From IMG/VR virus record IMGVR_UViG_3300042691_050360, positions 102,523-166,522 of that record: 64,000 nt of DNA. The stretch is one strand, 5' to 3'. Shown piece by piece: positions 1 through 64,000 of this stretch. Origin of the DNA: a virus. The position numbers and the translations under genes are program-made. Under the pieces are notes generated by a model that was not told the DNA's origin, made no database searches, and worked only from the letters and a program-made list of their open reading frames with translations. Numbering within the stretch: the stretch's first letter is position 1; every line of letters begins with the position of its first letter.

Positions 1-58
1 TCGAGTATGTTGACACTTGTTTCGCTAATTCTAGAAATCTTCTATCCCACTTGTTCAT
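1..58 (-). CDS. 5' end of a probable dCMP deaminase (runs off the window)
   Basis: Not in the ORF track. The minus strand from the ATG at 58 reads MNKWDRRFLELAKQVSTYS, a typical dCMP deaminase N-terminus. It has an ATGA overlap with the stop of 55..243. Only 19 codons are visible. Confidence 0.55.
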   Translation of the reverse strand, partial: MNKWDRRFLELAKQVSTYS

Positions 59-243
59 AACTTTACTCCAATTTTCACCCCAATTAAAGCAGGTGACCAT
101 GAATCATCAGGGTATTGTGTTTTTTCTTGGAAATCATACACTTCTGTGATTGAATATCTTTCATTATCAAATTCGACAAAAATTTCATCTTCATCAAGCC
201 AATCTAAATCATTTAATTTTTCACGCATTTCCTTAACTGTCAT
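55..243 (-). CDS. small acidic hypothetical phage protein (62 aa)
   Basis: Starts MTVKEMREKL, typical of small phage proteins. Preceded by the recurring CGTATAA motif and translationally coupled to the next gene. Confidence 0.8.
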   Translation of the reverse strand: MTVKEMREKLNDLDWLDEDEIFVEFDNERYSITEVYDFQEKTQYPDDSWSPALIGVKIGVKL

Positions 244-299
244 AACTTTTTATACGCTTTAGATGGAGGTTTTTCGGGCAAAAATAGGAAATTCAGATT

Positions 300-632
300 G
301 TGTGGTATAGGTATTCACAACAGCAAATTCTACCTCCAGTCCATGAAGGTTGCCATTGCTATATAGAAACCCTTCCCAGCGGAAACACAATCTGGCAATT
401 TTCTGGAAATACTTGTGACACCTGCAAGGCACTAGCTAGAGAATATAACAGCAAGCAAAACTCAATAATTAATGAGCCAGCCCAAATAGATCCAGTTATT
501 CCTGAGCCACCAGCTGTCATGGAAGATCCTGTGGAGCAACCTGAAGAAGAACCAGTAGCAGAAGATCCCACCACCCAGCCTATGCTATTTAGAAATCTCA
601 GATATACACCTAAAAAGTTTTACAATCTATAG
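300..632 (+). CDS. hypothetical protein with a minor-head-protein-like Cys/His motif and an acidic Pro-rich tail
   Basis: PPVHEGCHC plus CDTC resembles the PPxHPNCRC and CxxC motifs of MuF/gp7-type minor head proteins. GTG start. Confidence 0.6.
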   Translation: MWYRYSQQQILPPVHEGCHCYIETLPSGNTIWQFSGNTCDTCKALAREYNSKQNSIINEPAQIDPVIPEPPAVMEDPVEQPEEEPVAEDPTTQPMLFRNLRYTPKKFYNL

Positions 633-643
633 TTTGTCAAATT

Positions 644-904
644 TTAATTCTTTTCGCCGCCAAAAAGTTCTATATACTCCGGGTATTCGTCGAGCTTAGA
701 CCTTAAAATATGCAATCTCGCCCGCGACTCTTCAATTGTCTTCACATTCAGAACTTCTTGCAAGGCAGCCCTGAGCCTTTGATCATTCACGATTAGCCTC
801 CAATTATCTTTGTATTGCGGAAATAAGAGTTGCTCAAGGATCTTAGTGACACTTTCATCCTCAGATAGTGTTCTTTTTCTGTCGTAAAATTCTTCTCTTG
901 TCAT
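644..904 (-). CDS. hypothetical protein (86 aa, MTREEFYDRK...)
   Basis: The ORF-track call 644..994 overlaps tRNA-Ala. The ATG at 904 lies at the standard distance from a CGTATAT motif (917-911). Confidence 0.7.
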   Translation of the reverse strand: MTREEFYDRKRTLSEDESVTKILEQLLFPQYKDNWRLIVNDQRLRAALQEVLNVKTIEESRARLHILRSKLDEYPEYIELFGGEKN

Positions 905-932
905 ATTTTTATATACGAATCCAGATTGTGTT

Positions 933-1009
933 TGGTGGAGCCGACGGGGTTCGAACCCGCAAGACTTCTGATTGCAAATCAGACGCTTTCCCAAATAAGC
1001 TTCGGCCCC
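933..1009 (-). tRNA. tRNA-Ala(UGC)
   Basis: Acceptor GGGGCCG/CGGCTCC with G3:U70; anticodon arm TCTGA-TT TGC AA-TCAGA; T-loop TTCGAAC; A73 and encoded CCA. Confidence 0.95.
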
Positions 1010-1015
1010 GAAAAC

Positions 1016-1092
1016 TGGTCAGTTAGGTGAGATTTGAACTCACACACCTTTGAGTCACAATCAAAGGGCTCTACCATTTAAGCTACTAACTT
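1016..1092 (-). tRNA. tRNA-His(GUG), atypical
   Basis: Anticodon arm TTTGA-TT GTG AC-TCAAA; T-arm GTGAG-TTCAAAT-CTCAC; CCA end. A1:G72 mismatch, A73 and no encoded G-1. Confidence 0.85.
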
Positions 1093-1095
1093 GTG

Positions 1096-1172
1096 TGGTG
1101 TCGTGTGAAAGACTCGAACTTTCAAATTTCAGGTTCTCAACCTGTTGCCTCTACCAATTTGGCTAACACGAC
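1096..1172 (-). tRNA. tRNA-Leu(GAG) with a short variable loop
   Basis: Acceptor GTCGTGT/ACACGAC; 3-bp D-stem GCC/GGC; anticodon CAGG-TT GAG AA-CCTG; T-arm GAAAG-TTCGAGT-CTTTC; A73-CCA. Confidence 0.9.
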
Positions 1173-1175
1173 GTT

Positions 1176-1255
1176 TGGTACCAGCGGCGAGATTCGAACT
1201 CGCAAAAGCTACGGTTCTAAACCGTATTGTTGTACCATTCACTTGCCACGCTGGT
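1176..1255 (-). tRNA. tRNA-Leu(UAG) with a short variable loop and a weak D-arm
   Basis: Acceptor ACCAGCG/CGCTGGT; anticodon arm TACGG-TT TAG AA-CCGTA; T-arm GCGAG-TTCGAAT-CTCGC; A73-CCA. Confidence 0.85.
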
Positions 1256-1263
1256 AGAAATCT

Positions 1264-1348
1264 TGGTGGAGACAGTAGGACTCGAACCTACGAACCGATT
1301 AAAGCACTGGGTTACAGCCAGTTGTAATTGCCGCTATACGATGTCTCC
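1264..1348 (-). tRNA. tRNA-Tyr(GUA)
   Basis: Acceptor GGAGACA/TGTCTCC; anticodon arm ACTGG-CT GTA AC-CCAGT; long variable region; T-loop TTCGAGT; A73-CCA. Confidence 0.95.
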
Positions 1349-1357
1349 AGAAAAACT

Positions 1358-1436
1358 TGGTCTGCGTGACAAGATTCGAACTTGTGTGCTTGACCTCCCA
1401 AGGGCCACGAGGTAGACCAGACTCCTCAACACGCAG
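1358..1436 (-). tRNA. tRNA-Pro(UGG)
   Basis: Acceptor CTGCGTG/CACGCAG with C1:G72 and A73; anticodon arm TGGCC-CT TGG GA-GGTCA; T-loop TTCGAAT; CCA. Confidence 0.95.
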
Positions 1437-1445
1437 ATAAATTTT

Positions 1446-1526
1446 TGGCTGGATGAAGGTCGTCCTTAGTCATCCACTTACGGGTCACCACTTTGGAGAG
1501 TTTGATTTCAACCCTGGCACCACCCC
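1446..1526 (-). ncRNA. unclassified GC-rich structured element ending in GCCA (possible degenerate tRNA or tRNA-like RNA)
   Basis: Occupies the first slot of the tRNA array and ends ...TCATCCA-G-CCA. It has hairpins TGGATG/CATCCA and AGGGTT/AACTCT but no TTCRA T-loop. Confidence 0.3.
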
Positions 1527-1549
1527 GATATTTAATTGTCAATGTTCGT

Positions 1550-1590
1550 AAAAGAAAAACCCCCGAAAGATTTTAGTCCTTCGGGGGTTT
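1550..1590 (-). terminator. intrinsic terminator (attenuator 3:4 hairpin) upstream of the tRNA array
   Basis: 14-bp stem AAACCCCCGAAGGA/TCTTTCGGGGGTTT with one G:U pair, a 6-nt loop, and a TTTTTCTTTT tract. Confidence 0.9.
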
Positions 1591-1616
1591 GCAGCTTGTC
1601 GATACGCAACGAGCCA

Positions 1617-1670
1617 CTACCCCGAAGAGGGGGCGAGTGCTGGATATAGATGGCTGAGCGTATTGATCAT
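1617..1670 (-). CDS. attenuator leader peptide MINTLSHLYPALAPSSG (17 aa)
   Basis: ATG ATC AAT ACG CTC AGC CAT CTA TAT CCA GCA CTC GCC CCC TCT TCG GGG TAG. An AGGA SD lies 8 nt upstream. Codons 7-12 match the six downstream tRNAs, and the 3' end is complementary to the terminator 5' arm. Confidence 0.85.
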   Translation of the reverse strand: MINTLSHLYPALAPSSG

Positions 1671-1703
1671 TTTTGTGTTCCTAAATTGTTTTACAAGAGT
1701 TAA

Positions 1704-1730
1704 GACGATTATTCCTCTAAGAAAGTTTCA
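1704..1730 (-). promoter_or_regulatory. candidate ECF-sigma-type promoter TGAAAC-N17-CGTC for the leader/tRNA operon
   Basis: TGAAAC at 1730-1725, a 17-nt spacer, and CGTC at 1707-1704. This matches the Bacillus SigM/SigW/SigX-type consensus. An alternative TGTAAAAC motif lies at 1695-1688. Confidence 0.45.
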
Positions 1731-1736
1731 TCTTTT

Positions 1737-2660
1737 TTATTTTTTTCTAATTTTTTTCACAAGTTCGATAGGTTTTTTTTTAATTAGTTTACTTACTCTC
1801 GCGTCATTGTCAGAAACCTGCGGGTTGTTAGCATTTAAAAATTGTGAAAATGGAAGTTTTTTAATTTGTGCAAGATTGTGAATTTTGATTTCTCTTTGTG
1901 CCTTTTTTTGAATTTTTTTCAAAAAATTAAAAACAGGTTTAGTGTGCGAAATTTTTTGAAAAATCACTTCTTTGTACTGGGTTGGAAAAATGATTGTTTC
2001 CCTGTATGAATAAATTCCCCCGACATTTATTTTAAAATTGCCTTTAATATCTTCAAAAATCCAATCTTTATCAATGAATGATCGAGCATTTTTTTCTAAT
2101 TTACTCCACTCTTTTTCACCTTTCATTATAAAAGGATACTTGAATCTGCCAAAAGTTAAAAAATTGAGTTCATCTTCACTGATTTTATTATTTTTCATCA
2201 ACTTTTTTCGACTGAATTTACTTAAATTCGATACTTTTTCTTGAAAATATTCATCAGTTATGAAATTTGCCTCCTCACCCCCAATCCTCGTGAAAAAAGG
2301 TCCTTCAATGGCATATAGTTTACTAACCCAATTATTTACTTTGATCAAAGTTGCAATTTTTTTATCATATAAGTATTCTTGTAAAGTTTTTTTATTTTTG
2401 GTTTCAGGTATGCGTGAATCTAAAAATGAATTAAATTCGCCGCTGACTTCTATACTATGACTGAAATTTGCTAATGCAAGCATTTCTTCTTTATATAATT
2501 CACCACTGAAGCCATCTATTATTTCTGGTATTCCAGACAGTTCAGATTCTAAGTAAATAATTCTTTTTTCTGTTTCAGCAAGCACTTCAGATTTTGTTGA
2601 AATATTTTTTTTGCTTTGTCTTTTTTTTGCTGCTTTTTCCTCAAACACAATTTCGCTCAT
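1737..2660 (-). CDS. Lys-rich hypothetical protein (307 aa)
   Basis: Long, very AT-rich ORF with a TGTATAAA motif 14 nt before the ATG. No recognisable domain. Confidence 0.75.
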   Translation of the reverse strand: MSEIVFEEKAAKKRQSKKNISTKSEVLAETEKRIIYLESELSGIPEIIDGFSGELYKEEMLALANFSHSIEVSGEFNSFLDSRIPETKNKKTLQEYLYDKKIATLIKVNNWVSKLYAIEGPFFTRIGGEEANFITDEYFQEKVSNLSKFSRKKLMKNNKISEDELNFLTFGRFKYPFIMKGEKEWSKLEKNARSFIDKDWIFEDIKGNFKINVGGIYSYRETIIFPTQYKEVIFQKISHTKPVFNFLKKIQKKAQREIKIHNLAQIKKLPFSQFLNANNPQVSDNDARVSKLIKKKPIELVKKIRKK

Positions 2661-2710
2661 ATGTTATTTATACACAATTGCAAAAATGCATGGAAAAAAG
2701 TTTCATCTTT

Positions 2711-4216
2711 TTAAATATTTTTTAAAAACTTTTTCCAACCAGGCCATTCTGATTTATAGATTGAGTGAGGATTGGCTGGAATATAAGATGGTTTGCCTTT
2801 TCTTTTGACTAGCCAATCTTCGCCAGAAGCCACCCCATTTTCTATCATCCATTTCTTGCAATCTTCATAGCTGACAAAAACAGCCTTCTTAGATTGCACC
2901 TTATTCGTACCAAGAAAATCTCCCCAAGAAACCCATCCGTTGTTTTTGTAAGATATATTTGGCTCAAAAGGAACTCCTAGCGGCCTCTTATCCTTCAATC
3001 CTTTAAAATCTTTGACAGATTGTAAACCTAAATCTCTAATAATAGCTCTTGCCTCTTCGAAGCTTAGAAAGTTTCTGTTGACTGCCGCCTTTCTTTCAAG
3101 TAGTAAATCTACAGCGATTCCATAATATGCTAAAGCGTTCACGAGCTCTATTTCAAGATTGTGTTTGTAGGTGATTTCAACCAATGGAATATTGTTTTGC
3201 TCACAATAATCCTTTTTGATTTTGTCTCTTTTCTGTGTTTGTTTCATGGCCTCTTCTCCGCCATAAAACTCCACAGGCACGAAATGCTGAATTCCATGAA
3301 ACTCAATAAGCAATCTAACTTTTTGGTCTTCATCCATAATTGCAATATCAAACGGCAATGGCCTTAAATCAACACAATCTGAAAATGTGTATTGATGCAG
3401 ATGCTTGATATCGTTTGACGCCAGGATGCTACTGATCGTTTTCTCGCCCACACTAACATTTCTCTGATACCCAAGAAACTCGGGCCATCCCTCAAATTCT
3501 GGGTAGATCTCCCAAGGGTGCGACGGTACAGGTGTTGTTTTTTTATTTTGCGTGATCCATTTTTGAAATTCCATAATGGAATTTAATTTCAAGGAGTGGA
3601 CAAACTTTATGCATTCTTCAAAAGATAAGTATTCTTTAAAATGGTAATTTCCATTACCTAGGAAATCACCCATAGAAACGAAATCCACACCGTAAGTCTT
3701 TCTAGGAGACGCAGGTATATTATCCGGCCTTTCACTGGTTTTCACCCAGTCGTAGAATTCCCCCTCGTTGGTAAAGTTAAATTGAGATAGATACTCCTTG
3801 GCTTCTGAGTAATTCAGGAAGTTTTGATGCTTAGTGATATCCGCCACCCTATCTGTCCTGAAGAAAGCTCCCCATGATTTCCACTCTTCCATATAGGTCT
3901 TATCAGGCCTCGTTGGAACCAAGCTGTTTAGCTTAAGTTTCCGCCAAGATTCAAATTTTTCTTTTGAGTTTATTCCTTCCCTGAGTAAATAATCACTGCA
4001 CTCCGCATATGTCAAGAATTGCTTATCTTTTGCCGCTATATTTCCATTTCCTAGAAAATCGGGCCAGTTCAGGAACTCAACATAATCCCTATTTGGATTC
4101 CTCGGGATGCCAGATGGGATCTTCCCGTCTTTGAACAAAGAATAATACTCTTTGACCGATTTTATTTTCAGATTGTGTATGATGGATTTTGCTTTTTCAA
4201 ATTCTAAATACTGCAT
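2711..4216 (-). CDS. putative homing endonuclease: Vsr/DUF559-like nuclease domain flanked by six integrase-repeat-like units
   Basis: Central motif SVGEKTISSIL...PFDIAI...LIEFHGIQHF...RDKIKKDYCEQNNIPLVEITY. Six units of about 65 aa of the form FL(S/T)(F/Y)EEA...P..IP..P...Y...W..W.DFLG, four before and two after the nuclease. Confidence 0.7.
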   Translation of the reverse strand: MQYLEFEKAKSIIHNLKIKSVKEYYSLFKDGKIPSGIPRNPNRDYVEFLNWPDFLGNGNIAAKDKQFLTYAECSDYLLREGINSKEKFESWRKLKLNSLVPTRPDKTYMEEWKSWGAFFRTDRVADITKHQNFLNYSEAKEYLSQFNFTNEGEFYDWVKTSERPDNIPASPRKTYGVDFVSMGDFLGNGNYHFKEYLSFEECIKFVHSLKLNSIMEFQKWITQNKKTTPVPSHPWEIYPEFEGWPEFLGYQRNVSVGEKTISSILASNDIKHLHQYTFSDCVDLRPLPFDIAIMDEDQKVRLLIEFHGIQHFVPVEFYGGEEAMKQTQKRDKIKKDYCEQNNIPLVEITYKHNLEIELVNALAYYGIAVDLLLERKAAVNRNFLSFEEARAIIRDLGLQSVKDFKGLKDKRPLGVPFEPNISYKNNGWVSWGDFLGTNKVQSKKAVFVSYEDCKKWMIENGVASGEDWLVKRKGKPSYIPANPHSIYKSEWPGWKKFLKNI

Positions 4217-4314
4217 ATTTATATATACGCTTTAAAATCTAAAAACACTTTTCCATGAATGTGTTTTTTAAAAAAAAATATGAAAAAAGTTTTTTATTTC
4301 AAATTTGAACCTGA

Positions 4315-6378
4315 TTACGAGGCTCCTCCCTTCCACAGCATTCTGAACATCCTGCTACGTCCGCCCGGCATAGCATACTCTGGAACTGTGATCGATCCCA
4401 TAATCGGTCTGACCGCAATCGGAAGCTTCTTGAGAAGCTCGTTAAATTCTTCCTTATACATATCTGCCGTGGTCTTGAGATTAGCTACAGCATCATACGA
4501 ACCACTATCTGGATCCATAACTAATAATCTTCGCTCTCTCTGGTTCAGTCCAACAATAAGCTGTCTTAAGAGGTAGTATGTCGCTCCAGATACCAGTGCT
4601 TGATCATACCAGAATGGCACACCGGCCACGGAGCTCATTTTATTTGTGCCAGGTTGAGAATTGATTGCTTGAAGGGCTAGATACAGTGCATTATTGATTT
4701 GCGTGTTCGTGAACATCTTGACATAATATGTCACTAAGATTGTGTCATATTCTTGTAGGCTCACAGGTTCGCCTAGTGAGTTGAAGAACATTAGTACACC
4801 TTGGTTATTGAATCTGTAGAATAGGCCACTAGGGTAGTTATCTAGTAATGAGCTTGGTGCACTAAAAGGGTCGCTAAGCGATTGGTCTAGGCTATTATAG
4901 AACCCTGTGTATGGATTGAGGACAAACATTGGTGATCTTTGCCCGTTGTTTGTCGAGCATGTTATTCTAACTTGCGGTGCTGGGTCTGTAACAATATCGC
5001 CGTAGGCAAGTTGAGCACTTGTTCTGTTATATCCAAATAATGGTTCTTCGTCATAAATCGGAACTCTAAGTAGTGCATTGAGTTCATATAGAACTGACGA
5101 CTTAAGCAAAAGCTCATCTCCGATTGTTGGCGGAATGGGGATAACGCTTGAGTAGTCAAGATTGGTTTGGACTATATAATAGACATCTGCTGGATTACCT
5201 TGACCATCTATGTATTCATTTAGCGGAGCTTGCACTGATGCAAGGAATGTCAATGCCGTAGGTATGTATGTTATTCGATTATTTCGGTCAATGACCATGA
5301 TATTGAATTCATTGTCTTCCGCCACACCAATCGGTGTATCAAATTGTTGATATCCCACTCCTTGAGAGCCTACGCGGTTTGTCACTTGTCCTGAGATGGA
5401 GCTAGATTGATCCGTAGACACAATCTGGTAACCCACGCCATTAAATCCGTATGTGTCTGTATTCACTGTTAGATTGGCACTAGCGATCACGCTTACATTA
5501 CTATTGTATGTATCCGTGGCTACAATGATACCGAAGTGATTATAGATAATATTAGACCAAACAGAATCTTGCGTAGGTGCCATCACATAATTGTTTGACC
5601 ATTGCGATGAGTTATTTCCGAGCGAAATATCACCATCATAAGCCCATTCGTAGACATTGTTCAGATTATCATATGCGGCAATTTTGGAGCTATCGTAGCA
5701 AGCAATTCCAATTAGTGTGGCTCCGCCTTCCACTCCATTGGTTGTGTTGATAATTTGCCCTCTGTTGCTTGTATTGAGAATGAAATTGCCGGTATATCCG
5801 CATCCATAAACTCCACCACCATATGTCAGGTAGACATTGTTATCATCCACTTCGATATATGAATTTGTGTAAATCCCAACGCTCAGTCCAGTGATATCGT
5901 TGTAATTTATTGTCTTGACATAATTTAGTGTAGACACTCCGTAGTTATATATTCTTGCTTGATTGGCTTGATCGTATCCGAGAAGTAGATACTCTGTAGA
6001 CCCTATTCCATATACTTTCAGGGTGTTGGGGAGAAATGCGGGCAAAGTTCCACCGGTGCTATTTGTGCTAAATATGGTGTTGAAATTCTCTTGTTGCTTT
6101 CTATAAACTACAAACTGGCTTTGAGTCATTAGGTAGTTGTATGTAGATCCTGCACCGATAGCAACTGGTCTTGTTAGTCTTTGTGTGGTTCCGCTCGTGG
6201 AGAGTGATGATACAACCAGGGGAAATCTGTAACCCGAGTTATCTATGCCTTTGAATATTAAAGATTGTGTAGTTGCATAGTTTATATTTGGATCCCACGA
6301 TACATACACGCCGGGGTTCCCGTGCGAATTATTGTATAGCCCAATTAGACCCTGTTGATATGGAACTGCACTTGGCAT
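4315..6378 (-). CDS. virion structural protein, possible head-tail adaptor/neck protein with NHL-like repeat
   Basis: Beta-rich N-terminus with an NHL-like segment (GSQGVGYQQFDTPIGVAED...DRNNRI). The helical C-terminus (FTNTQINNALYLALQAINSQP...ATYYLL...YKEEFNELLKKLP) resembles adaptor proteins. Confidence 0.5.
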   Translation of the reverse strand: MPSAVPYQQGLIGLYNNSHGNPGVYVSWDPNINYATTQSLIFKGIDNSGYRFPLVVSSLSTSGTTQRLTRPVAIGAGSTYNYLMTQSQFVVYRKQQENFNTIFSTNSTGGTLPAFLPNTLKVYGIGSTEYLLLGYDQANQARIYNYGVSTLNYVKTINYNDITGLSVGIYTNSYIEVDDNNVYLTYGGGVYGCGYTGNFILNTSNRGQIINTTNGVEGGATLIGIACYDSSKIAAYDNLNNVYEWAYDGDISLGNNSSQWSNNYVMAPTQDSVWSNIIYNHFGIIVATDTYNSNVSVIASANLTVNTDTYGFNGVGYQIVSTDQSSSISGQVTNRVGSQGVGYQQFDTPIGVAEDNEFNIMVIDRNNRITYIPTALTFLASVQAPLNEYIDGQGNPADVYYIVQTNLDYSSVIPIPPTIGDELLLKSSVLYELNALLRVPIYDEEPLFGYNRTSAQLAYGDIVTDPAPQVRITCSTNNGQRSPMFVLNPYTGFYNSLDQSLSDPFSAPSSLLDNYPSGLFYRFNNQGVLMFFNSLGEPVSLQEYDTILVTYYVKMFTNTQINNALYLALQAINSQPGTNKMSSVAGVPFWYDQALVSGATYYLLRQLIVGLNQRERRLLVMDPDSGSYDAVANLKTTADMYKEEFNELLKKLPIAVRPIMGSITVPEYAMPGGRSRMFRMLWKGGAS

Positions 6379-6397
6379 AATATAACTTTACGGGATC

Positions 6398-6434
6398 AAC
6401 AAAGAAACCCCTGTCCTTATGGGAGCAGGGGTTT
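6398..6434 (-). terminator. intrinsic terminator after 6459..7277
   Basis: AAACCCCTG...CAGGGGTTT stem followed on the minus strand by CTTTGTT. Confidence 0.75.
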
Positions 6435-6458
6435 ATGGATCTTCGGGATTAACTTTAA

Positions 6459-7277
6459 TTACTCTTCTTCGCTGATGATGATTTCTTCAGCAAAATCAGA
6501 ATCATCGTCAGAGATATCAAGGTCTAGATCAACTGAGTCTCTTTTGTAAACATGATCTGATTCGTCGTATCCAATAGAGTCCATGATATAGCTCGTCTTC
6601 ATTTCGATTTCGCCCTCGTCGGGTAGCATCATGGCGTCTCTGTTGAGCGTCTTCATGCTTGTTCTTACAACACCAGATGAAGTATTGTTGCCGTCTCCCG
6701 TAGGTGTGGCGTAGTATGCTGGCTTCGATTGTTTTTCAGCGGCGGCTTGTCTTGTGCTAGAAAGTAAAGCGGGCACAATATTTGGGTTGGATTCAACCAT
6801 CGTCGAGAACTCTTCAGCAGTGAGTAAATCGCCTCTTTCTGTGGCAATGTTTTGTGCAATTTCAAAAGCCGTAACATATGACATCGGGTGACTGGCTGTT
6901 CCAGTGATATCGATTGGGTCTTGCTTTTTCCTTCCCGTGAGCAAGTCAAAAGTATCCGCCGCGAACTCCTTGTCATCAACCTTCATGTTTTTGTATTCGC
7001 TCTTGGTTTTCTGTTCGCGTAGAAGTTGCTTTCTTTCCTTCTCGTATTGAAGCTTGACAGTCTTTTCGTACTCAGCTTCATTAAGTTGACGAAGTGTTCC
7101 CTCCCGAAGCGAGTTCTTTAAGTTAGACGATCTTTTTATAATTATTGGGTCTTCCCAAGTAAGATCCTTAACTTCTCTCGGCCCCCATGTCATATTGATG
7201 TCACTGCACACATGATAGAATGGTGTAATGTTTTGAACAATAAATGACGGCCTTTCATCCACGGCTGAATTATCCAT
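6459..7277 (-). CDS. hypothetical protein with acidic C-terminus (272 aa)
   Basis: Long ORF, upstream TGTATAAT motif and downstream terminator. Confidence 0.8.
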   Translation of the reverse strand: MDNSAVDERPSFIVQNITPFYHVCSDINMTWGPREVKDLTWEDPIIIKRSSNLKNSLREGTLRQLNEAEYEKTVKLQYEKERKQLLREQKTKSEYKNMKVDDKEFAADTFDLLTGRKKQDPIDITGTASHPMSYVTAFEIAQNIATERGDLLTAEEFSTMVESNPNIVPALLSSTRQAAAEKQSKPAYYATPTGDGNNTSSGVVRTSMKTLNRDAMMLPDEGEIEMKTSYIMDSIGYDESDHVYKRDSVDLDLDISDDDSDFAEEIIISEEE

Positions 7278-7303
7278 AATTCAATTATACATTAAAAATA
7301 TAA

Positions 7304-7621
7304 CTAGCTGTCTCCGAAGAATCTTCCACCTGAATCAATGTCGAAGCAATGATAGTCATAATCGTCCTCTATGTAGTCATTAGGTATTATGTGAGCTATT
7401 TCACCAATATCTATTTCGTCTTTCATCTTTTGCACAAGTTCTTTTTTTGCTTTCACTTCGCTACGAATTGCGGAATCGAGAGAGAAATTTTTAACATTCT
7501 CATAAGCCCACAGTATGTAACTCGGATCAAATATGATTACTTCTGACCATGCTTTTCCCTTGTGTTTTCCGAAGGCTACGATGCTTCTGTCTATAGCCCC
7601 CTTTCGATTAGCTGGCTGCAT
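7304..7621 (-). CDS. DUF3820/ExoX-C-terminal-like small protein
   Basis: FGKHKGKAWSEV...DPSYILWA motif. Confidence 0.6.
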   Translation of the reverse strand: MQPANRKGAIDRSIVAFGKHKGKAWSEVIIFDPSYILWAYENVKNFSLDSAIRSEVKAKKELVQKMKDEIDIGEIAHIIPNDYIEDDYDYHCFDIDSGGRFFGDS

Positions 7622-7790
7622 TTATTCTTCTCACTACATCTTTAAATCTTTCTTCGTGTGCTTCTCGCCTAGCTTTAGTTGATTCATCTGAAAGATATTG
7701 GGCGATGAAAGATTGTCTATTTTCCCGGCTTTCTTTAATTTCCTCGGGGGTTCTTTCTGGCTCATCTAAAAACTCAGTGAACATACACAT
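7608..7790 (-). CDS. hypothetical protein (60 aa)
   Basis: CGTATAAT lies 14 nt before the ATG; the ORF overlaps the next gene by 14 nt. Confidence 0.65.
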   Translation of the reverse strand: MCMFTEFLDEPERTPEEIKESRENRQSFIAQYLSDESTKARREAHEERFKDVVRRINAAS

Positions 7791-7805
7791 AATCTTATTA
7801 TACGA

Positions 7806-8135
7806 TCAAAAATCTGAGAGTTTTCTGTCACCATTCTTAAATTCATTTCCTAGCCAGAATTCATTGGATTTAGCCTCTCTGGAGTCTGGCGGAGCATCTT
7901 TCTTTCTTTTATTTGTCTCGTCTTTCATCCATTTTCCGCTGTCCAGTCTTTTCTCTGTAGCACCTTGTGATTTCTGGTTTCTGCTTCTTCCCTCTTTGGT
8001 TGCGAACGAGTCGAAAATTCTTTTCATTGTTCCTTTTCCACAAGGGCAAACGATCTCAGGTTTATAATCATTAGTAGATAGGTGAACTTCATGGATAGAA
8101 TTATCGCAACTGCATCTGAATCTAAACAAGGGCAT
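7806..8135 (-). CDS. FmdB-family zinc-ribbon protein
   Basis: MPLFRFRCSC...EIVCPCGKGTMKRIFDSF fits the FmdB pattern. The start is placed at MPLF rather than at 8153. Confidence 0.7.
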   Translation of the reverse strand: MPLFRFRCSCDNSIHEVHLSTNDYKPEIVCPCGKGTMKRIFDSFATKEGRSRNQKSQGATEKRLDSGKWMKDETNKRKKDAPPDSREAKSNEFWLGNEFKNGDRKLSDF

Positions 8136-8293
8136 GACAAAAAATTTGTACACTTTTATTGTGTTAAGGCCCGAGATTTTTTTAAAACCAATATATACGA
8201 AGAAATTACTTTCAAGAATGGCAAGAAGGCTTTGAAGGCTGTCAATCCCACAAACAGTGTTGTTTCTTATCTAATCATTAAGCAGAAATAAAG

Positions 8294-9226
8294 ATGAAAA
8301 AAATAGTTGTATCACAGCCCTTGCCTGCAGCTGCCCCAGGTGGTATGGGAGAAGCTGTAGACGCCGTAGTGGATATCGCCGGGGGCTCTGTTAAGCCAAT
8401 CGTTGATAAAGTGCGTAAGATAGATTTTAACAAAGATACACCTGGAAGCAATGCGTTAACAAACTACACGGAATTTAATGAATTAGCTAATACTTTTAAG
8501 AATGTTTTTCATGTAACTGATCCTAAATTTACTGATGCCGAAAAGCTAAGGGAGTATTTTTTAGATGCTGGTTTATTTAACGATCTTAAAGGCCTTGTTC
8601 CTTTCGCCACCAATCTTAAAGATACGCTATTTGCTATCTCTGGGTATTCCAGGTTTGAGCCGAATATTGCCCAATTACTGGCAAATTTCGCCCTTAACCT
8701 CTTAGATAGAACAAGAAGTTTTGACCAGGTTAACCGAAAACTCCAAGACATCAAAGACAAAGCATCTGACACCGAGCGACCAAAAGACGCTTATATTATT
8801 GCTTTATTAAAAGGTGATTATCAAACCGCAAGCTTACTCCTATTACTATCTGATATTGGCAAGATGGTTTCTACAACAACCCTAAAAGATATTCAAGAGA
8901 CACAGCAGCTTGCAAATAAATTATTGGGACCAAAATCCCAGGAACTTCTCGACGCACAATATCTTGACAATCAGCAGGCTGCAGCAAATGCTGCAGTTCT
9001 AAAAAATTCTCTAGCAAAGTTCCGTGCCATGATACCCATGGGTGTTCAGCAAGCTCAATGGCGTAAACAAATTAATCAGTTCGGTGAATCTTTTTTCAAA
9101 AGTGATGCGGGTAAAGGTATCTTAGCCTCTCCCATCGTGACTCAACTTGGTGCGGCTGCCGCTGGCTTTGAGTCACTCAAAGATGTTTATAAGTTTCCTT
9201 TAAAGGAAACATTTGGGGGTAAATAA
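8294..9226 (+). CDS. helical hypothetical protein, possibly an internal virion protein
   Basis: Ala/Gln-rich 310-aa ORF. First gene of the plus-strand block, with a TAATG overlap to the next gene. Confidence 0.8.
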   Translation: MKKIVVSQPLPAAAPGGMGEAVDAVVDIAGGSVKPIVDKVRKIDFNKDTPGSNALTNYTEFNELANTFKNVFHVTDPKFTDAEKLREYFLDAGLFNDLKGLVPFATNLKDTLFAISGYSRFEPNIAQLLANFALNLLDRTRSFDQVNRKLQDIKDKASDTERPKDAYIIALLKGDYQTASLLLLLSDIGKMVSTTTLKDIQETQQLANKLLGPKSQELLDAQYLDNQQAAANAAVLKNSLAKFRAMIPMGVQQAQWRKQINQFGESFFKSDAGKGILASPIVTQLGAAAAGFESLKDVYKFPLKETFGGK

Positions 9227-10206
9227 TGTTTAATTATAAGAAGTTTGTTTTCAAGAAGTTCTCCCAGGCCCAACCCGCTCAGACACAATCTGGAAAAATT
9301 TTAAATGAATTAGACCCAAATAAGTCCACTGGCAAGATCTTAGATGAATTAGATACAAATAAGTCCGTTGATAAAAAAGTTGAAGAGCAAGTTAGTGCTA
9401 GAGCACAAGAAAAAGCAAGGTCGGTTAATAATGCCAAGCGTCAGCTGGGTGTTTTTGAAGATACTTTTGAAAAGCTTGGTGAAGCCCTCCAAGAAGTCTC
9501 TAAGGACTCTCCTTTTGCATCGGTAGAGCCTGGCAACCTAGTTAAGGCATGCGATTCAGTCGCCAAGACTCTTAATAAAGAAAATGTCATTACTCCTGAT
9601 GAAATTCAGGATATATATCAACAATATATAGAAGCTTTCCAAAATATGCTATCAGCTTCGCAATCGCTTTTTACTGAATATGATGAAGTTAAAAACGACG
9701 ATGAAGTATTAAAGCTCCTTAATCTTGGCGGCGAGATCAGAAGCGATTCAGGGGCCCCGGCATCTCCTCAGACAAAAGTGAATGAACCAGATCGGTTAGA
9801 AATGAAATCGTTTCTTGATGCCGAGATTCAAAAAATACAAAACAAGATTAAGTTGAATGAGCTTAAGATCACAAAGCAACAACGCCAATTTATGCAGTTT
9901 GATATTCTGTATCAAGATATGTTTAACTATTATTCTTTACTTTCTAGAATTTGCGAGACAAAAACCCGATATGATGCACAGGTTGAGCAGTTTAAATTTG
10001 GGAGTCCTGAAGATTATCAGGCTTTGCTGAGCTATTATGAATATGGTATGTCTTTGCTTCAAATTATGGCACCGAAGGCAGCTAGTATCTTTCCCACGAA
10101 TGCAAAAAATATACAATCTTACTATTCGATGTTAATAGAACAGGCTCGGGCTGAAATTAGTAAGCTTTCCATTGATCCGCTTAAGGCACTGTACGGAAGG
10201 AAGTAA
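9226..10206 (+). CDS. coiled-coil hypothetical protein, possibly an internal virion protein
   Basis: 326-aa ORF with a short internal duplication GKIL(N/D)ELD(P/T)NKS. Confidence 0.8.
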   Translation: MFNYKKFVFKKFSQAQPAQTQSGKILNELDPNKSTGKILDELDTNKSVDKKVEEQVSARAQEKARSVNNAKRQLGVFEDTFEKLGEALQEVSKDSPFASVEPGNLVKACDSVAKTLNKENVITPDEIQDIYQQYIEAFQNMLSASQSLFTEYDEVKNDDEVLKLLNLGGEIRSDSGAPASPQTKVNEPDRLEMKSFLDAEIQKIQNKIKLNELKITKQQRQFMQFDILYQDMFNYYSLLSRICETKTRYDAQVEQFKFGSPEDYQALLSYYEYGMSLLQIMAPKAASIFPTNAKNIQSYYSMLIEQARAEISKLSIDPLKALYGRK

Positions 10207-10207
10207 T

Positions 10208-10846
10208 GTGGATTTCGAAGCTTTTGTTGAATTTTCAGATTTAGGGCTAGATGATTACATTATAGATCTTGATTGGGATATTGAAGCCAAGCGTTTCTTG
10301 CCATCTCATCATACCGCCGGGGACTTAAGAGCTATAAATGTCGGCCAAAAACAATCAAAGAAGCAAAAAGTTTTTAAGACTCTTGGGGCACTCAAGCGGG
10401 AAAACTCCGAGCCAGTAAATATTCACGACTCTGGCTATAACCTTGATGCCCCTGCTGTTGAGGGTAATCAAACACAATCTGATTCAGAAAGAAATGTTAT
10501 TCTGAACACCGCTGAAAAGATAACAGAAATCCTTGGCGACAAGATTGTAAATGAAGTGATTAACAACAGCTCTTTCAGTGAAAATGTAAATGTAAAAATA
10601 GAAGAGAGTGTAACAAACATATCTGATGTTCTTAATCAAAAAATAGAACAATCAAATTCATTTACCACTGAACAAATTACTGAATTAGAATCAAATATGA
10701 ATATGATCAATAATACTCATATTCATCCGCGTGAATTAAAAATAATAGAGGAGAGGGTCACCGAGCAAAATGAAAAAATCAAACAAGAAATTGATCGAAA
10801 GATTGAAAAGCAAAAAGATTTTTTCACGAAGTTCTTAAACTCATAA
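10208..10846 (+). CDS. hypothetical coiled-coil protein
   Basis: Same frame as the 10172..10846 ORF. The GTG at 10208 follows AAGGAAG and the upstream stop, making it the likelier start. Confidence 0.7.
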   Translation: MDFEAFVEFSDLGLDDYIIDLDWDIEAKRFLPSHHTAGDLRAINVGQKQSKKQKVFKTLGALKRENSEPVNIHDSGYNLDAPAVEGNQTQSDSERNVILNTAEKITEILGDKIVNEVINNSSFSENVNVKIEESVTNISDVLNQKIEQSNSFTTEQITELESNMNMINNTHIHPRELKIIEERVTEQNEKIKQEIDRKIEKQKDFFTKFLNS

Positions 10847-10847
10847 C

Positions 10848-13800
10848 ATGCCAGATCCATATGAAAATCCAGATGTCACACCGTGTTTAGGCACTTACAC
10901 ATGGGTTCCCACCACGCCACCAAATTTTGGTGGATTTAACTTCACCAGGGGGTTTTCAAGTCTTATAATAGACAGGGGGTCTTTCAGGAACTATTGGTAT
11001 AAAAATCTTTTAGAGAAAAACATTCTAGTCAGAACCTTTTCAGATAATACCTCATCGGGATCTCCATATAATCCGATAAAAAACTCTACCAGGTCACTAG
11101 CATTAGGCTTTCCTGTAAAGATAGGAAATGGAGACAATGTTGCAATATCTGAAGTGAAAAGTGAAAGTTTAATAGAGTTTGATTTTCTCACTGACAGTCA
11201 GAAGAGGCTTTCTTGTATTCAAATTAATTATGATTTATCTGTTTTTGCTAATGATGAGAATTATAATTTTGATCTAAATCCCCCGGTTCCAGCTGTTTTG
11301 GTTTATGGCAAAACCTCTTCTGGTGCTGAAGAATTAATAACAACAGATGTTTTTAAGGGCTTGAATTTAACCAGAACCAGGAGCACCTTAAATGAATCAA
11401 ATTTAGTATCCGCAAATAATTCAGGCTCGCCAGATTCCGGCCCATATTTTGTTAATTTCAAAATAAAGATAAAAGAGGAGATCCTTGACAGATCTAAATT
11501 CCCTCAGTACAAAAGCGTAATTTTTAAGATAAATCCAGCTATTGTATCATTGCCCTCAAGCTTGGTTTTTGTTATAAAAAACATAATGTTCTTTACTGCA
11601 GATCGTGTTAATTTTAGGTTTGCGGCGGAGTCAGATCAATTGCCATGTAAGGCCCTTGGTTACTCGATGGCGATTGACGGAACTTTTTTTCCAGCACTTG
11701 CACTAGGGGCTTCATTGGCTTCAGCCGCTGGAGGAGTTCTTTCAGGAGTTTCAGTGGGCACAATGGGTTTATTTATTTGGCCATCGATCTTACCTGATAA
11801 TTGCAACATAGATGTGAAATTATTCAATCCCGATTTCATATCTAATTCACCAGGATTTGCTCATTCATTGAACCTTCATTTGTATATTTTCACTATGCCC
11901 GTTTTTGGGCCACTAGGTGATTTTTTACTTCCGGGAGTTTTACAGCCTCATTTTGGCGTAATATTGGGTCCAAAAAGCTTTACCCAGCAATGGATTTTTT
12001 ATGGAAATAGCAATAATAACAATCTTCAACTGGCGGTAATGAACTCCGCATTGTTCAAGAAAAATTCGGGCTTGGTGACATTGCTACAAGGAGAACAAGC
12101 CGTTGGAGAGGTAAAACAAATTCGACCCTTGGTCAGTGGTTTTTCTTCAATTGTAAAAAATCAACCTTACTATGAACAGCTCGGGGTTTCAACTACCGGC
12201 GGATTTAAAAATGATTATGTAGATGAATTTGGTATTCAGAGTCAATCTGAAACATATAATGGATCAGTTCCCCGCCTCACTCCATTCACGGCACTGGAAC
12301 CAGTGGCAAATTTCCCGAGAACCTCAAAACAACAATTCGCTTATTCAACATTTTTGTTTGAAACTGAGCCCGATTTATTTAATTTGTTTACAGAATCTGC
12401 ACCCTGTCTTTTGTTTAAGTGCTCAAGTTCATCAGGGTTTTCTGATAGCATATTTATAGAGCCAGGATTTTTATATGCATCTTTAAATTGTTTCTCAACA
12501 GATGCCTCAGGCATGTTTGACACTAAATTAGTTTACAGATTCTTTTTAGTATCTAAAGACGCCACTCCAACACCCACCGATCCATTAACTAAAACAATAA
12601 AGATACAAGAATCTGGAACTAATGATTCTTCTATAATAATTGAGCCAGTGGATCGCTCGTGGGATTTTTCAAACACACTGGTTACAGGAAATATAGTTGG
12701 TGATCTTAATACGGTAGAGACAGCTGAGATTATAAACCAGTCTCTAAGAACATTCAGTCCATTTGATGGCAAGCCTTATGATCTTTATTGCGGCGTTTAT
12801 GCTATGTCAAGCTTGAATGACAGCTTTTCTGGCTATGATTTAACAAAATATTCAACATTAGACTTGCCAACTGTTACTTTTTCAATCAATAATGATTTTA
12901 TCATCCAACTTCCAATTTATTACAGAAAATCTTATGCCAATGGCGGAACGCTGCAAGCACAAAGAGATTTTGGATTAAAAGGGCGATATACTTCGGATAA
13001 ATTAAGCTACACAATTATAACAGAAAAATACAACGGAAGTCCTTTTTCCGGGGGTACTTACAGCGGTAGCATAGACTCATTCGACGGTGTAAGCGGTTTG
13101 CTCACTTTTGTTGAAAGCTCCACTGCACCTTCTGATAAAACAAAATTTTCAATACAAGCCGGCGAGAATATTACCGAAACAGATTATGTCTTATTGGTTG
13201 AATCCACCTCCAATGCAAGAATTAATTCAGGGGAGTGGGTTTTAAGTTTTAGTGCGGACGTTAGTGCGGGCGGTTCTAACATTGAAGCTAAATTTGAAAT
13301 TGATTTGGTTGACAGAAGGAGTTCCAATTTAATATTGAAGGTTTTAAGCAGTGAGTTTCAGCCAATTTTTGCGTCAGTTGGTGACTCGCCTGCTTCAAAG
13401 ACTTGCACCGCCAATATCACAGTTCCCTTCTTTCTTCCGCAGAGCGAGGGTTTGTTGGTTGTAAGAATACTATTCAGAAATAAAACAGCTTCCTTAGCCA
13501 CTGTTTCTGTTGATAAAATCACCTTAGAAGAGAATACTCTTGAACAATTTAGTTTTATACCTCAGCAAATAAGAAATTATTTAATAGGATTTTATGAAGA
13601 CTTGCCAATTCAGCCCGATTCTTTTGTTTCAGGTTGTCAATCATTCATACTAAAGCTTGATATGGGCTCTGGAACGATCATATATGATCCGCAGAAGGGC
13701 CTCAGTATTACAGGCGTGATCTATAGCCCCACTTGGGCAGTGGATTTGCCGGAGAATATGGAGATTCAATACAATGCCACTCAAATCAACAAGAGCAGAA

Positions 13801-15164
13801 CTGGTAGTATTGTGAACGGAGTGGAACCATATAAAATATTCTTCAGAACTGGCCAATCTAATGATGTGAAAGTTATAGATACAAAGCGGCACCAAAATGG
13901 CTTGATTGTAACAATGGCTAATACTAAAACTAATACATCTGATAATGCTATACAACAGATTGTGTCTGAGAGTTTCTTTAGATTAACCACCTACACTGAT
14001 AAAGTCACCACGCCTTTAAGCAACTTAAATCTCGTTGAATTAGATTTAAAAAACCCAATCTTGTCAAAAAGTGATAACAACAACATTCAACTCGCCCTTT
14101 CCGGCCAGAATCTAAACAATGCAAATATAACAACTTTGCTCTTTAACAATGAAGCACCTGGATATTACTCCACTCAGCCAAGCGACGGCGGTACATTTAT
14201 GCCGATTAACGACCCCGGTTCTGTTGTAAGTAAGTCGGCTAATTGTGCTATAACCACTTTTGATTTCAAGGATGATAAATCCAATAATATAGGCGTAACT
14301 GCAGGTGGTAATTTAATATACTCCCTGAATCAATCTTCCTCTACATCTCAAGCTACTAATTTTACTTTAGTTGAGGGGGATCCAGCAAACAATAGCACCA
14401 ACGAAGAGCTTGGCAACTTTGATAACCTATATATTTCCTCAGGTGTTGATAACCAATATGTTTTTTGCGGCCCCGCTCAAGTCACTTTTCCTGGAATATT
14501 GCTTACGAGCCAGAATTGTGTTGTGTTTTATGTGTTTGCTAAAACCAACTCTTTATCCTCTCAGGCGAAATCAAACAGAGATTTTTTCAACATTAAACCC
14601 GGAACTGCCATTTATGGAAGATTTTTAAGTGGTGCCAGGATTTCCACTGTATTTTTAGTTTTTGATTTTGAGGGCTATTGCGAGCAAAACGGTGGAGTAA
14701 ATTTTGGCACAAACGAATTTCCAATTATTAATCAGATCACTGTTTGCAAGAATGATATTTATTCTTATGGTGAAAGCTTTAATTTAGTTTTTGATTGTGC
14801 TGGAAAAATATTTGTTGCAAGATCTGTGTTTACCCAAAACAACGCATTTACGTCCGGCCTTGGGATTGTTTATGGCAATCTTGAAACATCATCTGATGCC
14901 GCTGGTTCAAAATTTTTAAATTGTTTAAATAATATGGTTTCCAATTCTTCGCTTTATAAATTCAGATATAAAGACCGAAGTGGTATTCCTAAAGCTTTTT
15001 ATAATAAAGACTTAGATTTTTCACAAAAAATAGGATTTGTTGATTTTGACGGCGTTTACATGGGTGTACAATTTTACATAGGCTCAGATATTTATGAGAT
15101 TGTGATTGATAAATCTTATGTACTCGAAGGCGAGTACAGGAAAATCGGAGAAATTAATGAATAG
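10848..15164 (+). CDS. large virion structural protein (1438 aa; tail/baseplate region)
   Basis: Long beta-rich S/N/F-rich ORF within the structural block. Confidence 0.7.
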   Translation: MPDPYENPDVTPCLGTYTWVPTTPPNFGGFNFTRGFSSLIIDRGSFRNYWYKNLLEKNILVRTFSDNTSSGSPYNPIKNSTRSLALGFPVKIGNGDNVAISEVKSESLIEFDFLTDSQKRLSCIQINYDLSVFANDENYNFDLNPPVPAVLVYGKTSSGAEELITTDVFKGLNLTRTRSTLNESNLVSANNSGSPDSGPYFVNFKIKIKEEILDRSKFPQYKSVIFKINPAIVSLPSSLVFVIKNIMFFTADRVNFRFAAESDQLPCKALGYSMAIDGTFFPALALGASLASAAGGVLSGVSVGTMGLFIWPSILPDNCNIDVKLFNPDFISNSPGFAHSLNLHLYIFTMPVFGPLGDFLLPGVLQPHFGVILGPKSFTQQWIFYGNSNNNNLQLAVMNSALFKKNSGLVTLLQGEQAVGEVKQIRPLVSGFSSIVKNQPYYEQLGVSTTGGFKNDYVDEFGIQSQSETYNGSVPRLTPFTALEPVANFPRTSKQQFAYSTFLFETEPDLFNLFTESAPCLLFKCSSSSGFSDSIFIEPGFLYASLNCFSTDASGMFDTKLVYRFFLVSKDATPTPTDPLTKTIKIQESGTNDSSIIIEPVDRSWDFSNTLVTGNIVGDLNTVETAEIINQSLRTFSPFDGKPYDLYCGVYAMSSLNDSFSGYDLTKYSTLDLPTVTFSINNDFIIQLPIYYRKSYANGGTLQAQRDFGLKGRYTSDKLSYTIITEKYNGSPFSGGTYSGSIDSFDGVSGLLTFVESSTAPSDKTKFSIQAGENITETDYVLLVESTSNARINSGEWVLSFSADVSAGGSNIEAKFEIDLVDRRSSNLILKVLSSEFQPIFASVGDSPASKTCTANITVPFFLPQSEGLLVVRILFRNKTASLATVSVDKITLEENTLEQFSFIPQQIRNYLIGFYEDLPIQPDSFVSGCQSFILKLDMGSGTIIYDPQKGLSITGVIYSPTWAVDLPENMEIQYNATQINKSRTGSIVNGVEPYKIFFRTGQSNDVKVIDTKRHQNGLIVTMANTKTNTSDNAIQQIVSESFFRLTTYTDKVTTPLSNLNLVELDLKNPILSKSDNNNIQLALSGQNLNNANITTLLFNNEAPGYYSTQPSDGGTFMPINDPGSVVSKSANCAITTFDFKDDKSNNIGVTAGGNLIYSLNQSSSTSQATNFTLVEGDPANNSTNEELGNFDNLYISSGVDNQYVFCGPAQVTFPGILLTSQNCVVFYVFAKTNSLSSQAKSNRDFFNIKPGTAIYGRFLSGARISTVFLVFDFEGYCEQNGGVNFGTNEFPIINQITVCKNDIYSYGESFNLVFDCAGKIFVARSVFTQNNAFTSGLGIVYGNLETSSDAAGSKFLNCLNNMVSNSSLYKFRYKDRSGIPKAFYNKDLDFSQKIGFVDFDGVYMGVQFYIGSDIYEIVIDKSYVLEGEYRKIGEINE

Positions 15165-15170
15165 GAAGAA

Positions 15171-18100
15171 ATGGCAGTAGGCACTCAAATTCAAGAATCA
15201 AATTATTCAAATTTTGACTTCTCAGATAGTATTAATCTCAAAAAATCTCAATTGAACATTAAGATTGAGTTAGGTGTGCTGAATATTAAATCAAGATCTG
15301 GATTTCAGCAGTCCTACGCTGAAAATATTTCTGAAAATCAATTTTTTCCCTTAGCAGGTGGCAAACAGGCACAATCTTTTGTTTCCACTCCTACCTTGAA
15401 CCCAAATAAGTCTCAAACGCTGGTCTCCACAGTAAACGGGATTATGAATCAGCATTTTACTGTCACCGGTGCACCATATTGTACGTTTGTCGAGGGTACT
15501 CTTGAGGCTGGTGCCGAACACCCATATTATAATTTAATTAAGGGGCCGCCAACTGCTCCATTTTATGAATCTTCATCCACTCTGTCTTATGCCCCATCTA
15601 ACCCTGCGATATTAACTCAATTTTTTCAACAAAGTTATAATTCAGAGTCCTTGGTTTTTAATAAGGTGGGTAGCCCATTCATTCCTGGCACTACAAAAAC
15701 ATCTAACGCCGTGGACGAGAAAAAAAAAGCTGGGGCGATAAGCACAATAACTAGTTATAACATTTGGGAAGTAGAGAACCTTGGTGGAATAGACCCCAGG
15801 GATCCTAAGCAAAGAGAAAACAAAACTCAATTTTTTAATTTTCAAAGATATCTTGGCTTTCTTCCTAAGCCAGGTGCCACACTAGACAAGATTCAGCCAT
15901 ACGCACAAACGGTTTCCTTTAGTGACACCGCAGAGATACAAGTTTTTGCTTCTAACTCACAGGTTTCTCTTCGCAGATATTATCCCATGTCAAAAGATTA
16001 CGCTCATGAAAGTGGTTGTAAATATTTGATATATGACAGTGCTACTGGTTCCGCCCCTGAGCTAAAAGCTGAACCTCTCAAATTAGACAAGGTTTATTAT
16101 ACCCCAGACCCAAAAAAGCCAAATATAACCAAGAAGGTTCCAGCCGTGGGTTTTGTTTTGAAACTTTCCTCTGTTGTTCTGAATAATATACCGCCAACAG
16201 CAGCTCAGAATAACCCAACGATCCTCGCTGCACCTCAAATACTGGTTTCGTGGGGGAGAATTAATGCAAGTGAAGAAGAGCTTAAACAGGCTACTAAATT
16301 AGGCGAAATTTGCAAATACACGCTGAAGCTTTCTGCAAATGAAACCCCCACAGTGTATTTTAATATCACGGACAGGGAGCTGACTAACGATGTTGTCAGT
16401 GCTAATAATAAGTCTGTTAGCCTAACAGCACTTAAGGGTCTTGCATCTCAAGATGGTAATACCGGGGCGAAATCCCCTAATGATTTACAGATATTCGTTT
16501 ATTACACGGGGCCCTATATGCAAATCGGAAACACGCCAAACCCAGGCGAATGGCAGACTGTTGCCGCACCAGACGAAATTCCGCTCGATAACTATCCTGG
16601 TGAACCAGCTTCTCAACCTACAAAGAAATTGAGACACATGCTAGATGACACATCTGAAATAAGAATTTCAGCCCAATTTGTTAATTTTACGTTCTCTTAT
16701 GGCCCGCCATTATTTTCACCTTATGACCCGAACAATATTAATAAATTTTCAGCCAATCTTGCCAATACTTTGAATTTTATTTCAGGCGATGAGCCAGAAT
16801 CTGCAGAGGAAGCTCAATCTGAGCCGTCCGTTTTTAACGGTTTTTCCGTGTCGGCAACAGCTCGGACATCAATTGCAGAGAACATACTCAATAACTCTAT
16901 TCTAACCTTCGGCTCAGCAGAAGATTTAGATGTTAATGTGAAGCCAGATGACATTAATAATGAAATTACAGAGATAAACTCCGCCGCATTTATTGATGCA
17001 AGGGCTGATATTTCAGCCGCAGATTTTAGCTATGATACCGTGGCGTCAGGAACAAAATTTAAACTCACTTTTCCGAAAAACGCGGGAGGTTTTACCTTTA
17101 ACAATTTTAAGCCCGTTTTCGCCCCTGAGCCTGATATAAAAGAATCATACACCAACTATGAATTTAAGATTAGAAACTCAAAAGATACTATTTCTGAGAT
17201 ATTGTCAAATTCAGTTAAAAGTCTATCTTTAACAAAGAGGCTGGATGAGGACAAAAATGCTAGAATTTCTTCTGAGCTAGATATTCAATTTCTTAATCTT
17301 AACAAATCAGAGAGTGGCTTGAAAATCCTCCAATTTATGAGGCAAAATATCACTACCATTAGAGTTTCGGCTGGCTATGAGACTTTATATCCGTTCTTCG
17401 AGGGAATGGTTGAGGACATTAAAGTCACTGAGGGATTAAGTGAAACCATAGTCAAAGTTCAATCGAAAGATTTATTGCAAAAAATATTTGTTGATGATGA
17501 AACCATAATTGTTTCAACAGTTTACATGAACTTCCAGGGAATGAGATACAATAAGGTCATCAACCAAATGGTTTATTACTCGGAGCTCCACAATCACTTT
17601 AAATATGCTCTTGGTGATCCTACCGCAGCCGGGAAAGATGGACAAACGCTGGGGTATGCCTTCAATTTTAATGAATTTTATAGACTTCCACCTATTGATG
17701 TTTCTAGTTTAAGCCCGAAAGCCGCCTCTCTTAAAATTGTTCCGTATGATGACAAAGTTAATACATATTATAATTTACTCGCATATATAAAGAATCTATC
17801 TATCCAAATAAGTGACGGCAGATCTCAAAACAGTGTGAGGTTTGATGTGCCCATTTATTATTGGTACACTAGCGGTTCCGGTGAAGATAAAGATTTCCAA
17901 GGAACAAAAGAGGTGATCAGAGGAAATGGCATAGTAATGTCGTCCAGAACCATGAGTAAAGATACTGACACATTTTATCTTTCCAAGAAAAATATATCCA
18001 AAGAGATGACTACAGATATTTCTTCACTCCATGGCATGCTTTCTGGGAGCGAAGCTTTTACCTCCACCTCTAAATCTACTAATTTGTTTAGACAAGGGAA

Positions 18101-18638
18101 GTACAGATATATAGACAGCCAGCAAAAAGTCCACACCATTGATGTTTACAATGAAAAAGATATCGCCTTTTATGAAAAACTAATACAAAATCCAGAAGAG
18201 GCTTATATTGATAATATTGAGTCTTACATAGGCTATCAAAAGTTAATTATGTTTGATAACGCACCGCAAGAATTCGGGGAAAGCCAAATCCCCAATACTT
18301 TGATACCATCAAATAAATATGCCAAATCTTGGGTTGAGAGAATTTTTAAATCTGCATACACTGATGTTTATGAAACCATCAGTCTTAAAGCCTTCGTAAC
18401 AAAGCCCCTGAAGGAATGGGGTAGTTTTTATGTTGCTTTTGAAGAAGATGGGAGGCTATTTACTTTTGAGCAGGGCTCCGGGAGAATAATCGAATTACAA
18501 GATGATAAGAAATCCGGAGATGTCAGAATGCCCGATAGATACTTGTATCAATCGGTAACATACAATTTTGACATAGATAAAAATCTGATAACTGCTGAAA
18601 TTCAAGCTTCCAAGAAGGCTATTCAAGCACTTGATTAA
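15171..18638 (+). CDS. baseplate hub-like protein (1155 aa)
   Basis: The C-terminal half has ELDIQFLN...IRVSAGYETLYPFFEGMVEDIKV...VKVQSKDLL and a terminal YLYQSVTYNFD...ITAEI, a pattern typical of gpD/gp44-type hubs. Confidence 0.55.
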   Translation: MAVGTQIQESNYSNFDFSDSINLKKSQLNIKIELGVLNIKSRSGFQQSYAENISENQFFPLAGGKQAQSFVSTPTLNPNKSQTLVSTVNGIMNQHFTVTGAPYCTFVEGTLEAGAEHPYYNLIKGPPTAPFYESSSTLSYAPSNPAILTQFFQQSYNSESLVFNKVGSPFIPGTTKTSNAVDEKKKAGAISTITSYNIWEVENLGGIDPRDPKQRENKTQFFNFQRYLGFLPKPGATLDKIQPYAQTVSFSDTAEIQVFASNSQVSLRRYYPMSKDYAHESGCKYLIYDSATGSAPELKAEPLKLDKVYYTPDPKKPNITKKVPAVGFVLKLSSVVLNNIPPTAAQNNPTILAAPQILVSWGRINASEEELKQATKLGEICKYTLKLSANETPTVYFNITDRELTNDVVSANNKSVSLTALKGLASQDGNTGAKSPNDLQIFVYYTGPYMQIGNTPNPGEWQTVAAPDEIPLDNYPGEPASQPTKKLRHMLDDTSEIRISAQFVNFTFSYGPPLFSPYDPNNINKFSANLANTLNFISGDEPESAEEAQSEPSVFNGFSVSATARTSIAENILNNSILTFGSAEDLDVNVKPDDINNEITEINSAAFIDARADISAADFSYDTVASGTKFKLTFPKNAGGFTFNNFKPVFAPEPDIKESYTNYEFKIRNSKDTISEILSNSVKSLSLTKRLDEDKNARISSELDIQFLNLNKSESGLKILQFMRQNITTIRVSAGYETLYPFFEGMVEDIKVTEGLSETIVKVQSKDLLQKIFVDDETIIVSTVYMNFQGMRYNKVINQMVYYSELHNHFKYALGDPTAAGKDGQTLGYAFNFNEFYRLPPIDVSSLSPKAASLKIVPYDDKVNTYYNLLAYIKNLSIQISDGRSQNSVRFDVPIYYWYTSGSGEDKDFQGTKEVIRGNGIVMSSRTMSKDTDTFYLSKKNISKEMTTDISSLHGMLSGSEAFTSTSKSTNLFRQGKYRYIDSQQKVHTIDVYNEKDIAFYEKLIQNPEEAYIDNIESYIGYQKLIMFDNAPQEFGESQIPNTLIPSNKYAKSWVERIFKSAYTDVYETISLKAFVTKPLKEWGSFYVAFEEDGRLFTFEQGSGRIIELQDDKKSGDVRMPDRYLYQSVTYNFDIDKNLITAEIQASKKAIQALD

Positions 18639-18753
18639 TCTAGCTAAGCTACTCAGTATATTCTGTAATTCACCCCGCTCGCACAGGTATTTTGGTAGAA
18701 AAGATTAAATATTAACTTAGGGTGCTTGTGATTAGTCATGGGCTGAAAACTAT

Positions 18754-18966
18754 ATGAGATTCACAAGTTTGTCAGAAGCTATTAGATTTTACTCAAGAGA
18801 GGAGAATATTATGAATAATTTACCGCCATATTCATCCCTCGCGGCGGAGTTAAAAATAATTCCTCAAAACACTCATTCCGTGCCCCCTCCCCCAAATGTG
18901 CTTACCTACGGTCAATCCATTTGGGGGATTGGAAAGATTATAGAAATTTCTGAGCCTCAAGTATGA
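18754..18966 (+). CDS. small hypothetical protein (may start at 18811)
   Basis: GAGGAG SD before the in-frame ATG at 18811; ATGA overlap with the next gene. Confidence 0.6.
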   Translation: MRFTSLSEAIRFYSREENIMNNLPPYSSLAAELKIIPQNTHSVPPPPNVLTYGQSIWGIGKIIEISEPQV

Positions 18967-21900
18967 ACGAAACTCCAATTTATCAATTAGGTTATTTTGT
19001 CCCCAATATGACAATGGGTAATAATCTCGATATGGACAAAAATCGCTTCACCACGATTGAAAATCAACTCTACAATGTTTATAATATTTTTGGAAACGGA
19101 ATTCTGTCTGTTTACGATTCTTCCGGTCAGCAAGTTTCATCTTGGGTTTTGTCGTCCGTTCCAAATGAAAGAAGTGTTCAGATTTCTTCAGGCAAGGGAC
19201 ATATAGCCTACAAGTACACTGAAACTACATCTGCTGAGAATATTGACTTAATTCTCCCAGGTGGCACCACTTCGGGAAGTTTTTGGTATTATTTATACGC
19301 CACACCCAATCTGCTCACTCCCACGGAAAAATCTGTAACATTTCTAGCCTCTTTAACGCAGATATCAGATCCTGTGAATTATATTGGCCTTGGAGCCGCG
19401 TTTTTATATATCAACCCATCCGATGGATCTTTCACAGTAACAGTTTACAATACATCAGATTACGGCCGACAGGAAATTTCATTATTTGCCTCCTTAACAA
19501 GTTTGGTTAAAAACCACGTTCATATAGGTGGGCCAAATAATCCATCCCCTATTGACCTTGGCAAACATGTCACTGGATTTCTTTCTTCAGAAAATATAAG
19601 CAACATTGATTTAAATAAGGTTACATCTGGAACATTAGATCCTAACCGACTCCCCTTAATAAATCATAATTCTTTAACGGACATTGGAACTCTTACGCAC
19701 GATCAGATTGATTCGTTGCTCGCGGCTTTGCAATATCCAGGGGCTAATTACAATCTTTCTGATTATGGAATTGTTAATCGCCTTCAAATAATCTTGGCAT
19801 TAAAAAAGCAATCTGGTTTTTTCAACATTGACGGTGAGCAGCTGAATTCTATTTTTTACCTACCATACCCTCAGTTGGAAAATTTTGTAGATAGAGCTAA
19901 TACCACTGCAGTTGTCAATAATGAAATTCACAGAGTTTACGGCGTTACGGGGCTTGCTAGACAATCAAACATTATTAAGATCAACACCACTCAGGATTTC
20001 AATACCGCATTATTTTACGCGGAAGACTCTGTTATAAATCCTCCTGTTTCTAACATCCAAGTTACAGGTGTTACTACCACATCATTGGCGGGGACGATCA
20101 ATATGCCTTACGGCTTAACTGGTTCAGCAAGCACAATTTATGTCTCAAGCTCTCAAGATTCCTATGTTTCCTCTTTCAGCACTTCTGGCACATTTATAAA
20201 CAGGAGAATAGATTTTGATCCCAATTTGAATCTTAACTCACCGCTTGGACTTTGGTACGACAAAGTTTCTGGTTATCTTTATATTGCAGACACATTTAAT
20301 CACCGAATTATCGTCACCGATTCAACCTTAACCAATCTGATAGCGAAGATAGGTGCCAATGACGCTTCTGGCATGCCAGGGCCTGGTTCAGGCAATGGCT
20401 TCAATTTTCCAAAGGGGGTTTATGGAATGGGAAATACTTTTTATGTTTCTGATTCCGGCAATAATCAAATTCAAAAATACATATGGCAATCTGGTAATGC
20501 AAATTGGCAACGAACATATCAATACTCTGATGGTACAATTTTCGGTCTTAACCAATCATTGAGTGATCCTCGTGGATTGTTTGCCACATCTGTGGGAACT
20601 CAGAATTTTCTTTTTGTTGCAGACTATAATAATCACAGAGTTTTATGCGGAATTGAGACTAACAATAGCTATAGCGTTTATCAGGTATTGGGGCAAAATT
20701 CAGCTGGCTTTGGGATCTTCAACACTAACCTCATCACATATGATGAGTCTCTTAATGTTGTTGGAACGGGCGTGGCGTTCACATTTAATAACACCATTGT
20801 TGGAACCATATCTACCATTGGGGTGGCAAATTCGGGCGTTAACTATTCAGATTTTGATACTTTTATTGTTTATTATAACGGAAACAACAATGGACTAATT
20901 AATGTTCTTACTGACGGTGCTGGGCATATCACCACAGCTTTTGTTTCATATGGATTTTCAACAACAAACAATCTTGGCTTTGATCACCCACAGGGTATAG
21001 CTTTCACCCAAATGGGCACAAATCTTAATCTTCTAATCACAGACACTGACAACAATCGAGTGGTTAGCTATAATGCATCTTCTGTGGGCGTAGGCACCAC
21101 TAATAATCAATTTAATTTTGGCTATACGTTCGGCACCGCAGGAAGTTTAAACGACACACCATCTCTTATTTACTTTAACAGACCAACTGGTATATATGCA
21201 CAACAGGGCTTCGGCACGGTTTTTGTTGCTGATAGCTTGAACAACAGGGTTCATGGACTAACTACAACTTTTACTACATTCTCAACATCGTCAATTTCTT
21301 CGCTATCTACATCTATTTTTGGAGTAGGAGATACTTCGCTCACTAGCGGAGGAATAACACTAACTCAACCTATTGGTTATGTTGGCATAGCCACTCCATC
21401 TACTGGCTTTGTTACTCCTCCCAATTGGTTTGTCGGCGAGCAAATATCTCAGGGTACACAGGTTCAGGCTGATATAATCGCCAGATATTCATATGTAACA
21501 TTTAGCACGAAAACATTTGACATCCAAGACACAATCGCTGTGGCAATCGGCACAATAAATGAATCAGCTAACCAGAACTTAGGTCAGATTGGGTGTTATT
21601 TAGTTTTTGATGACAATTTTAGCGATGGAACAAAAATAACATTTTCGCTAACTAATAATTCCGCAAAACCAAGCATCAGAATATCAAGCATATTTACTTT
21701 GCGACAGCAAGGCTTAACAAACAATCAGCTATTTAATTTCGTAGCTCTGTCTAATTTCACAACTCAGCCAAATCCATCCGTGATTGGATTCGGGTTTAAG
21801 TGGAGTACAGAAACTGGATGGGCAAATAGTGACATCCTTCAATTAGGTTGGTATCTGCCGGAATTTGATTCAAATCTTCTTAGGGTATCATATCCCAAAG

Positions 21901-24002
21901 TTCTGAACTACAGACAAAAATATGGATTTAAAAATAGCATCTTTGCATTCAATGCAAATCGTTACTCACCAACTGGAGTATTTGTTTTCAGGTTTGATTC
22001 CGGACTAAGCGGGGGAACTACATTTGATTATGGAAGTTTTATCTTTGCAAATCCTGTTTCCGCTGGTGGTGCATCTTCGATTCAATTTTATTACAGAACC
22101 GCTAATACACTCCAGGAGCTGAACACTTCTGGACAAAAAAATCAGATATTTCCAGTTTCGGGCGGAAGTGCTTCCATAAATGCCTCTGGTAGATTCATAG
22201 ATTTACTCTTCTATTTTAACGCATCTAATATTGATTCATTAGCAGCACCTGTATTGAGTAGCATTTCGCTTTACTATACGGTTTTTGGATCGGCAACAGG
22301 CATTATTTATGACACAAATGTTAACAATGCACCAGCTGGATCTTACCCTAGATTTAAATGGTCTCAGGGATCTCTTTCAAATATAGATATACTTCCCGTT
22401 CCAGGTGGCAATACACAATCTTATCAAATTGAGATATCTAATACTGAAAATCTCAATAAATACACATTCTTGTCTGCAAATAATTTGCAATTTGCTTCAG
22501 GTGATAATTCAAGTGGATTCGTTGATATCAATAATAATTTCTATCTTTCACCATACCAGGCTTTTGCCGGCCTTGAAAGTGGTCTTCTTAGCCCCCAGCA
22601 TTACGTTGCAAACAGCTCCAACGGATATTTCATAGCAGACACGGGCAATGATCGAGTGATAGAGGTGGATTCTGATGGTTCTATAGCAAGGGCGATCCAA
22701 GGCAATATTACTCTTCCAAGATGTGATCGGGCTTTTGCGGTTCTGGGGGCTTTCTATAACCAGAACACCAAGCAGCTCTATGTTCCATTTAGCCAGTACC
22801 TCTTTTTGCCCAATAGCTATCTTCAACAGCTGGCTATTTATATAAACGGCGTATCATATAATCTTTCAAATTCCGCGTTCTTTGTGCAGACTGACACCGG
22901 GCTTTTTGCTATCAATTCGAATAATCAATCTTCTACTTTTTACGCCACAGCAACCACCGCTATGGATGCGATAATCGGTGAGTATCCTGATGATATTAAA
23001 TTCCAGATACAAAATCCCCAACAAAACCCTCCATTCCAGGTTCCAACCACGGGCAGAAGTGATGGAAATGAGCCAGAAAATGAATCAATAATTTATGACA
23101 ACATTACATTCTCTGAGTTTGTTTCAAATAGAAATCAGGGAATTGGAACTGTATTGAATTTTGAAAATAACATTACAGAGGTTGTAATTGATCCAACCAC
23201 ATTTGGCACGGCTGATGCAACAACAACCGTTCTGTGGAGCTACTGGCAGGGTAATAATCAATTCCCTAACTATTCCACATTCTACTCAATTCCTGTAAAT
23301 GTATTCCCAATTTATTTTGACAATATTTTCAAGCCCTTACATCTGGATTACACAGAAAGCGAGACACTTGTCGTCTCAACTGTTGGCAACACTGCAGTCA
23401 GGGCGTATAATAACTTGTTCGAACTTGATTATAAAATTAGCATTGGTAATTTCAATTTTAATGAGAAGCTTGGCGGATCAACTGTTATTCTCGACAGGGG
23501 TGCTTTGGAGCCAGGTAATATTCTTCTAGTTGCAAATCCAGGAATAGGGACTACTACTATTATTGGAAATGTTTTTGTTTACAATAGAAACACCGCGTCT
23601 TTAATAAATAGATATCAGTATGAAAATCTTGATGCAGTTAAGGCCTATCCAAATAATGATAACTACCTTGTTCTATTAAATGACAGAATTGGTAGAATTA
23701 GATCTAAGCTTATAGAAATTAGCCAAGACGGAACAAATACATATTCTCTGTCTAACATTTTCACAAGACCTGTTTCTTTGGATATTCAAGAAAATGGCCT
23801 TTTTTATGTAACTGATATTACTGGGCAATATGGAAATATTTATTTCCGGACGTTTGTCGGTGATGGTTCAGGAAATTCAACAGGTCAATCAGGTGGCCCT
23901 TCTGGCGGTGGATCGGGCGGAAATACGGGTTCGCCTCCTGGAGGCAATGCAGGTGGATCTCTCATCGGTGGTGGTGGCGACGGAAGGGCATTATCGCCTT
24001 AA
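18963..24002 (+). CDS. NHL-repeat virion protein (1679 aa; tail fibre/baseplate)
   Basis: Several NHL repeats (LNSPLGL...YIADTFNHRI, FNFPKGV...VSDSGNNQI, FNRPTGI...VADSLNNRV) and a Gly-rich tail. Confidence 0.8.
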   Translation: MNETPIYQLGYFVPNMTMGNNLDMDKNRFTTIENQLYNVYNIFGNGILSVYDSSGQQVSSWVLSSVPNERSVQISSGKGHIAYKYTETTSAENIDLILPGGTTSGSFWYYLYATPNLLTPTEKSVTFLASLTQISDPVNYIGLGAAFLYINPSDGSFTVTVYNTSDYGRQEISLFASLTSLVKNHVHIGGPNNPSPIDLGKHVTGFLSSENISNIDLNKVTSGTLDPNRLPLINHNSLTDIGTLTHDQIDSLLAALQYPGANYNLSDYGIVNRLQIILALKKQSGFFNIDGEQLNSIFYLPYPQLENFVDRANTTAVVNNEIHRVYGVTGLARQSNIIKINTTQDFNTALFYAEDSVINPPVSNIQVTGVTTTSLAGTINMPYGLTGSASTIYVSSSQDSYVSSFSTSGTFINRRIDFDPNLNLNSPLGLWYDKVSGYLYIADTFNHRIIVTDSTLTNLIAKIGANDASGMPGPGSGNGFNFPKGVYGMGNTFYVSDSGNNQIQKYIWQSGNANWQRTYQYSDGTIFGLNQSLSDPRGLFATSVGTQNFLFVADYNNHRVLCGIETNNSYSVYQVLGQNSAGFGIFNTNLITYDESLNVVGTGVAFTFNNTIVGTISTIGVANSGVNYSDFDTFIVYYNGNNNGLINVLTDGAGHITTAFVSYGFSTTNNLGFDHPQGIAFTQMGTNLNLLITDTDNNRVVSYNASSVGVGTTNNQFNFGYTFGTAGSLNDTPSLIYFNRPTGIYAQQGFGTVFVADSLNNRVHGLTTTFTTFSTSSISSLSTSIFGVGDTSLTSGGITLTQPIGYVGIATPSTGFVTPPNWFVGEQISQGTQVQADIIARYSYVTFSTKTFDIQDTIAVAIGTINESANQNLGQIGCYLVFDDNFSDGTKITFSLTNNSAKPSIRISSIFTLRQQGLTNNQLFNFVALSNFTTQPNPSVIGFGFKWSTETGWANSDILQLGWYLPEFDSNLLRVSYPKVLNYRQKYGFKNSIFAFNANRYSPTGVFVFRFDSGLSGGTTFDYGSFIFANPVSAGGASSIQFYYRTANTLQELNTSGQKNQIFPVSGGSASINASGRFIDLLFYFNASNIDSLAAPVLSSISLYYTVFGSATGIIYDTNVNNAPAGSYPRFKWSQGSLSNIDILPVPGGNTQSYQIEISNTENLNKYTFLSANNLQFASGDNSSGFVDINNNFYLSPYQAFAGLESGLLSPQHYVANSSNGYFIADTGNDRVIEVDSDGSIARAIQGNITLPRCDRAFAVLGAFYNQNTKQLYVPFSQYLFLPNSYLQQLAIYINGVSYNLSNSAFFVQTDTGLFAINSNNQSSTFYATATTAMDAIIGEYPDDIKFQIQNPQQNPPFQVPTTGRSDGNEPENESIIYDNITFSEFVSNRNQGIGTVLNFENNITEVVIDPTTFGTADATTTVLWSYWQGNNQFPNYSTFYSIPVNVFPIYFDNIFKPLHLDYTESETLVVSTVGNTAVRAYNNLFELDYKISIGNFNFNEKLGGSTVILDRGALEPGNILLVANPGIGTTTIIGNVFVYNRNTASLINRYQYENLDAVKAYPNNDNYLVLLNDRIGRIRSKLIEISQDGTNTYSLSNIFTRPVSLDIQENGLFYVTDITGQYGNIYFRTFVGDGSGNSTGQSGGPSGGGSGGNTGSPPGGNAGGSLIGGGGDGRALSP

Positions 24003-24012
24003 GGAGAGTAAA

Positions 24013-25884
24013 TTGGCAGTTAACTTCAAATATGCTAAAAACGCTTTTCAAGCTTACAGTTTTACACCCAGTGAACAATCTGTTTTTAATGAATTCCCTC
24101 GTTATTCAATAACTTTCTACGACGATCAGGATTTTAAGTTTAAGAGACAATCTGTAAATGGTAAATCAGTTTTATCAAAAATCATCTCAGATGATTTTTA
24201 TCCTTTCAATCTATCTTATGAAGATAGAACAAATTACATATCTGGAAAAAGTAATGTATTAAAAGTATTTTTTGCTAAGATACTTGTTTACAAAACAATT
24301 ACACAAGATACTGTTGGCCAAACATCTAATGTTTTTTACCTGACTAGAACACAAACACTAGGCAACTCGACAACCCTGTATTATTCCGTGAGATGCATTG
24401 AGAAAAATTCTCAGTACACCGTGTATTCTTCTCGGATTTCTTTAAATAATTCAGATTTTGTGAATCAGTTTGACGGAGAAGCCTTTTTCACACTCGTTGG
24501 TGACTTTTCGGTAAACCTTGAGTATCCAATTAGTTTAACCTTACTGGACGCATCCACAACAAGCATTTTCATGACAACTACAACGCCCATCCTTAACACA
24601 ATAGATGCTAGTGTTAATAGTTTGAATTTTTACGAGAATGTCGTGGTGAATTTTGATTATTATCAATATTCAGATTCTTTTGATTATAATTTTGAGCCCC
24701 TTAACCTTACCCTAACTACTGAAGTTTTTTCGTCCAGCCCAAACTTGTACACCACTAACACAAGCGGAGGCACATCTATTAGATTTAACTTCTTTGAAGG
24801 ATATCCTGTATCTAACTTAACAAACTTTGCCCTTACCTTGACAAATGCTTCTGTGGGATATAATCCAAATACCGACACACTATTTACATTAACTTTTAAA
24901 TTCAGCAATGGAGATTTTATTTCAGTAAACGCATGCGAAATATTTAATAACTTCCAGAATAATTATTACAATATAGTTTTTAACTTCAGTGATGTTATTT
25001 GGCCCGATAATTTTATAAATTACTTTATACTTGAGATTAAGACGCTCGCTATATCTGTAACCGAGCCATACACGATTACTTATTTGAATTTTGTAAAAGA
25101 ACAGAGCAGTGTTAGTAGCTTTTCTTTTAAAAGCTTCTCAACACAATCTGAAGCTTCAATATACACATACAGCCCTGTAAAAACAAAAATAGATATAGAC
25201 AGCCTTGAGAATCAATCTTTAGTCCTTGGTAGTGATATTTTTTCTATAGTGGACACAGTATTTAAGATTAAAGATGATTCGAATTTTCAAATAACCACCC
25301 AATCTGGATCTGTTATTCTTCCAGAGTCTGCGTTGCTGAAGTCAGAGAATATATATATTCCTGTATTCAATCTGCAAAAGGGCACTAAAATAAGAACATT
25401 AGATTCTTTTGAGAGCATTACATCCATTAAAGTTCTTTCACCAAGCTTCATTGAAATGATAGACACTTATGCAGAAGAGGATTATTTCATTAATGGTTTT
25501 TTGGTTAAAAACCCATTCTTCACAAAGTCTGTAGAAAGAAGAATTTTGACTAAAAAGCAATATAATACAAATCTTGATAAGATTGAGATTGATCAGAATC
25601 TCATCCCGATGCATAGCGATGGTCTTTTTAGTTTCTTGAATAAAGAGCTTTTTTTCAAAGAAAATTTATCTAGCGAAATTATTGTTCATAGCCAATCCGC
25701 TTCCACCTTCAAGGCACTGATCGCATCTTCAGCTCCAGTCATAATGGAATACGATAAAAATGTAAAATTATTTAATAACAAAGAGATTATAGAAATAAAA
25801 TTAAAAAATGATTTAACCCCGATAATCTTGAAATCTACAAAGAGTTTCTCAATTAAAAAACTTTTAATAACCAATGAATTTTAA
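24013..25884 (+). CDS. virion protein with a degenerate Hint-like domain; partial paralog of 25874..31789
   Basis: AAGGAG SD before the TTG at 24013, in frame with the 23830 ORF. Contains [12 protein letters not shown]...ITSIK...[11 protein letters not shown]. Confidence 0.7.
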
Positions 25885-28800
25885 TCTAGCTAAGAAGAAA
25901 GAAGGAGTGGAGCTCACATTCGGAGATCATGCCGTATGTGTTTTTGTAAACTCAAATCTTGTTGGCGAAAATATGATTATCTCAGATCGTGTTTCTATTT
26001 TAGCTAAGGAAGAATTAGAAAAAATAACATTTGATCTTTCAAGCACTGAATATGACATAGTAACACTGAGGTTCGATAAGGTTAAGAAAATCAAAGAAGG
26101 ATCTTACTATGTAGAAGTGGCAACGGGGCTGATAATAATCGAATGCGATAAAGCCTCTTTAATTTCGGATAAAAATTTAATCCTTAGTGTAAACGGGACG
26201 CTATCTATTACTTTCTCTGCTCAACAGAAATCGTCATCCGCTGTTTCAGCTTTTGCTGCTTCATTTTCTGCTTCTTCATTTTCGGCAGCATCATTTGTTT
26301 CGGAGGGTTTTTATGAAAAAAATCTACCATCGTTCTCTATCACATTTTATCGAGATTTTCAAAATGGTGAATTTATTGATAGATTTGATTCCTATAAGGA
26401 CCGTCAAATAATTAGCTCAAATAGTCCTTCGCAGGAACAAGCTGTATCTGTTTTTGTAAAAGTCATTAGCCACTTCTCTGACGAACTCGCCGCCGGAACA
26501 GTAAATCAAAATTATAAACTTGCCATATATTCTGATTTCTATACGAACCCAGATAATACAAGATATGCAGCTCTCACCAAGGTTATCAATACCCCGGAAG
26601 GATCTGTGTATTTTAGTTTGCTCTCCATCAACGCCGCAAATTATATAAACTTTTTTGACGGCATCAGAGAGTGCAGGGTTGAGGTTGAAAAATTTGTTTT
26701 CCAAAACACAATTAGTGTTCAGGCTAATATTGCAGGCGGCCCAAGCTCTCCCCCTCCCTCTTCTAATGTTAACGCCGGCCAGGACACGCTGACTGCACTC
26801 CCGTCACAAGGCTGTTGCTATCAGTTTTTAACTCAATTTGTGTCGCCACCTGGAACCGAGCCAATACCTTCATATACTGCTTCTTGGCCTTTGCTATCTT
26901 GGCAACTTGACAACGAAGGTTATTTATACGACTATTCAATTCCTGAAACCACAACTAATCGAAAAACCACATTCCCGTCTAGTGCAACAGCACCATACGA
27001 AAATGGAAATTATTATGCCGGAATAAACGCTAAATATGATTTTACAAACTTTGATTACAGGAGATATAATTGGATTTCATTATTTTTTGTTTCATATTCT
27101 GATATCCAAAACGCAAATTTTAACCCAGATACATACATTCTGGAATTCAATTATTTTTATGATGGGCTAAATCAGCCCGATGCATTTTCTGCATGCGGAG
27201 ATGAAGGTGTGATCACATCTTTCGTGAACTCTGACGTATCCGATGGAGGTCTTTATAACACCACATGCTATGGCCTTCAATATTATTTTGATTTTGCAGG
27301 TAATTTAAGATCCGATAAAATTCTTACAAGTTTTGAAGCTAGATTGAAAAAGATCACATCCACTTTTCCAGACGAATTCAGATTGTATGATTTTAAGATT
27401 TTTTCAATAAGTTGCTCTCCTTTACCCACTCCATCTCCAACACCCACGAGTGTTCCGATGGTTATTGAAAGCTACGATATAACTTCAACCAATCCGCTAT
27501 CTGTAAGAATGTTAAATCAGCCAGCTGACAATAATTTAGTTACCTCTGGAACAACTCAGTATACATTGAATTACAATTCTGGCTCATCTGTTCAGATTAC
27601 AGCACCTGTTAATGGATATTTCGTAGATCGAATAACATACCAAGCCGCACAATATACTTTTAATTATTGGATAGTTAATGGGTCAGCCACCCCAAATTAC
27701 AATAATGTTCAATCATTGAGCATTTCTTCTTTGGATTCAAATCTTTCCGCATATTATTCCAAAACACCCATCACCCCTGGTGTTCCTCCGCCTCCCACCG
27801 TCATATTTAACATAAAGGCGTTTGATCTAAATTCAGGGCACCCACTAGAAGCGGGGGTGTTCTGTTCGCCACAAGATCTTAATAATACTTTAACTTTTGT
27901 TACAGAAGCTAATTTAATTTATGCCTCTTCTCTAGTAAGCACAGCAACAATAACCACAAATAGTGGTACATACAGGGATTTAGCAACAGGAAATCTTGGC
28001 TCATATAATTTTCAATATTGGTCAGTTGATGGCTCGATCCAATACCAAAACACAATCATAGTGCCACTGAGCTCGAATCACAATCTGATCGCATATTTTG
28101 GCACGGGATCTCCTCAGCCCTCTCCGCCCCCTTCTCCACCGCCGCCCCAAACAGGCCTTGATGACTCCTGTTGGCCTAAATTCGGAAAAGATTTGGCTTC
28201 AACTGGTAAGTCAACTTGTAGCGGCACTGGAGGTGTGATGGGCAAAAAGTGGCAATACAGCAATGACTCGGATGGTATTATTGATACTCAGATTGTTGCC
28301 CCTGTAATTGATAAAAATCAAGTGGTGTACTATTTTTATAAAAAAACAAACACATCGCTAATGGCTTTTGTTGGTGTTAAAGATGTAAATAATTCACCTA
28401 GTTTAGTCTTTTCCACCCTTTTCCAGGCGGAGGCAATACAATCTACTCCAATAATTGACAAAAGTCAGCGTGTTTATGCCATTATTGATGCAAAAGTTAC
28501 CTGCTTTAGCCAGCCAACAAACCCATCCGCCCTCAATTCTTCTGTCGTATGGGTTTGCCCTGAGCAAGTTTTTTCAGAGAGCTTAACGATAGATTCATCT
28601 GGCAATCTATACGCTGTATCCTTGAATCGTGGGTTGATTTGTATTGATAAAACAGGTGTAGTTCAGTGGTCGCTTTTCTTCGGTTTTAGTCAAGCAAATC
28701 AAAGAATGATAACACCTTCCTATCTCGTGATAGGAACTAATGATCTGATATATTTTGCTTTCGGTATCCAAGACAGACTAAATCCAGACATATCAGGAGC

Positions 28801-31789
28801 GGTGTTTTACTTAGCCGCTGTTGATTATAATGGTAACACGGCTTGGATTAATGAGATTGGTGGAATTAATAACGATGTTCAAGGGATTTACAAAGATTTG
28901 GTGTTTGTTAGCTCTAATAATAATATAATTCTTGCACACTATCTGACAGAGTTTTTTTATCCTGCAGAATCAGGAGGTAGCGGTTACCCCGTGGTTGTTA
29001 GTTCTTATGATGATAGTGGAAATTTGCGTTGGAAGTTTGGTGATGACTTTAATAGCGGCCTTTTGGTTAACCGCATTAATCAGGGCTCAAATGGTAAATC
29101 AGCTTTTCTTTCGCTCAACAGTGGTTATATATACATAGTAATAAATTATGATGTATACAGCTCGTCCGCAAACTCTGGAGCTATATACCGAATTTCAATA
29201 GACGGGATTTTTAGTATATTTCCGGTAGTGTATTACGCAAACACTAATAATGTTAATTCTGATTTTCTAATCAGAAAAATAGCAATTGATTCATCGGGCG
29301 TGATGTATTTGTCTCCCTTTTCTTTCTTCTTGTCACCATCTTCGCTTTATACGTTTCCTGCTGGTTTTTTTAAACTCGGGGATTATTCTGGTATAGCAGT
29401 ATCTTCCGGCGTTAATTTCATTTTAGAAGCAAATGCCACACTCTATGCTTTAGGCCCTCAGTCCCCGCCGCCACCAACACCTCCATCTGTTCCATCTGTT
29501 CCATCTGTTCCATCTGTTCCATCTGTTCCATCTGTTCCATCTGTTCCATCTGTTCCATCTGTTCCATCTGTTCCATCTGTTCCATCTGTTCCATCTGTTC
29601 CATCTGTTCCATCTGTTCCATCACCATCACCTGTTCCATCACCTGTTCCATCACCATCACCTGTTCCATCACCTGTTCCATCACCATCTCCTGTTCCATC
29701 TCCTGTTCCATCTCCTGTTCCATCTCCTGTTCCATCTCCTGTTCCATCTCCTGTTCCATCTCCGTCGCCAGGCGTCACCCCGGTTCCCCCGCCAGCTCCT
29801 TCTCCGACAGAACCGTCCGCCCCACTGCCATCGGTTCCAGTCCCATTCTCCCCATCTCCGACTGAGCCATCTGTCCCAGCTGAGCCATTCGCCTTTGAAT
29901 CAGCTTTTAGGGCCTCATCTTTTTGTGTTATTTTCGGTACATCGATTAGGTTGTCAGATCAATCTGAAATTCCAATAGAAGATGTCAAGATTGACGACTC
30001 AGTTGTAGGATTGGATGAAAATCTTAATCATTCACTTTTTCAAATTGATGAAATCATCCACGCACAAGGTGAGTCTATTTATAAGATATCATTTGATGAT
30101 AAAAATATTTCTTGTTCAGAATCTCATTGTTTTTACGAAGTTTCTACTCAGGTATTTAAACATGCCTTTGAGCTGAAAACAGGAGATATGATTAAGGGAT
30201 TTGATGCAAATTTTGAAATTACGAAAATTGACATATTACAATCTGAGCCTGTTATTGGGCTCGTACTAAACAATAACGGATGCTACTACACAAATGATCT
30301 CTTGTCGCACTCGCAAAATACTCATCCTTCATTCATAACAAATAGTCTCAAGAACTCCGATAAATTAACACAATCTGCTGTTAAAAACTCAGAGCCCGCA
30401 TTGGCCTCGATTGATTTAGGCTCTCAAATAAATGTTTCGAAACATCGCACTATTAAGGCAAAAGATTTGAAAATTGGTGACACAATCTACGGAGCTTGTG
30501 AGCGAAACAAAAACAAAGATTACACAATAACTGAAATCAAGATAATTAACAATCAAATCGCTCACGCTATATATTGTGATGGATTATGCCTGGAATGCTC
30601 AGAGAATTATAGCGTTTTTTCTTTCACGGATAATGCCTTTAGATATCCTTGGCAGCTTTCAAAAGGAGATTTCATTAAAACAATCAACGGCATAAAATCT
30701 GTTGAAAAAGTTATAGCAAAAGATGTTAAACCAATGGTGTCAATTAAATTGTCCAACGGCGGAACATTATTCGCCAATGGTGTATTATCTCATTGTGATC
30801 TTGTTGCTCCCGAATATAACACGGATCTTGAAAACCCTCCCAAAAACACAATCTTTAGATCTCTTACAGAAGATTCACCGGCATCCAAGTCCTTAATGAC
30901 TTCAGGTGTTGGTTCGGATTCCTTATTGGATTCATCCAAAGCTCGCATTAAAGCCAATGAAGTATCTACTGGAGATACCATTTATGGATTCAATGAATTA
31001 TTTGAAAGAAATCTTTATAAAGTGCAAAACATAATCAAAACTCAGTCAGATTGTGTGGAGATTGTGTTTACGGATGGAACTTCAATAACAATAAGCAAAG
31101 CCTGCCCGATATTTTCTAATTCCCGGAAAAATTTCATCCACGCCTACAAGCTTAAACAAGATGAGTTAATCAAATTTGGATCTGAAGAAAAAACAATCAG
31201 CAACATTGTTGAAAAGAATAATCAAGCTGTTTATTCTATTGAGCTACAAGACAATGTCGGCTTTTTCTCAGATGGTGCATTGGTTCACAATAATGCTTCG
31301 GCTTTTAGCCATGATAAATCTACGGTAGTTGATTTGTCAGAGATTAACAAAATAATCAAACCTGAAATGAAGGCAATGCTCCCCTTATGGAAATACGACA
31401 GCCACAAAGATTGGAAGAAAGCATTTTATTTACTTGATTTCAACTTGGCTAAAGAAGACGCGGGATATTCATTTGGCATCAATGCATTGAGTGTCAATGC
31501 AAGCTTTAAGATCAAAGATCACAGTGCTGAAGTCTTGATGATTAAGATAAATGGATCAAATCCTGTCATGGATTTGAAATTTAATGGCATTAAACTAGAC
31601 AGTGAAATTGAATCATTTGCTTTTGGTAATTCCACATTCTTTTTTGTGAAACTAAATAGTCTTAATTCTACTCTTCCTGACTCATTATTTGAGTTCAAAT
31701 TCAAGAGCGAGTCAGATTGTTTGTTGACTAATTTGAATTTAATAAAATCTGATCAACATCTGGCAATTTTGAAATATTTTCAAGGTTAA
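25874..31789 (+). CDS. virion protein with PQQ-like beta-propeller, Pro/Ser/Val linker and three tandem Hint domains (1971 aa)
   Basis: WPKFGKD...KWQY and IDKTGVVQW propeller motifs; (PSV)15; Hint units CVIFGT...LSHS, SIDLGS...FANGVLSHC and SGVGSD...DGALVHN. Confidence 0.8.
29483..29762 (+). repeat. in-frame tandem repeat: (CCATCTGTT)x15 followed by 12/18-nt [10 protein letters not shown] units
   Basis: 15 identical 9-mers at 29483-29617, then CCATC(A/T)CCTGTT-type units. Confidence 0.95.
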
Positions 31790-31817
31790 GCAGGCTTAAC
31801 TCAGAATATTTTTATAG

Positions 31818-34800
31818 ATGTCTTGGAATCTAAAAATTATACCGAGGGGATTGCTTCTCAGTAAATATGTTAAGAATATTGTTTTGGTGAATCCTGACAG
31901 CATAAAAGACGTTGACCGCAATTCTCTAATTTCAGATCAGTATCAGACTTTTAATCAGGCAAGTAACACGGCAAACATTGTTTTTCAGCTTGCTTTGTTT
32001 AATAATGATCCACAGAATGAATCATCCGCTCCGGGAATCTCAGGAATCAATTATATTCAGATTTCAAACGACCCTGAGTTTAATGATGTATATACTGCTG
32101 CACCAATTAAATTCAGCTCAGAATACAATTTAAATACAAATTATTCTGTGGATTTAAACAGCTACATCACTCCTAGCACCACCTTACCAACGCTTCAGAG
32201 TATAACTTTCACCACTCAATCTGGAATTGGAAACATAAATGTTTTAAACTGGCCTCTTTCTGGTTCATCTGGTGCCAAAAAGGTATATATAGCCGTAAAT
32301 GTCACCCTTAGCAATGGTGACACTGCGACATACCCCCAGGGGCTGGATATATTTGACGAGATAACGGTTTGCTCAAGCATAATTGCTTCCCCGAACACTC
32401 CTGAGGCAATAAATGCCACAGTTGATAACTTCGCTGGTTCTCCTTTATATTATGAAGCAGATTCTGCCAGCAATGCAGGGACTACAAACAACGATGACTC
32501 TGGCGTGGCTTCTTATTTCTGGGATGGATTAATCCTCAACTCCACTTCAAATCTTGCAAGGAATAATTATTCCCAGGAAGGGCTTCAACTTTTCAAAACC
32601 GCCGATGTTCTGAGTGCTCAGAAAAACCAAGAGAATTTGCCGATTTCATTCTCGACAAGCTCTGTGCAACCATCTTGGTCTTCTAGCTTTTATAGAACGT
32701 ATAGATCAGCCACTCCATTTAAAATAAGTGCCACGGATAATATCTATTTCTTCGAGGCTTTTGTTAATAATAACCAGAACACTTTAAATTACATCTCTGG
32801 CTCAAGTTTCTTTTACGAATTTAATATTTCAAGCAGCACGGGTGCGACAAAATATCTCAGACAGCAGCTTGCTTTTGATAATACATTTAAAACTGTTACT
32901 GTTTACACGTCTGTAGACGATACCTCATGGTCATCAGATCCATCAAATGTTCCTTCGGCTTTCAGCAATACAGTAGTTATTACGAATCCTGATATTGTTG
33001 CACAAATCACCGGTGCGGGAATATTCACTACATTAGTGGAGCTTTTGAGCTCATCTGGCGGGATATATCAGGCTAAGCTGATCTTCAAGCCTCAAAATTC
33101 CAAAAATAATATTGTTGTTTCTGAATCATTTTTCTCATCTAGTCTACTGAACACAAGCGTTAATATCTACGGTGAATTCAGATTTTATATTCAGAACGCC
33201 ACATATAATGTAATTCTAGAATCAACACAATATGGAATTTGCCGTGGAACTATCTCAGCGGCTGTCATGCCAAATGACAAAATAAATACTAATTATAGTC
33301 TTCCCGTTGAAAATAATACAGCGAGTTTTTACGACTCTCAGAGCCTGAATACTTGGTTTACCCTTAACAATTCACCTTCCAGTGGCGTAACAAACAACGC
33401 AACCGTAAGTGGATTTCCAACAGTTCAATTTTATAACAATCAGGAAAATGATTCAGAAAATAATATTTCTGCAACTGAGATTCAATCTTCTATTCCAACA
33501 TTTTCAAATGAAGTTACTCTCACAGCTTCTTTTAATCTGCCTACTACAAATCCAAAAATCATTAACACAGCTTATTCTTTTGATTCAAATTTGGACTTTG
33601 AAGATTTTATATTTGATGATCTTTTGAAAACTTCTGCTGGGGTAACTCTTCCACAGAGCAATTCAAAATATAATTATTATGCGGCCATTAGCTATTCAGG
33701 ATCTAACAATCTTGAACTAAATGTTTTTGATGTTGGCACGGGACAAACATGTTCTATTACCACTTCTGCCACTTCGAATCTTTTCTTTTACTCACAAGAA
33801 AATAACACAGGCAATTTAACTCCGCCTTTAGTTGTACGAAGCGTGGGTAATCTTTCAACATCGGCAACATTCTCTGCGTGGATTGGAACGAGCGAGCCAT
33901 TTAACTACTCCACTTCTGCGTTGATTACGAATCTTATTACTGTCCAAAACCAAGGCAATGTTCCCATTTCAATCAATACTGGTGTAGGGCTTGGAATTAA
34001 CACAGTTGCCCCAGGTGAGCCTTATGTCACAAAACTTAGCTCAATAACAGCGAGCTCACCAAACACATTCATTATTTTGTCTAATAACTCAGCGATCACG
34101 TCTGGTGTTAATTTCTTGTATGATTTTGGTCAGCAGGGAACAATTACAGAACTAAACTTCACAGTTCAGATTGTGACTCCGCCTGAGTGCCCTTCTTCGC
34201 TTCCAAGTTTCAAGTATTCGATTGAAGTATCTAGTGATTTCATAAACTGGTCTTATGTTTCTCCAGCATCTGCAACAGATGTCTTCAGTCCTACCACCGG
34301 AAATGTCAAATTGACATTTGCTCTAAATCAGACTAATTGCAGATATGCAAGGATAAGAATTTATTACGATGTTGCTGTAACCTTCGATCCAAGAAACACT
34401 TATAGATATTCTTCGTTATCAGGAACTCAAACTCCAAATTCACTCGCGGCGAATACTGGCAAATTCATACTAGGATTCACAGACACGAGTGCTAAGAATT
34501 CATCTTTGGGGCAGCTATACAACCAGCCTACATACATGCGGCAGTTTTATACAAATAGCTCGACCTATGCCTCGGTGATTTTTGATTTCTCTGATTACCA
34601 AAATGACATAGCTGGCCCGGTATATCTTAGCCTTCTTACTAACAATGGAGAAGAAAGATTCCACACTGTAAATTCTGGTTTTAATTTAGGTTTAACCAAT
34701 ACACATGTTGTAACCCTGTCTGTTTCTAGAAAAGGCGTAAATGATGCATTCTACTTACAGCCAAGGGTAACTCTTGCCGTTAATAATTCGTCAACTCCGC

Positions 34801-37800
34801 TTGTTTTTGAGTTGGATGATGTTCTTTCTGAGCCAGGCGATACACAGGATCTTATTTTTGGCTACTATCCGTTCTTCTCGCTTGTAGGAAATGGGAATAT
34901 CTATCTCAGGTCTTCTGTCATTAAGGGAACTTACAATGCTTCACTTGATTACTCAAAAAATAAAACATATTTCTCTCTGTTCTCATCTGAAAACTCAGAC
35001 TATACAGCCAGCTATGGTAAAAACATATTAAGGCAAAATACTTATGATATTTCCACGTTTGACTATCCGCTGGTAAATACTTTCTTCCAATACAACACAA
35101 TCAAGGGTTTCTACTATGAAAATGTTACCTTTACAGTAAGGGCGGTTATCACCTCCCCTTCAGGTTTATTTGGTCCCGCCTATACAGATGGTGTCTATCT
35201 TCAAGCTTGCGATTATGTTTTGCTCGCCGGTCAACTAGATAAATCTTCAAACGGAGTTTATCAAGTTCAGGCTCGGCAATGGGTAAAAAAGAAAGCCAAT
35301 CCTTCTGGGTCTGGAAAAGCAGAGCCGACAGTTCTTGTTTCAGAGGGTAATGTTTTTGGTGATACTCTATGGATGCAAGATGTAATTTCCACAGAATGGT
35401 TGAGTAATACAATCGCATGCCCATTTGTTCTTGACAACAACACCTTGCTGAACACAGGGATATCAAGTATATACAAGTATCCTCAGTTCATAAAACTAGG
35501 TGTAGGAGTGAAGGCTATAAGTCAAATTAGCAGTTTGAATCAAGTGAGATTAAAGCTGCTCAATTCTCCAGCGGGATATGTAAGAGAGACAGACCTAGCC
35601 ACACAATGGAATTCTGTTTTTCAAAATGGAGAACTATATAATTTACAAGAGAAGTCAAATTCAAATAACACAATATTTATGAATTTTGCTATTTCAAGCT
35701 CGCAAATTTCTGGAATATCTACAAGCTTGCTTCCGTCCACTTACAACATGCTTGTGAGTTTCTCCGGAAATTTCGCCCCCGCGATAACTAATAATTCTGA
35801 TTTTATACTTCCAGATTATGGAAGCAGTTACAGATTGTTTACCAATCCTGAATTGATTTACCAGCTTTTCTCAACTTATGAGTCTATTACTCTAAGTGCC
35901 GCAAGCACTTCAATTGTCAACACAAGTGTGTACGGGTTGAGCGTTTCAAATATCAAAACCCCACAAACCGGCTTTAGTACCGATGTTGTTTTAGACGATA
36001 CTGCTCCGGTGGTTGGAATCCTTTCAAAGGCTGTTGATAATGCTAAAAGCGTTTACATGAGCATTTCTACTGCTGTTGACACAGGAGCAGGTCTGTCAAT
36101 CGCAAGAATCATTCAAAAGAATCCTGCAGGTGAAACCCTTTATGGATCTTGGTTCGGTTTTAATACTAATAGTTTTTCGGGTATTTCATCAGTGGTAGCC
36201 TATCCAAGTTTTGTTGCAAATCAATTTGGTGTTACCACGGGCGAACCACTTTCTGGCTATTATAGATACAGTCTTCAAGTTGCAGATAGAGTGGGAAATA
36301 TTTCTCAAACCAACTCAGTAGAGAGCTTCTACTATGAATCAGCTCTTGTTGATACACAAGGCCCAAGTGCGGCTGTTAATTTTGTCAATTCTGATACTTT
36401 TTCTCCGATTTCATTTACCACATCTAGCATTATAACTACTCAGCTACTGGCACAAGACTCTCTTTCAGATGTTAAAGCTTTTAGATACAGAATTTTGCCT
36501 AGCGGAGATTTTGGAAACTGGCTCGACTACAATGAATTCGCTCAGGTATTCTTGCCAGAATCAATTGAGGATGGCATTCTTTCGGTGCAATTCCAATTCA
36601 AAGATTATGGAAATAATGTTTTGTATAGCACTGCAACAATTTCCGGAGAACAAGTTTACATATATACCTGGAATATGGTATCAAAGCTAATTGCTAATGT
36701 TCTGTTTACGGTAATTGAATCAACAATATTCAACGACAATCCGGTTTTAATAATTGGTGCTTCTAAGTCTGACCAAGCCACTCTTTATGTCTGGGATAAT
36801 TCAAAACTCATTGAATTAACTTATCCTGGGTTGCTCGGATGTAAGGCTATCACCGCGATGCTTGCAGTGGATGGAAAAGTTATAATAGCAACCGAAAATG
36901 GAAGAACTTTTGTTTACGAAAACGGAATTATGACTGGCCCATTCGCTTCATTCACATGGGGCGGAACCACATTATCAATTTCCAAATTTGAGACTCATAA
37001 ATATCCAGAAGAATCAATTTCCTATGTTTACGCCACTACATTAAATATTCCAAGAATATATAGAACTCCTGTTGATAATTTAAAGAATCTATCTTGGCAA
37101 GTGGTTCAAACTCCACCAATTAGCGTGGACAGAATTGATGTTTTGAATTCAGGTCTTTGGTCTGGCACAGGATTTTCTTATTCAATCTCATCGAGCTACC
37201 AAGCCGCAACTCTTACACCGGGATTGCTTTACGGAATCTCAAGCGTGATTGTGACCAACTCTGGTTCGAATATTAATTCGATTCCAACCATAACTGTTGG
37301 CGGTCCGATGACCGGAGTGGGTCTGAGCCCTGTTCTACAAGGCTATATATCAAAACTCAATCTTCTATCGGGCGGAATAGGTTATACCGCTGGTGCTACA
37401 GTGACAATACAAGCACCTGCCGCTGGTGGTGTTCAAGCCACTGGCATTGCAATAACAAACTCAAACGGCACAATAACATCGGTAAGGCTTAATTCTGGCG
37501 GTCAAGGATATGGTTACACCAACACTAACCCGCTTGTGACTATCTCTGGCAATCTTGGAGTTGGAAGCCAGGCCACTGCTTCTTCAAGCACCCAGTTCGA
37601 TTCCATTTATTCAATCAATGTTACGTCGGCGGGAATTGGAACGACAAGCAGTATTACCCTGAGCTCACCAGGTGGTGCGGTATTAACACCAAGTTTCCTT
37701 TATAGAGTTAATCAATTAAATATCACAAGTCCAGGTTTTGGATATACCAATTCTCCCAGCGTTCTGGTTAATGGACTTTCAACGATTGCTTCTGCTACAG

Positions 37801-40800
37801 CTGAGTACGGATCTATACAATCTGTTACTGTAATCGGTTCAGCTGCAACATTCCCGGCCACTTTAGCTCCAGACATACAGCTCAGCGGGGGAGTGGCAAC
37901 AAATTGGGTTGGGGCTTTCTCAACATCAAGCATTTCATTCTCAACCGGTGCTTTAAATACTTTCCCCGGATTTGTGCTAAGCCAAGTTTCTGTTTCTGAA
38001 AGCGGATTCGGACTAGGCGTAGTGCCCTCGATCTCTTTCTCCACATCTCCGATTTATAATCCGGAATTTAAATTTATCTTGTCGGATGATATCACTTTAT
38101 ATTCCGCTTCCGGTTCAATTTATGATATTAAATCTTTTGACAACAAATTGTTCTTCACCAGCTCTACAAATGGAATTGTCAAACTAGGATTGTCAAGCGG
38201 CATTTTCTCTGCAACTCAGATTGAGCTGAACACATCTGCAAATAACTTTAACGCATTAAGCCCATATCAGCTTTCTTCCTACAATAGCGGTCTTGGCACT
38301 AATTTGTTCTTCTCTATTTCTGGTCAGCCACTGATTGGTAGAGTTGACAAATCAAACAAAGAATATGTGTTTCAAAGTTATAAAGACAATATTCTCATAT
38401 TCAAGCCTTATAATTTTGACATCCTTTCCAACTGGCAACTGAAGAAAATAATTAGCACAAACGGAGTGGGCACTGTTTCTCACGGTTCATCCGCTGATAG
38501 TTTATTAATTTACAGTCAAAATGCCCAAGTTTTCTACGAATCAACTAAAGATAATACTTGGTTTAATCGATGCCAAACAAGCAGCAATTATATGGTTACT
38601 CTTAATTTTGAGGCCATTGAGGGCACACAATCTTTAGAGATATCTACATTTGATACTACCTTAAAAGCGGCATTTACATTTGTCCCGGTTATCAACACTG
38701 GAATTGGCACCACCAATAACGCGGGTCAAAATAATTTAGCATCTTATGATGTCGATGTAAATTCTCTGGTTATTTCTTATGGTAACCAAAGTTATCAACA
38801 AATTATAATTGATGCAAAAGATATTTACAGCATTACTTTTGTGAAATCTGCCAACAATCTATTTGTTTATAACGACCAAGATCTTATTGCTCAGCAAAAT
38901 AATTTCTTTACGTCTATAGGCGTTAGTCCTATAATTAAGTTCGGAACTATATTTGAACCTACGACATTAATTGCCAATAACCAAAGCATCAATACTTTTG
39001 GTGTGCCTGAAACGATTAATACTTCTAACTTTATCTGGAAGCAGATTAAGTTTTCATTTAATATCGAAAATATTGATCTTGGTTCAGATAATTATTCACT
39101 GAGCATACCATATGTGGTGCCTAACTCTGCTGCTGTAAGAGTTCTCAAAACTATTGACAACAATCTTTACGCAGTTACTAAATCATTAAATGACAGCAGA
39201 TTTACATCTATGTTGCCAGATGTTGGCTCCAAAGTCTTTAGAATGGGGAGTGATATATGGACTGATGTTACTGGTAACTTTGAAACATACAATTCTGGAG
39301 ATAGCACATCTTATATTATAACCTCCCCCAATGATATAGGCAATTTAAATAAATCATTCTTTATTACCGGTGTTACCAAAACCATACAAAGCAGAAGCGA
39401 AATTGGGAATATCCTTGCTGGATTGTCAACGAGTATTGTTTATGAACAGGCAGAGAACGCCACGCTTGTAATTATATTCCCTCGAAATGCGAATCCGTCA
39501 GGTCAATCTGTGCTTGTCTCATCGAGCAACAGTTTGATTTATGTTCCTGGTTCCGTTTACTTCCCGAGTGATGTGTTCAGTAAGGTGATCAGCGTAGGCG
39601 TGGGTTCAACCGCTAATGCAACCTCTGCAATTATTTCTGTTACCGACGGCATCAGCACGTCTCAATCCCCGATCACTGTTTTCCCCATAGGAATTAGTAG
39701 CATCGGATTAAATACATCATCGTTTGTTGCTTATTCAGATGATCAAGTAATTGCAAATATTCAACTCAACGCCATAACGCAAAGCCCTGTAACTATTAAT
39801 TTAAATAGTACAGATTCAAGCAGGCTAAGGTCTCCACTTGGCATTGTCACAGTTCCTGCGGGATCTATAGGTATAATAACATCTCTTTCTGTGGGATTAA
39901 CGACATCAATTCAAAAGAATATTTCTATTATCGCTTCTTATCGAAGCACTTCTGGTATTGCAACGATTACCGCTTTACCATTTTCATTTAGTTTCAGCGT
40001 TAATAATAGGAACTTTGTCGGAAATCAGGGTGTAACCACAATAGGTGCAACAGCGTCTATTAACAGATCGCCGATTGGTGTCCTAACTGTTAATTTGAAT
40101 TCTACGGGTCAAACAATTCTAGGGGCACCTACAAGTGCATACATCTATCCTTCAACATTCAGCACATCTCAGGTTCTCTCTGTGGGAAGTGCTGTAACAC
40201 AAAACACAAATATTTTCATTACAGCTTTAATACCAGGCTCTGTTTCAACCAGCCTTTCAACTGCTGCACCATTTATTATCTCATCAGCAGTTTCTGATCT
40301 TCCCACTCCTGTTTTTGGGCTTCAAACCGCCACGGTTACTTTCACTATTAATTCAGCTCCTCTTTCCAATCTTTTGATAAGAAATATTGTAACCAGCACT
40401 ACTATGCTGAATACTGTATTCCCGAGCTTCTCAACAATTTTTGCTGGTTCTTCCACAACATCTTTTGGCGTTTCTACAGGACTTCAATATGGACAAGGCT
40501 TGGCTATAACTGTTCAAGGGGCTCCTCTTGGGTTTAATACATCTCCTACTCCCGCCCTCACTATGTTGAATGATAGGTGGAGAGTAACAAATCTTATTGT
40601 TTCTCCGAATAATATTGTTGGTGGTTCTGCCTACGCTGATGGTAGCGTACAGCAATTCGGTGTTACTGCTACATTAAATGTTGGACTTGCGACGACAGTT
40701 TATATTTCATCAAGCTCAACAAGGGTTGATACGCGGAACATTTCATTTGGAACTTCAGGAACTGGTGCGGCAACCTCAACTGGATACAGCACTGGTCTAA

Positions 40801-43800
40801 GCACGACAGCAATAACCGGATTTGCAATAACAGCCGTAGGGCCATATGGAATTACTACAACTGTAACCGGTCTTACTTTAAATCCATTTTTAATTTCAAG
40901 CTTCTCAACTAGCTATATCTGGAACGGTGTTGCAACCCAAAGTCCAGCTTATATCGTTGGGGGAATCGGAGCTACTGCTGTGGCTACAATTACCTTGAAC
41001 GCTTACGTTCTTACTGGGCTTCAGACTGTGTTATATTCAACAATAGGAACATTTATTACCAGGCCTGGTTTCGCTACACTCGGGGTTTCATCTATTTTAA
41101 TTGGCTCTAATTCCACCTCGATATTCCTGACATCACTAAGGGTGCCTTCAAGCTTTACGACGAGCGTCACCGCTCGGCTTGTTGGAGATGGAATATCTAC
41201 CGCATTTATTAACGTGCAACCTATACCAAGTTATTTCGCGGTCTTTGACCCGATTGTTTCTGGTTCGGCAAGCAGATTGTATCTATTCCCTTCAGCCCCC
41301 CTTCCGATTAGTCAGGGCGTTGCTGTAACTTATTCAAACGGGGTGACTGGAAACATAAGCTTAAACGCTAATGTAACCGGAATTGCAACAGAAATTCCAT
41401 TTAGATCGTTTGGTTTAAGCACAACATTTAAGGCAGAGGTTCAAACACTTGGCATAACTCAGACATATTATGTAACTGGATACAATACCTCCGGTAATGC
41501 ATTTTCTGTAGGATACAATTATTATGGCGAACTTTCTAAGAATTACCCTGTGATCGGGCCATTGATCGGTTCAGCAGATCGTGTATATATGGGTCTGTCC
41601 AGCGTTCTTAAGACCGCATCCGGCTATCATCACAATCTTGCACTAGATTCAAAAGGCGAAGTATTCAGTATTGGATTAAACACATACAATCAGCTTGGTT
41701 ATCTGGGTGCTTCCACAAATATATTCTATCAAGTTGGATTACCAACCACATTCAAGGTGAGAGATATTTTTGCACAGCGAAATAGCTCCTATGTGATCAC
41801 TGCCGACAACAATCTTTACGCTTGGGGCGGTAACAATCTTTATGCACTTGGAACATCTACTATTTCCATTTCTACATCGATGCCAAGATTGGTTGACACA
41901 AATGTTCAACTCTTTTCAGCTTATGAAGATAACGCGGCCTATGTTACATTTAATAATCAAACTGGAATACAATCTGTGTTCCAGTTTGGTGCTGGCAGAA
42001 CAATAGTTACGGGATTTGCGATCACCCAGCTTGCTATTTTTGGCTCGTCTAGACCCATAAGTAATTTAATTATAAGTGTTCTCGATCAAGGCCCAAATCA
42101 CACTGTGGCGGGTGGAACCTGGACGGACACAGCTACTGGCTTAAGCTCGAACGGTGTTTTCGCGTGGGGTGCAAATTCGTTCTACCAAACTGGTTTCACC
42201 TCCACTCTTGGTGTTTCCACTGTGCCGAATATCCTTATAGGATTTAACACGTTTAATCAGAAGGCTCTGATTCCATACAATCAACATATAATCGCCGACT
42301 ATAACTTCTCGCTTGTTGAGGGTGCTTATACCCCAACCAATCAATCTTATGTCTCCCAGGTTCAGATGCAAACCCTAGGCATCGGTTACACTGCCGCCCC
42401 ATTGATAACTTTTTCATCTCCGCCAAATTCAATTATTGCTGTAACTGCAATAGGAACTGCTACCTTGAACAATCTTGGGCAAGTCAGAAGCACAACAGTC
42501 CTTGCACAAGGCAGTGGCTATGTTTCGGGGGCTGGGGTTACGTTCTCAGATCCTACCGGCATTACTTCTAATCCTGTTACTGCTCTTGGAACAGCAATTG
42601 TTTCAGGAAACCAAGTGGTTAACATTCACATCACAAATCCAGGGTTTGGATACACCTCTCCACCATTGGTGATAATATCTCCTGTATCCGGTGGCGGTGG
42701 TGCAATAGGCATAGCTTCTATTGTCCAAGGTCAGATAACAGGGATTATAATCACAAACCCAGGCTTTGGATACACACAATCTGCAGTGGTTACTATTGGA
42801 ACATCTGCTGGCACACACATTGGATCAGGTGCTACGGCGTTGGTTGAGCTGGCCAGCTCTTCTGTTCCTGTGACTAATTTTACTATAGTTGGTGCCGCCA
42901 TATCTTCAAATAGTTCAGGGTTCGGCTTGGGTTTTGCCGCTACAAATGTGGGCAGAACTTTGTCGGCAAATACCCCAGATATTAACCTCACTAAGATAAT
43001 TAAGAACCCGCTCCACTATTATTGGCTTAATGCCAATGGAACAGCAATCGCTTCGGGCGGTGCAATACCGAGCGTTAATTTTGTGCCAGCTTCAATATCT
43101 AATTCACTCGTTTACTTGTTCCCGGCTAACAACTCGGGGCTTGAAAACTCTGAGCTTTATTCTTACGTTCCATCGATAATTGGTCAAGTTAACGGGTTAT
43201 ATACATATCGAGTGTTTGGCAATGATTTTGTTGGAACCACCCTTCAACCTTTGAATTTCTCGTTGCAACCTCACAGCTTTATTGGAGCATACACAATTGA
43301 TAGCTTTGGAGGGTTTGCCGCATCAGTTGATACAGGAAATTATCTTAACGTATTTTATCACGATACTGAGAATGAAGTTTCAGAATCATGGATTCAAGCT
43401 GCACAGCTTCCAGGGTTTGTTGATATGACTTTAGCTCAAGCGGATGTCACTCAGGTAGACCCAAGAGCAAAGAGAATTTATGTTACAACCCTGCAAGGCT
43501 CGGCAACAAACACAACGATTAGTATTTATATTGGTAATGTTATAACCGAAACACAATCTCAAAACTTCAATACCTCGCCTGTACAGGTTTTTGTAGCAAG
43601 GGGTAATCCAACAAAGATTGCTTCGGCTTATATCAGCCACTACAGGGGTGAGTATTTTACCCATAATGGGGTAACTTATGATTGGGTGAAGTCAGATGTT
43701 AATATTACTATTGGATATCAAGATGGGACAATTGAGCTTTATGGCAACGCCACACATTACACCGTGGATGGAGGAATTGTTCTTATTTCTTCGTGGTCAC

Positions 43801-44429
43801 CAAATGGCAATCCAATAACAGCTCTAGATTCAATCTGTGATTGGCAGTTCCCAAATCTTAAGTATCTATTCGCTGGAACGAGTAATGGTCAAATTTATTG
43901 TTATCAGGGTGATGGAGATCCGCTTGATACATACATACAGTCTCAGCTTTCGATAGCACAGTCTCCTGTGTTGCTCAACACATTAACACTTCCTGCGTTA
44001 TTTGGGTATGCAAAAGATATTCAGAATTTTATTGCTGGCGTAGTGATGGTGTCCACCTCGACAAATAAATTGGTCTTTATCAGGATTCAAGATCTGAGTA
44101 TAATTGGCTACATATCGGTGCCAGGCGTGATCACTTCTATGACATCAACAGTTAATTCAGAGAATGCTCAATTGCCGGTCTCATTATTAACTGACACTCC
44201 TGTTGCGTGTGTTACTGCACTCGCGGGCGGGGTTGTCACTCCTTACGAGTATTATGCCACTGCAATACAAAATTATGAAATGAGCCTGGACTACGCAAAT
44301 ATTGCTGGTGCCTATCAGACTGTTACAATTGACGGAACTGTAGTTGGTGCACCTATGACGAGCATTGTAGATATCTCAACAAATGACACATTCACAATCA
44401 TCGTTGATTCTTCCAATCCAGCAATATAA
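31818..44429 (+). CDS. giant multidomain virion protein (4203 aa) with RCC1-like repeats, Ig-like domains and GxGY repeats
   Basis: RCC1-like ASGYHHNLALDSKGEVFSIGLNTYNQLG; repeated ITNPGFGYT...P.V.I...G.GA; discoidin-like YSIEVSSDFINW...CRYARIRI. Confidence 0.8.
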   Translation: MSWNLKIIPRGLLLSKYVKNIVLVNPDSIKDVDRNSLISDQYQTFNQASNTANIVFQLALFNNDPQNESSAPGISGINYIQISNDPEFNDVYTAAPIKFSSEYNLNTNYSVDLNSYITPSTTLPTLQSITFTTQSGIGNINVLNWPLSGSSGAKKVYIAVNVTLSNGDTATYPQGLDIFDEITVCSSIIASPNTPEAINATVDNFAGSPLYYEADSASNAGTTNNDDSGVASYFWDGLILNSTSNLARNNYSQEGLQLFKTADVLSAQKNQENLPISFSTSSVQPSWSSSFYRTYRSATPFKISATDNIYFFEAFVNNNQNTLNYISGSSFFYEFNISSSTGATKYLRQQLAFDNTFKTVTVYTSVDDTSWSSDPSNVPSAFSNTVVITNPDIVAQITGAGIFTTLVELLSSSGGIYQAKLIFKPQNSKNNIVVSESFFSSSLLNTSVNIYGEFRFYIQNATYNVILESTQYGICRGTISAAVMPNDKINTNYSLPVENNTASFYDSQSLNTWFTLNNSPSSGVTNNATVSGFPTVQFYNNQENDSENNISATEIQSSIPTFSNEVTLTASFNLPTTNPKIINTAYSFDSNLDFEDFIFDDLLKTSAGVTLPQSNSKYNYYAAISYSGSNNLELNVFDVGTGQTCSITTSATSNLFFYSQENNTGNLTPPLVVRSVGNLSTSATFSAWIGTSEPFNYSTSALITNLITVQNQGNVPISINTGVGLGINTVAPGEPYVTKLSSITASSPNTFIILSNNSAITSGVNFLYDFGQQGTITELNFTVQIVTPPECPSSLPSFKYSIEVSSDFINWSYVSPASATDVFSPTTGNVKLTFALNQTNCRYARIRIYYDVAVTFDPRNTYRYSSLSGTQTPNSLAANTGKFILGFTDTSAKNSSLGQLYNQPTYMRQFYTNSSTYASVIFDFSDYQNDIAGPVYLSLLTNNGEERFHTVNSGFNLGLTNTHVVTLSVSRKGVNDAFYLQPRVTLAVNNSSTPLVFELDDVLSEPGDTQDLIFGYYPFFSLVGNGNIYLRSSVIKGTYNASLDYSKNKTYFSLFSSENSDYTASYGKNILRQNTYDISTFDYPLVNTFFQYNTIKGFYYENVTFTVRAVITSPSGLFGPAYTDGVYLQACDYVLLAGQLDKSSNGVYQVQARQWVKKKANPSGSGKAEPTVLVSEGNVFGDTLWMQDVISTEWLSNTIACPFVLDNNTLLNTGISSIYKYPQFIKLGVGVKAISQISSLNQVRLKLLNSPAGYVRETDLATQWNSVFQNGELYNLQEKSNSNNTIFMNFAISSSQISGISTSLLPSTYNMLVSFSGNFAPAITNNSDFILPDYGSSYRLFTNPELIYQLFSTYESITLSAASTSIVNTSVYGLSVSNIKTPQTGFSTDVVLDDTAPVVGILSKAVDNAKSVYMSISTAVDTGAGLSIARIIQKNPAGETLYGSWFGFNTNSFSGISSVVAYPSFVANQFGVTTGEPLSGYYRYSLQVADRVGNISQTNSVESFYYESALVDTQGPSAAVNFVNSDTFSPISFTTSSIITTQLLAQDSLSDVKAFRYRILPSGDFGNWLDYNEFAQVFLPESIEDGILSVQFQFKDYGNNVLYSTATISGEQVYIYTWNMVSKLIANVLFTVIESTIFNDNPVLIIGASKSDQATLYVWDNSKLIELTYPGLLGCKAITAMLAVDGKVIIATENGRTFVYENGIMTGPFASFTWGGTTLSISKFETHKYPEESISYVYATTLNIPRIYRTPVDNLKNLSWQVVQTPPISVDRIDVLNSGLWSGTGFSYSISSSYQAATLTPGLLYGISSVIVTNSGSNINSIPTITVGGPMTGVGLSPVLQGYISKLNLLSGGIGYTAGATVTIQAPAAGGVQATGIAITNSNGTITSVRLNSGGQGYGYTNTNPLVTISGNLGVGSQATASSSTQFDSIYSINVTSAGIGTTSSITLSSPGGAVLTPSFLYRVNQLNITSPGFGYTNSPSVLVNGLSTIASATAEYGSIQSVTVIGSAATFPATLAPDIQLSGGVATNWVGAFSTSSISFSTGALNTFPGFVLSQVSVSESGFGLGVVPSISFSTSPIYNPEFKFILSDDITLYSASGSIYDIKSFDNKLFFTSSTNGIVKLGLSSGIFSATQIELNTSANNFNALSPYQLSSYNSGLGTNLFFSISGQPLIGRVDKSNKEYVFQSYKDNILIFKPYNFDILSNWQLKKIISTNGVGTVSHGSSADSLLIYSQNAQVFYESTKDNTWFNRCQTSSNYMVTLNFEAIEGTQSLEISTFDTTLKAAFTFVPVINTGIGTTNNAGQNNLASYDVDVNSLVISYGNQSYQQIIIDAKDIYSITFVKSANNLFVYNDQDLIAQQNNFFTSIGVSPIIKFGTIFEPTTLIANNQSINTFGVPETINTSNFIWKQIKFSFNIENIDLGSDNYSLSIPYVVPNSAAVRVLKTIDNNLYAVTKSLNDSRFTSMLPDVGSKVFRMGSDIWTDVTGNFETYNSGDSTSYIITSPNDIGNLNKSFFITGVTKTIQSRSEIGNILAGLSTSIVYEQAENATLVIIFPRNANPSGQSVLVSSSNSLIYVPGSVYFPSDVFSKVISVGVGSTANATSAIISVTDGISTSQSPITVFPIGISSIGLNTSSFVAYSDDQVIANIQLNAITQSPVTINLNSTDSSRLRSPLGIVTVPAGSIGIITSLSVGLTTSIQKNISIIASYRSTSGIATITALPFSFSFSVNNRNFVGNQGVTTIGATASINRSPIGVLTVNLNSTGQTILGAPTSAYIYPSTFSTSQVLSVGSAVTQNTNIFITALIPGSVSTSLSTAAPFIISSAVSDLPTPVFGLQTATVTFTINSAPLSNLLIRNIVTSTTMLNTVFPSFSTIFAGSSTTSFGVSTGLQYGQGLAITVQGAPLGFNTSPTPALTMLNDRWRVTNLIVSPNNIVGGSAYADGSVQQFGVTATLNVGLATTVYISSSSTRVDTRNISFGTSGTGAATSTGYSTGLSTTAITGFAITAVGPYGITTTVTGLTLNPFLISSFSTSYIWNGVATQSPAYIVGGIGATAVATITLNAYVLTGLQTVLYSTIGTFITRPGFATLGVSSILIGSNSTSIFLTSLRVPSSFTTSVTARLVGDGISTAFINVQPIPSYFAVFDPIVSGSASRLYLFPSAPLPISQGVAVTYSNGVTGNISLNANVTGIATEIPFRSFGLSTTFKAEVQTLGITQTYYVTGYNTSGNAFSVGYNYYGELSKNYPVIGPLIGSADRVYMGLSSVLKTASGYHHNLALDSKGEVFSIGLNTYNQLGYLGASTNIFYQVGLPTTFKVRDIFAQRNSSYVITADNNLYAWGGNNLYALGTSTISISTSMPRLVDTNVQLFSAYEDNAAYVTFNNQTGIQSVFQFGAGRTIVTGFAITQLAIFGSSRPISNLIISVLDQGPNHTVAGGTWTDTATGLSSNGVFAWGANSFYQTGFTSTLGVSTVPNILIGFNTFNQKALIPYNQHIIADYNFSLVEGAYTPTNQSYVSQVQMQTLGIGYTAAPLITFSSPPNSIIAVTAIGTATLNNLGQVRSTTVLAQGSGYVSGAGVTFSDPTGITSNPVTALGTAIVSGNQVVNIHITNPGFGYTSPPLVIISPVSGGGGAIGIASIVQGQITGIIITNPGFGYTQSAVVTIGTSAGTHIGSGATALVELASSSVPVTNFTIVGAAISSNSSGFGLGFAATNVGRTLSANTPDINLTKIIKNPLHYYWLNANGTAIASGGAIPSVNFVPASISNSLVYLFPANNSGLENSELYSYVPSIIGQVNGLYTYRVFGNDFVGTTLQPLNFSLQPHSFIGAYTIDSFGGFAASVDTGNYLNVFYHDTENEVSESWIQAAQLPGFVDMTLAQADVTQVDPRAKRIYVTTLQGSATNTTISIYIGNVITETQSQNFNTSPVQVFVARGNPTKIASAYISHYRGEYFTHNGVTYDWVKSDVNITIGYQDGTIELYGNATHYTVDGGIVLISSWSPNGNPITALDSICDWQFPNLKYLFAGTSNGQIYCYQGDGDPLDTYIQSQLSIAQSPVLLNTLTLPALFGYAKDIQNFIAGVVMVSTSTNKLVFIRIQDLSIIGYISVPGVITSMTSTVNSENAQLPVSLLTDTPVACVTALAGGVVTPYEYYATAIQNYEMSLDYANIAGAYQTVTIDGTVVGAPMTSIVDISTNDTFTIIVDSSNPAI

Positions 44430-44468
44430 TCTAGGCAAACAGGTCATTAATCGAGAAAAATAGATTGA

Positions 44469-47400
44469 ATGCTTACCGCCTCAGTGTCAAACACAAATTT
44501 GCTCATATTTTCATCAGCTGTTATTACAGGTGTAAATACAAATTTGTTCTATGTGTTTGACAACAATGTATTCAATACTATATCAACATATTCAATAAAT
44601 AACACTGTGTTGACCGCCACGCTTTCAAAATCTGTAAATATTGACGGGACTGTTAAGGTTAATTTGTATAGAGGTGGAATCACAACCACAGTGGGTGCCT
44701 ATGGAACATCGGTCATTTCTGTTACTAATTCCACTGTCTTTGAAGATAATACATCCCCTTCTTTGATGGAGATGATCGAGCAAAATAATTTCAACTTCAC
44801 AAGTTATGTTTTCTCAAACTTTATCACGGGGATAACATCTGACGCCAATTTCCCCACAGCAAATCTTACTCTTAAGAGAAGACCACCGACAGGAAAGGTT
44901 ACAATTAATGAGGGTTTTCTGGGGCCAATGCAAGTTCATAGGTTTGCGGCACTATCAAGCACGGTGTTTAATATTGCTCCGCTTTCTGGAGCTTCTCTAG
45001 CAAGATATTTTGCTTTTGATTTTAATGTTTTTGGCGACACAATAGTAAAGGAACTATCTATTTCAATTAACCCAACGAGTACCTTTAGCTCTACAGCAAA
45101 TGGTTATTTTACAATCAACCAAGATTATTTTGGTAATCCCTCACAGGTAGTTCTTGCTGAATCATCAGTGGTGAGTTTGGCAACAAGTAGTACCATTTAC
45201 AACTTCACTTTCGCATCGCCCGTAGCACTTAGCGAAGATCGTTACTGGTTTATATTCAATCCTTCAATCGGTTCTGAATTCGATTTAGGGAGGCCAATTT
45301 CGCTACCAGGTGCCCTAAGTGGTAATCTTTATACCACAACCCTGAAAGAGTCCGAGGATGGAGTTTTGTATACTAATCGGGCGAATTTTGGTGCCTCCTT
45401 CAGCTTAACAACAGAAAGAGGATTGGTAATACCCTCAGTAGACACCATCTATAACCAGCTTGATGAACCGCAAAACATACCTGTTGTTTATGGCGATCAA
45501 ACCAACTTAAATGTTTACACTCAGCTTGCTGTCCCAGTTACCTCTCATTATATTCAGAAAAGCATCTTAGATAATCAAACTCAGGTTTATGCTGTTGAAA
45601 CTTTAATAGACTCAACGGGGCAGAATCATTTTGATGTTAAGGGTGTTATCAAGACTGCCACAGAAACATACTATTCAATGATAGCAAACAATCTCACATC
45701 AAATGTGGTGAGATTTGATTTTTATAGTCCAAAGAGCCTTACTGGTTTAAGACTTGAGAGTCTTGGCGATTACTATACAAAGGGAAGTCAGGGTAAGATT
45801 CTTCTTTCAGCAACAGACTTTATGGGGATTAGTACCGTGCAAGTTTCTACTTCCCCGGAGTTTCCAGAAAGTGGAACTACAACCATTACCCTGCCCACTC
45901 CATTACAAAAATATATAGATAATGTAGACTATAATTTTGGGGATTTGGGTAAAAAATTCAGCACCATTGAGAGCTCTGTTGGATATCCTATTAAGAGAAT
46001 CTTCGCTGTTGTTGTTAACGGAATTTCAAGTTATCTTATAGTTTCTGAGAGCACTCTCGGCGTTTACTCAAATGGCATTTTTAGCACAGTATTTACTCTT
46101 TCTGATTCAGTATTTACAAGCTCTACCGTTGGCACAAATGGAATTCTTTTAACAGATACACTCGGCAAAATTTACAATTTCTCAGACAATCTTGTAACTA
46201 TTATTGGAACCGTGGTAAACATCCCCACAGCATCTGCAACACAATTAACGAGCAGTTTTATAGGAGTGTCTACGCTCATGGATAATAGCTCCGCCCAGGC
46301 AAGAAAAAGAATTTATAAACTCAGTGATGGTGTTTTGGCTCACCAAACCTGGTCTACACAAATTCCTGAAACACAGATCACGTTTATTTATAACACTTCG
46401 ATTGGATTGGTGATTGGATCTTACGATCAGGTTAAATTGGTTGGCAAGCTTTACATCTATAACAACTCAATCTTAACTGTGCTTTATGCCACTTATTTAA
46501 GACCGGATACAGCATATTTTTCAAGTTCAACAAATAGACTTTACGTTGCTTTTGCTGGCTCTATGTTGCTTTACTCTGCAGTTACCAATAGCAAACTTGG
46601 ATCATTCTTGGATACAGGTGTTGCCCTAGCCGGGGATGTTGTTACCGAAATTACAGCAACCAAAGCCTCAAATTCGATAATAGCTGTTACTAATTATTCT
46701 AGTTATATTTTTAATGAAACTAATTTTGTCACAACTCAATTATCCCTTCCGGGGTACACAGCAGATGATCAACAGGGGCTTTTGGTTTCTATTGAGACTG
46801 AGGATTTACAGCTTTCTAGAAATCTTTCAACAAAGATAACGCAATCTTATTCCAATATTAATTTTGACCCACTCCTAAATGGATTTAATTCATCTTTCGT
46901 ATATAGTGCAAAAGGGTATATCGTTTTCGCCGGAGTTAGCACTGGAATTTCCACGAGCTTCTACATTCAATATCCAGCCAATTCTCTGATAGTTAGTGCG
47001 ACACTTGAGGGGCAAAACATTTCTCTGGAAAATGATGCTTTTTCCTCAACATTCCAGCCCGATGTTCCAAAAGAATTTTCAGTTTCGATCAGGGGCATAG
47101 GAATTACGGGTATTGGAACAATAGCTCTTTACAATGGAGTATCAACATTCTCCCCAATTGTTGGAGTGGCAAGTTTTGTGGCACCAAAAACTATGAATTG
47201 GTACTACAGAACTGGCGGCACTCTGGACGTTTTTGGATTTGCTGATGGCTCACTAAGAGAGGCTAATACCACTGAGCTTTCCTCAAACGAATATAAAGTA
47301 TACGCGAGATTTACAGATATAAATGGCCTTACCACTTATGAGGAGCAATACGCAACTGACAACATTTATAATCAGATACAACAGCAGAAAAATAACCAAG

Positions 47401-48524
47401 CCTTGCCATCCGGTAGAATTCTCGAAATAAATCCCTTTATTGTGTCAAGTAATGTTACGCAATATGTGCCACCAGAGGGCAAGAATGACTTTATCTACTC
47501 AGGAACTAAAATTGTAAGAGAGAACGGGGTTTTTGAGTCTGACCCATATTACGCATCAGATGTTGTGGCCTGGAATCAAATTCAAGTTCTAGCTTTGATA
47601 CCAGGGGCTGTAAGTGAGGGCGAGCATGGCACGTCTGTTACATTGTTTGTTAAAACCGCTTCTAGCCTTGCTGATCTAAATGCGAGAATTTATACTAATT
47701 CTTATCAAGTGAGCACGATCAATAATGGCAATGATTACTCTGCTTCCGTTACTTCAATTTTAGCCAATATTCAAAGCTTGTCAGGAAAGTGGATTCAGTT
47801 TAAGTTAATTCTGACATCTGCTTCTGAGAACTTAACTCCAACGGTTAGAAGTGTGCTTCTAACCTACACTGGAGCTGGAAAATCTGTTTTTGTTACAAAG
47901 ACATTTGATACATCGATTCAATCAACTATAGATCCGTCTCCTCTTATTCGTCGAGGGATTCTCACTGCTAATTTTGTGGCGAATGGCGGAGAGATTGTGT
48001 TTGGTTATACCACAGATCCAAATGATGGTAACCCACTAAACTACACCGTAATCACACCTAATCAGATTTTCACATTACCCGCTCCATCTAGTACAATTAA
48101 GTTTGGTGTAATTCTGAAAACTGCAACTAGCGATCCTTGCTTCTTCGACGAATTTGGCGTCCAGTTAGACCTTGGCCCCAATGACGTTTACTTTATGCCA
48201 CCACAGCCCGCTTTTGAAATACAGCCTTACAGCAATCCTGTAACAGGACTTGCTATAACAGGAGCTTACCAGTTCGTAAATAAAACAATTGGAATAGTCT
48301 CCTCTTACAACTGGACTTTCGGAACGACCTTCCCACTGGGTATTATAACATACTATCCTGCCAATGAAGATCCAACTGAAGGGCCAGCTGCAAACAGGCT
48401 GAATCCTATAGTTGGGTTTGCAAATACTGGGCCATTTACGATAGGATTATTTGTTACTGGCTGGGTGCAAAGTAATGTCTTCTATAACTCAGAACTATAT
48501 ACTAAGTCCTTTATTGCAACCTAA
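44469..48524 (+). CDS. large virion structural protein (1351 aa)
   Basis: Contains GKWIQFKLILTS...TPTVRSV, propeller-like segments and a PKD-like C-terminus (YQFVNKTIG..SYNWTFG). Confidence 0.75.
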   Translation: MLTASVSNTNLLIFSSAVITGVNTNLFYVFDNNVFNTISTYSINNTVLTATLSKSVNIDGTVKVNLYRGGITTTVGAYGTSVISVTNSTVFEDNTSPSLMEMIEQNNFNFTSYVFSNFITGITSDANFPTANLTLKRRPPTGKVTINEGFLGPMQVHRFAALSSTVFNIAPLSGASLARYFAFDFNVFGDTIVKELSISINPTSTFSSTANGYFTINQDYFGNPSQVVLAESSVVSLATSSTIYNFTFASPVALSEDRYWFIFNPSIGSEFDLGRPISLPGALSGNLYTTTLKESEDGVLYTNRANFGASFSLTTERGLVIPSVDTIYNQLDEPQNIPVVYGDQTNLNVYTQLAVPVTSHYIQKSILDNQTQVYAVETLIDSTGQNHFDVKGVIKTATETYYSMIANNLTSNVVRFDFYSPKSLTGLRLESLGDYYTKGSQGKILLSATDFMGISTVQVSTSPEFPESGTTTITLPTPLQKYIDNVDYNFGDLGKKFSTIESSVGYPIKRIFAVVVNGISSYLIVSESTLGVYSNGIFSTVFTLSDSVFTSSTVGTNGILLTDTLGKIYNFSDNLVTIIGTVVNIPTASATQLTSSFIGVSTLMDNSSAQARKRIYKLSDGVLAHQTWSTQIPETQITFIYNTSIGLVIGSYDQVKLVGKLYIYNNSILTVLYATYLRPDTAYFSSSTNRLYVAFAGSMLLYSAVTNSKLGSFLDTGVALAGDVVTEITATKASNSIIAVTNYSSYIFNETNFVTTQLSLPGYTADDQQGLLVSIETEDLQLSRNLSTKITQSYSNINFDPLLNGFNSSFVYSAKGYIVFAGVSTGISTSFYIQYPANSLIVSATLEGQNISLENDAFSSTFQPDVPKEFSVSIRGIGITGIGTIALYNGVSTFSPIVGVASFVAPKTMNWYYRTGGTLDVFGFADGSLREANTTELSSNEYKVYARFTDINGLTTYEEQYATDNIYNQIQQQKNNQALPSGRILEINPFIVSSNVTQYVPPEGKNDFIYSGTKIVRENGVFESDPYYASDVVAWNQIQVLALIPGAVSEGEHGTSVTLFVKTASSLADLNARIYTNSYQVSTINNGNDYSASVTSILANIQSLSGKWIQFKLILTSASENLTPTVRSVLLTYTGAGKSVFVTKTFDTSIQSTIDPSPLIRRGILTANFVANGGEIVFGYTTDPNDGNPLNYTVITPNQIFTLPAPSSTIKFGVILKTATSDPCFFDEFGVQLDLGPNDVYFMPPQPAFEIQPYSNPVTGLAITGAYQFVNKTIGIVSSYNWTFGTTFPLGIITYYPANEDPTEGPAANRLNPIVGFANTGPFTIGLFVTGWVQSNVFYNSELYTKSFIAT

Positions 48525-51500
48525 TGTCCAAGTTAACCCCGATCTATAACTTTTTGTATCTTGAAGATGGAGATATCATTTATCCAGGCTATGACCAGGA
48601 TAATATGACCACTGCAGAAAATCAAATTTTCGGAATGTATGACTATCTTGGTCAGGGTGTCATTTCGGGATGGACGATTCATTGGATGGGTTGCACCACC
48701 GACGCATATGTATTGCAACAACGTCAGGCTTTAATTGATGCATATAGAACAGATCCTTTTTCTTATTTAGCCCTTCAATATCAATCTCTTGATTACCCCG
48801 TGACAGAAGATGACTGGAATCAGTGCATTGTGGTAAGCACGGGTCTTGGAATTGTTGGCGTCTATCATGCGGCAACCGAATACCCATCTTTCTTTAGATT
48901 TACTGCAACTGGTCAATTCTATGTATGGGCTGAAAAAAATGTTTGCACGAATACAGAATATCTGTGCTCCATCGTCGCACCTCAATATCCTGATGAAGAC
49001 TATGATTTAACTAATCCAGCGATATATCTTGGGGAAGTTTTCACTAACACGGTGAGCTCAAAAATCACTGTAACTCAAATTATCTATTCAGAGAGGAGAA
49101 GAGAACTTAAAAACGCCCAAGGAGACATACAAAGACTCCTTAATCAAGCCCTGGTTAATCACGTTCATTCTGGTGAAGGTGACATGCCTAGCAAGATTAA
49201 CCTCAACACCAATCTGACGATTAATATAAGTATTGTTGAATTCAGTAATACATTTACTATTGTTTACCCTTCTGGATTTTTAGCTTCAAATTATTCAATA
49301 CCTCAGGTGTTTTTGAATTCAACATTGCTTCTGCCTGAGCAGTATCAAATATCTGGAAATCTTATATATTTACAGAACAGCATTCCCATTTCGTCTACGC
49401 TTCAGATTGTGTATCAGATTGCACCTGGCCCGAATATTTTCATAACTGGAAGTCTTACTCCACCAAGAACCGCAAGAACATTGAGCTTTGATACGGTTTA
49501 CTACCTAACTAATGGTTCCACAAGAACACTGTCTGAAGATCAACAAGAATTTGTGGTTTGGTCTTGGAGCGATGAAGAGTATTCAAAAATTCAAGTGTAT
49601 TTAAATAGCGAAATACTAGATCCGACCACATACAATCTTTATCAAGTAAGTAACTCAATTAATAGCGGAGGGCGATTGCAATTTACTGGCCCGATTTTAC
49701 CATCTATCTCTAACTTTACTGAATTAGATATAGTTGTTAAATTCACTACCCCAAGCTTCCAGGTAGAAAATGAACTATCATCTGATAGAATTAAATCCAT
49801 TAATGCTTCTGCTTTTTCCCGAGGAACAGTTCCAACATCAAGATTGTCTGGATTGAGCCACCTGGGGCTTTTAAGAGTGGATGCTCCGGCGATCATAATT
49901 CCATATAAAAAGCTTTTAGACTCCGGGGATCATATTAGATTTTATCCAGAGATAGATAGCTTGATTCAACACTCTGATTATATTGTTCATGGCTCAGCAG
50001 TTCGATACATAAAGCTTGATGCCGCAGAATCCTCCACGCCTCCGAGAATTCTGGTATCCACTCCAAATGGCTTATACGCTACATCCGATTCCCCTGTTAA
50101 TTTTGAAAAAATAGTTCAACTACCTTGGAATTCAGATAATGGACTTGCTGATGTTTTCTCTGAAAATTATTTCGGGAATTTTATTACCTACAGGTTGCCT
50201 AACTTTGATACACAATCTTTAAACCCAAAAAACTTCTGGGCACTTAGTAAGTCGAAAAACCAATTCACTAATATTCTTTATATTTCTCAAGACTTTGGAA
50301 TTACTTATGCGAAAGTGAACTTGCCGTTTACGAGTGCCAATCAGATTGTGACTATAAATGATTTCATCTACACTGTTGATGTTTTTCAATTCACTACTGG
50401 TTCAGTTATTCTAACTCCCAGACTTGATGTAAGATATGTTTATTACATGGCTTGCACAGATGGCCTCTATACATCTACATTATCTAAAAATCAGAATAAA
50501 ACAAGACCAATATGGACTACTCCATCCAAGAATACAACAGACGCCGCAACTGGCTCAATAAATAAAATTTCTGAAGCTGTTAATGTAGGAACCACAACAA
50601 CAACTTATTCTGGCGGGTTGACGGAAAGAACTTACGTTAATTATAGAAACCTTTACGCGGCTTGTGATGAAGGCTTATTTGTTTTCGATGGAACAAACGG
50701 CTCAATCTTTTCAACAAATTCTACTGAGTACAATGTTGGTGGTGGTGCATTTAATTTTGTTTCTTGGTTAGGATTGGAAAGTTCATCCAATACCATCTTC
50801 GGTGTGATTTGGGGAGACGGTTACGGTATTTATTATTCTAATTCCGGTCAGCAAATTACAACATCTTCTTCTTCATCAAGTTCAACAACAACAACTGTTA
50901 CATATAATCAGCCGCTCACTAATGGCAACTCAAATCTTGTAACGGTGAATTGTGCCACATCGTCTCCTTTAGTTATTACAGATATTGTTACGTTTATAGA
51001 CAACCATCAATTAACGAACGGAGATTTAGTTCTTGTTAAGAATCAAGAGCAACCTAGCGAAAATGGTATCTATATTTGGTCTGTTGCCACACAAACTCTT
51101 CTGAAACAAAGCACCGGCTCCAGTAAAGTTTACGTTTTGAATGGCAATCAATCTGAAACAGAATGGATTGAAATTCAGCCACCGCAGGAAAACCCACAAT
51201 CAAGAGAGTATAAATTGTGGTTTGCAAATATAATACCACTAGAAGCTGGTGATAATATTGTTGACACCAAGCCCAATAATTCTGGTCGATCTGGTTATGA
51301 TAGCTCATTCTTTGTATGCACCACTAAATACATTTATAGAGTTTTTAATTCATCTGCTTCCGGCTATTTGCCGTTAGTAGAGCAAATCAACTGGGATTAT
51401 GAAAATAATGGACTTATCACGGGCATCCAACATCTCGGAGTATCTGATCCAGAAAACGGACTCCTCATCGTTTTCACCGAAAATGGTATTTTCAAATCCA

Positions 51501-54500
51501 CCCCTGCCGCTTTTGTTTATGGCCCCGTTGATGCACTTGGACAATTAATTCTTCCCAATGATTCTTATGTTAGATTCATAAATACTTTCACTACAACACA
51601 AGCTAGTCAAGCTACTGTTTATGATGATTATACTTTTGAAGAGTATACGGGGAAGATTCTGTCCATAGGTTTAACTACTTCAGTCACCTCTCTATCAGAT
51701 GGTAATTATTTAAATCAAAGAGTAAATGCAAGTGGCACCTCTGGGTCTGGTTTAACAGTTGATCTTTCGGTTAAATCAAATGCCATAACAGGCTTGTCTA
51801 TTAACAACCCTGGCTCTGGCTACTCAAACGATCTTTTAGAGCTTTTCACAAATGTAAATGGCACAGAAATAGTCAGACTCCAAAACGCTGTCACCCAGGG
51901 TATTTTTGAGGCAAATGCCGCTTCGCAGTATCTATTATTCAGTAAGCCAGCGGGAGTCAATCCCTCTAGATTGCTTTATGAAACGGAATATAAGACTTTT
52001 TACACAAAGCCTTGGAGTAATTTCCCATTAGTTATTACTAAAATAAATAATTCAATAACAGATTATACTTTTGGATATAATGGCGATCTGGGGCAAATCA
52101 ATTTCACAACATCTGTCCCCAAGCAATATAAAGACTCAGTTACGGTTACGTTAACAAACCAAGGTCAGTATATTTCCGACGTAGGAATTACCCCGCACGG
52201 CGAAGCTTTTAATGTGACAATATCTGATGCGGTACCCGCTGCTGGAATTTCTTCAACTTATGACCCCCTTTCTGCCCCTAATAACTTATTGTTTTTAAAT
52301 AAAATTGATAATACAAAATGGAGCTCAAGTATATCAGTTATTAAGGTTACGGGCCAAAGAGCCCCTACGCCATCTTCGCAATCACAACCTTACACAGAGA
52401 TCATTCAAGTGGGGGTGAGTACACAAAATGGACTAGCCGTATACATAAAATCTAAGCCAACCACTCTCCCTCTTACTCTTGGATCTAATGTTTATGTTGC
52501 AAGACCTTATTCAAATGTTCTTGGCATCGAAGATAAGATTACATTATCTAAATCAAAACTAACTTATCATATGGATTCTGTTAGCCACGCAAATGTTTAT
52601 AATCTTTCAAATGGATTATTAAATGTTGTGCCGGATATTTATGATTATCCTGTTTACCCCAATGAGGTTATCACTGGAGTAAATCGCGGATTACAAAATA
52701 CCATTGCACTTAACAGCTTAACACAATTTGATCCATCCGCAACTTTTATAGGTTACACATTTGGTGTGGATCCCTCGTCTTCAGACGTGGCCGCCGCCCC
52801 CTCCACAATTAATTTGATTCTTGATTTCTCTTACGGCAATAATCCTACATTCGCAACCGATAAGGGCATTTGGCAATATATAAGATCGAATAAATCATGG
52901 ATCAGAGTTGACACAATTGATAATTCTGAGTTGGTATATTTTGCTAATCAAACTCTCACCAACTCCCTTAATCAATCCAATGTGTACGCTGGGACAAACC
53001 AAGGTCTGTATTATCAATACAATGGGTTATATGAGCAGAATCCTCTTTTTGCGGAGCCTTTGCTTAGTATTTCGATGGGGTCTTGGTACACATCAAACAC
53101 CAAAGTCAGGAAGCGTTATGAGGCTTACGGCAAAAGCGATAGCATGTCGTTTGTCTTAAGAACAGAAACTATTGCTACCGGAGAAGTTAATCTTCAAAGT
53201 GATTTCTTTGATGGATATAACATATATTCGATATATTATAATGTTTTTAATCGCTATGATGATAAAGGAAATAAAACAGAGCATCCTGCTATTTATCTTG
53301 CTACAGATAGTAGTGTTTGGGCTTTTACCACAGATGCCTTAACGGGCTCACCCTCTGACCGAGGGCTAGGTCACACCTTGCTTGTCGGACGAGAGATGTT
53401 GGGGGCTAATATAATTAGGAATCCCAATTTGTTAAATCCTGGTTCTATCGGCTTAGCTTCAAAGATATTCACTATCGTTGAGGTTCCTTCGGGTGGAAGA
53501 GCCACATGGCTTGCATTGGGAACGTCGAATGGTGTTTATGTTGTTATTAACTGGAAGCAATGCGATGTAGGCAACCCAGACGGCTTAGACTTCTATCCGC
53601 AGAACTCCGGTAGTAATAACGCAAAGGGGCGTCAGTGTTACAAGATTATAAATAACACGATTGATCCTAGTGGTGCATCTTACTTCATGGCTACTGACAT
53701 AGGCGTGTATAAGTCTACCAATAGATGTTTCGATTGGTCGCCTGTTTCTAAATTTGGAGGACAAGAACTTTCTGTTAGCGACATAACATTCTTCACAAAT
53801 TCCGGCACAGGGTACCTGGTCGCAACTACGAACATAGGGCTTTGGATTTCCGATGACGAAGGTGATTCATGGGTAAAGCTTTCTGAGTATGCAGATGCAA
53901 GCCTTCAGATATTAAATGCACCTACATACGGTGTGTCGCTCGGAGAAACACCCAAGCAAACATTTAGCTCCGTTTCTTCTGGAATAATTTCCAAAGCCTT
54001 TGTGTATTTTAATCCAGTAAATCTATCTGGAATAACCACATTGTATGCATCCATTTCGAATGGCATTGCGATTACGCAATCGCAATCTTTTGTAACTCTC
54101 GGCTCTAGTAGCTATCCAGGAATGTACGGATTTGCATTTACAAACACCCCTTATGTTGCTAACACCTCTTATAGCCTTGGTATTATAACTGGGAACTCTA
54201 CATTCTCTACCCAGATTACTTGGGGATTGTCAAATCTAGATAATCCATTTTCAGGCGGCACTGCTACAACATCTGGTGGGACAATTACAAATAAGGATTT
54301 CTTCTTTAGGATTAACCTTAATACTCCAGCCACTCCTATTGAAACCATCGAGCCTGTTGGATTCTACAATACGAGCTTCCCAGTTGGCTTTGCAAATGGT
54401 AATTGGTCTGGGGCATCTATATCTTCTTCTGGCTATCTGTATTCTAATGTTGGCATCATCTGTAATGTGGTGCTAGATGCATCAAAATCTTTTGAAATTA

Positions 54501-57500
54501 ATGACACCGCTATTATCACGGAATCTGGCGTATCAACATCTTATGTGAGGGAGGCTGTAATTAACTCTCTTGTTCCTAGCGGAATTGACACCAACTGCCT
54601 GTCCACAAGACTACAAAATGGATTGGGTACGAGTAAATTTATAGCTTCTGTTTATGGATTTAACAATAAGATTAATGATTTACTTTTCTTCTCTACAGCG
54701 GATTCTTCCAGCTCATCAAACTGCTTAAATACATCTTCTCAGGTATACCAAGGTTACACAAACAATACAACGGTTATCCAGAATTCTATAGATTATGTGA
54801 GCAATACAGGTAGACTGTCAAGGCTATATGATGCCGTTCAATATAATGCAAGATTGCAATTCCCTGCAATTATTAATGGATACTATTCTGGGAACATCAA
54901 TGAAGTGGATTCAAACTATTTAAATATAGACGCTGTTAAATCAGAATATAAATCTGATTTTGAATTGTTCTTAAATCTGGATTTAACCTTCGCTTCTGGG
55001 TCCACTTACAATATAACGTATCAAGGAAATTCCAATAATTTTGTGTGGGTTGACGGCACATATGAATATAGCATGGTGATTTATTCAGATGGTACATCCT
55101 CAACAACATCTTTCACTTTAAGCCCCGGCAATGGCACACTCGTTAATTCTTATGTTTCCACTCCTTTGTATCTTTATCTGAGTAAAGATTGGAGTTTTGA
55201 TACGTCTATTGATGATTTATCAAGTAGCCAATCAGCTTGGCAACTATCGTCTCAGGCGGTTAATTTAGCATTGACACAATATGCATTTAGTTTTAAGCCT
55301 CTCATCATTGTTACTTCGGATGGAAACGATAATTCTCAAGCTGATGCCATTGGCGTTAATAGCACAATAAAAGTAGCATGGACGGGCTCCGGCACACAAC
55401 TTCTTGTGGTTGAACCATCCAAGTCAGGGAATGAAAATCACCTTCGAGAGATGATCGAAGACACTAATTCAAAAATCTTCAAATATATTTCTTACCCTGA
55501 AGATGATCTTAAGAATATTCTTTTTGAAGAAGATAGTTTGGATTTGTTTACGTCTGTTTGGACTAGGAATTTCGATTATGACTCTCCTACATTTATCAGT
55601 TATATTTTTGCATCCATTAGCACTCCTGGAAATTCCTTAGCTGATGTTTCTTTCAGCTGGTCATCTGATAGAATTAACTTTAGCAATTTTATTTCTTTAG
55701 ATTCAAATACAAAATATAATTTAAATCAGAAAGTTCTAAGTATTTATTACAAAATTAACTTTACTGAAGATTATGCATCTGGTGCTAGAATTTTGCCAGC
55801 AGTTACTAAATTATATCATGTGGTTGTCACTCCTGCGTTGCAAACATATTTGAGTTATCCCCAGAGTGTTACAGGACAAGTTTTTGAAACACTGGCGAAT
55901 GCTTCTTTCACCAATAGCGATCTTGTCAATATCACCCCGATTGTTGGCCGAACATCATCTGCTGACACATCTTACTATAACGAAGTTCAGCTAAACAGAA
56001 ATAGTGCATTACCAAATCTACAGCTTTCATATAGAATTACGCCCCCAGAGTCTGTTACAGGACTTAAATTGTTACCTCTCGTAAATGATGTCACAAATCT
56101 TGGTTACTATATAGTTGATAGTGAAGGTAATCTTTATACATGGACTATTGATGATACATTTAAGTTGTTTGTTACGGGCAATCAAGTTCCTCCATCGCCT
56201 CCTGGTAACTCCTACACCGCTGTTCCAGAAAGCGGAGTTATTTATGTTAATGCTAGTTTGTATACATTCGTGGATGGTGCTTATCTCTATGAGTCTTATT
56301 CAGCATCTATCGACTACATAGAGCGAAGAGAGAGTATAATCGGCGAGCCAACTATTACTTATGATTTCAAAACTTATTATTTTAGAAATGGAAGAATACC
56401 CACAGATGCTCAAGTTGTTATTCTTGTAAATCAAGAAGTTTACAAAGGAAATTATATTATCAGTGCTTATGATGGAACTGTCACGTTTGCCAAGACTTTG
56501 AATAGCACAGATTATGTTACCGCTTTTGTGAAATTCGCAGATGAATTCCGAGCAGGTCTTCAAATTGAAACATATTCCCCCGACAGTCTTTCCCTTCAAA
56601 GTTACAATTTTACATACACCAGTGTCCCGGATTTGCCTACATATTCTCAATCATTTGGCTACACTCAGCCGATTCTAATTGGCTCGCCATTGCTTTCTCC
56701 AAGCTTCCCTAACTTAGATCAGCAAATGAGTGTTTCGTATAATTATTTTGATGATTTCTTGGCACCAGAAAATAACACACAGATTAATTGGTGGAGGCAA
56801 AGAACTGGCATAGAGTATGTAACATTTAATCCTTCTCAAAGTCTGTCTGTCACAGGCGGCAGCTTATTTGGAGTTAACACGGTTAGTGTAAAATCATTTT
56901 ACAATCAGGATGTCGCCCCATTTATACTATCTGTGACTATTAATTCCACAGGAATTGCCACAAACATTATTAGTGTTTTGATCACGGACAGAGGTGCTGG
57001 TTTTATAGGAACCGGCACCAGTCTAGAAACAACAAGTATCTTGTCTCTTTCCAGCGGTGCAGGCAATATTGCTTTTTCTAATCTTGGGGTTGCTCTAACA
57101 GCATATACTCTTATTCCTTCATACACACCGGGGTTTGCTACTACCAGTGGCTTTGTTAGAATTAACCCATCTAGCCCCATTGGATACGCAAATACCCTTC
57201 TGGGCTTTAGCGGCTCACCTGTAATCACTCCTATGCCAAATTATGACGGAAGATTGTTTGAAAGAAGTGAAGATATATCAGCACGAACTTTATTTGACGC
57301 CAGAGATTTAATTTACGTTCAGGTCACACCCAGCAATGGTGTTAACGCGGGCAATTTGTACCAATCCAACACAATAACTATTCAGCCTTATTATACTCCC
57401 GTGATAAGCGGGTTGTCAATCGTTGGATCTATATCATCTTATAATGGAATCAGCACTTCATTATCTGTTGATAATGGGCAAGACCAGGTGGGAATATACA

Positions 57501-57724
57501 GTTATTTCTATGCCGCGAATCCATACACTCAGAACACCTCAATAAGCTGGTATAAACTTTCCACAACCAACCCAATCTTGATATCTAATTCCGCTACTTT
57601 GTCAAGTAGCTTAATTACTGTTTCTGATCAAATTTTTTATACTGCATATCCAGGCGTGATCAGATCTGATGGTACTATCGGCTTTGGTCAGACTGTGAGC
57701 TCTGATGTGTTCGCTGTTATCTAA
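48524..57724 (+). CDS. giant virion protein (3066 aa) with BNR/Asp-box repeats and a VWA-like domain
   Basis: Asp-boxes SQDFGITY and SDDEGDSW; VVLDASKSF and IIVTSDGND. N-terminus is homologous to that of 18963..24002. Confidence 0.8.
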   Translation: MSKLTPIYNFLYLEDGDIIYPGYDQDNMTTAENQIFGMYDYLGQGVISGWTIHWMGCTTDAYVLQQRQALIDAYRTDPFSYLALQYQSLDYPVTEDDWNQCIVVSTGLGIVGVYHAATEYPSFFRFTATGQFYVWAEKNVCTNTEYLCSIVAPQYPDEDYDLTNPAIYLGEVFTNTVSSKITVTQIIYSERRRELKNAQGDIQRLLNQALVNHVHSGEGDMPSKINLNTNLTINISIVEFSNTFTIVYPSGFLASNYSIPQVFLNSTLLLPEQYQISGNLIYLQNSIPISSTLQIVYQIAPGPNIFITGSLTPPRTARTLSFDTVYYLTNGSTRTLSEDQQEFVVWSWSDEEYSKIQVYLNSEILDPTTYNLYQVSNSINSGGRLQFTGPILPSISNFTELDIVVKFTTPSFQVENELSSDRIKSINASAFSRGTVPTSRLSGLSHLGLLRVDAPAIIIPYKKLLDSGDHIRFYPEIDSLIQHSDYIVHGSAVRYIKLDAAESSTPPRILVSTPNGLYATSDSPVNFEKIVQLPWNSDNGLADVFSENYFGNFITYRLPNFDTQSLNPKNFWALSKSKNQFTNILYISQDFGITYAKVNLPFTSANQIVTINDFIYTVDVFQFTTGSVILTPRLDVRYVYYMACTDGLYTSTLSKNQNKTRPIWTTPSKNTTDAATGSINKISEAVNVGTTTTTYSGGLTERTYVNYRNLYAACDEGLFVFDGTNGSIFSTNSTEYNVGGGAFNFVSWLGLESSSNTIFGVIWGDGYGIYYSNSGQQITTSSSSSSSTTTTVTYNQPLTNGNSNLVTVNCATSSPLVITDIVTFIDNHQLTNGDLVLVKNQEQPSENGIYIWSVATQTLLKQSTGSSKVYVLNGNQSETEWIEIQPPQENPQSREYKLWFANIIPLEAGDNIVDTKPNNSGRSGYDSSFFVCTTKYIYRVFNSSASGYLPLVEQINWDYENNGLITGIQHLGVSDPENGLLIVFTENGIFKSTPAAFVYGPVDALGQLILPNDSYVRFINTFTTTQASQATVYDDYTFEEYTGKILSIGLTTSVTSLSDGNYLNQRVNASGTSGSGLTVDLSVKSNAITGLSINNPGSGYSNDLLELFTNVNGTEIVRLQNAVTQGIFEANAASQYLLFSKPAGVNPSRLLYETEYKTFYTKPWSNFPLVITKINNSITDYTFGYNGDLGQINFTTSVPKQYKDSVTVTLTNQGQYISDVGITPHGEAFNVTISDAVPAAGISSTYDPLSAPNNLLFLNKIDNTKWSSSISVIKVTGQRAPTPSSQSQPYTEIIQVGVSTQNGLAVYIKSKPTTLPLTLGSNVYVARPYSNVLGIEDKITLSKSKLTYHMDSVSHANVYNLSNGLLNVVPDIYDYPVYPNEVITGVNRGLQNTIALNSLTQFDPSATFIGYTFGVDPSSSDVAAAPSTINLILDFSYGNNPTFATDKGIWQYIRSNKSWIRVDTIDNSELVYFANQTLTNSLNQSNVYAGTNQGLYYQYNGLYEQNPLFAEPLLSISMGSWYTSNTKVRKRYEAYGKSDSMSFVLRTETIATGEVNLQSDFFDGYNIYSIYYNVFNRYDDKGNKTEHPAIYLATDSSVWAFTTDALTGSPSDRGLGHTLLVGREMLGANIIRNPNLLNPGSIGLASKIFTIVEVPSGGRATWLALGTSNGVYVVINWKQCDVGNPDGLDFYPQNSGSNNAKGRQCYKIINNTIDPSGASYFMATDIGVYKSTNRCFDWSPVSKFGGQELSVSDITFFTNSGTGYLVATTNIGLWISDDEGDSWVKLSEYADASLQILNAPTYGVSLGETPKQTFSSVSSGIISKAFVYFNPVNLSGITTLYASISNGIAITQSQSFVTLGSSSYPGMYGFAFTNTPYVANTSYSLGIITGNSTFSTQITWGLSNLDNPFSGGTATTSGGTITNKDFFFRINLNTPATPIETIEPVGFYNTSFPVGFANGNWSGASISSSGYLYSNVGIICNVVLDASKSFEINDTAIITESGVSTSYVREAVINSLVPSGIDTNCLSTRLQNGLGTSKFIASVYGFNNKINDLLFFSTADSSSSSNCLNTSSQVYQGYTNNTTVIQNSIDYVSNTGRLSRLYDAVQYNARLQFPAIINGYYSGNINEVDSNYLNIDAVKSEYKSDFELFLNLDLTFASGSTYNITYQGNSNNFVWVDGTYEYSMVIYSDGTSSTTSFTLSPGNGTLVNSYVSTPLYLYLSKDWSFDTSIDDLSSSQSAWQLSSQAVNLALTQYAFSFKPLIIVTSDGNDNSQADAIGVNSTIKVAWTGSGTQLLVVEPSKSGNENHLREMIEDTNSKIFKYISYPEDDLKNILFEEDSLDLFTSVWTRNFDYDSPTFISYIFASISTPGNSLADVSFSWSSDRINFSNFISLDSNTKYNLNQKVLSIYYKINFTEDYASGARILPAVTKLYHVVVTPALQTYLSYPQSVTGQVFETLANASFTNSDLVNITPIVGRTSSADTSYYNEVQLNRNSALPNLQLSYRITPPESVTGLKLLPLVNDVTNLGYYIVDSEGNLYTWTIDDTFKLFVTGNQVPPSPPGNSYTAVPESGVIYVNASLYTFVDGAYLYESYSASIDYIERRESIIGEPTITYDFKTYYFRNGRIPTDAQVVILVNQEVYKGNYIISAYDGTVTFAKTLNSTDYVTAFVKFADEFRAGLQIETYSPDSLSLQSYNFTYTSVPDLPTYSQSFGYTQPILIGSPLLSPSFPNLDQQMSVSYNYFDDFLAPENNTQINWWRQRTGIEYVTFNPSQSLSVTGGSLFGVNTVSVKSFYNQDVAPFILSVTINSTGIATNIISVLITDRGAGFIGTGTSLETTSILSLSSGAGNIAFSNLGVALTAYTLIPSYTPGFATTSGFVRINPSSPIGYANTLLGFSGSPVITPMPNYDGRLFERSEDISARTLFDARDLIYVQVTPSNGVNAGNLYQSNTITIQPYYTPVISGLSIVGSISSYNGISTSLSVDNGQDQVGIYSYFYAANPYTQNTSISWYKLSTTNPILISNSATLSSSLITVSDQIFYTAYPGVIRSDGTIGFGQTVSSDVFAVI

Positions 57725-57759
57725 GAGGATTTGGCTCAGAATTTCTTTAAAAAGATAAC

Positions 57760-58686
57760 ATGCCTGATAAAATTCGTTTCATCCCTGATTTGAAAGACAA
57801 AATCATTAACACAGTTAGTGTTCTTACAAATCAGCAGAACTGGGGGCTGGGTTTTATAAATGCACAAGAAGCATGGAATCACAGCAAGGGCGAGGGCGTC
57901 AAGGTTGCAGTTATAGACACTGGTTGGTCAAATCATAAAGATTTGGTACCTAATTTCATTGAAGGACATGATGCAACTGGCGGGAATGATTTCATAGACC
58001 ATAACAATTTCCACGGCGTACATGTGGCAGGTATTATTGCCGCGAATTGTGGAGGTGGTGTAGGGGTTATGGGCGTGGCACCGGCGGCGAAACTTATACC
58101 TATAAAAGCTCTGTCAGATGATGGGTCAGGTTCCTTCGATTATATCATTAAAGCTCTAGATATAGCAAGAAACCTAGACGTAGATGTAATCAATATGTCT
58201 CTAGGCACACCTGTTGATCCAGGTGATTCTAAGATGAGAAATCTTATTCAGGAAATTGCAAAACAAGGAAAAATTGTAGTTTGTGCGAGCGGAAATGATG
58301 GAGCCACTGTTAATTTTCCAGCAAAATATGACGAAGTAATTGCTGTTGCAGCAGTTGAATCCAGCGGACAATTAGCTAAATTTTCATCAAGGGGGCCGGA
58401 ATTAGACACCGCAGCACCAGGTGTAAAGATATATTCTACTTGGGGAAATAATCAATACACAAATTTAGATGGAACATCGATGGCTTGTCCATGCATTTCT
58501 GGAATGATTGCCCTGATTCTTTCATGGTATAAACTTAATCCTGATCCGAGTTTTATTAAAGATTACAAAAATATGATAAAATTGCTTTACGATCTGGGCG
58601 AGGCGTCTATCATTCAAACAAATGAGTATAATATAGGCGTACCCAAGTTTGCAAACTTTAATCCATGGAAGCCCGTAAATGCCTGA
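57760..58686 (+). CDS. subtilisin-family (S8) serine protease
   Basis: VAVIDTG, HGVHVAGII, ASGNDG and GTSMACP give a complete triad plus the oxyanion Asn. Confidence 0.95.
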   Translation: MPDKIRFIPDLKDKIINTVSVLTNQQNWGLGFINAQEAWNHSKGEGVKVAVIDTGWSNHKDLVPNFIEGHDATGGNDFIDHNNFHGVHVAGIIAANCGGGVGVMGVAPAAKLIPIKALSDDGSGSFDYIIKALDIARNLDVDVINMSLGTPVDPGDSKMRNLIQEIAKQGKIVVCASGNDGATVNFPAKYDEVIAVAAVESSGQLAKFSSRGPELDTAAPGVKIYSTWGNNQYTNLDGTSMACPCISGMIALILSWYKLNPDPSFIKDYKNMIKLLYDLGEASIIQTNEYNIGVPKFANFNPWKPVNA

Positions 58687-59299
58687 AAAAGTAAAAGACA
58701 CTATACAAGAAGTTATTGATTCTTCAATTCCTGCATCTTGCACCATTTACTGCAAAACCCGAAAGCAGCAATGGTCTGGTAGTGGATTTCACATCGGCAA
58801 CGGTTATGTCTGTACAGCGGCTCATGTTTGCACCCCCGATCTCATCAATGAGGGTGAAGTTTCAATTACGTTCGATCAAAAAACATTCTTCAATGTCTCG
58901 GTTTTAAAAAGTGATCCAAATGTTGACTCGGCCATCCTCTCCATCAAAGGAGATTATGGAGATCTTCCGGGGGTTATGCTTGCTAATTCAGATTCTGTTT
59001 CGGTAGGCGAGATATGTGCTGTTATTGGTGCCCCAGAAGGCTGGAGCGACACTGTAACTGTTGGGCGTGTCTCAAACGTCAATCAGTCTATGGGGGATCA
59101 GGCACCCACTCCGGCCTGGAATGATGTCATCTTCGTGGATGCTAAAATATTACAAGGCGTTTCGGGTGGAATGTGTATAGGAACCGATGGATTGGTGATT
59201 GGCTCGATTATAGGAGTTACCGGTTCTCTAGCCGAGTATGGGATTGGGCAGAATGTTGTTTGCCCATCAAACAAAATAATCAATCTATTGAAGTCTTGA
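58679..59299 (+). CDS. trypsin-like (S1C/HtrA-type) serine protease without PDZ domain
   Basis: GSGF, TAAHV, DSAIL, VTVGRVS and QGVSGG motifs. Confidence 0.9.
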
Positions 59300-59321
59300 C
59301 AATCTGTACAATATAAACATA

Positions 59322-60302
59322 ATGGATTATTATGCAATTTTAGGTGTGGCTAGAACAGCTTCACAAGAAGAAATAAAAAAAGCATACAGAAACTTGGCTA
59401 AACAATATCATCCAGATGTAAATCCCGGTGACACACAAGCTGAAGCTAAATTCAAAGAAGCTTCGGAGGCATATGAGGCTTTGTCCGATGAACAGAAGCG
59501 GGCGAATTACGATCAGTTTGGCAATACTACTGGCCCCACTGGATTTGGTGGTGGTGGCTTTGGGGGATTCGATCCATTTAGCGGATTTGGTGACGGTTCT
59601 ATTTTTGAAGAATTTTTTGGTCGCCCAAAGGCACATGTCGGCAATACTGACATTAACCTATCTGTTGATATAGCATTGAAAGACTTCGTTCTAGGCGGAA
59701 AAGTGAAAATTTCCTTCCAGAGGGTTATTTTCTGTGGCACTTGTAATGGCCAAGGAGGAACTGATGTTTCAACCTGTCAGCAATGTAATGGTAAGGGCTC
59801 CCAAGTCATGTCGGTTCAGAATGGCCCGTTTATTGTTCAGCAAATACTTCAGTGTAATTCATGCCAAGGTAAAGGCAAGACTGTAAAGAATGTTTGTCAA
59901 GATTGTGTGGGGGTGGGGAATAAAAATAATCTCGAAACGATAGATATTGAAATTCAGAAAAATTGCCCATTGCTTGCAACCCTTCAAATAGCCAATTATG
60001 GTAATCAAGAAAAGATTAATCACATGCCTGGTTCACTATTTGTTAAACTAAACCCAATCTTAACTCCCGATTTAAATTGTAGAAATGACGGAGATGTTAT
60101 TTCATTAAAAGAAATCTCTATGGAAGATTGGTATAATAACAGCACAGTGAATATAAATAGATTTGGAATTGAAGATATTAGCTATGATTTATCAAACTTG
60201 AGATCTTCAAATCAAGCAGTAACATTTGCTGGAAAAGGCGTAAATAGTGCAAATAATAACAGAATTGGGAATTTAGTCGTGGAATTCAGAATAAACAAAT
60301 AA
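59322..60302 (+). CDS. dnaJ: DnaJ (class A Hsp40)
   Basis: J-domain with HPD, G/F region and four CxxCxGxG motifs. Confidence 0.95.
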
Positions 60303-60313
60303 GGAGGAAAAAT

Positions 60314-60517
60314 ATGTCAATGATTAAAAGAGCACATTCAGGCGAAATCGAAGAGCTGGCAGGCGAAGGGATTGTACCTGAGCAAACAGCACCCGCAATG
60401 GAATGGGCACCAGATGTTGTCATCAAGGACGTTCTTGATGTTCCAACATCGAAAGAGAGCAACATCGACATCAATCTTGATGAAGATGATGAAGATGAAA
60501 TCGCCGTGAGAGTCTAA
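60314..60517 (+). CDS. small acidic hypothetical protein (67 aa)
   Basis: Strong SD AAGGAGG before the ATG. Confidence 0.75.
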   Translation: MSMIKRAHSGEIEELAGEGIVPEQTAPAMEWAPDVVIKDVLDVPTSKESNIDINLDEDDEDEIAVRV

Positions 60518-60547
60518 AATTAGCCGCTTTTATTTCGTATAATAATA

Positions 60548-62188
60548 GTGGTTTGTTTTAAACTAAATAATGACTATGTTACTGTCTCTGGGGACTACCC
60601 AAATACAGCCATGAGCATTATTACCGACCAATGTTCTTACACAGTCCCATCTGCCGAATGGAGTTTGAAATATCAAACTGGAGGATGGGACGGTAAGATC
60701 TCCCTTTTTAATAAAAGGTTGATGACTTTCCCTGCGGGCTTACTCCCCGTAGTTTTAGATAAGTTAAAAGATTCAAATATAGAATACACGGTAGAAAACG
60801 CCAGATTCAAGCCCAATGTGGAAAAGAAAGCTGTTGTTGATCTAGGGCCTCACTCGTTTAGAGATTATCAAGAAGAGGCTATCAGGAAGATTAAGGAAAA
60901 AACACGCGGGATTTTAGCTATGTGTACTGGTGCTGGAAAGACCAAGACATCGTGCGGAATTATATCTGAGCTTTCTGTTTACCCTGTCATTTTTGTTGTC
61001 CCATCTGTTTCATTGTTAAAACAGACCGTGAGGGAGTTCAATGACTCCCTAAAGCCTTTAACTGATGATTTCTTTATTGGAGAGATAGGTGGTGGGAAAT
61101 GCGACATAGCTCCAGGCGGAGTTAATGTCGCTACCTATCAAACTCTGCTCACTGCGTTTGATAGAAAATATTCTGAAAGTAAAAAGAAAGTGGTGGATAT
61201 CGAAAACGACAAAACTAGCCTGGATAGTCTTTTAGGACAAATGAAAATCCTCTCTATTGATTTGCTCAATTCACCGGCAGCGAAACACAAGTCTATTGAG
61301 AAAAAGATTAAAGATGTAAAGAAGAAGATCGAAGGCAAGCAAAAAATGCTTCAAAGCAAAGCCGATTTAAGAGATCTTGTGTCCAAATGCCAACTTCTTA
61401 TTATTGATGAAACTCACATTGCCGCTGAGATTATTGAAGAAATATCCCTGAAGGCGAAGAGTGCCTATTATAAGTGTGGTCTTTCAGGAACTCCTCAACG
61501 CATGGACAATCAGGATATCAGGATGTTTGGTGCCACAGGTCCCGTTATTCACAAAGTAACCTCATCTGACCTAATCAAGAGAGGCTTTCTGGTTCGCCCA
61601 TCGATTTATTGCATTGATGTTGAGTTCATCGACAAAACATCTGTATCATATCAAGAAACTTATAAAAATGCGATTGTTCAAAGCCAGCAAAGAAATGAAC
61701 TTATAAGGGATTTGGCTGAAGATATGCACTCACAGGGTAGACCCACCCTCATCATGGTTGAGAGGATAGAGCATGGTAAATTACTGGAAGAGATGATTGA
61801 AAACTGCCTCTTTGTCCCTGGCGGGGATGGATCTGATGATAAGCCTATACCCGACGAAGAATTGGACTACAGAAAATATCAACTTGATAGACTTGAGAAA
61901 AATGAGATAATTATGTGTGCCACATCATGGTGCTTTACAGGAATTGATGCACCAAAGATAAGCTGTATTATTCTCGCTTGTTCGCTCGGTTCACCCAATA
62001 CAATAACTCAGCAACTTGGTCGAGGTCTTCGAAAAGCAGATGGTAAATCAGATTGTGTTGTCTTTGATTTCAAGCATAAAGAAAAAAGCTTGAAATCACA
62101 ATTCTATTCTAGAAACAAAGTTTACAAGAGTGAAGAAGAATTTTATGTGAAAAGTTTTAAATATAAAGATGGATATTCTAGCAATTGA
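60548..62188 (+). CDS. superfamily 2 helicase (UvsW/XPB-like)
   Basis: FRDYQEEA Q-motif, MCTGAGKT, IIDETH, GLSGTP, TGIDAP and QQLGRGLR. Confidence 0.9.
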   Translation: MVCFKLNNDYVTVSGDYPNTAMSIITDQCSYTVPSAEWSLKYQTGGWDGKISLFNKRLMTFPAGLLPVVLDKLKDSNIEYTVENARFKPNVEKKAVVDLGPHSFRDYQEEAIRKIKEKTRGILAMCTGAGKTKTSCGIISELSVYPVIFVVPSVSLLKQTVREFNDSLKPLTDDFFIGEIGGGKCDIAPGGVNVATYQTLLTAFDRKYSESKKKVVDIENDKTSLDSLLGQMKILSIDLLNSPAAKHKSIEKKIKDVKKKIEGKQKMLQSKADLRDLVSKCQLLIIDETHIAAEIIEEISLKAKSAYYKCGLSGTPQRMDNQDIRMFGATGPVIHKVTSSDLIKRGFLVRPSIYCIDVEFIDKTSVSYQETYKNAIVQSQQRNELIRDLAEDMHSQGRPTLIMVERIEHGKLLEEMIENCLFVPGGDGSDDKPIPDEELDYRKYQLDRLEKNEIIMCATSWCFTGIDAPKISCIILACSLGSPNTITQQLGRGLRKADGKSDCVVFDFKHKEKSLKSQFYSRNKVYKSEEEFYVKSFKYKDGYSSN

Positions 62189-62246
62189 AATGTCACTTCC
62201 TAGTAGGCTATTAGCTCTTTTAGCTGTAAAATATTTGTAGGAGATC

Positions 62247-62597
62247 ATGTACAAATCTGTTTTCTTTGGAATGCCCGAAAAATGCCCTAATAGGAATTGT
62301 AGATCGATCTTCTATCGAGATTCTCACAAAGGCTTTCTACCAAAAAATGAGATTGAAATTTATGCAGTAATGAGATGTCCGTCATGCCGAGACACTTTCT
62401 TAATTTCACAAATGCTACACATGGTTCATGAATACAAAATGGAATTACCCGAGAGAACCGTGGAAAAGAATTCAATAAAATTATTTACATCTGACGATAA
62501 AGTTGTGTTTAGAAAAGAACTGTTCGCTGATGATAACCCGCTCTGGACACTCTATGACGGGTATTATCCAGGTTCCACAGACAATCCAGAGGATTAA
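62247..62597 (+). CDS. putative zinc-binding hypothetical protein
   Basis: CPNRNC...CPSC; AGGAG SD. Confidence 0.75.
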   Translation: MYKSVFFGMPEKCPNRNCRSIFYRDSHKGFLPKNEIEIYAVMRCPSCRDTFLISQMLHMVHEYKMELPERTVEKNSIKLFTSDDKVVFRKELFADDNPLWTLYDGYYPGSTDNPED

Positions 62598-62613
62598 AAT
62601 GTACAATTAAGCC

Positions 62614-64000
62614 ATGGGCATAATTGTTGGTTGCGACTTGGGAACAACAAATTCTGTAGTTTGTTTCAGGGATAAGCTGGGTAAATCTATCTTCATAAAG
62701 GATGAATCTGGAAGTGTCTTAATTCCATCTGTTGTGTGCCATGGAGATAAATATTATGTTGGAACGGAAGCTGTCGAAAATGAAGAAAACTTTCCTCAAG
62801 AAACCATAAGGTCTTCCAAAAGATATATAGGCGATGCATCAAGCCCGATTGATGCTACTTCTGTTGCATCTAAAATACTAGCGTATTTAAAATCAATTAC
62901 AGAATCTCAATTAAAAGAAACAGTTGACGGAATTGTCATAACAGTTCCCGCTTATTTCAATCAGAACCAAAGACTTGAAACTAAGAAAGCCGCAGAATCT
63001 GCAGGGCTTAATGTCTTGAGAATCATTAACGAGCCCACAGCCGCTGCACTTGCTTATGGAGAGGAGGCTAAGCTTAATGAGCTTGTTTTGGTTTACGATC
63101 TTGGTGGTGGCACCTTCGATGTAACACTACTTGAGTTATCCGAAGATAATGTATACCAAGTTCTGAGTACGTCGGGTGATACAAAGCTCGGTGGAGACGA
63201 TTTTGATAACCTTCTGGCAGATTATATATCTAGTTCTATTCCACATCATGTGAAAACTTTTAAAGATTTTGATGTTAGGCTTAAAAAATTTGCAGAAGAA
63301 ATAAAGATACAACTTAATTACAAAACGCAAGTTGTAAAAACCCTTAAATATTGTGGCTCATTAGATGGCAAGCTGTATCACCACAAAGTTGATATTACCA
63401 AAGAAACCTATGAATGGATGATCCAGAATCTTCTCATTAAGACAAAATCTCACGTTCTTAATGCACTAAATGATGCTGATAGAAAAATATCACAACTTTC
63501 TAAAATAATCTTAGTTGGTGGAAGCACAAAGTCAAAATTTGTGAGAGATTATGTTTCTAAGAACTTTAATACAAAAATTTATTCTGATATCGACCCCGAT
63601 CTAACTGTGGCAGCTGGTGCGGCAAGTTTAGCCCACACAATCTCAGAGAAAACAGAGGGATCCGCGTTGCTTATAGATGTCACCCCGCTGTCTCTGGGCA
63701 TTGAAACCAAGGGCGGGCTGTTAAATAAAATCATCCCCCGCAATGCCAATATACCAGTATCTTCTGCTCAAGATTTTATCACAGCAGAAGATAACCAGGA
63801 AAGCGTAAATATTCGTATATATCAAGGTGAGCGTCCACTTGCTAAAGATAATGAGTTCCTTGGTGAATTTGTTCTTAGCGGTTTTGAAAAAAGACCCAAG
63901 GGTCAAACCAAGATTGTTGTTAAGTTTGACATAGATTCATCTGGTTTAATCACTGTATCTGCATTCGATAAAATATCCGGGATACAATCTGAAGTCACTC
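62614..64000 (+). CDS. dnaK: Hsp70/DnaK-family chaperone (3' end beyond the window)
   Basis: Not in the ORF track. Reads [14 protein letters not shown]...ITVPAYFN...[15 protein letters not shown]...[11 protein letters not shown]...LGGDDFD...LVGGST...[14 protein letters not shown]...TAEDNQ...IYQGER. Confidence 0.95.

Follow-up and report, generated by a model that had tools for sequence, protein, structure and literature searches.

A phage array of six tRNA genes is preceded by a short open reading frame (ORF) whose codons match those tRNAs and by an intrinsic terminator. We read this arrangement, with a probability of roughly 85%, as a ribosome-coupled leader-peptide transcription attenuator that has the tRNA array as its regulated product. 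The mechanism would be the known one of the trp and his type; its application to tRNA genes appears to be new. What phages gain from their tRNAs has been an unsettled question for ~50 years, with codon compensation and counter-defense as the competing explanations (PMC10264068). If tRNA arrays are switched by decoding speed at their own codons, the purpose of phage tRNAs becomes directly testable.

The leader, terminator, and array

The window (the whole stretch of DNA analyzed, 64 kb) is the terminal part of a 166.5-kb virus record with a GC content of 38%. This phage is most closely related to freshwater phage contigs 239-379 kb in length, and the record therefore probably represents roughly one half of the genome of a jumbo phage. 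A prepilin-like phage gene is 85% identical to a gene in an Armatimonadota metagenome-assembled genome (MAG), almost all of its remaining matches are also from Armatimonadota, and this single gene suggests Armatimonadota as the host phylum. Elsewhere in the window, a cluster of giant genes (31818-44429 and 48524-57724, plus strand) includes ORFs of 4203 and 3066 aa, which probably encode virion structural proteins. An upstream 307-aa ORF has no match in Pfam, PHROG, or PDB.

The tRNA cassette lies on the minus strand of the window and begins with a putative promoter at 1730-1704 (TGAAAC-N17-CGTC; start site estimated near 1697). The promoter-like motif of the original prediction is present, in a form that resembles sites of ECF sigma factors rather than of sigma-70. 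Both boxes are unchanged in five relatives, and genes for two ECF-like sigma factors are present in the phage. This motif, which was defined post hoc, has four sites in the 166-kb record, three of which immediately precede its three tRNA units. Genome-wide, its seven overlapping matches compare with 3-18 in shuffled sequences; it is not over-represented, and only its location is informative.

A Shine-Dalgarno (SD) sequence, AGGA (1682-1679), lies 8 nt 5' of the ATG of a 17-codon leader ORF (1670-1617; ATG at 1670, stop codon at 1619-1617), and AGGA or AGGU is found 8-10 nt upstream in every leader of the type-1 and type-2 families. The terminator (1590-1550) consists of a 14-pair stem at 1590-1557 followed by a U tract (fold z -4.6). 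Behind it are the genes for tRNA-Pro(UGG) (1436-1358), tRNA-Tyr(GUA) (1348-1264), tRNA-Leu(UAG) (1255-1176), tRNA-Leu(GAG) (1172-1096), tRNA-His(GUG) (1092-1016), and tRNA-Ala(UGC) (1009-933). ARAGORN returns precisely these six, and all of them are also backed by Rfam; the SD sequence, ORF, terminator, and tRNAs are all as originally described. BLASTN against cultured phages gave generic tRNA matches only.

Codons 7-12 of the leader (1652-1635) specify His, Leu(CUA), Tyr, Pro(CCA), Ala(GCA), and Leu(CUC), one for each tRNA of the array. A further CUC is codon 5, and codons 13-14 (Ala, Pro) lengthen the matched sensing block to 1652-1629. In 1e7 simulations of random 16-codon ORFs, a six-codon window covering all six classes arose with a frequency of 2e-6 under phage codon usage and 1.1e-5 under uniform usage, so that an earlier rough estimate of ~1e-5 holds. 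The six codons had no exact match when viral contigs were searched.

Leader and array matching at other loci

A second array lies 0.4 kb outside the window (record positions 102120-100285, minus strand) and repeats the part order of the first: promoter motif, SD sequence, 20-codon ORF, antiterminator, terminator, and boxA-like motif. It encodes tRNAs Gly-UCC, Phe, Ser-GCU, Ser-UGA, Gln-UUG, Val, Met, Cys, and Trp, four of which were missed or miscalled by ARAGORN and were read by hand; the Gln-UUG identity is supported by locus L016 and by an insert-free Gln at the same position in relatives. Codons 7-14 of leader 2 (Ser, Gln, Gly, Cys, Phe, Met, Trp, Ser) cover 8/9 tRNAs in eight consecutive codons (chance ~2e-7), and a Val codon is absent from the leader although the array has tRNA-Val. 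The amino-acid sets of the two arrays are nearly disjoint and the leader peptides wholly different. Codons assignable to array 1 and array 2 number 9 and 4 in leader 1 and 1 and 14 in leader 2 (Fisher p=0.001), and each leader fits its own array but not the other. The third tRNA unit of the genome (fMet, Glu) has the promoter motif and no leader. In G001, a complete relative, genes that stand alone (Lys, Arg, Asp/Asn/Thr, and fMet/Glu) likewise follow straight behind promoters and lack a leader.

The original prediction proposed a comparison of leader codons with array anticodons in related phages. Combined pattern and protein searches yielded 5 leader-1 variants, 11 leader-2 variants, and four more leader families (searches with single proteins gave none or one relative each), and the second cassette and the four further families all match their own arrays. 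At L026, a leader before one large array has 19/19 residues in the array set and covers 13/16 of its amino acids; at L030, a Phe/Asn/Cys array lies behind a leader rich in these three. In the 379-kb genome G002, a Leu-rich leader precedes Leu tRNAs, and a separate 43-codon leader covers 9/9 amino acids of its array. When six leaders were paired with six arrays in all orders, the observed pairing ranked 1/720 with both liberal and conservative tRNA sets, which were curated by hand and not blind.

The same design occurs in the cultured phage phiCbK, which grows on Caulobacter and has two tRNA blocks with terminators and leaders, the latter at record positions 49540-49680 and 51340-51440. One leader is made up nearly entirely of Ala, Leu, Ser, His, Thr, Lys, and Pro, and the tRNAs behind it are exactly those; the other contains Tyr, Arg, Gln, Phe, Val, Ile, and Asn and is followed by a matching block. 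No convincing leader lies within the 330 nt inspected at the first tRNA block of phiCbK (Trp, Gly, Gly, Glu, Asp). A cultured testbed is thus ready. Among the matches to a terminator-plus-boxA pattern, 5/7 were ordinary terminator-promoter junctions without adjoining tRNAs, and L005 has a tRNA array and a small ORF. Loci L039, L042, and L043 have no array within reach.

Relatives preserve the reading frame of the leaders. Among the five leader-1 variants the start, stop, and length are kept, six codons vary synonymously only, and His7, Tyr9, Pro10, Ala11, and Ala13 are fixed in 5/5; leader-2 variants are distinguished by insertions and deletions of whole codons and by an exchange between TAG and TAA. 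An Ile codon and tRNA-Ile are both missing here and at L017 and both present at L008, L012-14, L021, L025, and L032-34, a contrast that probably reflects one evolutionary event. The exact isoacceptor match that was first noticed stands for this genome and is not conserved: L008 and L021 retain CUC with Leu-UAG only, and L011 has CUU. At L012-14 an HNH insertion has eliminated the Leu, His, and Ala tRNAs, yet the leader is unaltered; L021 keeps a Trp codon, but its Trp-type tRNA has a UCG anticodon; the L025 leader has no Cys codon; and several type-1 leaders have an Arg CGA codon without an Arg tRNA in the corresponding array. As judged from these sequences, the conserved match is by amino acid and not by isoacceptor, and some relatives' matches have decayed.

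The predicted switch and its possible inputs

The terminator is supported by fold prediction and by compensatory changes among relatives, and prediction plus conservation point to a mutually exclusive antiterminator. In the latter (-24.8 kcal/mol, z -3.1), region 2 (1628-1619), which overlaps the final codons and the stop, can pair with 1588-1577 of the terminator 5' arm around a predicted inner hairpin (1617-1591) that has a different sequence in relatives. This 2:3 helix, 5-10 pairs long, persists in 13/13 variants; in L026 a double change has turned a G-C pair into A-U. Protector strands in region 1 (1663-1630) appear in minimum-free-energy (MFE) predictions only, with 1634-1630 pairing with 1623-1619 and, in naked RNA, 1663-1651 with 1616-1602; the 1:2 helix is present in the full-length MFE structure, and in nascent naked RNA 2:3 prevails (0.93). 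When a ribosome footprint is masked in the nascent RNA, the predicted probability of the antiterminator is 0.96 as long as the A site lies within codons 2-12 and falls to 0.53 at codon 13, 0.12 at codon 14, and 0 beyond. For the full-length RNA at equilibrium, the terminator prevails at every ribosome position, and the read-through decision must therefore be kinetic. This counts against the attenuator reading, as do the mismatches between leaders and arrays and the use of one codon per tRNA, a weak sensing device next to the tandem runs of hisL or pheL.

The modelled switch point lies just beyond the matched block in 6/6 leader families, and in most of them later codons match poorly. Among the last eight codons before the switch point, the matches in the six families number 7/8, 8/8, 8/8, 7/8, 5/8, and 7/8.

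In the proposed mechanism, RNA polymerase would start near 1697, probably using a phage ECF-like sigma factor, and a ribosome would load at the leader SD sequence. Fast decoding of His, Leu, Tyr, Pro, and Ala codons would carry the ribosome past codon 13-14, so that region 2 is covered, the terminator forms, and transcription ends at ~1550. A ribosome dwelling at or before codon 12 would leave region 2 free to pair with the emerging 5' arm of the terminator; the antiterminator would then let the polymerase read through, protected by boxA and Nus factors. Read-through would yield tRNAs for the leader's own codons, and the switch is expected to close again.

Directly 3' of the terminator is a boxA-like element (1547-1534), conserved after both terminators and in relatives. 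It resembles a motif in the rRNA leaders of five Armatimonadota-type MAGs and the boxA of E. coli (PMC6614797), and because of these likenesses it is probably a Nus-factor loading site for antitermination of the non-coding array rather than a -35 box. The second identity belongs to a different account of the locus, in which the terminator is a fixed, leaky one or closes a gene for a small RNA or peptide, the tRNAs are expressed through the leak or from the TTGACA at 1542, and the codon match is coincidental. The dominance of the terminator at equilibrium and the perfect TTGACA after it are in keeping with that account, which we nonetheless regard as very improbable: a codon match with a chance of <=1e-5 recurs in six families, the leader peptides of the arrays are wholly unlike each other, no -10 box follows the TTGACA of array 1, one in array 2 would fall within tRNA-Gly, and relatives have TTGAAA instead, as in the host rrn boxA. 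A promoter downstream of 1550, which the original prediction held would count against an attenuator, was looked for and not found; together with the codon match and the repeated leaders, this result supports the attenuator interpretation. One 200-nt contig from a freshwater metatranscriptome is identical to 1676-1477 and spans the leader and terminator, which is a weak hint; the RNA-seq run covers 200/5502 bases, its contigs show neither strand, ends, nor level, and the uncovered part was not used.

Since the product is tRNA, with one codon for each, the variable sensed by the attenuator is best read as decoding capacity. Host tRNA-targeting defense has about an even chance of being the main natural trigger, and ordinary shortage during infection a chance noticeably under even. 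A specific form of the attenuator, which falls only slightly short of an even bet, would be a modular sensor, programmed by one leader codon per tRNA of each array, that reads the tRNA pool of the host: destruction of any one host tRNA by an immune nuclease would turn on the replacement set, which would then turn itself off. If so, the leaders are a readable record of the tRNAs that a phage lineage expects to lose. Phage tRNAs are known to act against tRNA-cleaving defense, as T5 tRNA-Lys does against PARIS, which offers a reason for supplying tRNAs on demand (PMC11464382); regulation by attenuation is not described in that report.

The same switch may, with somewhat less confidence, be regarded as a supply-and-demand thermostat that responds to dwell time summed over the block, as opposed to the OR gate of the original prediction, and to general tRNA shortage in infection, rather than to single-tRNA loss or counter-defense. 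The shortage would come from an AT-rich phage in a GC-richer host and from host tRNA decay. Summation suits single codons per tRNA; the thermostat also fits the match by amino acid instead of isoacceptor and the phage GC content of 38% against 52-58% around rRNA in loci of the likely host lineage. However, large arrays whose leaders offer a single codon for each of as many as 13 amino acids (L026) fit sensing of the near-total loss of any one species, anticodon-burying inserts in two array-2 tRNAs hint at nuclease pressure, and both tRNA-cleaving defenses and rescue by phage tRNAs have been documented (PMC11464382; hypothesis in PMC10264068).

An improbable further alternative is that the leader senses amino-acid starvation or general translation arrest (by antibiotics or ribosome toxins) and not tRNA abundance. 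Any stall at or before codon 12 yields the antiterminator in the model, classical attenuators read the level of charged tRNA, and translational stress induces the trn array of Anabaena (PMC8421152). Yet a general sensor needs no array-specific codons, whereas each leader fits its own array, and extra tRNA presumably cannot cure a lack of amino acids. Direct binding of tRNAs by an untranslated leader is barely credible. T-box riboswitches do sense tRNA through a terminator/antiterminator switch (PMC4052509), but there the RNA itself contacts one or two tRNAs, and charging is read with no ribosome involved. The phage leader is far too short for a stem I with specifier loop, its folds lack a UGGN antiterminator bulge, Rfam reports no T-box, and the SD sequence, start, frame, and stop persist alongside synonymous changes.

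As an attenuator, the cassette would work like the trpL, hisL, and ilv leaders. Leader-peptide attenuators (those of amino-acid operons, namely trpL, hisL, pheL, leuL, and the multivalent ilvGMEDA and thr leaders, and that of pheST) likewise combine a short translated leader, mutually exclusive 2:3 and 3:4 helices, and an intrinsic terminator (PMC4046918, PMC3082878), and in both groups the control codons precede the antiterminator strand, which extends over the stop codon. The phage cassette has the general features of such a leader: an ORF with an SD sequence between promoter and genes, control codons related to those genes, a terminator and antiterminator, and, in footprint-masked folding, the geometry for stalling. 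It falls outside the hisL, trpL, and ilvL families proper, with single control codons, tRNA genes downstream, and a best non-tRNA Rfam match, to His_leader (1649-1551), that is weak (30 bits against a cut-off of 49, E 0.08). In contrast to amino-acid attenuators, which control enzymes or synthetases through tandem runs of codons for one to three amino acids, phage leaders have one codon for each of 5-13 amino acids, and their product reads the control codons. The cassette is also phage-borne and repeated at each array with other codons. The Anabaena trn operon (L-array) is similarly an accessory tRNA array that is silent until translation stress (PMC8421152, PMC10272220), but it is controlled at the promoter by the protein repressor TrcR, is not codon-specific, and is described in PMC8421152 with no mention of attenuation or a leader.

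The original prediction knew of no such attenuator for a tRNA array, and a search of the literature, with subscription papers outside its scope, likewise found no description of an attenuator of tRNA genes. With the cassette, attenuation would govern the supply of tRNAs as well as that of amino acids, and its logic would be many-input and self-correcting. Its read-through would report when, and in which host, a phage is short of tRNA, and its 150 nt would serve as a recodable reporter for tRNA-targeting defenses.

An 81-nt RNA and unusual tRNAs

The first slot of array 1 is occupied by an 81-nt RNA with a CCA end (1526-1446), a candidate new structured RNA. It forms two helices in which 14/14 pairs are kept in four phages, seven of them by double changes in L026, and an invariant linker is able to form a 3-bp pseudoknot. 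Counterparts lie on the minus strand at L021:19638-19735, L032:14820-14925, and L026:16492-16592. The RNA is optional in relatives, missing from L008 and L011-14, and has no Rfam match; matches to its pattern outside the phage family are attributed to chance. It is perhaps a tRNA mimic or decoy.

Several tRNAs of the array itself are unusual. Both Leu-anticodon tRNAs have a short variable arm, and Leu(UAG) also has a weak D stem and an Rfam score of 28 bits; relatives mostly have a normal class II Leu-UAG. The missing long variable arm makes the charging of both uncertain. The tRNA-His gene has A73 and a 1:72 mismatch.

In array 2, tRNA-Gly(UCC) (L001:5823-5914, minus strand; record 101913-101822) has a 17-nt anticodon-loop insert and a probable tRNA-Gln(UUG) (L001:4602-4699, minus strand; record 100698-100601) a 24-nt one, each pairing over the anticodon. 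Relatives carry insert-free versions of both, and we know of no bacterial splicing route for such inserts. A neighboring tRNA-like gene (L001:4706-4777, minus strand; same slot in L008, L011, and L021) has the anticodon CGC, UAC, or UGC among relatives and no Ala G3:U70, and is either a pseudogene or a misdecoding tRNA. Endonuclease genes have inserted into the tRNA arrays repeatedly and independently (L012-L014, L011, L017, L021, and L001:4811-5509), and several replace or split tRNA genes.

Further observations concern other loci. A Trp-like tRNA body with a UCG (Arg) anticodon occurs at L021 (reverse strand, ~6551) and L026 (~5970), possibly through an anticodon switch. Two tRNAs with a CUA anticodon (amber suppressors) in G002 (L090:1192-1360) suggest TAG recoding. 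An unrelated phage (L005:1600-1760, plus strand) has a 25-codon ORF, a terminator, and a possible antiterminator before a large tRNA/tmRNA region. At L082 (G001:C1 ~13660-13960), a tRNA-Leu upstream of tRNA-Met is split by an apparent group I intron.

Follow-up and report, generated by a model that had tools for sequence, protein, structure and literature searches.

What controls the tRNA genes that a virus carries? Phage tRNA genes are common, and to our knowledge the control of their expression is largely unknown. Leader-peptide attenuation is the textbook mechanism for amino-acid and synthetase operons, and a literature search found no description of it for tRNA genes. The locus described here raises the question of whether a phage uses it in that way, as a short reading frame, a terminator and structures that compete with the terminator stand in front of six tRNA genes. 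We think it quite probable that the locus is a ribosome-mediated leader-peptide transcription attenuator, and that what it senses is the decoding done by the tRNAs of the array itself. The evidence is entirely in silico: we can observe how the sequence is arranged, how stable its structures are, what is conserved and which codons match the tRNAs.

The window, by which we mean the whole 64-kb stretch of DNA analysed, is the last part of a 166.5-kb IMG/VR virus record that is 46% complete by CheckV and has about 38% GC. A related IMG/VR record (G001) is 347 kb long and 99% complete, which makes the source virus a jumbo phage. Its relatives are known from freshwater metagenomes. Every feature of the attenuator unit and the tRNA array lies on the minus strand, in the order promoter motif, Shine-Dalgarno sequence (SD), open reading frame (ORF), alternating C and G runs, U-tract and tRNAs. 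A paralogous unit 2 lies on the same strand 2.1 kb further, just outside the window, and precedes a second tRNA array. The features of unit 1 and its surroundings are these:

1688-1695, minus strand: promoter-like -10 motif TGTAAAAC, of YGTAWAA type; promoter function inferred
1678-1682, minus strand: Shine-Dalgarno AGGAA, 7 nt before the leader ATG; read directly
1617-1670, minus strand: leader ORF, 17 codons plus TAG (ATG at 1670, TAG at 1619-1617)
1635-1652, minus strand: sensor codons 7-12, CAT CTA TAT CCA GCA CTC, each matching one of the six downstream tRNAs
1629-1639, minus strand: segment 1, with its conserved core the C-run 1634-1629 (codons 13-14) and, at 1639-1636, the outer part given in the preliminary description
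1607-1628, minus strand: segment 2, the 5' strand of the antiterminator, with the G-run 1623-1620 and the stop codon 1619-1617
1591-1617, minus strand: apical hairpin of the antiterminator, which may also persist beside the terminator
1577-1590, minus strand: segment 3, the terminator 5' arm, of which 1586-1578 pairs with segment 2
1550-1570, minus strand: segment 4, the terminator 3' arm (1570-1557) plus the U-tract (1559-1550)
1529-1542, minus strand: conserved 14-nt box TTGACAATTAAATA between the terminator and the first RNA gene; exact copies only at the record's two units
1447-1528, minus strand: conserved element of about 82 nt that separates the box from tRNA-Pro; five lineages have it and three do not
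933-1436, minus strand: array 1, proposed to be regulated, with tRNAs Pro-TGG, Tyr-GTA, Leu-TAG, Leu-GAG, His-GTG and Ala-TGC (ARAGORN and Rfam)

The homologs were found with a pattern built from the parts common to the two paralogs and the relatives of the 307-aa protein encoded next to unit 1. This pattern matched one IMG/VR genome (the 347-kb record) and 13 metagenome loci, and every one of these 14 related loci has unit 1, unit 2 or both. The resulting set holds 9 distinct unit-1 and 10 distinct unit-2 sequences (19 in all). Relatives of the 307-aa neighbour occur at 90-95% and at 42% identity, and their contigs carry units. Other searches were unproductive. A DNA search of the INPHARED phages gave generic tRNA matches only and no relative, and IMG/VR scans gave no match either with the peptides of the 307-aa and 687-aa neighbours or with two strict DNA patterns derived solely from this phage. 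The relatives of a dCMP deaminase (80 loci, L005-L084) were set aside, being unrelated phages without the unit.

Two neighbours of the units deserve mention in their own right. Distant relatives have a PF00545 (barnase/RNase N1-T1 type) ribonuclease gene directly upstream of the 307-aa homolog and the tRNA units (L089:4559-4981, with equivalents in L090-L097), which might have some relation to RNA turnover in infection. Close relatives have an IS605 OrfB/TnpB (Cas12f-like) gene about 4 kb from the units (L085:1-1122 and L086:1-1122).

Anatomy of the leader

A YGTAWAA-type motif lies 25-30 nt before each leader ATG in the homologs. Across the whole record this motif is sharply peaked 14 nt upstream of the ATG in 11 genes. 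There it starts exactly 14 nt before the start codon with no SD between (for example at 2667-2674 of the window), and this spacing indicates that leaderless mRNAs are predicted to be widespread in this phage. Because the motif of the units sits 25-30 nt before the ATG, their transcripts would start at the SD, and for unit 1 we predict a start near 1681, as far as promoter function can be inferred. Such a start leaves the SD at the extreme 5' end of the transcript, which we count against the attenuator model. The SD itself is well conserved, with AGGAA or GGAA at equal spacing in all 19 distinct homologs.

The reading frame has 17 codons in all nine distinct unit-1 variants. All variation at codons 5, 10, 11, 13 and 15 is synonymous, codons 6, 8 and 12 interchange among Leu, Ser, Arg, Pro and Tyr, and the peptide is conserved at 11 of its 17 positions. 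Unit 1 remains 80-84% identical where the flanking 307-aa-type protein is down to 42%. ORF length, SD, stop codon and pairings are kept in close relatives, in the 13 metagenome loci and in the 347-kb genome. In unit 2 the ORFs differ by whole codons and the stop alternates between TAG and TAA. The synonymous-only codons, these in-frame indels and the exchange of stop codons argue that the leader ORFs are translated and that the tRNA family reading each position would be what selection keeps, although this is a deduction from sequence comparison.

Competing RNA structures and the position of the ribosome

The terminator (3:4) at 1590-1557 that had been described before is real: it has 14 bp, a 6-nt loop and a stability of -22.8 kcal/mol, and the U-tract follows it. 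The pairing of segments 2 and 3 was also correctly identified. Positions 1627-1620 pair with 1586-1579 in a perfect helix of 8 bp (-12.4 kcal/mol alone), but this helix forms merely the outer part of an antiterminator that extends over 1628-1578, has 19 bp and -24.8 kcal/mol and is stacked on the hairpin 1617-1591. At -24.8 against -22.8 kcal/mol the antiterminator is as strong as the terminator, and it sequesters 9 of the 14 nt of the terminator 5' arm, so the two structures are mutually exclusive. Its stability is unusual (z = -3.6): when the upstream strand was shuffled 2000 times with its dinucleotides preserved, just 3-4 of the shuffles were as stable. The leader region as a whole folds with z = -3.67. 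The number of sequestered arm nucleotides does not discriminate, since 13-34% of the shuffles reach it; only the energy does.

The first rival explanation is that we are looking at a plain intrinsic terminator of the upstream 307-aa gene, that the tRNAs are separately promoted and that neither the small ORF nor the alternative pairings are functional. The position of the terminator suits this. The 307-aa gene is on the same strand with its stop at 1737 and the terminator lies 147 nt further on, and in roughly one shuffle in three the upstream G-rich segment also finds a partner in the C-rich arm. What it does not account for is that every homolog has a promoter motif and an SD after the end of the gene and before the ORF, and that the frame, length and stop of the ORF are conserved with synonymous-only changes. 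We return to it below with the tRNA genes.

The pairing of segments 1 and 2 needs more revision. It had been drawn across the leader stop as 1639-1636/1618-1615 plus 1633-1630/1623-1620, and such a structure is indeed present (8 bp, a 2x1 internal loop, -10.4 kcal/mol, with the TAG inside), but its outer CACT/AGTG half is not conserved and is broken in 6 of the 9 homologs. The conserved core is the C-run/G-run hairpin 1634-1629/1623-1619, which RNAalifold finds in all nine sequences, as it does the hairpin and the terminator. For the untranslated RNA of this phage a far longer 1:2 structure is favoured, 1669-1648 and 1634-1630 with 1623-1597, at -22.6 kcal/mol. The four alternating C and G runs are conserved in the 9 unit-1 and 10 unit-2 distinct homologs despite the genome being only about 38% GC.

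Loss of the 2:3 pairing in homologs had been named beforehand as something that would refute the attenuator. The pairing passes this test, as 7 of its 8 pairs are kept in every homolog (one pair is lost in 6 of the 9 sequences). The unit-1 antiterminator has 95.9% of cells paired across the nine sequences, about 96%, compared with 30-53% for slid controls, and the apical hairpin has 100%, with three one-sided changes. Covariation had been suggested as a further check, and here the pairing proves conserved but there are no compensatory double substitutions in the unit-1 antiterminator, including 2:3, among the nine sequences. Covariation therefore has no power in this case and neither supports nor tests the pairing. 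The support for the predicted antiterminator is from energy, conservation and the comparison of paralogs, not from covariation. For the terminator RNAalifold reports one compensatory pair among the homologs (C-G to A-U).

All 19 variants fold into one shared three-tier antiterminator. Unit 2 is the weaker case: the antiterminator of this phage's unit 2, projected on its relatives, has only 64% of cells paired because another register is used there, and the relatives' own unit-2 antiterminator is no more stable than shuffles (z = -0.7). As a separate observation, two relatives (L087:3296-3323 and L088, corresponding to 1587-1560 of the window) carry the inside of the terminator hairpin as the exact reverse complement of the sequence found here; the inversion retains the stem and alters one base of the 2:3 helix.

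Where the ribosome would have to be for each structure was examined by constrained folding. The RNA was cut just before the terminator 3' arm and no pairing was allowed under a footprint from -18 to +12 nt of the A site, a size drawn from general knowledge of bacterial ribosomes. With the footprint on codons 7-11 (CAT to GCA) the antiterminator is the minimum free energy (MFE) structure, at -25.9 to -25.4 kcal/mol. On codon 12 it is partly retained (-20.0 kcal/mol). On the TAG, which falls within segment 2, it is lost (-3.2 kcal/mol) and only the terminator is able to form. In this phage stalls at codons 2-11 leave the antiterminator intact and positions from codon 14 to the stop abolish it, while in all nine unit-1 variants sequestration of the arm holds for stalls at codons 2-10, declines over codons 11-13 and is absent from codon 14 onwards, the stop included.

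The preliminary description had proposed that a ribosome stalled on CAT to GCA would mask segment 1 and free segment 2. In the folds such a ribosome does give the antiterminator, but stalls at the first two sensor codons do not cover the segment 1 proposed there and act instead by disrupting the long 1:2 structure. That a ribosome reaching the TAG covers segment 2 and allows termination is borne out by the fold with the footprint on the stop. The third proposal was that 1:2 and 3:4 form together without translation. A series of untranslated RNAs of increasing length moves from 1:2 to 2:3 to 1:2 plus terminator in all unit-1 variants tested, so the final MFE state is the one proposed (-45.4 kcal/mol), but the antiterminator is favoured on the way over a window of about 16 nt, by no more than 4.8 kcal/mol, and the outcome is a kinetic one. 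Since the series ends in 1:2 plus terminator, termination by default without translation is plausible in this model, provided that the -22.6 kcal/mol 1:2 structure is not displaced in time. Constrained folding thus reproduces each of the three predicted outcomes. The original observation is confirmed and its interpretation is supported, with a longer antiterminator, only the core of 1:2 and no evidence from covariation.

The mechanism we propose would run as follows. A phage promoter would start a short transcript at the SD (the host and the transcribing polymerase are unknown), and a ribosome would translate the 17-codon leader as RNA polymerase approaches the terminator. Slow decoding anywhere in codons 5-12 would have the ribosome keep the leader coding region off segment 2, which would then be free to form the 19-bp antiterminator with the terminator 5' arm, and polymerase would read into the tRNA genes. 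With fast decoding the ribosome would arrive at the TAG and cover segment 2, the terminator would form and transcription would stop. Untranslated RNA would fold into 1:2 first and probably terminate too. The net effect would be negative feedback, or demand control, in which the capacity to decode its own codons governs the tRNA set. Leader translation, stalling, the coupling of polymerase and ribosome, the response of read-through to charged tRNA and the regulatory outcome are all inferred here. One further point counts against the model: each tRNA is sampled by one or two codons only, and one slow codon might hardly stall the ribosome if its tRNA is not in very short supply.

Leader codons, tRNA arrays and what lies between them

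In addition to the six sensor codons, codon 5 of leader 1 (CTC, 1658-1656) is read by array 1, which makes seven leader 1 codons read by array 1; three are read by array 2. Leader 2 has one codon read by array 1 and twelve read by array 2. A run of six distinct tRNAs like that of leader 1 is found in none of 200,000 windows of the phage's own genes, and of the 1092 small ORFs of the record only one reaches it, leader 1 itself. The same holds for runs as long as either leader's: 0 of 200,000 gene windows, and among the 1092 small ORFs only the leaders.

Unit 2 has the same parts, namely the same SD, a 20-codon ORF, the C/G/C/G runs and an identical box, followed by array 2. Segment 2 and the terminator align between the units, the reading frame across segment 2 differs, and the apical hairpin differs in sequence. 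The peptide of leader 2 is unrelated to that of leader 1 and contains GCFMWS, corresponding to the Gly-TCC, Cys, Phe, Met, Trp and Ser-TGA tRNAs of array 2. Its run is 11 matched codons, or 6 without an insert-bearing tRNA of uncertain anticodon.

Two tRNAs of array 2 have anticodon-loop inserts of 17 and 24 nt (L003:2323-2414 and L003:1102-1199, minus strand, just before the window) and are missed by ARAGORN at default settings. The inserts are too short for group I introns. In relatives the ortholog of the first (L003:2323-2414) is a normal tRNA-Gly(TCC) without insert. Assignment of an insert-bearing tRNA as Gln-TTG or Lys-TTT was not retained, as the anticodon is not fixed.

In the relatives the match is not strict, which counts against the model. 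Their array 1 consists of Pro, Tyr, Leu-TAG, His and Ala and their leaders are LLHSYPAYAP or close variants. Under strict wobble rules all five tRNAs are sampled in two lineages; in a third this is true only if the U34 Leu tRNA reads the entire codon box. Lineages without tRNA-Leu(GAG) still have CTC or CTT, and leader position 6 has Arg or Ser codons. Since CTC persists without the GAG tRNA, the match is at the level of the tRNA family and not of the exact codon. Array 2 of the relatives has eleven tRNAs, ten of which have a codon in leader 2. This phage has no tRNA-Ile(GAT), and its leader 2 alone has no ATT, a codon present in all relatives. Leader 2 never samples tRNA-Ala(CGC) and does not always sample tRNA-Val(TAC).

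Behind a constant leader the tRNA genes themselves change. In phages with an identical leader 1 the tRNA genes of array 1 are non-orthologous, 56-70% identical except for Tyr, and are reordered, with the same six anticodons. Array 1 (933-1436 of the window) may be compared with L085:6237-6778 and L087:3460-3998, whose neighbouring proteins are 92-95% identical; its two Leu tRNAs are 77-80 nt long here and 83-85 nt in those contigs. The comparison suggests that tRNA genes may be swapped frequently while the anticodon set stays constant.

The stretch from the terminator to the tRNAs contains no YGTAWAA motif, which leaves read-through as the sole visible route of tRNA expression, insofar as promoters can be judged by this motif. 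Other tRNAs of the 347-kb relative have the motif directly upstream, without a leader ORF. The separate promoter that a plain terminator would need could be sought in the box, where TTGACA resembles a -35 hexamer. We rejected this candidate because no -10 element follows at the right spacing and because the box lies downstream of the promoter motif in a relative. In that complete genome (G001) a CGTATAAT motif is followed by a near-identical box and, 2 nt after the box, by a tRNA, and because of this order of motif, box and tRNA we read TTGACAATTAAATA as a putative element of the pre-tRNA 5' leader, not a promoter. With this, with a codon run unmatched in the gene windows and with the whole design duplicated before array 2 with a different peptide, we think it very unlikely that the terminator merely ends the 307-aa gene.

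The element of about 82 nt at 1447-1528 has no Rfam and no ARAGORN match. Its start resembles the 5' end of an intron-bearing tRNA in the related genome. At L113:215-515 of the 347-kb genome a tRNA-like gene is broken by about 240 nt, possibly a group I intron; ahead of the gene stand a CGTATAAT motif and a close variant of the TTGACAATTAAATA box.

A second rival is that the leader ORFs encode functional micropeptides, or that the terminated RNA is a stable sRNA, and that regulation of the tRNAs is incidental. Conservation of the unit-1 peptide at 11 of 17 positions could be read this way, and there is precedent in Sinorhizobium, where both the RNA released by termination at an attenuator and the leader peptide are reported to be capable of acting in trans (PMC7298713, PMC7968998). 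We find it even harder to accept. The paralogs share their RNA parts but have unrelated peptides, each rich in the amino acids of its own array, and the variable positions exchange among the array amino acids Leu, Pro and Tyr. Even if it were correct it would not rule out attenuation.

It is hardly credible that the codon string pairs with the anticodons directly and without translation, as in a T-box: six consecutive triplets are complementary to six anticodons and the T-boxes share the sensing of tRNA status and the choice between terminator and antiterminator, but a T-box binds one uncharged tRNA directly with no ribosome, comparison of 1500-1720 with Rfam at E up to 10 gives neither a T-box nor any other riboswitch, there is no Stem I-like platform near the triplets, and the conserved SD, ATG and in-frame stop, the in-frame indels and the synonymous drift at third positions all indicate translation.

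Comparison with known attenuators and possible function

Most likely, then, the phage unit works like the trp-, his- and ilv-type attenuators but regulates tRNA genes. The trpL, hisL, leuL and pheL leaders of E. coli and Salmonella are the classical leader-peptide attenuators of amino-acid operons. The phage unit shares with them a short SD-led ORF with regulatory codons and four segments that can pair as 1:2, 2:3 and 3:4, although only the core of its 1:2 is conserved. The stop codon is again located where a ribosome that has completed the leader would block the antiterminator, an intrinsic terminator follows some 65 nt past the stop, and termination is the plausible default without translation. 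It differs in being phage-encoded, in regulating tRNAs instead of biosynthetic enzymes, in having one codon per tRNA for six tRNAs instead of a run of a single codon, and in its signal, which is the decoding capacity that comes from the operon's own RNA products. The best Rfam match, RF00514 His_leader at 1551-1649, aligns the stem-loop and the terminator but scores 30.3 bits against a gathering threshold of 49 and so is below threshold. The phage leader has no run of His codons, and we take this as resemblance in shape and not as membership.

The leaders of ilvGMEDA (Ile/Val/Leu) and thr (Thr/Ile) are multivalent attenuators in which each codon is repeated and amino-acid supply is sensed. They share with the phage unit the interleaved codons of several amino acids, so that shortage of any one relieves termination; the phage leader, in contrast, has five or six specificities once or twice each, mirroring the downstream anticodons. 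The pheM leader attenuator controls pheST, the phenylalanyl-tRNA synthetase, and is comparable as leader-peptide attenuation of a component of the translation apparatus responsive to charged tRNA. Its target is a synthetase protein, it senses a single amino acid, it is cellular and no tRNA gene is controlled.

A phage sensor that responds when decoding by any one of several tRNAs fails could also serve as a counter-defence, an idea that we offer only tentatively and would not bet on. Host tRNA cleavage or loss, through anticodon nucleases or induced by phage or stress, would stall ribosomes on the leader and turn on the replacement tRNAs, which would go off again after decoding recovers. If this were true, the exchange of tRNA genes behind a constant leader would be an arms race over tRNA sequence in which the anticodon set is fixed.

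If the attenuator reading itself is true, the unit would offer synthetic biology a small natural device for sensing tRNA availability, and the mirroring of array anticodons by leader codons would be a rule for annotating unusual phage tRNAs and for finding units in other genomes. It would give a direct and testable link among phage tRNA repertoires, codon usage and host defences that target tRNA. It would mean that a virus measures the decoding capacity of the cell codon by codon and tunes its own tRNA supply.
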